DNA from: Mobula hypostoma
Taxonomy: Eukaryota
Reading direction: 5' to 3'
DNA length: 64,000 nucleotides
Assembly: GCF_963921235.1 (NCBI RefSeq)
Contig: NC_086110.1
Span: 9,486,001-9,550,000 of the forward strand
Position 1 is the stretch's first letter, and the number at the start of each line of letters is the position of its first letter. This document shows, piece by piece, positions 1-64,000 of this stretch. The notes under the pieces were generated by a model, which was given only the letters and a program-made list of their open reading frames with translations, was not told the DNA's origin and ran no database searches. The position numbers and the translations under genes were made by a program.

Positions 1-612
1 CTGAAAGTTGCCTCACAGGTGGATAGGGTAGTTAAGAAAGCTTATGGGGTGTTAGCTTTTATAAGTCGAGGGATAGAGTTTAAGAGTTGCGATGTAATGA
101 TGCAGCTCTATAAAACTCTGGTTAGACCACACTTGGATTACCGTGTCCAGTTCTGGTAGCCTCACTATAGGAAGGATGTTGAAGCATTGGAAAGGGGTCA
201 GAGGAGATTTACCAGGATGCTACCAGGTTTAGAGTGTATGCATTATGATCAAAGATTAAGGGAGTTAGGGCTTTACTCTTTGGAGAGAAGGAGGATGAGA
301 GGAGACATGATAGAGGTGTACAAGATAATAAGAGGAATAGATAGAGTGGATAGCCAGCGCCTCTTCCCCAGGGGACCACTGCTCAATACAAGAAGACATG
401 GCTTTAAGGTAAGGGGTGGGAAGTTCAAGGGGATATTCGAGGAATATTTTTTACTCAGAGAGTGGTTGGTGCGTGGAATTCACTGCCTGAGTCAGTGGTG
501 GAGCCAGATACACTAGTGAAGTTTAAGAGACTACTAGAAAGGTATATGGAGGAAATTAAGATGGGGGCTTATATGGGAGGCAGGGTTTGAGGGTCGGCAC
601 AACATTGTGGTA
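1..612 (+). mobile_element. CR1-type LINE, 3' end of ORF2 plus tail
   Basis: ORF 187-516 (ERGQRRFTRMLPGL...LYSLERRRMRGDMIEVYKI) matches the CR1 ORF2 C-terminus; followed by the GGCACAACATTGTGG tail. Confidence 0.9.
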
Positions 613-614
613 GA

Positions 615-1375
615 CATAGGACCGATTGAAAATGATGCTGGAAAAATTATAATTTGGGCAACAAAGGGATGGCAGAGGAACTAAATGAGTGTTTTGCATC
701 AGTCTTCACAGTGGAAGACATTAGCAACATACCTGATAGCCAGAGGTCTCAGGGAATAGAATTAGGTACAGTCAAGATTACTAGAGAGAAAGTGCTTGGG
801 AAGCTAAATGGACTAAGAATAGGTAAGTCTCCCGGACCAGATGAGGTGCACCCACGGATTCTGAAGTAGGTGGCTTTGGAGATTGTGGACTCTGAATCTC
901 AGGAATCAGTAGACTCTGGCATGTTCCGGAGGACTGGAAGGTCGCAAATGTAGTTCTGTTGTTTAATAAAGGAGGGGGGCAGCAAAAAGAAAATTACAGA
1001 CCTATTAGTCTGACATCGGTGGTTGGAGTCAATCCTCAAGGACGAGGTTATGAAATACCTCGAGGTGCATGACAAGATAGGCCTAAGCCAGCGTGGTTCC
1101 ATGAAGGGAAGATCCTGCCTCACCAACCTATTGGAAATTTTTGAGGTAATCTCAAATAAGATTGATAAGGGAGAGGCTGTTGATGTTGTGTGTTTGGATT
1201 TTCAAAAGGTCTTCGATAAGGTGCTGCATAAGAGGCTGCTTAATAAGATGAAATCCCATGGAGTTACAGGAAAGATATTGGAATGGGTGGAACATTGGCT
1301 GATAGGCAGAAAGCAAAGGGTGGGAATAAAAGGATTGGTTGCTGGTTACTAGTGCTGTTCCGCAGGGATCGGTCC
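615..1375 (+). mobile_element. CR1 LINE internal fragment (RT N-terminal part), degraded
   Basis: KSPGPD and GRSCLTNLLE..DFQKVFDKV motifs in ORFs 654-869 and 1023-1352. Confidence 0.85.
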
Positions 1376-1529
1376 GCAGAAGGCGCGATTGATAGGTTTG
1401 TGGCCTAAGGTAGAAGGGGATGAGTTATTAACTTCAAACTTTCTGCATTATCACTCAAAGAGTTGAACTGCACGTGCCTTTAACGAGAGTGTCTTAGACA
1501 TTCAGGTGGTCCACAGCAAGGGTGATTGA

Positions 1530-4050
1530 TAAGTTCGTGGCCTTATGCAGGCGGAGGAAGTTTGTAGGGAGACAGCAGATATTTATAGTAAGCACAGGGT
1601 TGTGATTGTGGAGGATTTTAATTTTCCACACATAGACTAGGATGCCCATTCTGTAAAAGGCATGGATCGTTTGGAGTTTCTCAAATGTGTGTAAGATAGT
1701 TTTTTGCAGCAATACATAGAGGTACCAACTAGAGAAGGGGCAGTGTTGGATCTCCTGTTAGGGAAGGAGACAGGGCAGGTGACGGAGGTAATTGTTGGGG
1801 AGCACTTTGGCTCCGGTGATCACAATATTATTAGTTCTAATATAATTATGGAGAAGGATAGGACCGGACCTAGGACTGAGATTTTTGATTGGAGAAAGGC
1901 TAACTTTAATGAGATGTGAAAGGATTTAGAAGGAGTGGATTGGGACAATTTGTTGCATGGAAAGGATGTAATAGAAAAATGGAGGTCATTTAAAGATGAA
2001 ATTTTAAGGGTACAGGATCTTTATGTTCCTGTTAGATTGAAAGGAAAGGTTAAAAGTTTGAGAGAGCCATGGTTTTCAAGGGATATTGGAAAATTGGTTT
2101 GGAAAAAGAGAGGGATCTTCAATAAATATAGGCAGCTTGGAGTTAATGAGGTGCTCGAGGAATATAGAGAATGTAAAAAAAATCTTAAGAAAGAAATTAG
2201 AAAAGCTAAAAGAAGATATGAGGCTGCTTTGGCAAGTAAGATGAAAACAAATCTAAAGGGTTTCTACAGTTATGTTAATAGCAAAAGGATAGTGAGGGAT
2301 AAAATTGGTCCCTTAGAGAATCAGAGTGGATGGCTATGTGTGGAACCAAAAGATATGGGGGAGATTTTGAACAATTTCTTTTCTTCGGTATTCACTAAGG
2401 AGAAGGATATTGAATTGTGTAAGGTAAAGGAAACAAGGAAGGTAGTTATGGAAAGTATGACAATTAAAGAAGAGGAAGTACTGGCGCTTTTAAGGAAAAT
2501 AAAAGTGGATAAGTCTCCGGGTCCGGACAAGATATTCCCTAGGACCTTGAGGGAAGTTAGTGTGGAAATAGCACGGGCTCTGACAGAAATATTTTAAATG
2601 GCATTAGAAATGGGAATGGTGCCGGAGGACTGGCATATTGCTCATGTGGTTCCATTGTTTAAAAAGGGTTCTAAGAGTAAACCTTGCAATTATCAGCCTG
2701 TAAATTGATGGAAAGTATCCTTAGAGATGGTATATATAATTATCTGGATAGACAGGGTCTGATTAGGAACAGTCAACATGGATTTGTGAATGGAAGGTCA
2801 TGTTTGACAAATCTTATTGAATTTTTTGATGAGGTTACTAAGAAAGTTGACGAGGGTAAAGCAGCGGATATTGTCTATATGGACTTCAGTAAGGCCTTTG
2901 ACAAGGTTCCACACGGAAGGTTAGTTAGGAAGGTTCAATCGTTAGGCATTAATATCGAAGTAGTAAAATGGATTCAGCAGTGGCTAGATGGGAGACGCCA
3001 GAGAGTAGTGGTAGATAGCTGCATGTCAGATTGGAGGACGGTGTGTAGCGGTGTGCCTCAGGAATCTGTATTGGGTCCAATGCTGTTTGTCATATATATT
3101 AATGATCTGGATGATGGGGTGGTAAATTGGATTAGTAAGTATGCAGATGATACTAACATAGGTGGCATTGTGGATAATGAAGTAGGTTTTCAAAGCTTGT
3201 AGAGAGATTTAGGCCAGTTAGAAGAGTGTGCTGAAAGATGGCAGGTGGAGTTTAATGCTGAAAAATGTGAGGTGCTACATTTTAGTCGGACTAATCAAAA
3301 TAGGACATGTATGGTAAATGGTACGGCATTGAAGAATGTTGTAGAACAGGGGGATCTAGGAATAATGGTGCATAGTTCCCTGAAGGTGGAATCTCATGTG
3401 GATAGCGTGGTGAAGAAAGTATGCTGGCCTTTATTAATCAGAGCATTGAGTATAGGAGTTGGGATGTAATGTTAAAATTTTATAATGCATTGGTAAGACC
3501 AAATTTGGAGTATTGTGTGCAGTTCTGGTCACCGAATTATAAGAAAGATGTCAATAAATTTGAAAGAGTACAGAGGAGGTTTACTAAAACGTTGCCTGGG
3601 TTTCATCTCCTAAGTTACAGAGAAAGGTTGAACAAGTTAGGTCTTTATTCATTGGAGCGTAGAAGGTTGAGGGGGGACTTGATAGAGGTGTTTAAAATTA
3701 TGAGGGGGATTAATAGAGTTGACGTAGATAGGCTTTTTCCATTGAGAATGGGGGAGATTCAAACAAGAGAACATGAGTTGAGAGTTAAAGGGCAAAAGTT
3801 TAGGGTTAACATGAGGGAGAACTTCTTTACTCAGAGAGTGGTACCTGTGTGGAACGAGCTTCCAGCAGAAGTGGATGTGGCAGGTTCGATGTTGTTGTTT
3901 AAAGATAAATTGGATAGATATATGGACAGGAAAGGAATGGAGGGTTATGGGCTGAGTGCAGGTCGGTGGGACTAGGTGAAAGTAAGAGTTCGGCACGGAC
4001 TAGAAGGGCCGAGATGGCCTGTTTCTGTGCTGTAATTGTTATATGGTTGT
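1530..4050 (+). mobile_element. CR1 LINE, endonuclease C-terminal part + RT + 3' tail, frameshifted
   Basis: SDHN-like EN motif, KSPGPD, QHGF..GRSCLTNLIEFF, GVPQESVLGP, KYADD, and a 3' tail ending CTGTAATTGTTATATGGTT. Confidence 0.93.
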
Positions 4051-4054
4051 ATGT

Positions 4055-4295
4055 AGAAGTAGATGAGTTATAAAGCTCTTGTTACATGCCCGTGCAGTTC
4101 AACTCTTTGAGTGAAAAAATAGAAAGTTTGAAGTTTCTCCTCATCTCCGTCTACTGCAGGCCACGAACTTATCAATCACCCCTGCTGTGGACCACTTTCT
4201 GGAGGTCCAAGACGCCGACTTCTACAAAGAAAGGATCCGTATGCTCCACGACCGCTGGACTAGGTGTGGAAATATAGGAAAAATAAATGTGCTCA
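4055..4295 (+). mobile_element. mariner-family transposon remnant (internally deleted)
   Basis: DHFLEVQDADFYKERIRMLHDRWTRCGN resembles the C-terminus of mariner transposases. Confidence 0.65.
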
Positions 4296-4309
4296 CACAC
4301 TCACACATA

Positions 4310-5889
4310 CAGTGGCATGAAAAAGTTTGGGCATCCCTGGTCAAAATTTCTCTTACTGTGAATAGCTAAGCGAGTAAAAGATGACCTGATTTCCAAAAGG
4401 CTTAAAGTTAAGTATGACACATTTCTTTAATAGCTTAAGAAAGGTTACATTTTTTTATTTCCATTTTTTACAGTTTCAAAATAACAAAAAAGGAAAAGGG
4501 CCCGAAGCAAAAGTTTGGGCACCCTGCATGGTCAGTACTTAGTAACACCCCCTTTGTCAAGTATCACAGCTTGTAAATGTATTCTGTAGCCAGCTGAGTC
4601 TTTTAATTCGTGTTTAGGGGATTCTAGTTCTGTGAAATTCTGGAAGCAAACGTCACACCGCCTGGCATGCACTGCTCTTTTGAGGTCTATCCACAGATTT
4701 TTGATGCTGATTCAGTCGGGAGACTGTGAGGGTCAGGGTAAAACCTTCAGTGTGCACCTCCTGAGGTAGTCCATTGTGGATTTTGAGGTCTGTTTAGGAT
4801 CATTATCCTGTTGTAGAAACAATCCTCATTTCATTTTCAGCTTTTTTCCAGACGGTGTGGTGTTTGCTTCCAGAATTCTTCCATCTGCCAGTGAAATGTT
4901 CCCCGTGCCACTGCCTACAACACAAGCCCAAAGCATGATCGATCCACCCAGGTACTTAACAGTTGGAGAGGTGTTATTTTCATGAAATTCTGCACCCTTT
5001 TTTCTCCAAACATACCTTTGCTCATTACAATCAAAAAGTTCTAGTTTAACTTCATCAGTCCACAGGACTTTTTTCCTAAATGCATTAGGCTTGTTTACAT
5101 GTTCCTTTGTAAACCTCTGACGCTGAATTTTGTGGTAAGAACGCAGCAAAGATTTTCTTCTGATGAATCTTCCATGAAGGTCATATTTGTGCAGGTGTTG
5201 CTGCACAGCAGAACCGTGCACCACCACTCCAGAGTCTGCTAAATCTTTCTGAAGGTCTTTTGCAATCAAACGGGGGTTTTGATTTACCTTTCTAGGAATC
5301 ATACGAACAGTTCTCTCGGAAAGTTTTCTTGGTCTTCCAGACCTCAACTTGACCTACACCGTTCCTGTTAACTACCATTTCTTAATTACGTTACGAACTG
5401 AGGAAACGGCTACCTGAAAATGCTTTGCTATCTTCTCATAGCCTTCTCCTGTTTTGTCGGCATAAATTATTTTAAATTTCAGAGTGCTAGGCAGCTGCTT
5501 AGAGGAGCCCATGGCCACTGATTGTTCGGACAAGGTTTGAGGAGTCAGGGTATTTATAAAGCTTTGAAATTTGCATCACCTGGCCTTTCCTAACGATGAC
5601 TGTGAACAAGCCATAGCCCTAACATGCTAATTAAGGTCTGAGACCTTGGTAAACGTTATCTGAGAGCTCAAATCTCTTGGAGTGCCCAAACTTTTCTTTT
5701 TTTCTTCTTTCCTTTTTCACTCTAAAATTGTACAAAACAAAAATAATACATTAATCTTGCTTAGAATGTTGAAAAGAATGTTTCATCTTTAAGTTTATGA
5801 CTTTTGGAGATCAGTTCATCTTCTACTCGCTTAACTATTCACAGTAAAAGAAATTTTGACCAGGATGCCCAAACGTTTTCATGCCACTG
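4310..5889 (-). mobile_element. Tc1 DNA transposon with IR/DR-type TIRs and a disrupted transposase
   Basis: TA|CAGTGGCATGAAAAAGTTTGGGCA ... TGCCCAAACGTTTTCATGCCACTG|TA; long TIRs with inner repeats near 4510 and 5685; minus-strand GRPRKLS, WTDE, QDNDPK and SQSPD motifs (ORF 4826-5347, then a frameshift). Confidence 0.95.
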
Positions 5890-8800
5890 TATATATAAAC
5901 ATAAATTTAAAGATTTTAAATCTTCAGGTCAAGGACCTGTCTCAGAGTTTTCAAAAGGGAGGCTACCACGTCAGATTACAAGGAGATGGAGAATTAAATA
6001 AATGGAATATTTTTAAAACAGTGATTCCAATGTCAGTTCGGGGATAAATCCGGTAAGATGGCGGCGCACGAGGATACAGACACGTCTATGGGTTCAACCA
6101 AAGGTGTTAGTGACTTTTTGAAACGTATTTTGTACGACCACAGACACAGATAGACATTAAGTGCTTAAGGTACTACATGTCTATCCCATTAGTGTGTTGC
6201 ACATTCGGGGCGAAACTGAACTTAGTGCAGACTGTGTGCAGTTTAACAGCGGATGATTATCTTAACCTCCTTTCATGGAATCTCATGACCAATTCATTGT
6301 ACGTTACCTCCAGTTGATTGTTTTATTGTCGAACAGTGTGGGCGGATTGCAAAGGAACTGAATGACTTTGGATGTAGCAAAGAGTAGGGCTCAAGCCGTG
6401 TTGTCGCGTATTTACAGCCACCCAGGGAAAGGCGTCGGAATCAGGCGTTCCACCGGGCTGCCAAGGGCAGTCTATCGTGGCGTCATTGCTGGAATCGGTT
6501 CTACTTCCTCCACCAGGGTTCGCTCGGCAGAAGTTAAGTTGTATCGTATTGGACTGCAGACTGCTGCAACATTCGTGGACAGAAGGACTTGGGCTATATA
6601 TTGCTGTATGACTGTATTTTACTGCTACCAAATATATGCTTACTACCTTATATGTGCTTGATATCTTATATGTGCATATGTGCCTTGTGCTGTGTTTGAG
6701 TGTTGGTACTGTGTTTTGCATCTTAGTCCTGGAGTTTGGCTGTGTTCATGGGTATTCATGGAGGATTGAATGACAATTAAACATGAAGTGGAACTTGAAG
6801 TCACAGACGTCAATTGGTTGACGATTGCAGGCCGTTGAAGAAACAGGGAAAGTGAACAGAACTTAAAAACAAGGACAAATCGAACGTGATTAGTACAGGG
6901 AAAGAAATCAAATTTGCGAAATGCCCAGATGTTGGATTGTGATAATTGGCAAGATAAAGCTGGGCTAATGTCACAGGTGGGTTTGTTACAAAGGAATGCT
7001 CAGTTCTAATACAAATTCAGACTGCTCTGTTCTGCATAGTCTTTGCCTACAACATGGGAACATTGGGCTCCATATAGCAGAGATGTTCAATTTGCCCTGA
7101 GCAACCTCCCCCACCTTCCTTCCTCTGTAACATAAAATATAGTTCCAAGCTTTCCCAGTTCTAGCGAGTTATGTAACAGATCTTCAGTTACTCTCCGACA
7201 GCTTGAGTGTTTCCATCATGCTGTCACTTTGCTTCAAATTGCCAGCAGCTGCTTCATTATAATTATTCCATTTAATTAATTTCTTTGTTCCAGTGCAGCT
7301 GTACAGCAGCCGATGGCTTGTATTCAGTGACTCTAGTTCAGGTTGGTTTGTCAAACGTGCATTCACCTTTGCCTTTGAACAGCCAGTTTGAAGTATCTCA
7401 CTAATTTTCCAGACAGAGAATTCATCCATAGTTTGAACAATGCCAAAGTTTCAAGGACGGAGGCAAAACAGGATTTCAAGTTTACGCTTTCAAGTTTAAA
7501 ATTCCAAGTTTAATTATTATTCAGCTTGCATGAATAAAGCCAAACGAAACAGCATACCCCCGGGGATAAGGTGCAAAATATTACCAACAGCACACATTAC
7601 ACCGCACATAGCAATTTGCTCACAGCTCAAATAGCACATGCGGGTACGATTTCGGAAAATAAAAGTCAGTCACAAAGAGAGAAAATGTATATAGCTCGGT
7701 CCTCAGTTGTCCTGGTCCAGCTTGTTCTTCCACCTAGCCAACGCTAGACGGCAGCACCGAGCGAGCGCTAAAGGAAGCAGCAAACCCCCAACCAGGTATG
7801 AAATCCAGCGGTGCACGACCAGCTGCTACGACTCCTTCGCTGGCGACCGCAACAGGTGACTCGGAGGGACGAAGGCCTTCTCTGCGCAACAACTGAAGCA
7901 ACACAGCTCCATTGCCCTGGGTCCCACTAATGATTCAGTGAATCGGACCTGCAATATTCTTTGTTACCGATGTCCACCAGTGTCATGCACTGACAATCAG
8001 ATGTCGAAGACAATTACTCCCACCTTTGTTTGTACCGCACACCGTCTCAGCACAACGGTAAGCAGTAAATCCAGACAATAGCACGACGAGGTTATGCAAT
8101 AACTCCAGCTACACTGCAGTCGCGCAAATCGCTGATGAGATAATTCTGCAGTACGTGACGCTCTTCGTATCCAGCAGAGACTTGCGATTGTAAAATATGA
8201 AGAAATACACCTTTGATTGATCCCAGAGTGGCTGCGCAGCCTGATTGTGTCGTCATGCTACCGAATGTATTCATAGCATTAGAATTAACTGTGTCTAAAA
8301 TCCGATTGTTATTAGGCGGCACTCACGTCCCAGTTTTGTAAAGTCTGATAGGAATTTCTGCATTTTGATGTTGAAATCATAAATATTGACCTAAATATGT
8401 TCCCAGAACCAAAAGTGAAATTCCGGGTTGATGGGCTGTCCAGATAATTGGTGTACATGGGCATCATTGTGAACAGTGTAAACAGCCAGACTCGTCAATT
8501 ATTTTCCTAAAATTTAGCAATAGCAGCGGTGCTCATTATTTGAAATTATCTCAACTCCATATCTCAACTTGTTTCTCTCTCCAGCCCATTAGCAGATATG
8601 TAGTTTGCATGATCACTGCGTCTGATCATCTCTGTCACCAAACATCAAACTGGCATTGGGCAAATGACACAAAACATAGAGGCGGAAAAGCTGGAATAAA
8701 TTAGCGGAAGTAAATTTTCACAAAAATCGGAAGTAACACTTCATGTTTCCACTGTTTTTGTTTTATTGACCATCTCAAGCAATTTGCATTGACTAGTTGA

Positions 8801-9022
8801 GAGCCTCATGCTTTTTTTTCCCGAAATGAGAAATCTGCTCCAATACTGGATGCTATCGCTTAGATGATGGTGAAGTTTCACTCAATAAAATAATATAAAA
8901 CACAGGGAGTGGGGTTGATTCAGTTAATAATTGAGTTACCAGATAGTTGGGAAAAAGGGAAATCCGATCATTACATAAAGAAAAGTTTGACGTGTGTAGA
9001 CTAGTGAACATTCTGCAGAACC

Positions 9023-9025
<3 letters not shown>

Positions 9026-9071
<46 letters not shown>

Positions 9072-9082
9072 ACACACACACA
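9026..9082. repeat. (CA)n microsatellite
   Basis: About 28 CA units with one interruption. Confidence 0.98.
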
Positions 9083-9354
9083 TACGTGTATATCAAATGA
9101 TCACCGTTCTTACACAACCTAATACGGGAAAGGGAAAGTATAGAAAGTATTCATCCTTTTTAAAGTATGATCATTCATAGAGCCGGAAACTGCAATGGAA
9201 AAAATACGGATTAGAATCTACCTTTCAGGCGATGGTTAGGTTTTGCTATGTAAGCTCGATGAACTTCTGCTTTGCATCGCACGACACATTTTTCTATTGG
9301 TTGACATTTCAGTTGTAGCCGACGAATATGTAAGCACTGAGCTTTCATATTTGA

Positions 9355-10290
9355 AAGGCATTTGATAAAGTACACCATGCAAGGCTTATTGAGAAACTAA
9401 GGAGGCATGGGATCCAAGGAGACATTGCTTTGTGAATCCAGAACTGGCTTGCCCACAGAAGGCAAAGAGTGGTTGTAGAAGGGTCATATTCTGCATGGAG
9501 GTCGGTGACCGGTGCTATGCCTCAGGGATCTGTTCTGGGACCCTTACTGTTCATGATTTTTATAAATGACCTGGATGATGAAGAGGAGGGATGGGTTAGT
9601 AAGTTTGCTGATGACACAAAGGTTGGAGGTGTTGTGGATAGTGTAGAGGGCTGTCAGAGGTTACACCGGGACATTGATAGGATGCAAAACTGTGCTGAGA
9701 AGTGGCAGATGGTGGTCAACCTAGATAAGTGTGAGATGGTTCATTTTGGTAGGTCAAATATGATGGCAGAATATAGTATTAATGGTAAGACTCTTGGCAG
9801 TGTGGAGGATTAGAGGGATCTTGGGGTCCGAGTCCATTGGACACTCAAAGATGCTACGCAGGTTGACTCTGTGGTTAAGAAGGCATACGCTGCATTGGCC
9901 TTCATCAGCCGTGGGATTGTGTTTAAGAGACGAGAGGTAATATTGCAGCTATATAGGACACTGGTCAGACCCCACTTGGAGTACTGTGATCAGTTCTGGT
10001 CGCCTCACTATAGGAAGGAAGTGGAAACCATAGAAAGAGTGCAGAGGAGATTTACAAGGATGTTGCCTGGACTGGGGAGCATGCCTTATGAGAATAGGGT
10101 GAGTGAACTTGGCCATTTCTCCTTGGAGCGACCGATGATGAGAGGTGACTTGATAGAGATGTACAAGATAATGAGAGGCAATGATCGTGTGGATGGTCAG
10201 AAGCTTTTCCCCAGGGCTAAAATGGCTAGCACTAGAGGGCATAGTTTTAAGATGCTTGGAAGTAGGTACAAAGGAAATGTCAGGGGTAAC
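9355..10290 (+). mobile_element. CR1 LINE RT/3' fragment
   Basis: PQGSVLGPLLF, FADD and LVRPHLEYC motifs (ORFs 9469-9813 and 9871-10308). Confidence 0.92.
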
Positions 10291-10705
10291 TTCTCTAACT
10301 TCTGCTAATGCCCCACCTCCCCCTCGTATCCCATCCGTCATTTATATACACACATTCTTTCTCTCACTCTCCTTTTTCTCCCTCTGTCCCTCTGACTATA
10401 CCTCTTGCCCATCCTCTGGGGTTTTCCCCCCTTCCCCCTTTTCCTTCTCCCTGGGCCTCCTGTCCCATGATCTCCTCATATCCCTTTTGCCAATCACGTG
10501 TCCAGCTCTTGGCTCCATCCCTCCCCCTCCTGTCTTCTCCTATCATTTTGGATCTCCCCCTCCCCCTCCCACTTTTAAATCTCTTACTAGGTCTTTCTTC
10601 AGTTAGTCCTGACGAAGGGTCTCGGCCTGAAACGTCGACTGTACCTCTTCCTAGAGATGCGGCCTGGCCTGCTGCATTCACCAGCAACTTTGGTGTGTGT
10701 TACTG
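10290..10705 (+). mobile_element. Penelope-like element, 3' terminal fragment
   Basis: Starts at FSNFC* and continues with the pyrimidine-rich tail also found after the GIY-YIG ORF at 55500-55930. Confidence 0.8.
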
Positions 10706-11785
10706 GACTTGGTGTTGGGTATTAAGCCTGGTCAGGCGACTAATATTTCAGTGGGTGAGCAGTTAGTGAATAGTGACACAACTCCTTAACTTTCAGGATA
10801 GCTGCAGATAAAGATAGATGTGGTTCTTGTGGAGATTCTTAAATTGGAGTAGGGCAAAATTGTGAGAGCATTAGGCAGGTACTAAGAAGAGTCAATTGGG
10901 AACACTTTTTTTCTAGTCTGCCCACATCAGACATGTGGAGGTGTTTAAAGATCAATTGCACAGAGTATCGAAAAGGTATGTTCGTGTTAGATGGAAAGAT
11001 AAGAGAAACTTGGACGTCCGGAGAGATGATGAGTTTAGTCTGGAAGAGAAAGGAAAAGTATGTACAGCTTCGAAATTTAGGATCAACTGGAGCGATTTAT
11101 TAGGAAAAAATGAGAAAGGAACTAAAGAAAGGAATTTGGAAAACAAGGCAGAGCCATGAAAAGTCCTTGGTAAGTAGGATTAAGGTTTATTCCAAGGCGT
11201 TCTATATATGCATCAGAAGCAAGATGATAACTAGGTACCGGGTAGGACAACTCAAGGATAAAGATGTAACATTTGCTTGGATGCGGAGAATGTGAGTGAA
11301 GTACTTAACGAGTGTCTTGCTTCAGTATTTATCAAGGACCAGGAAATCAGTGTTGGGTGTACAAATATGTTAGAACACTTAAAAGTCAAGGGTCTTTAAA
11401 TGTTGGGTCTCCTAATGAGTATTAAGGTGGATAGGTCCCTAGGGCCTGATGGGATTTACCCCACGTTATTAAGGGAGGCAAAAGACGAAATTGCTGGGGC
11501 TTGAACAGTATCTTCGTATCCCCTCTAGGCACAAGCGAGGTTCCGAAAGATTGATGACTGGCCGGTGAGTCTCACGTCAATTATTGGGAAATTGCTGGAG
11601 AAAATTCTTTGGTTAGTATATACGACCCATGGCCTAATTAGGGAGAAGATTTATGTGGGGCAAGCCGAAGCTTACCAACTTGATTGCGTTTTTAGACAAG
11701 GTGACGTGAGAGACTGATGAAGATAAAACAGTGGCTGTTGTCTACATGGATTTTAGTAAAGGAATTTGACTAAATTCCTCATGGG

Positions 11786-13035
11786 TGTCATAGGGGGGTG
11801 GCTGGGAACAGACCCAAGTGCAAGACACAGAAACTGAAGTACTAGGGACAGGACTAGGATACAGGGCGATGGCAAGGACATGGACAGGAAAACCAGGAAC
11901 CTGGAACAGGACTGGACAAGAGAGCTATGATCCCGGGCTTGGACTCCGAGCCAGAGACTGGACAAGGACCTGGGTCTTGCCTCTGGCTCGGACCCCAGAA
12001 CTAGGGAAGGAGGAGGCTTAGCAGGCAGGCAGGACGAGGCTGCAATCTTCAGGCTTGAGGCTAGAGTCTAGAGACTTGGCTTGGCTTGGAAAGAGGCTTG
12101 AGGCTAGAGGCTAGAGATTTGGCTTGGCGAGAGGCTCGAGGCTCGAGGCTAGAGGCTGGAGTCTTCAGGCTTGAGGCTTGGCAGGAGGCTGGAGGCTTGA
12201 GACTTGAGGCGAGGCGAGGCTGGAGGATGGAGGCAGGAGACTTGAGGCGAGGCGAGGCTGGAGGATGGAGGCAGGAGACGAGGCGAGGCGATGCTGGAGG
12301 ATGGAGGCAGGAGACTTGAGGCGAGTCGAGGCTGGAGGCAGGAGACTTGAGGCGAGGCGAGGCGAGGCTGGAGGCAGGAGACTTGAGGCGAGGCGAGGCG
12401 AGGCTGGAGGCAGGAGACTTGAGGCGAGGCGAGGCGAGGCTGGAGGCAGGAGACTTGAGGCGAGGCGAGGCTGGAGGCCGGAGGCAGGAGACTTGAGGCG
12501 AGGCTTGGCAGGCTCCTCCTGGGCAGAGCGCGGTTCACCTGGGCAGGGTGCGGATCACCTGGGCAGGGCGCGGATCACCACCCGACCTGGGACAGAACCA
12601 ACCCCAGGTAACGGCAAGACGGCCTGGTTTACCTGGGCGGAGGCAAGGGACAGGAAGGGAGCTAGGTACAGGGTGGCTCCAGGACAAGACTGCAGGCGAG
12701 ACGAGGCGAGAGTTACCGGCAAGACAAGGCAAGGCTTCTGGCAAAGCAAGGCGAGACGAGAACTTCAGACGAGGCGAGAGTTACCAGCAAGACAAGGCAG
12801 GGCTTCAGGCGAGGAAACAGAAGGCAGAGCAAGGGATACAAGGAGTAAGGACAAGAACAATCCAGCCGCTACACCCTGGTCTCCGAAGGTATTTATGCAG
12901 TTAGCCCCTACGAGCATCAGCTGTCTCAATTAGAGCTCAACAAGCCAGAAACAGGGTAGTCAGGAAAACCTGGAGCAAGGGTCGATGGACCGGACCGTGA
13001 ACCGGAATACGAACTTCACGGACCGGACCATGACA
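11786..13035 (-). mobile_element. Solo LTR (Gypsy-type) with an internal minisatellite
   Basis: TGTCAT...ATGACA termini; 5-bp TSD ATGGG at 11781-11785 and 13036-13040; reverse-complement similarity to 47213-48350. Confidence 0.88.
12040..12510. repeat. GA-rich minisatellite, unit about 26-31 bp (GAGGCGAGGCGAGGCTGGAGGCAGGAGACTT)
   Basis: Visible tandem units; these explain the repetitive ORFs 12149-12538 and 12265-12933. Confidence 0.95.
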
Positions 13036-14692
13036 ATGGGACACTAATCCAGAAGATTAGAATGCATGATGTCTGCAGCATATTGGTTCGGTAGATTCAG
13101 AACTGGTTTGCCTTAGAAAGAAGTGGTCAAAGGGACTTATTCCAGTTGGAGACTTGTAATTAGCGGTGTTCCACAGGGATCTGTTCTGAAACTTTTGCCG
13201 TTTGTGATAACTGACCTGGATGAAAATGTGGGTAGTAACTTTTCGGATGATCTCAAGATTGGTGGAGTTGTGGATAATGTAGAATTCTGGCAAATACAGC
13301 TCGATATAGATTATTTGCAGATATAGGCAGAAAGATGGCAGATGGGGTTTAACCCAGATAAATGTGAGGTGTGGCACCTTGGTAGGGCAAATGTAAGGAG
13401 ACAGAACGTTGTTAAGTACAAGGACCTTGCTGAGCAGTGACATCTTGGGGGTTCGAGTTCATAGCTCCATGAAAGAGGCTACACAGGTTGATAGGGTGGC
13501 TCCGTAGGCAATGGGATGCATGCCATATTTTGCTGAGGCAATGACTTAAATATCTCGAGGTTCTGTTGCAAATTTATAGAACTCTAGTTCGGCAACAACT
13601 GGAGTATTGCATACAGTTGTGGTCGACACACTGAAGGTAGGCTGTTGAAGTTTTGGAGAAGGTGCAGAAGAGATTTACAAGAATACTGCCCAAATTAAAG
13701 GGCGTATGTTATCATGAGAGATTGGACAAACGTGTTGTTCTCTTTGGAGTAGTGTAGTCTGAGGGGAGACCTGATAAAAGTTTGTAAGATTATGAGAGGC
13801 ATAGATAGAGTAGAGAGGAAATATGTTTTTCCCCAGGAAACAATACCGGAGGGTATGTATTGAAGGTGAGAGGGGATATGTTCAAAGTATGGATGCCTGG
13901 AATGCGCTGCCTGGTATGGTGGCAAAGGCATTAGAGGTTTTAAAGAGTCGTTTAGTAGGCATATGAATATGAGGAAGATAGAAGGATATGGACATTGTGG
14001 TGGGGGGGGGGGATTAGATGTCGGGCTTTTTATATAGATTTTAGTTGGTTCGGTACAACATTGTGATCCGGAGGGCTTGTTCTTCTGTTGTACTGTTCTA
14101 TGTTCTATGTCAGACAAACGAAGAACTGTTCCATGGAGTACGCTACGCTCCTGTTACCAATTATACATATTTTAATCCCGGAACTTTATGCTTCTGTTTC
14201 CATATCACTGTCCGACAACATAACCTACTAACCATAATGTTCTGGATGCAATGATGGTAGGTTATCCGCTCTTTTCTTTGGGCTTTATTATAAAATTCAA
14301 ACCGCTTGCTCTAATCTCATCTGAAGAGCCCGTGCGAATTTTTACAGTATTTAGTTCATGATTCTGATACTGTCGGTTTATAGAAGTCTGTATTCATATC
14401 TTTACATAAATAAATTTACAGTACATGCAGTATCCCTGGATTCTGCTTTTCCCCCAGAATATTTTATCGAGCGTTTCGTACATTGATAATTCAAGAAGAC
14501 AAAAATCGAGTCCGCGCACTTCGAAAGGATTGTCAATATACTATCCAAGAAGGAATAGCGAACCAGCCAATTTCGCGTGAAACGTGATCCCTGTACTGAC
14601 TGACAACTCTAAGAGGATGAGCTACAATAGAAGAAAGGAAAATATGAAGGACAATATTGTTCTCATTTTCTTTTAAAAGACAAGGCGTGATT

Positions 14693-14698
14693 TTTATT
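14693..14698 (-). other. Candidate polyadenylation signal (AATAAA) for the Ig-receptor gene
   Basis: AATAAA on the minus strand about 395 nt past the stop codon; another at 14284-14289. Confidence 0.35.
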
Positions 14699-15092
14699 CA
14701 ATCAATGAAATCGGATTTGCAGCATTTAGCTTTAATTAGCGTGTCACTTCATAATCAATAACCCTAATTATTATGTTCTTCAGTTTTCAAATAACTGATT
14801 TTTCGTAAAATAGATTTTGTTGCGCTAATCTAATTTGCAGACAAATAACTGAATAATTAAAGATGAGTGTCGGTTTCGATATTTGGCTAGCACAAGCCAA
14901 TGAAGCCTTAATGAAGCCTTCAACTGTTTGCGCAGAAAAGTACAACTGCGGGCATACGTCACTTTTCGAATCCGAAAAAAATAATTTTTCATTGGAATTT
15001 GTGCAGGATAAAAAAAAATTCAGGAAATTGAAATTATCGCCATCCAGTTACATGTTATTCTTATTCTTGCACGTACGTCTTCCTTTGGTCTT

Positions 15093-15224
15093 TTAAGGCT
15101 TTGCCCTTTGCAGCTCAGCATACTCCGTGTTCTTACTCTTTGTCTTGAGCTTTTCTGTTTTTCCTGATTCAGATAATTTTACAGTGGCATATGTCAGTCC
15201 TTCCTGCACAGCCTCGTGCTTTAC
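15093..15224 (-). CDS. Exon 7 (last coding exon): VKHEAVQEGLTYATVKLSESGKTEKLKTKSKNTEYAELQRAKP*
   Basis: Acceptor tttttttcag|GTA, phase 0; ITIM LTYATV and ITSM-like TEYAEL; TAA stop. Confidence 0.9.
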   Translation of the reverse strand, partial: VKHEAVQEGLTYATVKLSESGKTEKLKTKSKNTEYAELQRAKP

Positions 15225-18200
15225 CTGAAAAAAAATTGCGAACATTTTCACTTTTTAAATCACCTTGTGCCTTGCTGATCAGGGACGATGTCAAAGCACC
15301 CACGATCCCCTTTAGAACGCACCACTAGTGTCAATACCATAACAATTATTGTCATTTTGCTATAGATTTCATGAGTCACGTGTTACATATGACCTATTAT
15401 GTACTGCAGAATCTCACTTGTGCGTACGATGACTCCTCTTCACCTTTCTGTCTCCGCTTCCGGCTGGAATTGCTCGTATCTACAGCAGCATAAGTCAGGA
15501 TTTTATTCTCTTCAACCTGGGTCAGAAATAGAAGTATTTTATATGACTGTTAAATGCGGTAATGAATGGTCTGGTGATTAGTCAGTGAGGAGAATAGCCT
15601 AGATTTCATATGAACGTTGAAAGGGGAATTGATAAAAAAAAACAATGCTGGTCCAATTGCATAGGCTCTGACCAGTATATAAATATGACTTAATTATGTC
15701 GGTTTCAGTAATTCAGTCAACATCAATAAGAGTAATTACTGAATCTAAACATAAGGATTGCATTGGCACACATTAATTATCTAAGTCCGTTATGAATAAA
15801 GCTACCAATTTATTTTTCTCCTACATATCCACTTACAGCAATGTCAGAACTACGGTCAGGCAAATGTGCAAATATAATTTGAATGATCCGAGGTAGAGAT
15901 TATTACTTTTGGAAATGTTCCGCCATATTATTCGCCCCATTCCTATATTTACTGAAACTTAAAACTCATTCGTGTATAAAAATGCACACAAACACGTACC
16001 AAATCTTCATGGTCGGCAGTATCAGTATCTCCGTGCTTACCTAGAAATGAATGACATTTACTTAAATATAATATTTCAGATTCTTATGGCTATCCACGAC
16101 TGTCCGATTCAAGTGGAACAAGAGCTTAGATTTACATTAAGGAAAGTTATGGAACTGAACGCTGAAATACAGAGGGCTGTATTAACTTGACATGGCTGTG
16201 AGTAGAATGAACACCATAACGTTAAGATATATTAAGACTTTTACAGAGTGTTTGATAAAAACATCCATCTGCAGCATCGAGGAAAATCAGTGACTGAACA
16301 TTATTGAACATTAGGTTCAATGAAGGTCAGACGAGAAAAGCGATAAAACTTGCAACACTGCAATACATGTTCCATTTATTCGATCCGTATGTGTTTTTAA
16401 CGAAAATAACGATCAAATTTCTCACAAAGAGGAAAGGCAAGACTGCTTTCATAGTAGGAGCTGTAGAGAGCACCTCGGGCTTGTGCGGGGAGCTGGAGAG
16501 CTTTGATCTCCGAGAATCTTAGAGCACTATTTTTTTCTCGAACAGTCTCCTGGTAGTTTCTGTTTAAGTTTGGTAGGTTATTTTGTTAGTCTCTGGGATT
16601 CCATGTCATTCATATTATTTAAGTGGACGCCTGACTTGTACTTGTTGCGGAATGCTAGTTTTGAGAACGCTCTGTCTCGCAATGTTCCTCGACCGAACCA
16701 CTGATATTCTGTTGAAATTCTTATGAATAGACTGTGGTTTCTGACTCTGTATCAGGGTCTGTCTTTCCTCCGCACTTGGACCCAGAACTGTGTGGACATC
16801 GCTCGGCTTGAGGTGAGAATGCTACCTGTTCTCATGTCCACAGTCGGAGCTTTTCTTGTCTATGTTCAAGGTCTTTCCGGTTCTCAAAGCTTTGTCATGG
16901 TCGAGGCATCCTCGGTTCTCAAGGTCGTCAGTATCTTCAACGTCTTTAAGGTTACTAGGGGCCCTCTAGTTTTCTCATGGCCCATTTAATGTTTCCTCGG
17001 TTTTTATCAATGTTGTCTCTGTCTCGAGATCCCGAGGTCCCACTCGAGTTTCGTAGGTGCCTGCCGAGTTCCGCAGATCTCACTGGGCTGTCAGATGCCA
17101 GCCATAGAAGCATAGAAAACCTACAGCATAATACAGGCCCATCGGCCCACAATGCTGTGTCGAACATGTACGTACTTCAGAAATTACCTAGGTTACCCAT
17201 AGTCCTCTATTCCTCTAAGCTACTTAGGGAGACGGTACTGTAATGAGCACTGTAATGGGAGCACGGGAGCATCGGCTCCAAGATTTTCAGAGCACTTAAT
17301 TTGATTAATAGTTGTTCATTGTTTGGACTTCTTTGTATTTTACCTCGTTCTTTGTAATGCAGTCTCCTGGTGCTTTCGGTTTAAACTTGTTAAATTCATT
17401 TTGATAAACTCGTGGGATTCTGTGCTACTTGTATTACTTAAGTGGCCGTCGGAATAGCGCTTATTGCAGGGTCTTAGTTTTGAGAATGTTACAGTCAGGA
17501 TGAGTGCTAATGACTGAACCTAAGTGTGGAGGAAACACTAAAACCCCTGTAAAGATGGCAGGCAGGGCTTATTAATAGGGATTCCAGCAAAACAATGGTA
17601 ATTCGGCCCAGTCACACTATGAAACATAACTTTCTTACAGCTAGGACTCCACGATAAGTGCAAATCGGGAGTGTGTTTAATCACAGAACGTACAATACCC
17701 ATGTCAGTGAAAATAAACTTATCAAATTTGAAGAAAATCAAATTTGGGTGCTCTAGAAATCTCGCACCTAAGCGTCCTTCGGCTCCCTGTGCAGGTCCAA
17801 AGAGCTCATTACAACTACATCTCGGGTGTTAATCGGCTGAGCCATCGTTGTCCTGTTGGAATTCGTATAGATCCACTGTCTTGACTGGCATTATCATTGC
17901 GGTGTGGAGTTCCAAGGAAGTGGAATCTTAACTGTGAATATGGCGGCCTTGGGTCGCTGGAGGACTCTCACAGATACAGGCAAATGATAACTTTAAAAAA
18001 CAGTGTGAAGAAACAATTCTTACAGAGAAATACATTTTAGGATGCAACAAATAAGAACAGTCGTCTGCATTTCCTAAGGAACAGGCTAGATAATGCATTG
18101 AGAAAAACCCTCTCTGTGGATTGAGGATCTTTAAATTTGTACAATTATTTTTCCTGAGACATTTCCACATGTATGAACACGGAAAGCGTCTTCTTTATGT

Positions 18201-21200
18201 TCATTACCTCTAGAATTGACATGGATATCACAGTACTCCGGCACGGATTTTATGAATCAGTTCATTAGGTTATATTGGGCTGAGCGCAGGTAGATGGGAC
18301 TCGGTGAGAGTAAGCGTTCGGCACGGACTAGAAGGGCCGAGATGGCCTGTTTCCGTTTTGTAATTGTTATATGGTTAGATATCATTAATTACATATCGCA
18401 TACTCGATCTTCCTCTTGTAAATGATCAGAACACGATTTCAATTATAAAAATGGAATTACTTTCGTTCTGGAATTATTCTGTTCGTGTGAAGTTTCCTCA
18501 TGCACGAAAACGGAAGTAAAATGCATTATTTACTCACGGTGTTACCTGGAAACAGACAATAAGCCCAATACTTACTTTTATTCATGAAAATGCATTTCTT
18601 GCCAGCGATAATTAGAAGTATCAAAATTGCCATGCCACCAATTGCGCAGCCAAAAGCCCAGATGGTTGTAAATTTGCCATCGAGTTCTACAATATTAGAA
18701 AGGTAGATTGTGATTTCTGTTTAGTGGATATTATTTAAAGAATAGGTTTTGGAACTATTCGTTGATTCAACGGATTTTAAGTAATTTTTAAAAAGTGCAA
18801 TATGTGGTCTGAATGATCGGAGTTCTGTGAAATAACTGCACTCTATCAGCTTCCAGTGTGTTGAATTGTGGTCAAAGCGAATGGGATTTCAGGTGAACAG
18901 ATACTAGTGAAGGCAGTAACGTTTATGTTGTTTGACTGGTATTGATATTACAACAATATATGAGGCTTCATAGTCCCTATAGTCTCAGAAATATTCTTTT
19001 GTTGAAAGTTCTATAAGCTTGCAACATAACCTCTTGACTTTTGAATTCAACGCTCTGACTAATAAAAACGGGCCTTCTTAATAACCTTATCGACACTTTC
19101 TAGGAGCTATGGATTTAGAATCCAAGGTCTCTCCTCTAAGCAACACTGTTAAAAGTTTTGTGGCACTGTCTCCTTGCATTAGCCCTGCCAAAGTGCAACA
19201 CCTTACATTTACGAGTTGCCTCACCATCTGACATTTTCTGCCCACATTTGCAACTGATCTATATCACGCTGTATTTTTGCAGTATTCTACACTATCTACA
19301 ACTCCACCAAGATTGAATAGTTCACAATCTTACTAACCCACCCATCTGCATTTTCATCCAAGTCATTTCTATACATCACAAACAGCAGAGGTCCCAAACA
19401 ACAGAAAATGTGCAGCACACATCGCTGTGGAGCACCATCCATTACAGACCTCCAGATCGAATAAGTTCCTTGAACCATTTCCCTCTGTCTTCCATGCGCA
19501 AGCCAGTTATGAATCCGAACAACTAATTTGCTGCAGACCCCAAACACCTTAATCATCTGGAGTGGCCACCCACGAGCGACTTTGTCAAACATATGACTAA
19601 ATTCCACGTAGACAACTTCCACTGCCCAATCTTCACCAATCTCTCTCGTCTCGTTAAAAACGCAATCAAGTTAGTAAGTCACGAGCTGCCCCGCACAAAG
19701 CCATACTGGCTCTCTCTAATTCGGCCAAATACTCATATATCCAGTCCGTTAGAATTTTCTCCAGCCATTTCCCTACCACTGACGTGAGACTCACCAGTGT
19801 ATAGTTCCCAGGATTTTCCTTGATCCTTTCTTACATAGAGATACAACATTAGCCACTCGCTGGTGCTCAGAGACCTGACCTACGCCTAGGCAGGACACGA
19901 AGATACCCGTCAAGACCCCAGCATTTTCGTCTCTTCCCTCCTTCAATAGATCGAGGTAAATTCATTTAGGCCCTGGGGACTCAAAGATCTTAATACTCAC
20001 CAAGAGGCTCAAGCTGACTGCTTAGTAGAAACTCACCACTCCACCTTTTATACATACACTGAAAGCTGTCTGGACTAGCCGACTATTTCTAGAAAATTAG
20101 AACTAGGGGATATTGCAATGTATATTGACTTCATCACCTAATGTCATCAACACCAACAAAATTAGAATTCAACTGCAAGTCAGAAAATTTAATTGCGTGT
20201 TCACTTCATACCTCGGTAAGAACTGGGAACAGTGTGTATAGCAATGGCAGGAGTCCTTAGCGAGATATGTTGCACCAAACATATGTAAACAGTCTCGTTC
20301 ACCTCTGATCGTTTTACTTGCAAGGAACTGGAAACTTTAAACAACCGTTCAGTATTTTCGTGTTTATAGGTACTTGTATCTGTTGTGGCCGTAGTACCGT
20401 TTTTATACCATGTAACAGTTAATTCTCCAGGGTAAAACTCAGCCGTTTCACAGACAAGTGCCACAGTCGCAGATGAGTCCTTGAGAACCCTGGATGAAAG
20501 GGTCAATGGAGTTGGAGCAGCTGTGGGGTATAAAATGTAAAACAAAACATTTTGAGGGGAGGAAATTAAACACAGAATGTGAGAGAATAAAGGCATCCTC
20601 TGTAAGGCCGTGTTTTTATCAGTAAATCTGCACCTATCAGCCTGTCTTTCAAGTGCCAAACAGATGAATTACTGATATTGGTTAGCTCACACAATGGGGC
20701 GCAAGAAGCCGAGATTGGTTCGGATTTATATTAGCTTGCTCTTCAGTTTGTAGTTTTGCTTGGTATGAAATATAGAATACCTGCTGTCATTCTAACCTTT
20801 CCATTTTTTTCTGTATAAAAAAAATGAATTGTAAAACGAGGCAGTAAACGAAGCTTTAGATAATGCATTTAGCAGAGTTAACAAATTTTGTTGGGTCCTT
20901 ATATTTCCAGGAATCTCAAAGTGATATGGTAACGTTATATAATAATTTCAGATGTTCCCGCTCACTCATTCTACTCACCACACACTGTCAGGTTTGATTC
21001 TCCTCCTTCTCCTATGATTTTTCCGTCACGCATGACTACGCACTGATAGATTCCCGTATCCTGGGCAGTCGCGTTCAGCAGTTGAAAATAGCCCCCTCCT
21101 TTATTTTTGCTGCCTATTCTCTTCCTGCCAGTAAGTTCATTTTGTAGGTATTCATTCTCCCCCTGCTTCTGCCAGCGCACTTCAATTCCTGACTGGGCAT

Positions 21201-21609
21201 ACGTAAGAGGGATTATGCAATGGAAAGTAATGTTTCCTCCCATCCATATAATCTCTCGATCAGGAATCTGTGTCACGATAATCGAAGCTTCTTCAGCAAC
21301 TATTAAAACGTGTTGAAATTGGTTAGTTGTATTCAACGTGGCATTAAACATTTCAGAACACATTTTGGCATGGAAGGTAGGAAGTATATCAGATCATAAG
21401 ACCATAAGACATAGGAGCAGAAATAAGCCATTTGTCCCATTCGGTCTGCTCCGCCATTCAATCATATATTAAAGCAATAGATTCTACTAAATTGAGGTAA
21501 TCATTCTTCTTCATATTCTAGTACTTAGAAAAGTTTGAAATAACGTACAAATACCTGAGCAAGTGATCCTCGAGAGAGACAGAAACAAGAACAGAAACAT
21601 TGCAGTCAT
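15093..21609 (-). CDS. Seven-exon gene for a type I IgSF inhibitory receptor (L-VJ-C1-TM-4 Tyr motifs), SIRP-like/non-rearranging antigen-receptor-like, 355 aa
   Basis: Exons 21609-21555, 21299-20979, 20520-20212, 18686-18576, 16040-16000, 15516-15418 and 15224-15093 total 1068 nt with no internal stop. All introns are GT-AG with matching phases (1,1,1,1,0,0). Confidence 0.9.
15418..15516 (-). CDS. Exon 6: VEENKILTYAAVDTSNSSRKRRQKGEEESSYAQ
   Basis: ttctgacccag|GTT ... CAA|gtgaga; 99 nt, phase 0-0; ITIM LTYAAV; SSYAQ|V is completed by exon 7. Confidence 0.9.
16000..16040 (-). CDS. Exon 5: (S)KHGDTDTADHEDL, membrane-proximal spacer
   Basis: catttctag|GT ... TTG|gtacgt; 41 nt, phase 1->0, supplies the phase change needed between exons 4 and 6; conserved in the paralog at 61473-61513. 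Confidence 0.85.
18576..18686 (-). CDS. Exon 4, transmembrane: (E)LDGKFTTIWAFGCAIGGMAILILLIIAGKKCIFMNK
   Basis: ctttctaatattgtag|AA ... AAA A|gtaagt; 111 nt, phase 1-1; 21-residue hydrophobic stretch followed by a KK stop-transfer. Confidence 0.88.
19000..19990 (-). mobile_element. Degraded CR1 RT fragment in intron 3
   Basis: ORF 19296-19622 carries decayed DF..AFDKV and G.PQ..LGPLLF motifs. Confidence 0.8.
20212..20520 (-). CDS. Exon 3: Ig C1-set domain
   Basis: ttttataccccacag|CT ... CGA G|gtatga; 309 nt, phase 1-1; LVC..EFYP..LTVTWYKNG ... VSSSLQV ... YICLVQHISL. Confidence 0.93.
20979..21299 (-). CDS. Exon 2: Ig V-set domain with a J-like G strand
   Basis: CTAAC branch point, ttttaatag|TT ... 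TGT G|gtgagt; 321 nt, phase 1-1; VTQ.P, FHC, VRWQK, DTGIYQC, IGEGGESNLTV. Confidence 0.93.
21555..21609 (-). CDS. Exon 1: signal peptide MTAMFLFLFLSLSRITCS
   Basis: ATG, hydrophobic core, TCA G|gtattt phase-1 donor joining the V exon in frame; second in-frame ATG at 21600. Confidence 0.85.
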
Positions 21610-21735
21610 AACATTCTGAGCAAAGCAATCAACTTATGCTTCGCTTTCTTGATAAATGAAAGTAATGATTGCTCTGTTTTACATCGAAGGACTATGATAT
21701 GACGTTTGGTTTTCTTAGGACGTGTGTAGGGCTAC

Positions 21736-21766
21736 ACTTCCTGTTCATTGGCGAAGCAACGGAAAT
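21736..21766 (-). promoter_or_regulatory. Candidate proximal promoter (ETS, CCAAT and ETS-core motifs)
   Basis: CAGGAAGT (21736-21743), CCAAT (21747-21751) and CGGAAA on the opposite strand, 130-160 nt upstream of the ATG. Confidence 0.4.
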
Positions 21767-23254
21767 CAAAGTACAACTAGTGCTGAACCGCGAGGATTTC
21801 ACAGGGGAACAGTCAGATGAATAGAACAAAAAAGAAGCATCGGAGAGATTATTACATAAGGAACTGGGCTTAGAAGAGTTGGAGTTTTTAGAGCAAGGGA
21901 GAAATCGACACGATCAGAGTTATACTCGGGAAACCTCAAAACAATGAAACTGGGTTATTCTGAAATATCAATGCCAAGGAAGAGGTTACAGAAGAAGGAA
22001 AGCAAAGGCTGCGTGGAGAGATATAAAACGGCTTCAATTCAAATATGATTATGTACTTTTGCTGCATATCTCAGTAATTTAGTCGGCACCAAACCTATAG
22101 AATCAAAAGTCATTATAACTGTGTTTATCTAACACAGCAATGCAGAAACAGTTAATCTGAATAGTGGAACTTAGAGGTAACAGAAAATCACGGTGAGTGT
22201 TTCAGAACGATGGGATAAGTAAACGTGCAGGATTGGGATCAGAACTTGTGTGGTGTTCGTATTCGCACAGAGAATTGCGACCGCTGATGGCAAAGTTAAT
22301 TTCAAGTCAACTACAGTTTCCTTCGGAAGAGCTTTGGAGTTTTAGTTACACAACAGTATGTTAGAGGGACGAAATATATTGCATTTCTGAGCTCCACTAT
22401 ACTTCGTCACTACGCGAGAATCCGAGTCACCGATGTTTAAGTTTAAGGTACTCAATGTAAGAGTGAAAATTTACGGCGAGGTTTAGACATACGTTACAGA
22501 GAAAACCAGAGTGTTTCTTAAGAAGAGAGATCTTGCAGGAATTTCATGGTGTTAAAATATTTCAATTTAATTGTTTTTCTCCCTCCGCGTTGTCTCTTCC
22601 TAAATATATTTCTTCTATGATCGTCATGCACGCACTGGTGTAAAACTATGTAAACCAGAGCAAGACATTAGACATGGCTAAAAAAAAAAACCCTATGAAA
22701 ATAACCGAGGATAGAAAGGACAGAGGAAATTATATTGTTCTGAATGCTGTGCAGAAATAAACTGAAAGTAGTTGGTTAATCAAAATTGTGTTGTGTGAAG
22801 CATATGAGATTTTGGGCCCATGAATGGAAAGGTATTCTACAAAAGAAGTAGGTGATTCTTAAGTATTTGAAACATCGCTCTGGGGAAAAATTAATAATAT
22901 CATCCAATCCTTTGTCGGCGTACTTGTAAAAACATGAAAGACTCGGAGGATATGGAGGTAAAATCCAAACATATTTCCAGCGTACTCTTCTGCAGTTCAA
23001 CAACTTCTGTTTGAGGTTACATTCCAATTTGTGTTTTATAGAAGTTTTCTGAAGATCTCTGGACCACCACAATAGGAATTGATAGAAGGCTTGCATGGTC
23101 ATGGAAAAAAGAACACTGTCGTTGTATGTGAGGTTATCCGACCAGTTACAGCTAACACACTCAGTACATTTCAAAACTAAAATCCGTACGTCGTTAACTA
23201 GGGCCGGAGGCTAAATATATACTGCATGCAATTTCAGTTCTCCGAATTAGACCG

Positions 23255-24140
23255 CAAGACCATAAGACATACGAGATTAATTATACCTTTCGGCTCATTG
23301 AGACACCTCGCAAATCCAACATGCTCTCAACCCTATTCTCCTGTCTTCGCTCCAAAACCTTTGATATCTTGACAAATCAAGAACATATCAACTTATGCTA
23401 TAAATATACGCAATAACTTGGTAATGAGTTGCATAAATTCACTACGCTCTGGCTAAAGAGTTTCTTCCTTCAGCATCTGTGTTCTGAATAGACGCCCCTC
23501 TATTATGAGACTGCGCTCCCTTATCTTAGTCTCATCTGTAAGAAACATTGTAAGAAATATTCTTTCCACATCAACTTTATCCAGGCCATTTGATGTTCGA
23601 TAGACTACAATGAGGTGCCTCCTTCTTCTCCTAAACTACAGCGAATACATACTCAAAGGCATCAAACGCTCCTCATATGTTGACATTTTCACATGGAAGC
23701 ATTCCCTAAGTCTTCCTCTGGACCCTCTTCAATGTCAGCCCATCGTTTCTTAGACGCGATGCCCACAACTGCTCATACTACTCCGTGCGGTCTGACTAAT
23801 GTCTAATAAAGCCTCAGTATTACATACCTGTATTTCAGTGCTTTAGTATTTTAGTACTCTGGAAATGAATGCTAATATTGCATTTGCCATCCTTACCATC
23901 GATTCAACCTGCAAGTTAATCTCCCGGTTAAAAATACTCAATGTCTTTATTCAGTCTTCCAAAGTGCATGAGCATCCACTTCCCTACAGTTTATTCAATC
24001 TGCCAATTTGTCCATTCTCCCGTACTCTCTAAGTTTGTCTGCAGACTCCCTGGTTCTCAATAGTGCTAGCACCTCCACCTGTCTTGGTATCGCCCGTTAG
24101 CTGGATCACAAAGCTATCAATTCTCTCATCCAAATCATTG
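23255..24140 (-). mobile_element. Degraded CR1 3' fragment
   Basis: Reverse complement of the CR1 tail and RT C-terminal region. Confidence 0.7.
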
Positions 24141-24144
24141 AGTT

Positions 24145-24610
24145 GAAAAGGGATAAATATTTAATGAATATACTGCGGTGGCTGTTAAAAATATCCTTAC
24201 CATGAAATGGTTATCACAGGAGGGCCCTACTTTAAATGTATGGATGGAAATTACAATGGACATTTACAAAATGGAGAAGATAACTGCATCTGCTAATCAT
24301 AAGTTGGAACAATTTAATTCATACTGGGAAAAATGGTTTAACTGCATAACACCTCAGAGGCCTGATTTTATTCTCACTAGTCAATGGATATTTTGCAAAA
24401 AAAAAAGATTACTCCCTACTTTGTACATAGTTTTCTTCTTGCGATTGTTCTTTCTTTCCTCTCCTTTCTATAAGTGTATACCTCAGATAAATATTACGTG
24501 GAGATTTGTGACAGACATGATTATATGATATATATGTACAGTATCGGAAATACATCTTATGGAAATGTTTGTTTGATGATGTACTTCAATAAAAATAAAT
24601 TACAAAAAAA
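24145..24610 (+). mobile_element. L1/Tx1-like LINE 3' end
   Basis: KWLSQEGPTLNVWMEITMDIYKMEKIT, near-identical to 28390-28780; ends in AATAAA plus an A-rich tail. Confidence 0.75.
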
Positions 24611-27224
24611 GATGAAAAGAAGCATTCCCAAAACGGAAACCCTGTGGAGTCATCTGCAGCCAACCAGAAAAGCCCCTCTGTATTTTCACACTTTGTCTCC
24701 TGCTAGTCAGCCAATCTTTTATCCATGCTAGTATCTTTTATGTAATGCCATGGACGCTTAACTTTTTAAGTTGCTTCATGAATAGCACCTTGTAAAAAAC
24801 CTTCTAAAAGTTTCTGCAAGACTTTCCTTTTATCAACAAATCTCACTTCAGCTGGTTTGGCTGAAGCAATCAAACTTCTAAGCAAACTGTATGCTTTTGC
24901 ACCTATTATGCTCAGCAAAACGGGCACCTTCTTTTCGTTAGCTATTTAATTTGCTTCCACTGCTCATTTTGTTCATTATACATTATGTAGTTATCTCTTG
25001 CGTAATCAAACACATTTATATTTCTGCTGTTGCAAGCCAATTTTGCTTTTAATTATTTATTATTATTATTTCCGGCACTCACTGTTTATGAACCTGTGAA
25101 TTCATCCGTTTGCTGCCTTTTAAAATCTACCATTTCTGAAGAAATACGTGTTGCACTCTGTTTTTAACTCTTGCGAAGACAAAAACGTGCTGCGTTTCAG
25201 CAGATAGGTAGTCCTCTCTGGTTAATTGTTAAAGTACCTCATCACCTCCGTTATATTTTGCAACTGGAGAAACTAATTAAAAGTTAAACACGGTAACTGC
25301 GGATAAGTGTGTCTACTTCATTCTACTTCAGTGAGGTGTGCTCATAGGACATGTTGCTGTAATCAGACAAGGCATTCAAGTACTTTACATTAACCCATAA
25401 TAAATTATGTAAACAACGAGTAGTACCCTATCAAACAATGTATTTACAATATTAATTAAATATTACTGAAATATTAAGTACACAACACGTTTTACTAATG
25501 TTGAAGTGTTATTAGCGTTTAACTTGGAAATTGTATTGTCTATCAATTCCTGTATTGTCGTAATGTGGTTGGTGATTAATCAAGTTAATAAGCAATTTGA
25601 TTATCCACAATGTTACCAAATAGTGAATATCTGCAAAGAAAAATTGGATTTCATTGTTCCAAGTTCAGAACAATGTGGCGATAGGGACCAGGCTGGTTTC
25701 GCTGTGCACAAGTAAGAATAATGTGTCTTTGGGGAAGAAGTTTGAGTTTTCAAAGTCCAGATAACCGGCGATGATACTAGTGGGTTTAGCCCTGTTTCCT
25801 CAGAGCCCTAGTTCTAGACTCTCTCACAAGAAGAAACATCCTCTCCATCTCCATCCTGTGAAGATCCCTGAGGATCATATACATTTGAATCTCTCCCTGC
25901 AATCACGAGGATAGATTTGAACTAAGTGTGCAAAATGTTAAAAAGAGTGGAAGCAGCAAAGTGATTTCCTTTTGTTCAAAGGCTGAAGAATGAGGTGACT
26001 GAATCCTTAGTTAAAGTTAACAGATCAAGAGTAAACGCATGGGGGAGTTTTCAACACAGTCCTGTATAACTGGAATTCTCTCCACCCAAAGTAAAATTGA
26101 GCCTTTCCAGGCAAAAATCGGTCATTCTTTGTTGTTTGGGGGTTTCACGAGACTGATGAGTGCACCTGACCGAGGTACAGACAATTAAGGATTTCATCCA
26201 GAATAGCTTTGTGGAGTTCAGTGGCTTCTTTCTGCTCAGAGTGATACCGAATTAAAGAACAATTATAAATCAGTAGTCTTTCCCAGTAGCCCACTATTTA
26301 ACACTGTTGAACATTCTCAGTAAACTGCACGGAATTGTGAATCTATCCAATGGCCTATTTTAAGTTGCAGTGTATGTTACAGTTCTGGCAATGAATAACA
26401 AGCTCCAGTCGGCCTGTGTGGCCATTGTAAAGACTGTGGTGAAAAGGGAACACAAATACTATAGCAATAAGCTGACTTCCATGTCAGCAGTTAACCCTAA
26501 AAACACTGGTCAAGTTCCTTTGTAGAGATCAGAGCCTTGTAGTGTGGATATTAAATAGGGAAGAGCTGGCTGTGAGGGTGAGAATATTTGTGCAGGTTCA
26601 TATGCCACATGCGAGGTTGAGACATGTGTAGGGCAACTCACCATACAGAATAACTCACAGATTACCTAAGAGTTCATTCTCTACGTTTTCCCTTATGTAA
26701 CCCTATGAATTATCCTTCTCGAATCTGTATAAGGCATCGTCTACAAGTTCGTGTGAGATCTGATCAAGTGTAATGGTGCACTCCAGATATAAGCAATGTG
26801 TTGCAATTCAAAGCAAGACTCATTTCCTTTTTGGCTCTTAGAGATCATTTTGGAGTCATTACATCATAGATAGTGCAATTATGGATTACGCTTTCAAGAA
26901 ATGAAACCTGTAAACAGTTTAATTAGTACATATTCATGGAGCCATTCCTCAACACTGTAATATAAAGGGTGTTTTCGGGTGTCTGGCTTTGGAACAGACA
27001 TTAGCATTGAACATTTCAAATGGATCTGCTGGATTCTACCACTGTAGAATCAGACATTAGAGGTAGGTATAATATCACTGATAATGTCAAGCCAATTGTT
27101 ATTTTGTGCCCCCAGGACAGTGCAACACATGTATTGCAATTATATATATACTGTACACAGTGCCTATAAAAGGAATTCGTCCCCAACCCCCTTGGAAGTT
27201 TTCATGTTTTATTGATTTACAACA

Positions 27225-28780
27225 GGGTTGTACACGGTCACCGCTACTTTTCGCATTCTATCTGGAACCATTAGCTCAATATAGCAGACAAAATGAAAAT
27301 ATCAGGAGAATTACAATGAAAGGGACACGGCATAAATATGGCAAGGTAAAAGGCCTAGGGTTCGTCTCAAAACTTTGCAATTAGCAACGGAAAAGAGGTG
27401 ATGGGGTCTACCTTCTCTTAGAGATTATTATTTTGCAGCACAGTTGAGAGCTGTGATATGCTGGTGCAACGCATCATATGATACTCAATAGAAAAATATT
27501 GAGGAGAGAATACTTTCCATCCCCACACAGGATATCTTGGCTGATTACAGCCTACAAAGTAATATAAATAATATTGACAACCCATGGATGAAATGGACTC
27601 TTAAAATATGGAAAACTATTATAAAAGTATACACATTAGAAGGAGATATTGCAATTCTTAAATGGTGTGCATACGACTTGGATTTTATGCTGAATAAACT
27701 GGATGCTAGATTAAGGACTGGACAGCTAAAGGAATAACAGCTATTTGCAATATAATGAAATAAGGAACACTGTTCAGTTTTGAAATACTCAAAGAGAAAC
27801 ACTTATTAGAAAAACAAGACTTTTACCGGTATTTACAGATGCGATAGTATGTTAATTGGACGGTTAAAAATGGAACCAAGGCAAGTACATGTCTGATAGA
27901 GCTATTTAGAAAAAGCAGACTATTCAGACAAGCTTAGTAGAATAATTTCTACTAAGGGGTTGTCAAGTCTTAAAGCACATTCGACTTCATACATTAAAAC
28001 AAAATGGGAGAAGGAAGGAGGGATAATAATATCTGAGGAAGACTGGACAATAATATGGCGGTATCAATGGAAGTGTACCAGTTCACAGAAATGGAGGGAG
28101 TTCGGGTGGAAAAACCCTCTCAGAAATCTCATTATGTTAGTAGCCCCTCCCCCCCAATTTTCTGAAGAAATTGTGGAATCAAAATGCAAACCATTATCAT
28201 ATTTTCTGGGAATGCACCGTTATCAAAGACTATTGGAGTGGGATACATAATGCCCTATAAGACATCTTTAAATGTGAAATACCCTTAGAGAGTAAGAGCG
28301 TATATTTTGGGTATATGCCTCAAGAATGGTTGAAGAGAGATAAATATTTAAAGAATATATTGCTGGTGGCTGGTAAAAAGTCCCTTACCAGGAAATGGTT
28401 ATCACAGGAGAGACCAACTTTAAATGTATGGATGGAAATTACAATGGATATTTACAAAATGGAGAAGATAACAGCATCTGTTAATCATAAGTTGGAACAA
28501 TTGTGTTCATACTGGAAAAATGGTTTAACTACATAACACGTCATAGGCATGATTTTATACTCAGAAGCTAACGAATATGGTCTAAAAAAGAGATCACTCT
28601 CTACTCTGTACATAGTTTTCTTCTTTCGATTGTTCTTTCTTTCCTCTCCTTTCTATAATTGTATACCTCAGCTAAATATTATGTGGAGATTTGTGACAAA
28701 TATGATATATATATGTAGACTATCTGAAATACATCTTATGGAAATGTTTGTTTGATGATGAAATTCAATAAAAAAATTAC
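27225..28780 (+). mobile_element. L1/Tx1-like LINE, 5'-truncated ORF2
   Basis: QQGCTRSPLLFAFYLEPL (QGCP.SPLLF-like) and the ORF2 C-terminus followed by an A-rich tail. Confidence 0.8.
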
Positions 28781-29121
28781 AAAGAAAACACAAAATAAGT
28801 GATTGCATAGTTTTCACCCCCTTAATATGACACACCAGATCATCACTTGTGCAGCCAATTGGTTTTAGAAGTCACATTGTTAGTTAAATGGAGATTTGAT
28901 TTTGGAGATCTGTGTGTAGTCATGGTGTTTCAATTGATTATAGTAAAAATACACCTGTGTCTGGGAGGTCCAACTGCTGCTGAATCAGCATCCTGGCAAA
29001 AACTACGCTATGAATACAAAAGAACACTCCAAGAAACATCGTGAAAAGGTTATTGAAAAAGCAGAGGTCAGGAGAGGGATGCAAGAAAATTTCCAAGACA
29101 CTGTATATACCTTGGAGTTCA

Positions 29122-30000
29122 TCATCATCATCATCATCAGATGCCATGCCCAGTTTGAGCTTTGACTGCCATGGCCACACACTCCTTTTTCCGATCAAGT
29201 GGATCAATTCATTGCTATTCGTTTCCAGTTCTCTGGCTGCTGTCTCCATCATCATTTGTCTTTGCCTTCCTCTTGTTTTCTTCACTTCAATCTTTCCCAT
29301 AATTACCGTGCATTCTAACTCCTCTTTCTTAATCACATGTCCAATGATGTTACGTTGCCTTTTCATGATCTCATACATTATTTCTCTTTTAGTTCTTGCT
29401 CTGTTCATGACATCCTCGTTAGATATCCGTTTCGTCCATGATATTCTTTGCATCCTCCTCTAAACTACATTTCTGCTGCTTCAATTCGTTTCCTCATGTT
29501 AGTAGATATTGTCCAAAATTCTGAGCCGTATAACATAACTGGATAAACGTAACGTTTCAGTACTCTGAGGCGGGCTGTCATGCCCAGTTTAGTGTTGGTC
29601 AGTATACTCTTCATTCTCGTGAAGGTGTCTTTTGCCATCCCTATTCTTCTTTTGATGTCCTTGTCGCACCTGCCATCTGGTTTCATTCAGCTTCCTAAGT
29701 AACAAAAGTTCTGTACTTGTTTTATTTCTTCTCGTTTATTCTCAGCCTGCAGATAGGATTCCCCTTCTTTTTGGATATCACCATACATTCCGTCTTTTTG
29801 CAATCGATCGATAGACCCATTTTTGTACTTTCTTCAACAACTATACCAATTAAGTTTTGTAGTTCTTCCTCCGTACTTGCAATTAACACTGTGTTAATCT
29901 GAAATTACTGACGTTTTCACCGCCAACTATGATTCCCGTGATGTCTCTCTTTTTTTGTAATATTGTTTCACTGTACACATTAAACAAATCAGGGGAAAAG
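29122..30000 (-). mobile_element. RTE-clade LINE 3' fragment inside the Tc1 transposase
   Basis: LYGSE.W, RIEAAEM and GRQRQMM motifs; (GAT)n tail; 11-bp TSD CTTGGAGTTCA at 29111-29121 and 30001-30011. Confidence 0.88.
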
Positions 30001-31005
30001 CTTGGAGTTCAGTTAAGTCAATCATCAAGAAATGGAAAGAATATGGCACAGCTGTAATGCTGTCCAGAACAGTCCGTCCACAAAAAATTGAGTGCCCATG
30101 ATAGAAGAGGAGTAGTGAAGGAGGTGAACAGGAGCCCTCTGATAACTCTAGATGGGTTACAATCTTCACCTCCTGAGACGGGAGAGACAGCGCATGCAAA
30201 AGCTGTTGCCTGGCTTCTTCCCCAGTCGCAGATTTATGGGAAGGTGGCAAAGAGAAAACCACTTTTCAAAAAAAAATCTCACATGAAATCGCGGGTAGAG
30301 TCTTCTAGAAGGCATGTGGGAGACTCTGAAGTCAGCTGGAAGAAAGTTCTATGGTCTGTGAAACCAAAACTGAGCTTTTAGCCATCAGATCTATCGCTAT
30401 GTTTGACGTAAGGCAAACACCACCCATCATCAAAACACACCATCCCTACTGTGAAGCATGGTGTTTTGCGTCATGCTTCACTGCAGCAGGCCCTGGAAAG
30501 CTTGTGAAGGTAGAGGGCGAACTGAATGCAGCAAAATACAGGGGAATCCTGGAGGAATACCTGATGCAGTTTGCAAGAGAAATGTAACTTGGGAAAAGAT
30601 TTGTTTTCCAGCAAGACAATGACCCAAAGCATAAAGCAAAAGCTACATAGGAATGGCTTTAACACAAGAAAGCTGAAGTCTTGGTCAGACCCCAGACCTC
30701 CATCCAACTGAGAATTTATGATTGGATTTGAAAAGGGCTGATGACTCACTGTCCCAGTGCAATCCAACAAACTTGAGCAATTTTGCGGAAAAATTGTGTC
30801 GACCAAAGACCTAATAGAGACCTATCCAGACAGACTCAAGGCTGTAATTGCTGCCAAGCGTGCATCTACTAAATACTGACTTGAAGGGGGGGGGGGGGGT
30901 GAATATTTATGCAATTAATTACCTTCTGTTTTACTTTTGTTCCTACTTTAGATCACTTTCCAGAGATCTGTTTTCACTTTTCCCTGGGAAATGGTTCACT
31001 GCTAA

Positions 31006-34000
31006 TGTAATGGTATTTCTGTAAAAGAAATGTTTTGGGTTATGGTTAGAGATAACGGATTGTTTGAAATGTGAGTTGGTTCTTTTGTCGAACGGGAAAG
31101 GAACAAAGAAGAAACTGGAGCGAACTGGTCGTAAGATACGACCCGGTGGGGAGCCCGTGATTCGATGGAGCCAAGCGGCGAGATCAATTGAGGATCGGTG
31201 AATTGATCCCCAACTTGTGAACATTTGACTGTTTAATTATAATGGGCCCTGTTTCTTTCATTTCTTTACTAACCCTTTAGTTCAGTTTCATAAATATAAT
31301 TCTTACACAGCATTCACAGAAACCGGGGTTTGGGGTAGGAGATCCGTCTCAATCTTAAGAGTCTGGAGGGACCTAGATCTACGCAGGCGAGGAAACCAGC
31401 AAGGTTTCATTTGTGGGGTATCGTCCCAGATCGGTTTCGTTGGATGCTTTCTGATTGCCTTGACCATTGATCCGGTGGCTTGCCTGTTTAACCCTGTGTT
31501 AAACTATTGTTCAATAAAGTGATTAAGATACGTGGCTACGGACGCTGCAGGGGCTGAGCGGTGGTGCGAATCCACGGGGTTACCGGTAACAAATGCGTGT
31601 GTATTGATTACATTCGTAATCCTAATGAATTGTTAATTCGGATTTTAAATACCGTTAAAGCATTAGGAACAGTTTCGATCATGCAGCAGATGGCTGACAG
31701 AATGGCGGGCAAAGAATTTGTTATACGTACTTCGGACTTGCGCTGACGTAATGGCATTGAAACTGCCTGGTACCACTGGGGCTCAGGGATAGGGAGGAGC
31801 GGACGTGGGCTCTTCATACTTTCCGGGAGGAGGGGAGTGTAGGAGAGCCTGCCGAATCGGAAGCCGAGTTTCCCTTACCTGGGGGGTGAGACAGTAAGGA
31901 CAAGTAGCTCTCGTTTCTGCGGAGCGAGGGGAAGGAGCGGTATGATGTGAAAGGTCTAATAAGTCCTCCAGCGTGGGGTGAGCATTCTGTGTTGGTAGCG
32001 ACCCTTACCTTTCTGGCTAATAAACGGCAAATGCCTAGGTTCAGAGTCCCAGCCAGGGTAGGCAAGAATGTTCTCGGGACATGAAGCCCACCCCTAAAGG
32101 GGAAGAGTGGTATAAGACAGTCCTCTCAGATGGTGTATGAGTGGTAGTGCTCTGATGACGTAAAAGATAACGATGGCATATAGAGTTTGAGGCGGACAGA
32201 TACGGACGTAGTGAGATCCCTAATGACACAGAATCCCTTTGCTACCTCTGCAGGCTACACACAAGCGCTAGAAAATGCTGTTGGCGTGCCGGGAAACACA
32301 AAGGAACTTATGATGGGGTTCTAGAAAATGTTTCAGGAGAAAGGGGCGAAACTTTCCGCCTACAGTTTTCGGTGAGAGAGGTGGCTGAGTTGCCTGCGGC
32401 TAGGTGGTGATGATGGAGGTGGTGGAGGTGCGGGGGGTGGGGGTGATGGACATTCAAATGACTGAGGTGAGTCAGTTAAGAATGGGCCAAGTGGCGAAAG
32501 GCGCTCTGTCATAGGTCTTGATCGCTTGGGGTCTCCAAATGTCTCGTAAGACGCACCCCTTCCCTCGTTTGTCGAGGTGATCAGAGAACTAAAAGAGGAG
32601 GATAATGCGATGGAGGCGCGGGAGTCCTCTGTCAGCAGGGTACAGCCCTCGGTAGTAGCCTCTTGGCTGAAGTGACCACTGATAGCCCACGCTGGGGAGT
32701 GGCAAAGGAGCTTATGGCAGAGTTTAGGACTGAGATGTCCCGCTTGTGACTGGCGGGTACGGCCACACCGCACGATAAAACCGACACGGAGTCGAGGGGA
32801 CGGACTAAGCAGAGGGCTGCAAGCGAACCGGGCCTTGCGAGAAGAAGAGCGACCGGTATTGTCAATTATAACCGTGGTGAAGAGGGACATTTCGGGCGGG
32901 TGTGTGAAGGACTGGAAAACACTCGGTGAGGGAGTTCCCAGGTACCGAAGCGGAGAGACCCAGTGAGGGAACGGTGTGACGTATCGTGGGGGAACACGTT
33001 TCCAGCAATATATCAAGGAACACCCTAAAGCAAGAAACCCGATTCCTGAAGGCTTAGCGTGGCCAAGCTCCAGTGTATCGCTACGGATTGAGGGTATTAA
33101 TGCTAGAACCATATCTGACACCGCTCTCAGGTTACTCTGCTCTACCGTTCTTTTTATAAAATATATTTGACGCATTTACCATTGACGCCATTCAGTGCAC
33201 TGGAGATCTAGGGTCTTAGTACGGATTACTATCCTTATGATGGTTATTTGTCATTGAAGCTGGAGTATGCGGAGACAGATGAAGGAATAGTCATTCAACT
33301 TTAGGGACTTCGCCGTACCTGGAAGTTGGAAGAAGAGGTTGATAGAGAAGATGTTGAAGCTGGAAGATGTATTTTCTACTGACGAGTTTGATGTGGGTTG
33401 TTCAACACCATCCGGGTTACAGATGATACCCCGTTCAGAGAAAGGTCGCGGCGATCGACACCTGCAGAGGTGGAGGATGTTCGGCAGCATCTACGAAAGC
33501 TGGGATCATCACTGAGTCTAGAAGCCCCTATGCATCCCCAATAATAGTGGCCAAGAAGAATTAATGAAAGGTACGGATGTGTGTGAACGATCGGACTCTA
33601 AACAGCTGTAGAGTCCCCGACCAGTATACGGTCCCGAGAATCGAGCACCCGCTGGCCTGCCTGAGTGGTGCGAAGTGGTTCAGTGTGCTGGACCTGAGGA
33701 GTGGGTATTATCAGATCCCCATCAGTGAGGTTGATAAAGAGAAGACGGAATTCATGCGTCCACTGGGATTCTTCCAGTTTGAAAGGATGCCCCATTGCAT
33801 AGCGGGAGCGCCGGCGACTTCCCAGCGTATCATGGAAAAAACGGTGAGGGTTATGAACTTGCTTGAGGTATTGGTGTACCAGGATGATCTCATTGTGTTC
33901 GGTTCCACCTTTAAGGACAATGACGCAAGGCGACTGCAGGTGCTGCGCCGCCTGAAAGCTGAAGGGTTAAAACTTTCCCAGGGCAAGCGCCATCTGCAAG

Positions 34001-37000
34001 ACATCTGTCAACTACGTTGGGCACATAGCCTCACAGATGGAGTAGCTAAGATCCATCTAAGATAGAGGCTGTGACCACATGGCCAAGGCTCCAGACTGTG
34101 AGAGCCTTGTGCTCGTTCCTTAGATTCTGTGGGTACGATCGGTGGTTCGTGAAGGACTACTCTAAAGTGAGTGACCCTTTAAATCAGCTTATATGCGGTT
34201 ACCGTACCTTGGGGAAGAATGGGATGCGAAATGTAAAGAGGTCTTTCTGATGCTGAAGGAGCTGCAGACGAAAGCACCTTTACTGGCTTATGCAGACCCC
34301 CGGTCGCCTTATGTATTGCATACAGATGCCAGCAGGGAGGGCTTAGGGGGTGTTCTGCATCAGGATCAGGGCACAGGGTTGAGATCTGTCGCGATTGTCA
34401 GCCGGAGTCTGTCACCCTCTGATCGAAACTACCCTCTGCACAAATTGGAGTTCCTGGCATTGAAATGGACTGTGGTGAATAAGCTAGGAGTCATGGCCCC
34501 GTCTGGCAATTCCCCATCTTGCTATTACCTCCTTAATTGGACCTTAATCCCCTCGTCTGATTTCCAATCATCCCCAGTTCCACTATTACAGCACAACTGG
34601 TTCCCATTAGTGAACATAGGATAAAACTCGGGCGGCACAGCCATGCTTTGCCAGTTCGTTGGTCGACTAGTGTGAGTAAACCTCGTTTCCTGGTTCCTTG
34701 GGACTGTCAGTTCTAAGCTCCGCATCATTTCCCGGATCTCGGTGTAAAGACTCTCCCGTTCGCGGTGGTGCTAACGCCTCACGACACTGCCTCCGTGCCT
34801 GCGTCCTGCACTTGAGTTCGTCCTCAGCCTCATCCTTGCAACAGAACGAATTGGACAAGAATGAACCCAGCGGACACGGACCCCGTGCAACAGGCCCTTT
34901 CCAGCCAGGGCTACCCACTGGAAGCCCACGACCAACTGCTCAGAAACGTCACGGAAAACCTTTGTGCGCCGTCCAAGAATGTGAGGAAGGTCAGTGAGCA
35001 GATTGACCCGGTATCCGCTTCCCTTACTCCAACCCTTCCAAGAACCCTGACTGACCAAACCGCACAGACTGGGATGGCTACGCCACTTGATCGGCAACAC
35101 AATCCCCTCGAGAAGCGTACGTACCCGAACCGGAACCCTACTCTGGGGACCTAGAGAAGTGCCGGGCCTTCTTATTACAAGGCTCTTTTGTCTTTGAGCA
35201 ACAGCCACGTGGGTACATCTCGGACGGATCAGAGATTGCATACATCATGGGGCTGTTCCGAGGGATGCCCTGGCACGGGCCACCGCGATCTGGGACAATC
35301 GACCAGGCGTCTGTTACTCCTTCCCCTCCTTCGTCTCCGAAATGAGGAAGATCTTTGAACAGCCCATTCCCGGCAATGACGCCGCTAAGCGCTTGCTAAC
35401 TCTCTGTCAGGGTTCGCGAAAAGTAGCAAAATACTCCATCGAGTTCCGAACATTAGCGGCGGACCCTGAGTGGAATGACGAGGTACTGCGGGAAGGGTTC
35501 CGACAGGGCCTCTCAGATACGGTAAAAGATGAACTCGCAGCGAGGGATGATGCGGATAGCCTGGACTCTCTTATCTCTCTAGCTACCAGGCTCGATAATC
35601 GCCTTTAAGAGCGTCTGACAGAAAAGACCAGTGGGCTTCTCGGGTCAGCCCACGTCCCACCTTACCATCTTCAGCCAATCTTCCTTCCCCAGCCGCTCCA
35701 AATATAGCTCCTGCTCGGACCGTCCCTACTATCCTGGGGAAGGAACCGATGCAGCTGGGACGGAACCGTCTCTCCCCTGCCGAGGAGGCGGAGAGCTGGG
35801 GATTGTTACTATTGCGGCCGCAGACCTTTTCGTCCGCCACGTTTTCCGCCTCCACGGAATCCCCGCTGACATCGTCGCCGATCGAGGTCCCCAATTCATC
35901 TCGCAGGTGTGGAAGGCCTTCTGTCAAGCCTTAGGTGCCTCGGTCAGCCTGTCATCCGGGTTCCACCCACAGACGAACGGGCAAATGGAACGGGTCAACC
36001 AAGACTTGCAGGCGACGCTACGTAGTATTACAACCAACAATCCCTCTACCTGTATTGCCAACCTCGCGTAGATTGAGTAAGCCCAAAACTCTCTGGTTAG
36101 TACTGCCATCGGAAGGTCTCCCTTCGAGTACCAACACCGCTGTTCCCCGCGCAAGAAGAGGAGATTGCAGTGCTGTCTGTTCAGGCCCGTATCGTTTGGT
36201 GCCGCAAGGTTTGGGAAGACACACGCACGGCCCTGCTCAGATCAGCCGACCGCGATAGGAGGATTGCCGATTGACGCCGGACTCCTGCGCATGTGTATCG
36301 ACCTGGGCAGATGGTGTGGCTTTCATCTGAAGACATCCGTCTCAAAAAGGAGCCGAAGAAACTCGCCCCTCGCTTCCTGGGACCTTTCCGAATCGAAAGT
36401 ATCATCAACTCCACAGCAGTCCGACTTAAACTACCAAGATGTATGCGTATCCACCCTACTTTTCATGTTTCCCAATTAAAACCACTTTCCTTCAGCCCCT
36501 TGTGCTCTCCGACCGAAACCCCTCCACCCGCCCGTATCATCGACAACCATCCGGCATACACCGTCCGGCGGCTACTAGATGTGCGCCGTCGGGGCAGGGG
36601 CCTCCAACAGCTGGTCGACTGGGAAGGGTACGGCCCAGAGGAGCGTTCCTAGGTTCCCCGCTCCTTCATTCTTGACCCCCCACCCCTCCATCCAAGACTT
36701 CCATCGGGACCATCCGGACAAACCTGGACATTCGCCTGGAGGCTTCCGTTGGGGGGGTGGGGGGTGGACTGTCATGGTCCCGTCTGGCAATTCCCCATCT
36801 TGCTATTACCTCTTTAATTGGGCCTTAATCCTCTCGTCTGATTTCCAATCATTCCCAGTTCCACTAATTACAACACACTCTCTAACATAGGATAAAACTC
36901 GGGCGGCACAGTCGTGCTTTGCCAGTTCATTCTAATGTGAGTAAACCTCGTTTCCTGATTCCTTGGGACTGTCAGTTCTAAGCTCCGCATTATTTCCTGG

Positions 37001-39400
37001 ATACTCTACGTAAATCTTGTCTCCGTGTAAAGACGCTCCTGGATACCGGTTCCCCAGTCACGGCGGTGCTAACGCCTCACGACTCTGCCTCCGCGCCTCT
37101 GTCCTACATTTGGGTCGTCCTCAGCCTCGTCCTTGCAACACTAACTGCCAAGTTCGAGGTGCGGACGAACAACAGCCCACTAACCTATAGCCTGACCTCG
37201 GCGAAACTGGATGCCACAGGCCATCGATTGTTGGCGGCGTTATCTGGCTATGATTTCAACCCGAAGTGATTACCGGGAAGTCGGAACATTGATGCTGATG
37301 TGTTGTCCGGACGTGCGCATGAAGGGTTGGACGGGGCCGGAGAGTGGGAGAGCGTTCCTGCCCCTGGAGTCAAAGCTCTGTGCCAGTTTTCCATCACGGG
37401 GAAGGCAGAGGAAGTCCAAAGCCAGAATCGAGCGGTAGATAATTTGGGAGCTTCTGATGGTGTCATTCCACAAGCTTACTGCAACCTGAGTGCTCTGATG
37501 ACAAAGCAGTTGGGAAGTGGCTGCCGCCTAACGAAATGACACGTCCGTTGGTACTGTTTAGTCAGCAGTTGCGAAATGGGACATGACCCAAGCTGACACG
37601 ATGAAACTCTCCGCGGTCTATCTACTACTAAGAGAATAGTCCAGACTGGAGTTGAGGAACCAGATTCTATACCGGGTCTCGTCGCCTCCAGACCGGCCTC
37701 TGAGTTACCAGCAGATTCTGCCTGAGAAATATCGGAGGATTGTGTTAAAGTCACATAGTGACTTAATGATGGTTCCGGTCATGTGGGGGCTGACAGACCG
37801 ATGGATTGTTTAGAGATCAGTTCCACTGGCCCCGAATGAAGCCGGGGATCGAAGAATACCGGTAGTCGTGCATTCGATGTATATGGAGAAAGACGTTGCC
37901 TATGAGGGCTGTTCTGTTATCCCACCTGCAGAGTGCAAGGCCACTTGATGTGGTGTGTATGGATTTCGTTTCGAAAGAGCCTGACACCAGCAACATGGCG
38001 AATGTCTTGGCTATTACGGATTACTACACCAGAAGTACACACCGTGGCCAAAGTGTTATGGGGGAAGTATTTCGTTTATTATGGCCTCCTCAGGCGGATA
38101 CTTAGCTATCAGGGAAGGGATTTCGAGAGTAGACTCATACATGAGTTACTGACCATGCTTGGAATCGAGAAGTCCAGGACTGCGCCTTATCACCCACAGA
38201 GTGATCTCCAGCCTGAGAGGTTTAGTCGACTATTGCTAGACATGCTCGGAACCGTGAAGATCAGTAAAAAGAACAAGTGGAGTCAACATGTTGGACATCT
38301 CGTCCACTGCTACCGTTGTACACAGAATGCAGCTACCGGGTACTCGCCGTAGGGCGCGAAGCGAGGTTGACCGTTGACCAATGTTTTGGGGCTGCTCGGG
38401 AAGAACTATAACAGAAAACCTATCTGACGTGTGTGTTTGAAATGAGAAGGGAGCTGAAAAGGGCTTATGAACTCTCTGACGTCTCGGCTACCAAGCTGAA
38501 TTCAGGAAATAAGCAGAAGTACAACCAAAAGGTTAGGTTCTCCCAACTAATGCCTGGAGAACGAGTCCTCATAAAGACTTTGAGGCTACCTGGGAAGCAT
38601 AAGTTGGCTGACCGCTGGGCAGCTATCCCCATGTAGTGGAGAGCCAGATGTCAATCCTACCTTTTTTACGGGTGAACCCAAAGGTTGGGAATGGGCCTGT
38701 CTAGATTCTCCATCAGAACCAACTTCTACCTCTGGGACAAGAGTACATGTTGATCCGAGCCTGACCTGAACCCTACACCTAATAAGAGGACTCTAGGGCG
38801 AAGTGCAGAAACCGAAGGATCAGCAACGCAAAGGATTACACTGGAACAGATCACGGAATATGATACGGACTCGTAGGACGAGGAAATGTGGTGTGGTATA
38901 CGCTGCCCTTCGCAAACTCCCCAATAATTGATGAAGTGATTCACAACCTCACGCTGAGGCGGGTGAAATGGGGGGAACGAGCAGTGGGGAAGCATGTTTG
39001 CGGTTAGAAAATAAAGGGAGGCTGGGCTCTAAAGTAACTGGACATGAGGGTGAGCTCAGCCAAGTCACAAAAGGCCCTAAGTTGTCGGGAGGCACAAGTA
39101 ATGGACAGGCAGGAGCCTCCCCAGGTAGATAGGAAAGAGCCCATGGAGCGTCTGAAACTGAAAAATTAGATGGAGTACGGAGGTCCCAAAGACTCAGGAG
39201 ACCCCCGGACAGACTGGGCTATGTCGCACCCGAGGAGAAGAGTATGGCACTATCCCCTTCGTGAACCATGTCACTGCCATTTACACCTGGGTTGGACTTC
39301 CTTCTTTGTATGAAGGAGTGACAAATTATCTCAACGTCATGAAAACATGACTAATTTTGGTGTGGGGGGTGGGCAGCGTAGTATTCCTTTCAGGAAATCA
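31006..39400 (+). mobile_element. Gypsy LTR retrotransposon (degraded gag-pol); 3' LTR largely missing
   Basis: Putative 5' LTR 31006-31409 followed by a tRNA-Pro-like PBS; RT (LDLRSGYYQI, YQDD), RNase H (HTDASREGLG), integrase (PYHPQ); purine-rich tract near 39360. Confidence 0.85.
34490..37140 (+). mobile_element. Nested non-autonomous chromodomain Gypsy (LTR-gag-partial IN-CHD-LTR)
   Basis: LTRs 34490-34843 and 36770-37140; gag (YSIEFRTLAA..WNDEVL), integrase ([15 protein letters not shown]), chromodomain ([12 protein letters not shown]), PPT 36751-36767. Confidence 0.9.
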
Positions 39401-39429
39401 TGCTGGCTTTGGCCTATCTAGTCACGTGG

Positions 39430-40150
39430 CTGCAGGTACTCCTCAATCTTATCCCTAACAATCGATGCCAACAACTTCCCAAACACTGATGTCAGACTAA
39501 AAGGTCTATAGTTTCCTTTCTGTTGCCTCCCACCCTTCTTAAATAGCGGAGTAACATTTGCAATTTTCCAGTCATCGCGTACAATGTCAAAATCTATCGA
39601 TTATTGAAAGATCATTGTTAATGTCTCTGCAATATCTACAGCTACTTCCTCCAGAACCCGAAGGTGCATTCCGCCAGGTACAGGAGATTTATCCACCCTC
39701 AGACCATTAAGCTTCTTGAGCACCTTCTCAGTCGTAATTTTCACTGCACATACTTCACACCCCTGACACTCTTGAATGTCCGATAACCTACAGATGTCTT
39801 ACACTGTGAAGACTAATGCAAAATACGCATTCAGTTCATCTGCCACCTCTGCGTCTCTCATTACAATATATCCAGCGTCATCTTCTATTTGTCCTATATC
39901 TACCCTCGACTCTCTTTTACGTTTTATATACTTCAAAAGCTTTCAATATCTTTGATATTAGTCACCAGCTTCCTTTCATGAGTCATCTTTACCTTCTTAA
40001 TGACCTTCTTGGTTTCCTTCTGCACGTTTTAAAAGCTTCCCAATCCTCTATCTTCCCAAGCATTTGCTTGGTATGCCTTCTCTTTTGCTTTTACTTTGGC
40101 TCTAGTCCGGGTGACTTTTGTACTTTCAGGTCTTTGAGCTTTTTGAGCAC
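39430..40150 (-). mobile_element. Degraded CR1 fragment
   Basis: Reverse complement of CR1 ORF2 internal sequence. Confidence 0.6.
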
Positions 40151-41572
40151 ATTCTCCCTTTGACACCCCTTCTATAATTTCCCCCCCATCACCTTACAAT
40201 TATGGTATACTTACCCTGTAAAAAAAGTCTCTGGTCTTCCATTCTATCTATGCTTCTTATCTTTTCTACATCTGTTTCAGGTCACGTCTCATCCTCCTAC
40301 CCTCCAGTACTCTGTTTGTATTTATTTATCATCTCCTAGCATCTGTTATTATTTCACTCTAGTTATACCAACCCTGGTTCAACCTAACCATCCTATCACC
40401 TGCTGGCTCCTGCCTCACCCCTCCTCCTCACTCCTATAGCAGCCATCACCCCTCTGAATTCTCAGTCCTGATGCAGATCTTCACATGAAGCGTTATTTAT
40501 TCCTTCCCTCCTACAGGTGCTGCATGATCTGTTGAGTTTTTTTCGTCTGCTTATGTGGTTTTGCTCCGAATTCCAATGCCTACACTATCTTGCAACTCCA
40601 ACACTCTAAAATATAATTGTCTCTGTAATTCCGTTTACGAGGATAATCGGTTTGACCTAGTGTTGCATATATGTGACTCCATTCCTTCCACCAATTTAAG
40701 ATTGACATTGCCTAGCCTCTGAAATAGATTACTGGTGCACTCAGACAGGACACGTGAAAAGGTCAAAAAGAGCCCTTTGTAAAAATACTCAAAGAAATCG
40801 AATTCACTGTAAACACTGTGGCCTATGAAGGGACAACCGTCCTCTGTGCCACTTGAAGTACATTGTAAATGATACTTTAGAAACAAATCTGTATTAATTA
40901 CTGAAACAGAATCATAGAGTCGTAGAAACAGGGCCTTCAACCCAACTGGTCGATGCCAACCGAGTATCCGACTTTCCCCACTTTTGTTTGTTTGGCCCAT
41001 ATTTCCCTGAACGTCTCCAAAATTACCTTCCTCAGCTACTTTCTCTGGCAGCTCATTCTATGTAATGATCACTCCCTGATTATCCTTCAGGTCCCTGTGA
41101 AATATTTCCCCTTTCACCTTAATTCCCAATTCTCCATTACCCGTAATAAAAAACTAAACAACTATGCGCACTGACCTTGATTTTTGTCCCTCCTGGTTTT
41201 ATACACATTTATAAGATCACCCCTCATTCTCACATGCTTCAAATGAAACAAGCCAGAGACACCTCAACTTTCTCCACAACTCAGGCCCTCGAATCCCTTT
41301 AAGTCTACTCCGGACTCTTTCCAAATTTATGAAACCTTTTCTATAGTAGGATGACTAAATTGGAACACAATACTCTGTATGCATCCTCAAGAACATCTCC
41401 AGCACTAAACCCATATCCCATAATTACCTTCACATCCAAAATTCTGACTGTAGATCTATCAATGTTTCTTCATAGCATTGCCCATTCTACCAAGTACAAT
41501 GATATAGAATGCAATTCAGAATGTAGCATTTAACAATAATAAACCAATTACCAGTTTTACAACTAACAGTAA

Positions 41573-42680
41573 TGTGACGGGGTCCTGAATTACCCCTATT
41601 AACTGTGCTTTTGAAAAGAGAGAGAGAGAGTTATTTACCACCGACATTTTATTTTGAAAGAGAGAGAGAGGGACGAAGGCTAACTGTTGGACTCACTTTA
41701 AGGAACGATTACTAGTGCACTCAGACAGGACACGTGAAGAGGTCAAAAAGAGCCCTTTGTAAAAATACTCAAAGAAACCGAATTGACTATAAACACTGTG
41801 GCCTATGAAGGGACAACCGTCCTCTGTGCCACTTGAAGTACATTGTAAATGATACTTTAGAACGAGAAAGAACTTTTAACTGTTGGATTTCTGCTGCAGT
41901 GGAGATAGCACCGAGCAGCCCGTAAGTTGCTATGGTGACCGAGGGCGTTAGTAAATGGACAATTGATGTCATGATTTTCAGCAGGTTGTTGATACTTCTT
42001 CAAGGACTTTTGCCTGCTTGTGCATTTTTTCACAGAGAGAGGAAGGAGGGATTATTTGAATGACAGTTGATGCTCAGCACCAGAAGATAAAATAGGAGGT
42101 CAGATGATAGACCTCAGACACATGTTCTGGACACTGAATGAGCATTGTTGCGCCCTCAGGAAAAGTGGGTTTTGGAGGATCGATCAGGCAGATCGATCCG
42201 TCGCTCTTGCAGTGGAAAGGAGGAAAAGGGTTGACTGGTGGGGAGTTGTCCATGTGTCCACCCTCGCCTGAGGGATAGCTCCACTACAGAAAACCGGTGC
42301 CCTTTGTTGAAGTCACAGTCGGTGACTTTTAAAGGATTCCGAAGGACAACGAGCAGATCGACGGCGTCAGTTCACCTGAAGACTCAAATCTCTCCTTCTC
42401 TCTCCATCACTACTCAACTCAATACCACGAACTGAACTGAACTTTGCTCATCATCGTAAGACGGTATCTTTTTACCCCTAGACTTAAAGAAGCTTGGTTT
42501 TTCATACATATATGTTCTACACTTACTTTATGTAATCATTGCAAACCTGTTTGATTTATCTACATTTATATTACTGTATTGCGTAGTTACTAATAAATGT
42601 TATTAGTTTATAGCAGTACTGGACTCAAAAGTGTTTTCCATCTCTGCTAGTCCTTTATTCCCGTCACCGGTTTCGTGACA
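41573..42680 (+). mobile_element. Solo LTR, 1108 bp
   Basis: TGTGAC...GTGACA termini; 4-bp TSD GTAA at 41569-41572 and 42681-42684; AATAAA near the right end. Confidence 0.82.
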
Positions 42681-42699
42681 GTAAAAAATGGACAGACAT

Positions 42700-45600
42700 A
42701 GTACATCGAGGTAGTATAAAGGAAAAGCATGGTATGGTCGGATGGTAATTTGCCTCCCAGGTGCCAGCGTCTGGGATGTTTCAGATCGCGTCCAAGATAT
42801 CCTGCAGTGGGAGGGAGAACAGCCAGAGGTCGTGGTACATATTAGTACCAAAGACATAGGTAGGAAAAGGGAAGAGGTCCTGCAAACACAGACTGCAGGG
42901 AGTTTGGAAGGAAGTTGAGAAGCAGGACCGCAAAGGTAGAAATCTCGGGATTACTGCCTGTGCCACGCGACTGTGAGAATAGGAATAAAATAAGATGGAG
43001 GATAAATGCGTGGCTGAGGGATTGGAGCAGGGGGCAGAGATTCAGATTTCTAGATCATTGGCACCTCTTTTGTGGCAGTTGTGACCTGTACAAAAAGGAC
43101 GGGTTGCACTTGAATCCCAGGGGAACCAATATCCTGGCGGGGAGATTTGCTAAAGTTATCGGGGAGAGTTTAAACTCGAATTGTTGGCGGGTGGGAACAG
43201 AACTGTAGAGACTGGGTAAGAGGCCCACAAATGCAGAAAGCTTGCGGACAGTGCGATAGGCAGCTGATAGAGAAGGGACGCGCTCAGACAGAAGGCATGA
43301 GATGCATCTATTTTAACGCAAGGAGTATTGTGAACAAAACGGATGACCCTGGATCAGTACTTGGAGATGTGATGCGATGGCCATAACAGAGACTTGTATG
43401 GTTCAGGGACAGGAATGGTTGCTTCAAGGGCCGGGTTTTAGATGTATCAGAAAGGACAGGGCGGGAGGCTAAAGAAGTTGGGGCATGACATTGTTGATTA
43501 GAGATAGCGTCACAGTTGCAGAAAAGGTAGATGCCATGGAGGGTTTGTCTACGGAGTCTCTGTGTGTGGACGTTAAGAACAAGAAGGGGTCATAACTTTA
43601 TTGGTTGTTTTTATAGGCCGCCCAGTAGTAAGAGGGATATCAAGGAGCAGATAGGGAAATATATCCTGGAAAGCTGTAATAATAACAGAGTTGTCGTGAT
43701 GGGAGATTTTAATTTCCCAAATATCGATTGGCATCTCCCTAAGAGCAAGGAGTTTAGATGCGGAGGAGTTTATTAGGTGTGTTCAGCAAGGATTCTTGAC
43801 ACAATATGCAGATAAGCCTTCAAGAGGAGAGGCTGTACTTGATTTGGTATTGGGAAATGAACCTGGTCAGGTTTTGAAGATAGTGATCATAATTCTATCC
43901 CCTTAACAATAGCATTGGAAAGATATAGGAACAGATAAGTTCGAAAAGCGTTTACACTGGAGTAAGGGGAATTATGAGGATATCAGGCACAACATTGGAA
44001 GCTTAAATTGGAAACAGGTGTTCTCGGGGAAAAGTACGGAAGAAATGTGGCAAGTGTTCAGGGGATATTTGTGTGGAGTTCTGCATAGGTACGTTCCAAT
44101 GAGACAGGGAAGTTCTAGTAGGGCACAGGAACCGTGGTGTACAAAGGCTGTAATAAATCTAGTCAAGAAGAAAAGAAAAGCTTACACAAGGTTCAGAGAG
44201 CTAGATAATGTTAGATATCTACAAGATTATAAGGATAATAGGAAGGAGCTTAAGAAGAAAATTAGGAGAGCCAGAAGGTGCCATGAGAAGGCCTTGGCGG
44301 GCAGATTAAGAAAAACCCCAAGGCATTCTACAAGTACGTGAAGAGCAAGAGGATAAGGCGTGAAAGAATAGGACCTATCAAGTGTGACAGTGGGAAAGTA
44401 TTATGGAACCGGAGGAAATAACAGAGGAACTTAATGAATACTTTACTTCAGTATTCACTGTGCAAAAGGATCTTGGTAATTGTAGTGATGACTTGTATCA
44501 GACTGAAAAGCTTGAGCATGTAGATATTAAGAAAGAGGATGTGCTGGAGTTTTAGGAAAGCATCAAGTTAGATAGGTCGCCGGGACCGTATGGGATAGAC
44601 CCCGGCATACTGTGGGAGGCGAGGGAGGAGATTGCTGAGTCTCTGGCGATGATCTTTGCATCATCTGTGGGGACAGGAGATGTTCCGGAGGATTGGAGGG
44701 TTGCGGATGTTGTTCCTTTATTCAAGAAAGAAAGTAGAGATAGCCCAGGAAATTATAGACCAGTGAGTCATACCTCAGTCGTTGGTAATTTGATAGAGAA
44801 GATCCTGAGAGGCAGGATTTATGAACATTTGGAGAGGAATAGTATGATTAGAAATAGTCAGCATGGCTTTGTCAAGGGCAGCTTGAGCCTTACGAGACTG
44901 ATTGAATTTTTTGAGGATGTGACTAAACACATTGATGAAGGAAGAGCAGAAGATGTAGTGTATATGGAGAAAGTAAGGAGGCATGGGATCCAAGGGGACA
45001 TTGCTTTGTGGATCTAGAACTGGCTTGCCCACAGAAAGCAAAGAGTGGTTGTAGATCGATCATATTCGGCATTTAGTGCCTCAGCGATCTGTTCTGGGAC
45101 CCTTACTCTTCGTGATTTTTATAAATGACCTGGATGAGGAAAGGGAGGGATGGGTTCGGAAGTTTACTGATGACACAAAGGTTGGAGATGTTGTTGATAA
45201 TGTGGAGGGCTGTCAGAGGTTACAGCGGAACATTGATAGAATAGAAAACTTGGCCACGAAGTGGCAGATGGAGTTCAATCCTGATGAGTGTGAAGTGGTT
45301 CACTTTTGTAGGTCAAATATCATGGCAGAATATAGTATTAATGGTAAGACTCTTGGCAGTATTGAGGATCGGAGGGATCTTGGGGTCCGAGTCCATAGGA
45401 CGTTCAAAGCTGCTGCGTAGGTTGACCCTGTGGTTAAGAAGGCGTACGGTGTAATTGCCTTCATCAATCGTGGAATTGAATTTAGAAGCCGAGAGGTAAT
45501 GTTGCAGCTCTCTAGAAACCTGGTCAGACCCCACTTGGAGTAAAGTGTTCAGTTCTGGTCGCCTCCCTACAGGAAGGATGTGGAAGCCATAGAAAGGGTG

Positions 45601-46060
45601 CAGAGGAAATGTGCAAGTATGTTGCCTGGATTGGGGAGCATGCCTTATGAGACCAAGTTGAGTGAAGTCGGCCTTTTCTTCTTGTAGCGACGGAGGACGC
45701 GAGGTGACCTGATAGAGGTGTATAAGGTGATGGGAGGCATTGAGCGTGTGGATAGTCAGAGGCTTTTTTCCCAGGGCTGAAATGGTTGCCACAAGAGGAC
45801 ACAGGTTTAAGGTGCTGGAGAGTAGGTACAGCGGAGATTTCAGGGGTAAGTTTTTTACTCGGAGAATGGTGAGTGCGTGGAATGGGCTGCCAGCAACTTT
45901 GGTGGAGGAGGATGCGATTGAATGTTGTAAGAGACTTCTGAATTGGTACATGGAGCTTAGAAAAATAGAGGGCCATAGGTAAGCTTTGTAATTTCTAAGA
46001 TAGGGACATGTTCGGCACAACTTTGTGGGCCGAAGAGCCTGAATTGTGCTGTAGGTGTTC
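42700..46060 (+). mobile_element. Near full-length degraded CR1 (ORF1 esterase part, EN, RT, tail)
   Basis: ISGLLPVPR..DGLHLN (ORF1), FYRPP and GDFNFP (EN), QHGF, FTDD, 3' tail. Confidence 0.9.
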
Positions 46061-46749
46061 TATGTTTCTGTTAAGGGAATGCAAAAGATAATGATACAGT
46101 TGAATGGAAGTGAGTGCAGTGCAGGTAGACAAAATTATGTGCTTGGGCCATGAAGAGGGATACTGACAGATGAAGTGTTCATCTTTAACACATAAAAAAG
46201 CAGTTCGTAACTCCTATAGCAGCAGAATTGAAGCTGCCCTTGAGCCTGGTGGTGTTCGTTTTCAAGTGTTTCTATTTTCTGCCCGATGGAAGTGAAGAAA
46301 AAACAGATAATTTCCGGGATGTGTGGGTTAGTCAATTACATTGGCTTCTTTTCTGAGGCGGTGGGAAGTGTCGACATATTCCATAGATGCCGAGGCTGTG
46401 TATTTCTGAGAAAACACAGCCTTCCATAATCCATGAGGTTTTGGGGTATTCGGGGGAACATGGGGTACTTGGAGACTGTCTGCATGGTTTCCTTAAGAAG
46501 AAATCTTTCCTGACAGATTTGCAGGTCTTCTTTGAAGAAATTTTTGTGTATTTAATATCTCAGTATTATTGAAGTCATATTGTAAATATATTCTTTCATT
46601 AAGCATTCTCTGTTGTTCACACAATGCATTGCGGGTTATATGTAAAAACTACGTGAATGGTACGTGAACATGCGCATGTCATCCTGAGGGAATGTTCTTG
46701 TGGAGAGTCAGAGCAGCTGGGAAGGGTCTGAGAGGAAGAGCTGGGAGTA

Positions 46750-48420
46750 GAAATTACGGCTGAAACATGGGAAGCCATCTGTGGTAATGCAAGGAAGATT
46801 TCAGTTTGTACTAGTACGAAAGCATTGCAACTCAAAAATCTGACTCCAGATCGTCTCTCGAAATATAAGACAGGGGTTTCTACAACGTGTTAAAAGCACA
46901 GTAAATACTGGAACTTTCACCCAATGTTTTTGAACTTGTCCCAAACTTCAGGCATACTGGAGTGATATTTTAGGTGAAACGAAAAAGATTCTGAAGATGC
47001 AGCTTGAACTGGATCCAGTGTCTTACCTCTTAGGCTTTACCCAGCAGTCGTATTATTAATGCACATCAGAAAAAAACTTTTTAAGTCCTGATTTTTTGTG
47101 CGAGGAAGAGCATTTTACTTTGTTGGATAACCGCTAAAGCTCCTGGACTTTTTGGTTGGCGTAAATTAATCATGGAATACATTCCTTTGGACTTTTTGAC
47201 ATGTATGGTACATGTCATGGTCCAGTCCATGAAGTCCGCATTCCGGTTCACGGTTCGGTCCATCGATCTGTATTCCATGTTTACCGTTTCTACATTGTCC
47301 TGTTGAGTGCCTTAATTGAGGCACATAATTCTCTTTTTGGGCTGGCTACATAAACGGTTCCTGGGTTCAGCTTCAGTTGCTGGACTGTTCCCTCCCCTTC
47401 CCCTTCCTTCTGAAGCCTTGCCTGCTACCTTCGCCTGTGTCTTTGCCTGTAGCGCCGTCAGGTTTAACCGCCAGGGAAAGATCGGGGCCTTGCTATGTCT
47501 CGATAAGGAACTGTCTTTTGTTGTTTGGAACTATCTCTTTGTGTTCTCACCTTCGCTAGGTAGGTCCGGCCGTTTGCCGCTACCTTGAGTTGAGAACCGT
47601 CTCTGTGTCCACGCCTCCGTTGGGTAGGTCTGGCCGTTTACCGCTACCTTGAGTGGAGATCTGTCTCTCAGTGTTCTGTGTATGAATTCCGGCCTTACGT
47701 CCTGCTCGCTAGGAGGAGACCTGACTCTGTGTAGAGTCCCGGCCCCAAGTCCTGATCCCAAGGAGGGATCCTGGCTCTGTGCTCCATGTTCCTGTTCTCT
47801 CACGACCAAGGCTTTGCGTTTCTGTGTCCCTAGACCAAGGTTCTGCGTTTTGTATTCCTCGACCAAGGCTCTGAAATCGTGTCTCCCTCGACCAAGTCAA
47901 GACTTCGTGTTCTCGTCCTGTCCATCTGCCTCGCCCAGCCCAGGAGTACCTCGCCCAGCCCGGTGTTGGGGTTCCCTCATCCTGTGCTGGGGTTCCCTTG
48001 TCCTGTCCAGGAGTCTCAAGTCCAGTCCCGTTGCCACTCCTCGTCCTGTCTTGCCCTAACCTAGATATGGGGTCCGAGCCCGAGTCAAGAGCCAGCTTCC
48101 GGGTCCCTGTCCAGTCTCTGGCTCGGAGTCCTTGTCCAGGTTCCAATTTCCTAGTTCCTCGTCCACATCCCTTTTTCCTAGTCTAGTCCTAGCCCAGACC
48201 CTGTATCTTAGCCTCGTCCAGGGCCTGTGTCTTGTCCAGCGTTGTTTCTTCCTCACTTCCCTTGCTTGCTTGACACAACTAGTCCTGTTCCCAGTACTTC
48301 AGTGTCTGTGTCTTGCATTTGGGTCTGCCTCCAACGCCCCCCTCACGACAGTACACACAAAAACAAATAGTTTTCATAAAAACATGGCAACCTTCTCTGC
48401 AGTATATAGATGTAAACCTG
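46750..48420 (+). mobile_element. L1/Tx1-like 3' fragment interrupted by a solo LTR
   Basis: Decayed ORF2 C-terminal sequence on both sides of 47213-48350. Confidence 0.55.
47213..48350 (+). mobile_element. Solo LTR (same family as 11786-13035)
   Basis: TGTCAT...ACGACA termini; 5-bp TSD GTACA at 47208-47212 and 48351-48355. Confidence 0.88.
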
Positions 48421-49084
48421 CTTGCTATACTAGTAAGGGTTTTTGCACAGGATTTTGTGGTGATGTCTATATTTTGATGGAAGTGCTCTGAGACCTGATA
48501 TCTGTGAGGGGAAGAAATTGGTCCACAGATTCACTGGGTCAGTACAAACCACTTGTGCAATTTTCTGCCTTGTAGCTGTTTCAGAATCAGGAACAGGGAA
48601 CAAGTGGACAATATTCATTCACAAAGGATCCCAGTATCACACAAATATGTGTCATCTCATACCCCCTCAACAAAATGTCATATTTTGTACATGTTAATAT
48701 TTTAAGCATTCCCTGCTGAAGGGCCTCGGTTCAAAACGTCAGCTCTTTTTTCCCCGTACCTGACATATTGAGTTCCTGCACAATTTGTATGTGTTACTAT
48801 GGATTTTGAACATCTGTCAGATTCTTATGTTACTTATAGTAAATGTTAGTATCTGCACTGTTGACAACAACCTTCACAAAATGCGTCAATGATAATAAAC
48901 TTGATTCTGATTCACGATTCAAATTTATTTATCATTTATATATCGAAGCATGCAGTAAAATGCGTCGTTTGTATTAACATCCTGATACATAGTCAGTCCG
49001 TCACTTTCTCCCTCATAGAACAATCCCATGGCTGGGTTAAATTCGACCTTTAAAAGACCTTTATGTTTTTCTCTGGAAAATGAG

Positions 49085-49505
49085 GCTGAAAGGTAAATTC
49101 AAGCAACACACATCAAAGTTACTGGTGAACGCAGCAGGCCAGGCAGCATCTCTAGGAAGAGGTACAGTCGACGTTTCGGGCCGAGCCCCTTCGTCAGGAC
49201 TAACTGAAGGAAGAGCTAGTAAGAGATTTGAAAGTGGGAGGGGGAAGGGATATCCAAAATGATAGGAGAAGACAGGAGGGGGAAGGATGGAGCCAAGAGC
49301 TGGACAGGAGATTGGCAAAAGGGATATGAAAAGATCATGGGACAGGAGGCCCAGGGAGAAGGAAAAGGGGAGGGGGAACCCAGAGAATGGGCAAGGGGGA
49401 TAGGGGGACAGAGGGAGAAAAAGGAGAGAGAGAGAAAGAATGTGTGCATATAAATAAGTAACAGATGGGGTACGAGGGGTGGTGGGGCATTAGCGGAAGT
49501 TAGAA
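49085..49505 (-). mobile_element. Penelope-like 3' terminal fragment
   Basis: Reverse complement of 10290-10705 and 55510-55930. Confidence 0.8.
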
Positions 49506-50924
49506 GCTTCCTGAAAGGTAAATGCTGAAACGTGGTCACTCCTACTTCACGAAAGCCAAAAGTATTAATCTAGGCGTGACACCAAGCAAGGAGCCTAACA
49601 CGCTTTAGTTCTGGCTAGATTGTCCATTGCAAGGCTCACTGATAGGATTAAACAGTGCTGCTCTGTAGGGGGAGCTACAGGCTAAGTTCTCCTGCACTAC
49701 TGCCAAAGCGCAATGAAAAGGAGATTTGTTTACTGATCCATCTACTGACCACGTTAAGATGTCTATGTGCACAAAAAAATGTTTGGTTCAAAAGCTTGCT
49801 TATAAGTATCCGCTTCTGTCGTGATTAATTCTTTTCTTTCTACTCCAGCGAATTACTCCTGATTGCCACTGGCACGGCAAGAACCGAATGGAACTCCCAG
49901 CCACAGAAAAGCAAAGCTTGCATTCAACGATTATACGAGGAAGGCAATGAAGGGGAGGGCAAGCTGTTGGCAATTAATGTTAGTTGTGTACCTTGGCATT
50001 CTAAGTTCCCTCACCTCCTCTTTCTATCCCACAGTAGCAATACTACTGGCACCAGTCTTTTACAGGTAATCAAGGTAGCAATTGCTGTGTGATGGGAAGT
50101 AGAAAGTCTCCTCCCCAGAGACAAGATACCCCACACTCTCAGGTAGTTTTTTTTTTCTGCCTACTACAGTCACAGGGCCCAGGTTAAATGACATAACCTG
50201 TAGTGGAGATCAACTGCACCAGATTCTTAGTCCGGGCTCTATAATCTATTAATATATATTATTTCTGTCTTTGCCCGATTTTTAATCTATTCGATATACA
50301 TTGCTGCAATCTAATTATCTGTTTGTCTGTTTATTTATTTATTTGTTTATTCATTCATTCTTTCTTTCTTTCTATTTATCAAATATTTCATTGAACTGCT
50401 GCTGCTAAGTTAAGAGATTTCACGACACAGAAATAATAAACCTGATTCTGATCTATTGTTGCCCTCCTGAATAATAATTAATGTTCAGCAATATACAGAA
50501 TGGTAATGAAACTCAGGGTTAGCTAGGTTTCTGTAAGTTAGATTGCAAACTATCTACACCAGTCCCAAAGTCACAATCCAGTCTTCAGATTGTTAATAAG
50601 ATTTGGAATTTTTCTAGAAATTCTTTCACTCTAAGGACGTGTGCAAGGCAGGACTCATAGATTGTCCAATGGTCTTTGAGTCACCTGCCCAAACTGCAAT
50701 AGTCCACCACTGGAGCAGTCTGACATCCTACACTTGAGATGAATCCGTAGTGCATGGCAAGAGTTAAATAGCGCTGAAAACTAGAAACTGCACTAGCATC
50801 TGCGACATCCCGCCCCACCCCCAACCAAACCTGAGCACAAATAGATACATAATTGTAGATTATGGAAAAACTTTGATTTTTGGCCTCCATCTGTGAGTTC
50901 TTTAGATGTTCGATATGATGCCAC

Positions 50925-51100
50925 AGCTTTACAACGTCAGCTCTAGAATCGGGGTTGAATTCCAGTCGCTGTCTATCAGGAATTTTTATGTTCTCCCTGT
51001 AACCGTGTGCTAATGGTGCTCTGGTTTCCTCCTACTTCCAGATAGGATTAGGAAATTGTGAGTATGCTGTGTTGGCGCCGGGGGCGGGACAATACTTGCG
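50925..51100 (+). mobile_element. SINE fragment (tRNA-derived head)
   Basis: B-box-like GGTTGAATTCC followed by a TATGTTCTCCCTGT..GGTTTCCTCC core. Confidence 0.5.
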
Positions 51101-53261
51101 GTCTTCCTTACTGATCTGGTTTTGCGCAAAATGATGCATTTCTCTATATGTTTATATATATATATATATATGTATGTTTCAAATAAAGCCAATCTGTATA
51201 AATTAAAGCAGAAAATTATTTAAACGCTTAGCAGGTAAAATGGCATCTATGTACGGACATACTGACATACGGACATACAGTCAACTTTTCTTGTTAATTG
51301 TACCTTTATCAACTGGATAAACAAATTAATCAGGCTTGTTGCATTCAATCTGGATAAGGCAAGAAGTACAAGCACGATAAGGATGAAAAATTCGGATTTG
51401 ATGGAGACAGCCGTGAGGAGCTCAGAGGAACATCTGGAGTAGCTTCTGAAATGCCTACTTCGCTGCAGCTGCTACTGTGCGATCGAGAATCTCCAGAGAC
51501 GAAGTCCCCAAATCCTCGAATTTGCGTATCACCTGCTGCCGGGGCCGGGGACGAAGTGCTCGGCAGAGATGGTGCTCAGTGCTCGGTGTCGAAGAGGTGG
51601 TCGGAGGCTCTGTGTTTTCGGACGGACTCGGAGTTGGACTGTGGTCAGATGCTTCCAGGATGCTACATCGGCAAGTTGGCGGCGCTGGAGGTTACCGTCT
51701 GCATGAGATGATGGGATTTTTGAGAGACTTTGAGACTTTTACTGTGCCATGGTCTGTTCTTATCAAATTACGGTATTGCTTTGCACCGTTGTAACTATAT
51801 GTTATAATTTTATGGTTTTTGTTAGTTTTTAAGTCGGTTTGTCATGTGTTTTCCATGATATCATTCTGGAAAAACATTGTATCATTTCTTAATACATGCA
51901 TTACTAAATGACAATAAAAGGGGATACGTGTCCTCATAATCATAATCATAATCATAAAAGAATTATGAGAAACGTAGATAGAGTAGATAGACGAAGTCTT
52001 TTTCATCCACAGCAAGCGAGCCTAAAAGAGGAGGGCACAATTTTACAGTGAGAGAGGTAAGATTTTAGGTCATTCTGAGGGACAAGTCTTTCCACGCAGA
52101 GGGTGTTTGGTATATGGATCGAGTTGTCACAGGAGGTTTTAAAGGCCAGAATTCAGAAAGTGATGTACTGCTCTGGAGTAGAAATCCAATAGCCCCTACT
52201 TCCTACTCCAAGTCACGCAATATCCTGAAATTTCATGCATCTCCATTATCGACACGATGTCTTATGGTTCTCTAAGATGTTTTCAAATTCATATCAAATC
52301 AGTTCACGAAGTTACACCTGCTAATTTGAATAGGGCAGTTATGAAGGGACAATTGATGTAACAAGAAAGATGTTGCCTTCATCCCAAGAACAGAGAAGGA
52401 AAGTGTTTATTTACACGAAAGGATAAATGATTACTAAAGCTGGCATGATACTGGGCTGCATGCAAAATTGTCACGTCATCCTATGTCCAATGTTGCATGA
52501 ATAGAAATGTCAGTTTATAGGTAATTGGCCATACTGAAGAAACAGACCTTCAGAAAACCTAAAATTTCTGCGTCATAATTTGAAGCCTGCTGTTCCTCAG
52601 AACGTTTAAATTATAGTCACAAGAGATGACGCAGCCTTTGAAATCTTGACCATGTGTTACCTAAGTTACATAGATCTGACTTACTGAGTGTTCAACGAGA
52701 TCGACGTGGTTAAGTTTAACTTCAGGGATGGGAATATTGATATTCTAGGTTATTCTAGGTTATGTTGATTTGAGTAGAAGGAGAGGAGAAAAGTATTGAA
52801 GTATATAAGACGTCAGGGCCCTCCCCCCTCCAACGCATAAGCAGCATCAAAGTAACAACCCCTCCCCCCACCGAACACTCAAGTGTACTGCAAAGCAACA
52901 ATAAAGACAGAAACTTGCAGAAGCCAAAAGTCTACTTGTTCACCCATAATTCGATATACCGCAGGCTCTCTCTCTTCCTAATAAGGGAAAAAGAAGTATC
53001 CCCGTTTCACAGCGAGAGGAGAGATATAACAAAACAACTCGCAGATTTATGGTGTTAAAAGTCAGTTGCGTGGCTTTTTCCGAGCTCTGTAGCCAAAGAA
53101 CTCTGGTCTCTGGGCACACAGATAGCAGCCAGCTCGCTGCTTTCGATCTTCCGTGTACCGCCACGACACATCAGGCGGCAATATCGGCTTCTAATCAGTT
53201 CTTCTCCAGAGCCACGTAATTCCGGCACCCTGAAGGCGCATTAGTCTTCCAGGAACGATGA

Positions 53262-55935
53262 AATCTGCAGATGCTTGAATTTCAAGCAACACACATTAAA
53301 GTTGCTGGTGAACGCAGCAGGCCAGGCAGCATCTCTAGGAAGAGGTACAGTCGACGTTTCGGGCCGAGACCCTTCGTCAGGACTAACTGAAAGAAGAGCT
53401 AGTAACAGACTTGAAAGTGGGAAGGAGAACGGAAGATCCGAAATAATAGGAGAAGACAGTAGCGGGAGGAATGGAGCCAAGAGCTGGACAGCTGATTGGC
53501 AAAAGGGATATGAGAGGATCATGGGACAGGAGGCCTAGGGAGAAAGAAAAGGGGGAGGGGGGGGAACCCAGAGGATGGGCAAGGGGTCTAGTGAGAGGGA
53601 CAGGAGGAGAAAAGGGACAGAGAGAAAAGGAATTTGTGTAAGTAAATAAATAAATAAATAACGGATGGGGTACGAGGGGGAGGTGGGGCATTAGCGGAAG
53701 TTTGAGAAGTCAATGTTCATGCCATCAGTTTGGAGGCTACCCAGACGGAATATAAGGTATTGTTCCTCCAACCTGAGTGTGGCTTCATCTTTACTGTAGA
53801 GGAGGCCGTGGATAGACATATCAGAATATGTCAAAGCCGAAGTATATAGGGACTGGACAACCATGGTGAAAATACAGCGGTGGGGGCCAGGGAACCTAAA
53901 ATCATTGAAAAGTTTCAGAGCGTGAGAAGTGTCACGAACATAGGTAGGAAGGGATTGAACAAAGGCGGACAAAACAGCGTCGAGGTATGCAGAAATGAGC
54001 TCGGTGGGGCAGAAGCAAGCTGAGACAATGGGACTACCTGGACAGGCAGGTTTGTGGATCTTAGGTAGGAAGTAGAAACAAGTAGTGCGGGGTGTGGGAA
54101 CTATAAGGTTGGTAGCAGTGGATCGGAGATCCCCTGAGCGGATAAGGTCGGTGATTCTGTGGGAGACAATGGATGCTTTATTTTCACCATAGATGTCCAG
54201 TCCCTATAACCTTCCATCCCCCATCAGGAAGGTCTCAAAGCTCTCCGCTTCTGTTTGGATTCCACCTAACTAGTTCCCCTCTACCACCCCTCTGCTCCGT
54301 CTAGTGGAATTAGTCCTTACTCTTAATAATTTATCCTTTGGCTCCTCCCACTCCGCCAAACTAAAGGTGTAGCCATGGGCACCCGTATGGGTCCCAGCTA
54401 TGCCTGCCTTTTGGTTGGCTTGTGGAACAATCTATGTTCCAAGCCTAGTCTGGTATCTGTCCCCCTCTTTTCCTTCGCTACATCGATGACTGAATTGGCA
54501 CTGCTTCCGGCACGCATGCTGAGCTCGTTGACTTCATTAACTTTGCCTCCAACTTTCACCCTGCCCTCAAGTTTACCTGGTCCATTTCCGACACCTCCCT
54601 CCCCTTTCTAGATCTTTCTGTCTTTTTCTCTGGAGACAGCTTATATACCGATGTCTACTATAAGCTACTGTCTCTCATAGCTATCGGGACTATTCCTCTT
54701 CTCACCCTTTTTCTTGCAATATTGCCATCCCCTTCTCGCAATTCCTCCTTCTCCGCCGCATCCGCTCTCAGGATGAGGCTTTTCATTCCAGGACGAAGGC
54801 GTTGTCTTCCTTTTTTAAAGAAAGGGGATTCCCTTCCTCCACCATCAACTTTGCTCTCAAACGCATCTCGCCCATTTCACACACATCCGCCACCCCACTA
54901 GAAATTGGATCCGCTTGTCTTCACCTACCACCTCACCAGCCTCCGGTTCCAACATATAATTCTCCGTAACTTCTGCCACCTCCAACGGGATCCCCCCACT
55001 AAGCACATCTTTCCCTCCCCCATCTCTCTGCTTTCCGCAGGGATTGCTCCCTAAGCGACTCCCTTGTCCATTCGTCCCCCCATCCCTCCCCACCGATCTC
55101 CCTCCTGGCACTTATCCTTGTAAGCAGAACAAGTGCTACACATGCCCTTACACTTCCTCCCTCACTAACATTCAGGGCCCCAGACAGTCCTTGTAGGTGA
55201 GGCAGCACTTCACCTGTGAGTGGGCTGGAGTCATATACTGCGTCCGGTGCTCGCGATGCGGCCTTCTATATATTGGCGAGACCCGACGCAGACTGGGAGA
55301 TCGTTTCGCTGAACACATACGCTCTGTCCGCCAGAGAAAGCAGGATCTCCCAGTGGCCACACATTTTGATTCCACGTCCCATTCCCATTCTGACATGTCT
55401 ATCCACGGCCTCCTCTATTGTCAAGATGAAGCAACACACAGGTTGGAGGAACAACACTTTATATTCCGTCTGGGTAGGCTCCAACCTGATGGCATGAACA
55501 TTGACTTCTCAAACATCCACTAATGCCCCACCTCCCCCTCGTACCCCATCCGTTAGTTATTTATTAATTTATATACACAAATTCTTTTTCTCTCACTCCT
55601 TTTTCTCCCTCTCTCCCTCTCACTAGACCCCTTGCCCATCCTCTGGGCTTCCCCCGCCCCCGCTTTTCTTTCTCCCTAGGCCTCCTGTCCCATGATCCTC
55701 TCATATCCTTTTCGCCAATCAACTGTCCAGCTCTTGGCTCCATCCCTCCTCCTCCTGTCTTCTCCCATCATTTCCGATCTCGCCCTCCCCCTCCCTCGTT
55801 CAAATCTCTTACTAACTCTTCTCTCAGTTAGTCCTGACAAAGGGTCTCGGCCAGAAACGTCGACTGTACCTCTTTCTAGAGATGCTGCCTGGCCTGCTGC
55901 GTTCACCAGCAACTTTTATGTATGTTGCTTAGTTT
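53262..55935. mobile_element. Penelope-like element pair in inverted orientation (RT + GIY-YIG)
   Basis: Plus copy 54170-55935 with GVAMGTRMGPSYA and IYCVRCSRCGLLYIGET; minus copy 53262-54168, internally deleted. Confidence 0.88.
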
Positions 55936-56189
55936 TCCAGGCTGGGTCTTTAGCATCTCGAAATGCGGCCGGTAGTGAAGCCCTGAGAGCGGGTCCCATT
56001 TCCGCAAAGAACCGAAGTCAGCGCGTAACTCCAGGTCAGGGTCTTCAAAGGAACATTGAAAGGGGGAAAAAAGCTATCAAAGATAGAAATAATGTTGTTT
56101 CCGAAGATACAAGCAGTCGTATTAGGCGCCACTATCCTCCTAAGCTCCTAAGTGGCATGATTCTGAGTATTTTTTTTCTGCTACACAGA

Positions 56190-56850
56190 CCATGTTGGGT
56201 GCAAGTTCAGAGCTTCCTAGAAGTGCCAACATGAATGAATCGTGTGGTTAAGAAGGTGCAATACATTTTGTCTGCATTGGTCATGGCATTGAATATGGAA
56301 GTTGGCAGGTCATGTCGCAGCGGTGCAAAATGTAACACAACTTTAGCTTATTATGTGCAGTTGCGGTTGCTCCATTACGTGAAGAATGTGATGGCTTTGA
56401 TGAGGGTGCAGAAAAGTTTCGCAAGGTGCTGCCTGGATCCGAGAATACCAATTAAAAGGAGAAATTGGACATACTTCACTTGTTTTCTCTGGAACTTCGG
56501 AGGTTGAGTATGAACCTAATAGAAGTATATACAATAATGCGAGTTATTGGTAAGTTCGATTGATTACATTTCCCCTGTATGGATACAATAAGTACTAAAA
56601 GGCACTCATTTAATGTGACAGAGATTTATAAAAGACATTTGGATTAAGAGGTGTTTTAAATACTTGTTGGTGGCTGGAACTTGCTTCCACAGCGAGGTAT
56701 TAGAAACAGATAATATGACAATGTTTACGTTACGAAACATAAATGGATAGGAAATGTGAACATTTGCACTTGCAGGAATTGGTTAGGTTAGCACCATTAT
56801 CGGCGCAGCCATTGTGTGCTGAATGGTCTGTCCTGTGCCGCACCTTATGT
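56190..56850 (+). mobile_element. Degraded CR1 3' fragment
   Basis: Decayed RT C-terminus and tail. Confidence 0.6.
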
Positions 56851-56864
56851 ACTTGATGAATGAG

Positions 56865-57581
56865 GCTGGGGCCCAAGCCTCGCGGATCCCGCGGCCAAGC
56901 TCCTAACCTGCAAGCCAAGCTCAAGACCCAAGACCCCAGCCTGCAAGCCAAGCTCAAGACCCAAGACTCCAGCCTGCAAGCCAAGCTCAAGACCCAAGAC
57001 CCCAGCCTCAAGCCAGGCTCAAGACCCAAGACCCCAGCCTCAAGCCAAGCTCAAGACCCAAGACCCCAGCCTCAAGCCAAGCTCAAGACCCAAGACCCCA
57101 GCCTGCAAGCCAAGCTCAAGACCCAAGACCCCAGCCTCAAGCCAAGCTCAAGACCCAAGACCCCAGCCTCAAGCCAAGCTCGAGACCCAAGACCCCAGCC
57201 TGCAAGCCAAGCTCAAGACCCAAGACCCCAGCCTGCAAGCCAAGCTCAAGACCCAAGACCCCAGCCTCAAGCCAAGCACAGGCCTCTAGACCCCAGCCAT
57301 CCTGTCATGAAGCCATGTCATGTCCTTGCCTGGTTCTGGGGTCCGAGCCCGAGGCAAGACCCAGGTTCTGGGTTCTTGTCCAGTCTCGGGCTCGGAGTCC
57401 AAGCCTTGTCTCCAAGTCCATGGTTCCAAGTCCTGGTCCAGCTTTCCCTAGCCCAAGTCTGCGTTCTTGTCCCTGCTCCTGGGTCTGAATCATGTCATGT
57501 CCCTACTCTAGTCAAGTCCTGTTCATTGTACTTCAGTGTCTGTGTCTCGCATTTGGGTCTGTTCCCAGACCGTATGTGACA
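56865..57581 (+). mobile_element. 5'-truncated LTR of the 47213 family with a minisatellite
   Basis: Right end CTGTGTCTCGCATTTGGGTCTG...TGTGACA; tandem CAAGCCAAGCTCAAGACCCAAGACCCCAGCCT units at 56890-57290; left end absent. Confidence 0.8.
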
Positions 57582-59977
57582 CTCGCTAACTTCCACAGCC
57601 TCCAGGCATATCTTCCCACCTTTATCTCCAATCTGTCCTACCTTCACTCCTGTCATCCTTTTGTTCTTCACATAATTGAAGAATGCCTTGGGGTTTTCCT
57701 TTACCCTACTCGCCAAGGCTTTCTCGCTCCGCCTTCTTGCTCTCCTCAGCCACTTCATAAGCTCCTTTCTTGCTACCCTATATTTCTCAATAGATCCATC
57801 TGTTCCTTGCTTCCTAAACCTCGTGTCTGCTGCCTTCTTCCACCTGACTAGATTCTACACCTCACTTGTCACCCATGGTTCCTTCACCCTACCATTCTTT
57901 ATCTTCCTCACCGGGACAAATTTATCCCTGACATCCTGTAAGAGATCCCTAAACATCGACCAAATGTCCATAGTACATTTCCCTGCAAAGACATCATCCC
58001 AATTCACACCCGCAAGTTCTAGCCTTATAGCCTCATAATTTTCCCTTTCCCAATTACAAATCTTCCTGTCCTCTCTGATTCTATCCTTTTCCATGACAAT
58101 GTTAAAGGCCAGGGACAGGTAGTCACTGTCCCCCAGATATTCACGCACTGAGAGATCTGTGACCTGGCCTGGTTCGTTACCTGATACTAAATCTAGTATG
58201 GCATTCCCCCTGGTCGGCCCGTCAACATACTGTGACAGGAATCCGTCCTGGACGCAGTTAACAAACTCTGCCCCGTCTAAACCATTGGAACTAATCAGGT
58301 GCCAATCAATACTCGGGAAGTTAAAGCTACCCATGATAACAACCCTGTCATTTTTGCACCTTTCCAAAATCTGTCTCCCAATCTGCTCCTCAGTATCTCT
58401 GCTGCTACGAGGGGACCTATAGAATACTCGCGATAGAGTAACTGCTCCCTTCCTGTTCCTGCCTTCTACCCATACTGACTCAAAAGAGGATCCTGCTACA
58501 ATACCCATCCTTTCGTTAGCCATAATAGTATCCTTGATCAGTTATACCACTCCTCATCCCCCTTCACCCCTCTCTGTCCCTTTTAAAGCCATGAAATCCA
58601 GGAATATTGAGAATCCATTCCTGCCCTGGTGCCAGCCAAGTCTCTGTAATGGCCACTTCATCATAATTCCATGTATGTATCCAAGCTCTCTGTTCATCAT
58701 CTTTGTTCCTGATGCTTCTTGCATTGAAGTACACGCACTTTATCCCTTCTACCTTACTACCCTTACACCCTTTATTCTGTTTCTCTTTCCTCAAAGCCTC
58801 TTCTTATGTTAGATCTGGCTTTCCTTCATGTACAGTTCCCTCATGACCTTTATCCTCCTCCACCTCACTATCTACTCTAACACTCTTGTTCCCCTCCCCC
58901 TGCAAATCTAGTTTAAACCCCTCGGAGCAGCACTGGCAAACCTTCCTGCATGGATGTTAGTCCCTCTCTAGTTCAGGTGCAACCCGCCCCGTTGGAACAG
59001 GTCCCACCTTCTCTGGAACAACGCCCAATTGTCCAGAAACATAAAGCCCTGCCTCCTGCACCAACTCCTTAACCACGTATTTAGCTGCAATATCTTCCTA
59101 TTTCTAGCCTCACCAGCACGTGGCACGGGTAGCAATCCTGAGATTGCAACACTGGAGGTGATGTCCTTCAACTTTGCACCTAACTCCCTAAATTGTCCTC
59201 GCAGGACCTCCTCCTTCTTCCTATCCACGGTATTAGTCCCTACATGGATCACGACATCTGGCTGCTCACCCTCCCTGTTGAGAATACTGAGAACTCGATC
59301 GGAGATATCGCAGACCCTGGCACCAGGGAGGCAACAGACCATTCGGGATTCTCGATCTCTTCCATAGAACCTCTTACCTGTCCCCTTAACTATCGAATCC
59401 CCTATCAATACCGCTCTCCTTTTTTCCCTCCTTCCTTTCTGAGCTGAGGGTCCAGTCTCGGTGCCAGAGACGCATCCACTGCAACTTATCCCGGCAGGTC
59501 ATCCCCTCTAACAGTCTCCAAAACGGTATACTTATTATTGATCATTCTGTCTATTCCCGTTCCCACTCCTGACAGTCAGGCAGCTACCTGCCTCCTGACT
59601 TGTAGGGGTGACTAATTCCCTGTAACTCCTGTTTGTTTCTGCCTCTGCCTCACGAATTATCCGAAGTTCATCCAGCTCCAGCTCCAGTTCCCTAACTTGG
59701 TTTGTCAGGAGCTGCAGCTGGATGCACCTTTCACAGGAGTAGTCATCAGGGACAATTGTGCTCGACCTGACTTCCCACATTCTGCAAACGGAGCACGCGA
59801 CTGCACTAACTGCTGCCTCTATTACTTACTCCTAACTTAATTGGAGTAATTAAAGGAATTTACCCGGCCTTACCTCACTGGGAGGAGGTCCGTTCTCAGC
59901 CTCTGCTCGACGAAGCCTCCCGAGCCAAAGCCTTCCTACTCCGTCTCCCGCTACTACGTCGTCCGCTCCGTTCTTTG
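57582..59977 (-). mobile_element. CR1 LINE 5' half (5'UTR, ORF1, endonuclease) inserted in paralog exon 6
   Basis: ORF1 C..C/leucine-rich region (59535-59800), GDSIV..GTN..GLHLN esterase-like domain (58968-59408), EN FYRSP..GSFNFP (57855-58523); RT half missing. Confidence 0.9.
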
Positions 59978-59984
59978 CTTCAAC
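59874..59984 (-). pseudogene. Paralog exon 6 disrupted by CR1; possible host/LINE chimeric exon
   Basis: Acceptor atttctggcccag|GTTGAAG matches gene-1 exon 6 for 7 nt, then LINE 5'UTR; GAG|GTAAGG donor at 59874 gives 111 nt, phase 0-0. Confidence 0.7.
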
Positions 59985-60304
59985 CTGGGCCAGAAATGAT
60001 AGTATTTTATTTAACTGTATAATGCTGTACAAATATCTGGTGATCAGTCAGTGAGCAGACTGGCCTAGATTTCATTTAAATATTGAAAACAGAACTGATA
60101 AATCTAATGCTATCCGAATTGAATAGGCTCTGGCTAGAATATATATTTGAATTATTCATGTCGATTTTATTAATTCAGTCAGCATCAGTAAGTGTAATAA
60201 CTGTCTCTAAGCATAAATATTAGATTTGTGCACATTTGTCATCCAAGTACTTTATGAACAATTTTAACAATTTATTTTTCTCTTCCTATATCCACTCATG
60301 GCGA

Positions 60305-61335
60305 CGTCACAACTACCATCAAGTAACTGTGCTTGCAACACTGTGTGTCCGACAGAGTGATCAGCAGCACTGGGGCTCCACAGGGGACTGTCTTGTCTCC
60401 CTTTCTCTTCACCATTTACACCTCAGACTTCAACTACTGCACAGAATCTTGTCATCTTCAGAAGTTTTCGGATGACTCTGCCATAGTTGGATGCGTCAGC
60501 AAGGGAGATGAGGCTGAGTACAGGGCTACGGTAGAAAACTTTGTCACATGGTGTGAGCAGAATTATCTGCAGCTTAATGTGAAAAAGACTAAGGATCTGG
60601 TGGTAGACCTGAGGAAAGAAAAGGTACAGGTGACCCCTGTTTCCATCCAGGGAGTCAGTGTGGACATGGTGGATGATTACAAATACCTGGGGATACGAAT
60701 TGACAATACAGTGGACTGGTCAAAGAACACTGAGGCTGTCTACAAGAAGGGTCAGAGCCGTCTCTATTTCCTGAGGAGACTGAGGTCCTTTAACATCTGC
60801 AGGACGATGCTGAGGATGTTCTACGAGTCTGTGGTGGTCAGTGCTATCATGTTTGCTGTTGTGTGCGGGGGCAGCAGGTTGAGGGTGGCAGACACCAACA
60901 GAATCAACAAACTCATTCGTAAGGCCAGTGATGTTGTGGGGATGGAACTGGACTCTCTCACGGTGGTGTCTGAGAAGAAGATGCTGTCTAAGTTGCATGC
61001 CATCTTGGTCAATGTCTCCCATCCACTACATAATATACTGGGTGGGCACAGGAGTATATTCAGCCAGAGACTCATTCCACCGAAATGCAGCTCTGAGTGT
61101 CATAGGAAGTCATTCCTGCCTGCGGCCATCAAACTTTACAACTCCTCCCTTGGAGGGTCAGACACCCTCAGCTAATAGGCTGGTCCTGGACTTATTTCAT
61201 AATTTACTGGCATAATTTACATATTATTATTTAAGGTTCTATTGCTATTTATTATTTATGGAGCAACTGTAACGAAAACCAATTTCCCCCGGGATTAATA
61301 AAGTATGACTATTACTACTACTACTACTGCTACTA
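60305..61335 (+). mobile_element. Rex1/Babar-like LINE 3' fragment in paralog intron 5
   Basis: Open 280-aa ORF 60333-61175 with GAPQGTVLSPFLF and FSDD; (CTA)n tail. Confidence 0.85.
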
Positions 61336-61472
61336 CTGTACAAACAAGACTAAAATGATCCGTCGCAGAGAATGTTACTTTAAGAAAGAGTTCCGACATG
61401 CTATCCACCTCATTGCTATATTTACTGAGATTTAAAACGCATTCATGAATTTTAAAAAAAACACACACGTAC

Positions 61473-61513
61473 CAAATCTTCATGGTCGGCAGTATCAGTA
61501 TCTCCGTGCTTAA
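61473..61513 (-). CDS. Paralog exon 5 (KHGDTDTADHEDL)
   Basis: 40/41 nt identical to 16000-16040; intact tttctag acceptor and gtacgt donor; flanking introns alignable. Confidence 0.8.
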
Positions 61514-61654
61514 CTAGAAATAAATGGCATTTATTTTTATCTAATATTTTTAATTCCTATTCCACATCCACGAATGACCGATATAAGCAGAACATAACGT
61601 TACACTTACGTGTGGGGAAAGTTGTGAGAAATAGAACTGAGCTCTGAAAAAATA

Positions 61655-63840
61655 CAGAACATAAAACATAGAACATAGAATAGTACAGCACAGTACAGAC
61701 CCATCCGCTCACAATGTTGTGCCGACCCTCAAACCCTAACTCCCATATAACTCCCACCTTAAATTCCTCCATATACCTGTATCACAGCCTCTTAAACTTC
61801 ACTAGTGTATCTACCTCCACTACTGAAACAGGCAGTGCATTCCACGCACCAACCACTCTCTGAGTTAAAAAACCTTCCTCTAATATTCCCCTTGAAATTC
61901 CCAACGCTTACCTTAAAGCCATGTCCTCTTGTATTGAGCTGCGGTGCCAAGGGGAGGAGGCGCTAGCTATCCACTCTATCTATCCCTCTTAATATCTTGT
62001 ACACCTCTATCATGTCTCCTCTCATCATCCTCCTCTCCAAAGAATAAAGCCCTAGCTCCCTTAATCTCTGATCATAATTCATACTCTCTAAACCAGGCAG
62101 CATCCTGGTAAATCTCCTCTATACCCTTTCCATTGCTTCCACATCCTTCCTATAGTGAGGCGAACACAACTGGACACAGTACTCTAAGTGTGGCCGAACC
62201 AGAGTTTTATAGAGCTGCATCATTACCTCGCGACACTTAAACTCTATCACTCGACATATGAAAGCTAACACCGCATAAGCTTTCTTAACGACCCTATGTT
62301 CACGTGAGGCAACTTTCAGGGATCTGTGGACATGTACCCCCTGATCCCTCTGCTCCTCCACACCACCAAGTATCCTGCCATTTACTTTGTACTCTGCCTT
62401 GGAGTTTGTCCTTTCAAAGTGTACCACCTCACACTTCTCCGGTTTGAACTCCATCTGCCAATTGTCAGCCCACTTCTGCATCCTATAAATGTCTCTGTGC
62501 AATTTTCGACAATCCTCTACTATCCACAACACCACCAACCTCTGTGTCGTCTGCAAACTTGCCAACCCACCCGTCTACCCCCACATCCAGGTCGTTAATA
62601 AAAATCGCAAAAGTAGAGGTCCCAGAACCGACCGTTGTGGGGCACCACTAGTCACAACCCTCCAATCCAAATGTACTCCCAGCACCACGACCCTCTGCCT
62701 TCTGCAGGCAAGCCAATTCTGCATCCACCTGGCCAAAATTCCCTGGATCCCATACCTTCTGCCTTTCTGAATAAGCCTACCGTGTGGAAGCTTATTATAT
62801 GCCTTACTAAATTCCGTGTAGATCACATCCACTGCACTTCCCTCATCTATATGCCTGGTCACCTCCTGAAAGAACACTATCAGGCTAGTTAGATACGATC
62901 CGCCCTTCAGAACGCCATACTGACTGTCCCTGATCAGACCATGATTCTCTAAATGCCCATAGATCCTACCTCTAAGAATATTTTCCAACAACTTTCCCAT
63001 AACTGACGACAGGCTCACTGGTCTATAATCACCCGGACTATCCCTACTACCTTTTTTGAACATGGGACAACATTTGCCTCCCTCCAATCCTCCGGTACCA
63101 CACCCGTGGACAACGAGGACATAAATAGCCTAGACAGAGGCTCAGCAATCTCTTCCCTCGTCTCGTGAAGCAGCCAGGGGAATATTCCGTTAGGCCCTGG
63201 GGACTTATCCGTCCTAATGTATTTTAACAACTCCAACACCTCCTCTCCCTTAATATCAACATGCTGCAGAACATCAACCTCACTCATATTGTCCTCACCG
63301 TCATCCAGTTCCCTCTCAATGGTGAATACCGAAAAGAAGTATTCATTGAGGACCTCGCTCACTTCCATAGCCTCCAGGCATATCTTCCCACCTTTATCTC
63401 TAATCAGTACTACCTTCACTCCAGTCATTCTTTTTTTCTTCACATAATTGGGGTTTACACAAATCTTGGGGTTTTCCTTTACCCTACTCGCCAAGGCCTT
63501 CTCATGCCCCCTTCCTGCTCTCCTCAGCCCCTTAAGCTCCTTTCTTGCTACCCTATATTCCTCAATAGACCCCTCTGACCATTCCTTCCTGAACCTCACG
63601 TATGCTGCCTTCTTCCACCTGACTAGATTCACCGCCTCACTTGTCACCCGTTGTTCCTTCACCCGACCATTCTTTATCTTCCTCACCGGGACAAATTTAT
63701 CCCTAAGGGATCCAAGAGATCCCTATGAGATGCAAGAGATCCCTAAATATCGACCACATGTCCATTGTACATTTCCCTGCAAAACATCATCCCAATTCAC
63801 AACCGCAAGTTCTAGCCTTATAATTTGCCCTTCCCCAATT
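61655..63840 (-). mobile_element. CR1 LINE fragments in paralog intron 4
   Basis: RT motifs in minus ORFs 62119-63686; 3' tail near 61660-61740. Confidence 0.9.
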
Positions 63841-63904
63841 AAAAAGGGTCGCATTAACTCGAAATTGTTGTTTCTTACAATGAGCAGCATAGATATTAAG
63901 AGCG

Positions 63905-63990
63905 GCGACGATCCATTAAGCCTTTTACAGAATCTTTGATCAAAATATCCATCCACAGCATCGAGGAAAATCAATGAGTGAACATCAACT
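63905..63990 (-). other. Paralogous intron-4 sequence
   Basis: TTAAGCCTTTTACAGAATCTTTGAT..CAGCATCGAGGAAAATCAATGAGTGAACAT aligns to 16232-16300. Confidence 0.8.
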
Positions 63991-64000
63991 TCAATGCATG

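What the first reader, a model, noticed from the sequence alone, without database searches (positions are those of the whole stretch)
15093..21609. Complete VJ-C1 Ig-superfamily inhibitory receptor among the transposons
Seen in sequence: seven minus-strand exons splice into an open 355-aa protein with a leader, V domain, C1 domain, uncharged TM and four tyrosine motifs. The ORF track shows only the two Ig exons. Established: C1-set domains are largely confined to antigen receptors, MHC, B2M, tapasin, SIRPs and a few relatives. Mammalian SIRP-alpha is V-C1-C1 with four Tyr motifs. Inference: this is a single-C1, SIRP-like or non-rearranging antigen-receptor-like inhibitory receptor of a cartilaginous fish, possibly from an uncharacterised family. 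Orthology cannot be assigned from this window.
Basis: partly seen in the sequence, partly recalled or inferred. Interest (0 to 1): 0.85.

Follow-up and report, generated by a model that had tools for sequence, protein, structure and literature searches.

The report
Devil-ray SIRP-alpha-like inhibitory receptor gene
This is a real, intact devil-ray gene for a surface receptor with one antibody-like variable domain, one constant domain and a four-tyrosine "brake" tail laid out like mammalian SIRP-alpha. RefSeq already predicts it, and it is one of many such unstudied genes in sharks and rays.

Summary
Seven minus-strand exons with GT-AG borders splice into an open 355-aa protein. That protein is letter-for-letter identical to the RefSeq model [quoted passage not shown] of Mobula hypostoma.

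It has a leader, a short V-type domain, a clear C1-set domain (Pfam E 2.7e-14), an uncharged membrane span and four ITIM/ITSM-type tyrosines.

Predicted orthologues exist in a stingray (82% identity), a sawfish (67%) and a skate. Every related family member I could name comes from a shark, ray or chimaera.

"SIRP-like" holds on several tests:
- SIRP-alpha is the best solved-structure sequence match.
- SIRP-alpha ranks first in the Swiss-Prot fold search.
- SIRP-alpha clusters are nearest in the ESM Atlas.
- A profile-profile comparison with amniote SIRP-alpha aligns V, one C1, the membrane span and the whole tail (99.8%, E 1e-29). All four tyrosines are in register with similar spacing.

It is not a plain SIRP. 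It has one C1 rather than two, and its C1 clade sits outside both SIRP C1 clades, with deeper branching unresolved. Its J-like motif has lost one glycine. I could not check transcription.

The scan has already flagged many members of this family elsewhere in this genome.

The parts
21555..21609 (-). Exon 1: start codon and hydrophobic leader (18 codons plus 1 nt)
   Evidence: ATG at 21609 and GT donor after 21555. Matches the N-terminus of RefSeq P0160.
20979..21299 (-). Exon 2: V-type Ig domain with a degenerate J-like G strand, all in one exon
   Evidence: AG/GT borders, phase 1-1. Pfam Ig_3 1e-8 and V-set 1.7e-7. Cys46, Trp61 and Cys105 are conserved across the family. No RSS-like heptamer-spacer-nonamer anywhere in the window.
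20212..20520 (-). Exon 3: C1-set Ig domain
   Evidence: Pfam C1-set 2.7e-14, 53.7 bits. Cys149, Trp163, Cys206 and His210 are invariant in the family. pLDDT is about 90.
18576..18686 (-). Exon 4: stalk, uncharged membrane span and start of the cytoplasmic part
   Evidence: Hydropathy peak at residues 236-258 with no charged residue. Modelled as a helix over 231-265.
16000..16040 (-). Exon 5: 41-nt cytoplasmic exon that keeps the frame open
   Evidence: Without it a stop follows one codon after exon 4. Its peptide is conserved in the stingray and sawfish orthologues. A near-identical exon lies in the paralogue at 61516-61473.
15418..15516 (-). Exon 6: first tyrosine pair (LTYAAV, SSYAQ|V)
   Evidence: Aligns with the first ITYADL / TEYASIQ pair of SIRP-alpha.
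15093..15224 (-). Exon 7: second tyrosine pair (LTYATV, TEYAEL) and stop codon
   Evidence: Aligns with the second LTYADL / SEYASVQ pair of SIRP-alpha. In both proteins 8 residues follow the last tyrosine.
19450..19495 (-). Alternative first coding exon of RefSeq isoform X3, inside a LINE fragment in intron 3
   Evidence: P0177 (142 aa) has 15 unique N-terminal residues that map to ATG 19495. A GT donor follows 19450, and the rest equals residues 229-355 of the main protein.

Best explanation
The locus is an intact protein-coding gene of the lesser devil ray (Mobula hypostoma). RefSeq already models it as 'tyrosine-protein phosphatase non-receptor type substrate 1-like isoform X1'. It encodes a type I membrane receptor with a leader, one short V-type domain, one C1-set domain, an uncharged membrane span and a 90-residue tail. 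The tail carries four ITIM/ITSM-type tyrosines in two exon-encoded pairs. It belongs to a large multigene family of sharks, rays and chimaeras. Several members lie on the same chromosome in each species sampled. That family is the closest cartilaginous-fish counterpart of SIRP-alpha found here. Inferred mechanism: the V domain binds an unknown ligand on another cell or a microbe. Src-family kinases then phosphorylate the four tyrosines. Each tyrosine pair docks the tandem SH2 domains of SHP-1 or SHP-2, which dampens activating signals in the cell, as SIRP-alpha does. Shown here: the gene model, the domains, the conserved motifs and the tail collinearity with SIRP-alpha. Inferred only: phosphorylation, phosphatase recruitment, the ligand and the cell type.
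For: Gene model: seven GT-AG exons give an open 355-aa frame identical to RefSeq P0160. Conservation: 82% identity to the stingray protein P0161 and 67% to the sawfish protein P0008, with all four tyrosine motifs kept. Against the stingray, the tail is the best conserved part (84%, versus 79% for V and 77% for C1). The C1 tree groups this gene with the stingray (100/98) and then with sawfish plus skate (100/97). Domains: C1-set E 2.7e-14, and the ectodomain model has pLDDT around 90. SIRP link: SIRP-alpha 2wng is the best PDB sequence hit for the ectodomain (2.7e-17). Bovine and human SIRP-alpha rank first in the Swiss-Prot fold search. The two nearest ESM Atlas clusters are SIRP-alpha (0.96). 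hhalign of the family against 12 amniote SIRP-alpha sequences gives 99.8%, E 9.7e-30, with V, one C1, the membrane span and the tail aligned to the C-terminus. Tyrosine spacing is 22/14/23 with 8 residues after the last tyrosine here, against 24/17/26 with 8 in pig SIRP-alpha. The family tail profile scores 24-33 bits on SIRP-alpha tails. Full shuffles reach at most 10 bits. Shuffles that keep the four motifs in place average about 14 bits. The best non-family C1 matches per domain in a 1.8-billion-protein library include coelacanth and lungfish SIRP-like proteins. The coelacanth protein in turn retrieves amniote SIRPs at E 1e-45 to 1e-64.
Against: No transcript was seen. The only record of this protein is the genome assembly, so expression rests on RefSeq's isoform models, which I could not inspect. 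The protein has one C1 domain where SIRP-alpha has two. The C1 tree puts the family (98/97) outside both the SIRP d2 and d3 clades and leaves its position among Ig, MHC and multi-C1 domains unresolved. The V profile matches SIRP V only weakly (20-33 bits). In the PDB it matches many other Ig domains as well or better. ITIM tails can converge, and I had no other ITIM-receptor tails to use as controls. RefSeq names family members inconsistently as SIRP-like, tapasin-related, B7-H6-like, CD276 or Ig lambda-like.
Confidence: 0.8

Rival explanations
1. It belongs to a cartilaginous-fish V-C1 family that descends independently from the antigen-receptor/UrIg stock. On this view its SIRP-alpha-like tail is convergent or was acquired by exon shuffling, so it works like SIRP-alpha but is not its homologue.
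For: The family C1 clade is separate from SIRP d2 and d3 and sits in an unresolved group with IgE, MHC class I and shark multi-C1 domains. The family C1 profile hits UrIg2 and Ig heavy chains as strongly as SIRP. V-domain similarity to SIRP is weak. About 14 of the 24-33 tail bits come from the four motifs alone.
Against: The AU test does not reject the family joining SIRP d2 (p 0.40) or all SIRP C1 domains (p 0.33). The alignment to SIRP-alpha runs end to end, including the membrane span and the linkers between tyrosines. The alternating T-Y-A and E-Y-A..Q pattern and the 8-residue C-terminal stub are shared.
Confidence: 0.2
2. It is a B7/butyrophilin-type ligand (B7-H6, CD276 or PD-L-like V-C protein) rather than a SIRP-type receptor.
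For: B7-H6 gives the highest TM-score in the PDB fold search (0.42/0.65, rmsd 5.1). CD276, B7-H6, PD-L1/2 and butyrophilins follow SIRP-alpha closely in the Swiss-Prot fold search. Some family members are auto-named NCR3LG1-like or CD276.
Against: The constant domain scores 53.7 bits on C1-set but only 24.3 bits on each of the CD80-like and butyrophilin C-domain models. No B7 or butyrophilin protein appears among the listed best PDB sequence hits, whereas SIRP-alpha is first. The four-tyrosine tail aligns with SIRP-alpha.
Confidence: 0.04
3. It is an unexpressed or decaying copy in a fast-turnover gene cluster. On this view the open frame reflects recent duplication rather than function.
For: No transcript contig carries the protein. 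The J-like motif has lost its second glycine. The neighbouring paralogue in the window is disrupted by LINE insertions. The introns are full of transposon fragments.
Against: All seven exons are open with canonical splice sites. Predicted orthologues from sawfish and skate, besides stingray, group with it in the C1 tree. In stingray and sawfish the exon-5 peptide and all four tyrosine motifs are retained. The tail is the most conserved region. RefSeq models several isoforms.
Confidence: 0.06

Closest known systems
SIRP-alpha (SHPS-1 / PTPNS1) and the SIRP family of tetrapods and lobe-finned fishes
   Same: Both have an N-terminal V domain with a J-like G strand, followed by C1-set domain(s), an uncharged membrane span and a C-terminal tail. 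In both, the tail has four tyrosines in two pairs (T-Y-A..., then E-Y-A..Q) with similar spacing and 8 residues after the last tyrosine. SIRP-alpha is the top match by PDB sequence, Swiss-Prot fold search, ESM Atlas features and profile-profile alignment. Some shark and ray family members have a short tail and an arginine in the membrane span, resembling SIRP-beta-type partners.
   Different: The ray protein has one C1 domain instead of two. Its V domain is about 10 residues shorter between the cysteines (59 versus 69). Its C1 domains form their own clade outside SIRP d2 and d3. The ligand is unknown and CD47 binding is untested. The family is much more expanded, with about 80 clusters at 50% identity among the top 150 hits.
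UrIg and UrIg2, non-rearranging antigen-receptor-like genes of elasmobranchs (PMC12227049; PDB 9dmx)
   Same: Both have a non-rearranging single-exon V with a J-like end, followed by C1-set domain(s), in cartilaginous fish. UrIg2 is among the top three PDB profile hits.
   Different: UrIg is secreted with three C1 domains. UrIg2 has nine to eleven C1 domains. A term search of that paper found no mention of ITIMs. The gene here has a single C1 and a four-tyrosine inhibitory tail.
B7 / butyrophilin V-C proteins (B7-H6, CD276, PD-L1)
   Same: They share a two-domain V-C ectodomain and one membrane span. Fold-search E-values are similar, and B7-H6 gives the best TM-score.
   Different: Their C domains are of the CD80-like or butyrophilin type, and the ray domain scores far better on C1-set. 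From general knowledge, not tested here, they lack a J-like motif and a SIRP-type tail.
Ig light chains and TCR chains
   Same: They share the V-C1 layout and fold. Hundreds of antibody light chains fill the PDB fold search, and TCR-beta appears in the Swiss-Prot fold search.
   Different: There is no V/J split and no recombination signal sequence. Signalling runs through the protein's own ITIM tail, not through associated CD3 or CD79 chains.

Membership tests
SIRP family (SIRP-alpha type) | N-terminal V-set domain with a J-like G strand encoded in one exon | tested here: inconclusive
   It is V-type by Pfam and sits in a single exon. The domain is short, its match to SIRP V is weak (20-33 bits), and the G-x-G motif is degenerate in this copy.
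SIRP family (SIRP-alpha type) | Two membrane-proximal C1-set domains (V-C1-C1) | tested here: not met
   Only one C1 exon lies between the V and membrane-span exons. hhalign skips one SIRP C1 domain.
SIRP family (SIRP-alpha type) | Uncharged membrane span plus a cytoplasmic tail with four tyrosines forming two ITIM pairs | tested here: met
   All four tyrosines are in register with pig, condor and turtle SIRP-alpha, and the score exceeds the shuffle controls.
SIRP family (SIRP-alpha type) | C1 domains group phylogenetically with SIRP d2 or d3 | tested here: inconclusive
   The family forms a separate clade (98/97) whose deeper position is unresolved. The AU test does not reject union with SIRP (p 0.33-0.40).
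SIRP family (SIRP-alpha type) | Binds CD47 and recruits SHP-1/SHP-2 when phosphorylated | not testable with these tools
   This needs binding and phosphopeptide assays.
SIRP family (SIRP-alpha type) | Conserved synteny with the tetrapod SIRP cluster | not tested
   No non-family gene lies in the 64-kb window. DNA and neighbours around this gene and its stingray orthologue could not be fetched.
Shark, ray and chimaera V-C1 receptor family (unnamed; RefSeq 'SHPS-1-like', 'SIRP beta-1-like' and others) | C1 domain scoring at least 99 bits on the family profile, against at most 55 bits for anything else; family V motifs (WWKQGENEYL, DSGVYHC, GNGTGSxLxV) | tested here: met
   This protein scores 144 bits on the C1 profile and 148 bits on the V profile. 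It lies inside the starred family clade.
UrIg / UrIg2 | V followed by three or more C1 domains, either secreted or with a membrane span but no ITIM tail | tested here: not met
   This gene has one C1 and a four-tyrosine tail, against the architecture given in PMC12227049.
Rearranging antigen receptors (Ig/TCR) | Separate V and J segments flanked by recombination signal sequences | tested here: not met
   The V and J-like parts are contiguous in exon 2. No heptamer-spacer-nonamer occurs in the window.

The most novel reading that the evidence does not exclude
The shark, ray and chimaera V-C1 family to which this gene belongs is the true cartilaginous-fish branch of the SIRP lineage. That would place a V-C1 receptor with the complete four-tyrosine SHP-binding tail in the last common ancestor of jawed vertebrates. 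The second C1 domain of tetrapod SIRPs would then be a later gain, or a loss in this family. A 2022 review calls the origin of SIRPs unknown. This reading would give it a concrete answer and supply a living single-C1 form close to the hypothesised myeloid V-C1 precursor of antigen receptors.
Probability: 0.5. Interest if true: 0.6.

Novelty: new variant of a known kind. Interest (0 to 1): 0.4.

Why it matters
C1-set domains are almost confined to antigen receptors, MHC molecules and a few associates. SIRPs have been argued to sit close to the precursor of antigen receptors (PMC2785349). A 2022 review says SIRPs are documented in mammals, birds and lizards and that their origin is unknown (PMC9652883). 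An expanded family in sharks, rays and chimaeras with a V-C1 ectodomain and a tail collinear with SIRP-alpha would push that lineage back to the base of jawed vertebrates. It would also offer natural single-C1 and paired inhibitory/activating forms for study. This one gene adds little by itself. RefSeq already predicts it, and the scan has flagged many relatives. Its value is as a clean member, with predicted orthologues in three other batoids, for expression and binding experiments.

Tried and rejected
- A profile search of the 5.8-billion-protein set with the family alignment returned only 8 hits, because the word filter saturated. It gave no distant relatives.
- The family V profile against the PDB was dominated by summed scores of multi-domain I-set proteins and did not discriminate.
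- The family C1 profile ranking was likewise inflated for multi-C1 chains. I re-scored per domain locally instead.
- The PDB fold search was swamped by antibody light chains.
- The C1 phylogeny could not resolve the family's sister group. It also lacked named TCR, Ig light-chain, tapasin, B7-H6, beta-2-microglobulin and MHC class II references, which I had no way to fetch.
- Contig look-ups for this gene and its stingray orthologue gave no DNA and no neighbours, so synteny and dN/dS were not possible.
- Pfam found nothing significant in this tail. SIRP-alpha tails and two chimaera tails hit the SIT (SHP2-interacting adaptor) model only weakly.
- Paper searches found no study of SIRP-like genes in cartilaginous fish.
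- Scan notes held nothing on tetrapod SIRP-cluster neighbour genes.
- Tapasin-related identity was rejected. The protein starts directly with leader and V, so there is no room for the long N-terminal region that precedes the matched Ig domains in tapasin-related protein (hit residues 198-468).
Full report
**What is in the sequence**

The exons are E1 21609-21555, E2 21299-20979, E3 20520-20212, E4 18686-18576, E5 16040-16000, E6 15516-15418 and E7 15224-15093. Every intron starts with GT and ends with AG. E1 to E4 are joined in phase 1, as is usual for Ig-superfamily genes. The joined coding sequence is 1068 nt and gives 355 residues plus a stop. Dropping the 41-nt E5, or using the alternative donor inside E6, breaks the frame. 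The model is therefore tightly constrained.

**The model is already in RefSeq**

A protein search seeded with a sawfish relative returned P0160. This is a 355-aa RefSeq protein of Mobula hypostoma named [quoted passage not shown]. It is identical to my translation at every residue. The gene lies on an 80.6-Mb contig of assembly GCA_963921235.1.

A second RefSeq product is P0177, labelled "LOC134356430 isoform X3" (142 aa). It starts at ATG 19495 inside a LINE fragment in intron 3. It uses a GT donor after 19450 and joins E4.

**Domains**

- Pfam scores E3 as C1-set (E 2.7e-14, 53.7 bits, cut-off 21). This is well above the CD80-like and butyrophilin C-domain models, at 24.3 bits each.
- E2 scores as Ig_3 (1e-8) and V-set (1.7e-7).
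- An AlphaFold model built on 22 family members has pLDDT around 90 for both Ig domains. It shows a membrane helix at 231-265 and a disordered tail.
- The V domain is short. There are 59 residues between its cysteines, against 69 in pig SIRP-alpha. The model shows almost no C'/C'' strands.
- The family has a J-like G strand, G-T-G-S-x-L-x-V. In this gene it reads G-G-E-S-N-L-T-V, so the second glycine of the G-x-G bulge is a glutamate. "VJ" holds for the family and only loosely for this copy.
- No heptamer-spacer-nonamer signal occurs anywhere in the window.
- The membrane span has no charged residue.
- The tail has four motifs: LTYAAV, SSYAQV, LTYATV and TEYAEL. E6 encodes the first pair and E7 the second.

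**Relatives**

A search of 1.84 billion representative proteins with the C1 exon found 681 hits at E up to 0.001. I re-scored the best 150 per domain with a family profile, which shows a sharp gap. About 80 proteins score 99-169 bits, and everything else scores 55 bits or less.

Every family member whose source I could look up (about 35 proteins, counting isoforms) is from a shark, ray or chimaera: Mobula, Hemitrygon, Hypanus, Pristis, Amblyraja, Leucoraja, Heterodontus, Heptranchias, Mustelus, Scyliorhinus, Chiloscyllium and Callorhinchus. RefSeq names them inconsistently as SHPS-1-like, SIRP-beta-1-like, tapasin-related-like, NCR3LG1-like, CD276, Ig-lambda-like or class-II-beta-like. In each species, several members lie on the same long contig.

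In a maximum-likelihood tree of C1 domains, the family is one clade (98/97). This gene pairs with the red stingray protein (100/98), and then with sawfish plus skate (100/97). So an orthologue is predicted in each of the three other batoids sampled. Identity to the stingray protein is 79% in V, 77% in C1 and 84% in the tail. All four tyrosine motifs are kept in stingray and sawfish.

**Is it SIRP-like?**

Five independent tests say yes.

1. With the ectodomain as query, SIRP-alpha (2wng) is the best sequence match among solved structures (2.7e-17). It is just ahead of antibody heavy chains.
2. In the Swiss-Prot fold search, bovine and human SIRP-alpha rank first.
3. The two nearest ESM Atlas clusters by language-model features are SIRP-alpha clusters (score 0.96).
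4. The best non-family C1 matches per domain include coelacanth and lungfish SIRP-like proteins. The coelacanth protein retrieves bird, reptile and mammal SIRPs at E 1e-45 to 1e-64.
5. A profile-profile comparison of the family with 12 amniote SIRP-alpha sequences gives 99.8% probability and E 9.7e-30 over 335 columns. V aligns with d1. One SIRP C1 is skipped. The family C1 aligns with d3. The membrane spans align, and the tails align to the last residues.

**The tail**

In the tail, all four tyrosines are in register with SIRP-alpha. The pattern alternates T-Y-A with E-Y-A..Q. Spacing is 22/14/23 here against 24/17/26 in pig SIRP-alpha, and eight residues follow the last tyrosine in both.

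As a control, I scored shuffled SIRP-alpha tails against the family tail profile.

| Sequence scored | Bits |
|---|---|
| Real tails (pig, condor, turtle) | 24-33 |
| Fully shuffled tails | at most 10 |
| Four motifs kept in place, linkers shuffled | about 14 on average |

Of 500 motif-preserving shuffles, none reached the real score for pig or turtle, and 12 did for condor. The similarity therefore goes beyond the motifs themselves.

**Limits of the SIRP assignment**

- The protein has one C1 domain, not two.
- In the C1 tree, the family is outside both the SIRP d2 clade (100/100) and the d3 clade (100/96). Its position among IgE, MHC class I and shark multi-C1 domains is unresolved.
- The AU test does not reject joining the family to SIRP d2 (p 0.40) or to all SIRP C1 domains (p 0.33). 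That is permissive rather than supportive.
- The V profile matches SIRP V only weakly.
- UrIg2, the recently described non-rearranging shark antigen-receptor relative, matches the family C1 profile about as well as SIRP does. Its architecture is quite different, with nine or more C1 domains, and a term search of that paper found no mention of ITIMs.
- B7-H6 gives the best TM-score among solved structures. The C-domain type and the tail argue against a B7-type identity.

I file the gene as a SIRP-alpha-like variant, not as a proven SIRP orthologue.

**Mechanism**

By analogy with SIRP-alpha, ligand binding by the V domain would lead to tyrosine phosphorylation. The two tyrosine pairs would then recruit SHP-1 or SHP-2, giving an inhibitory signal. 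This step is established knowledge for SIRP-alpha and is inferred here, not shown.

The uncharged membrane span fits an inhibitory receptor. Some shark and ray members (P0166, P0168, P0060) instead have an arginine in the membrane span and a short tail. The family thus appears to contain paired activating forms, as SIRP-beta is to SIRP-alpha. The ligand and the expressing cells are unknown.

**Context**

- The window is otherwise made of transposon remains: LINE reverse-transcriptase fragments, a Ty3-type element and a Tc1-type transposase.
- The 3' exons of a second family member lie at about 59.9-64 kb on the same strand. It has a near-identical 41-nt exon at 61516-61473 and is broken up by LINE insertions.
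- Notes from the scan report a further member about 6 kb before the window. They also report many more along the same chromosome and on other pieces. Several earlier follow-ups reached the same "SIRP-like, unstudied family" reading.
- One note says the family also occurs in bony fishes and amphibians. My sampling found only cartilaginous fishes above the family score gap, with lobe-finned-fish SIRP-like proteins among the nearest outsiders.

**Literature**

C1-set domains are described as restricted to antigen receptors, MHC, tapasin, beta-2-microglobulin and SIRPs. SIRP-alpha has been proposed as close to the antigen-receptor precursor (PMC2785349). A 2022 review states that SIRPs are known from mammals, birds and lizards and that their origin is unknown (PMC9652883). 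I found no paper on cartilaginous-fish SIRP-like genes in the searchable library.

**Verdict**

This is a real, intact gene, correctly read by the first stage and correctly interpreted as SIRP-like. RefSeq already predicts it, and it is one of a large family that the scan has seen repeatedly. It is of moderate interest. Its main value is to the question of where SIRPs, and V-C1 receptors generally, came from. Transcription, ligand, signalling and synteny remain to be tested.

Noticed in passing
window 19450-19495 (-): RefSeq isoform X3 (P0177) takes its start codon and first 15 residues from a LINE reverse-transcriptase fragment in intron 3, then splices into exon 4. The product would lack the ectodomain and consist of the membrane span plus the four-tyrosine tail.
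   Followed up: partly
window 16000-16040 (-): Skipping the 41-nt exon 5 places a stop one codon after exon 4. The product would be a tail-less V-C1 membrane form. Whether this happens is unknown.
   Followed up: no
window 59700-64000 (-): The 3' part of a paralogue lies here. It has an exon-5 copy at 61516-61473 (one base different) and an exon-6-like acceptor near 59985 whose coding part is replaced. Intron sequence is homologous to this gene's intron 4. LINE insertions interrupt it at about 60333-61350 and 61660-63915. Its V, C1 and membrane-span exons lie beyond the window end.
   Followed up: partly
window 20982-20984 (-), residue Cys125: An unpaired cysteine sits at the V/C1 junction (LTVC|AAP). 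It is shared by the stingray and skate orthologues and by some shark and chimaera members, but is Tyr or His in others. It could form an inter-chain disulfide.
   Followed up: no
proteins P0166, P0168 and P0060 (alignment A1): Catshark, smooth-hound and stingray family members have an arginine in the membrane span and only a short tail. They look like activating partners of the ITIM-bearing members.
   Followed up: partly
protein P0015 (Amblyraja radiata): One skate family member has two nearly identical C1 domains in tandem (V-C1-C1). The C1 number therefore varies within the family, unless the gene model merges a duplicated exon.
   Followed up: no
window 12149-12933 and 56860-57579: Long open frames here are produced by tandem repeats, with repeated peptide units such as LASPQVSCLQPR and KLKTQDPSLQA. 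They look like repeat DNA rather than genes.
   Followed up: no
window 33577-38352 (+) and 4826-5347 (-): Remains of a Ty3-type retroelement (reverse transcriptase and integrase fragments) and of a Tc1-type transposase. Several LINE reverse-transcriptase and endonuclease fragments lie elsewhere in the window.
   Followed up: partly
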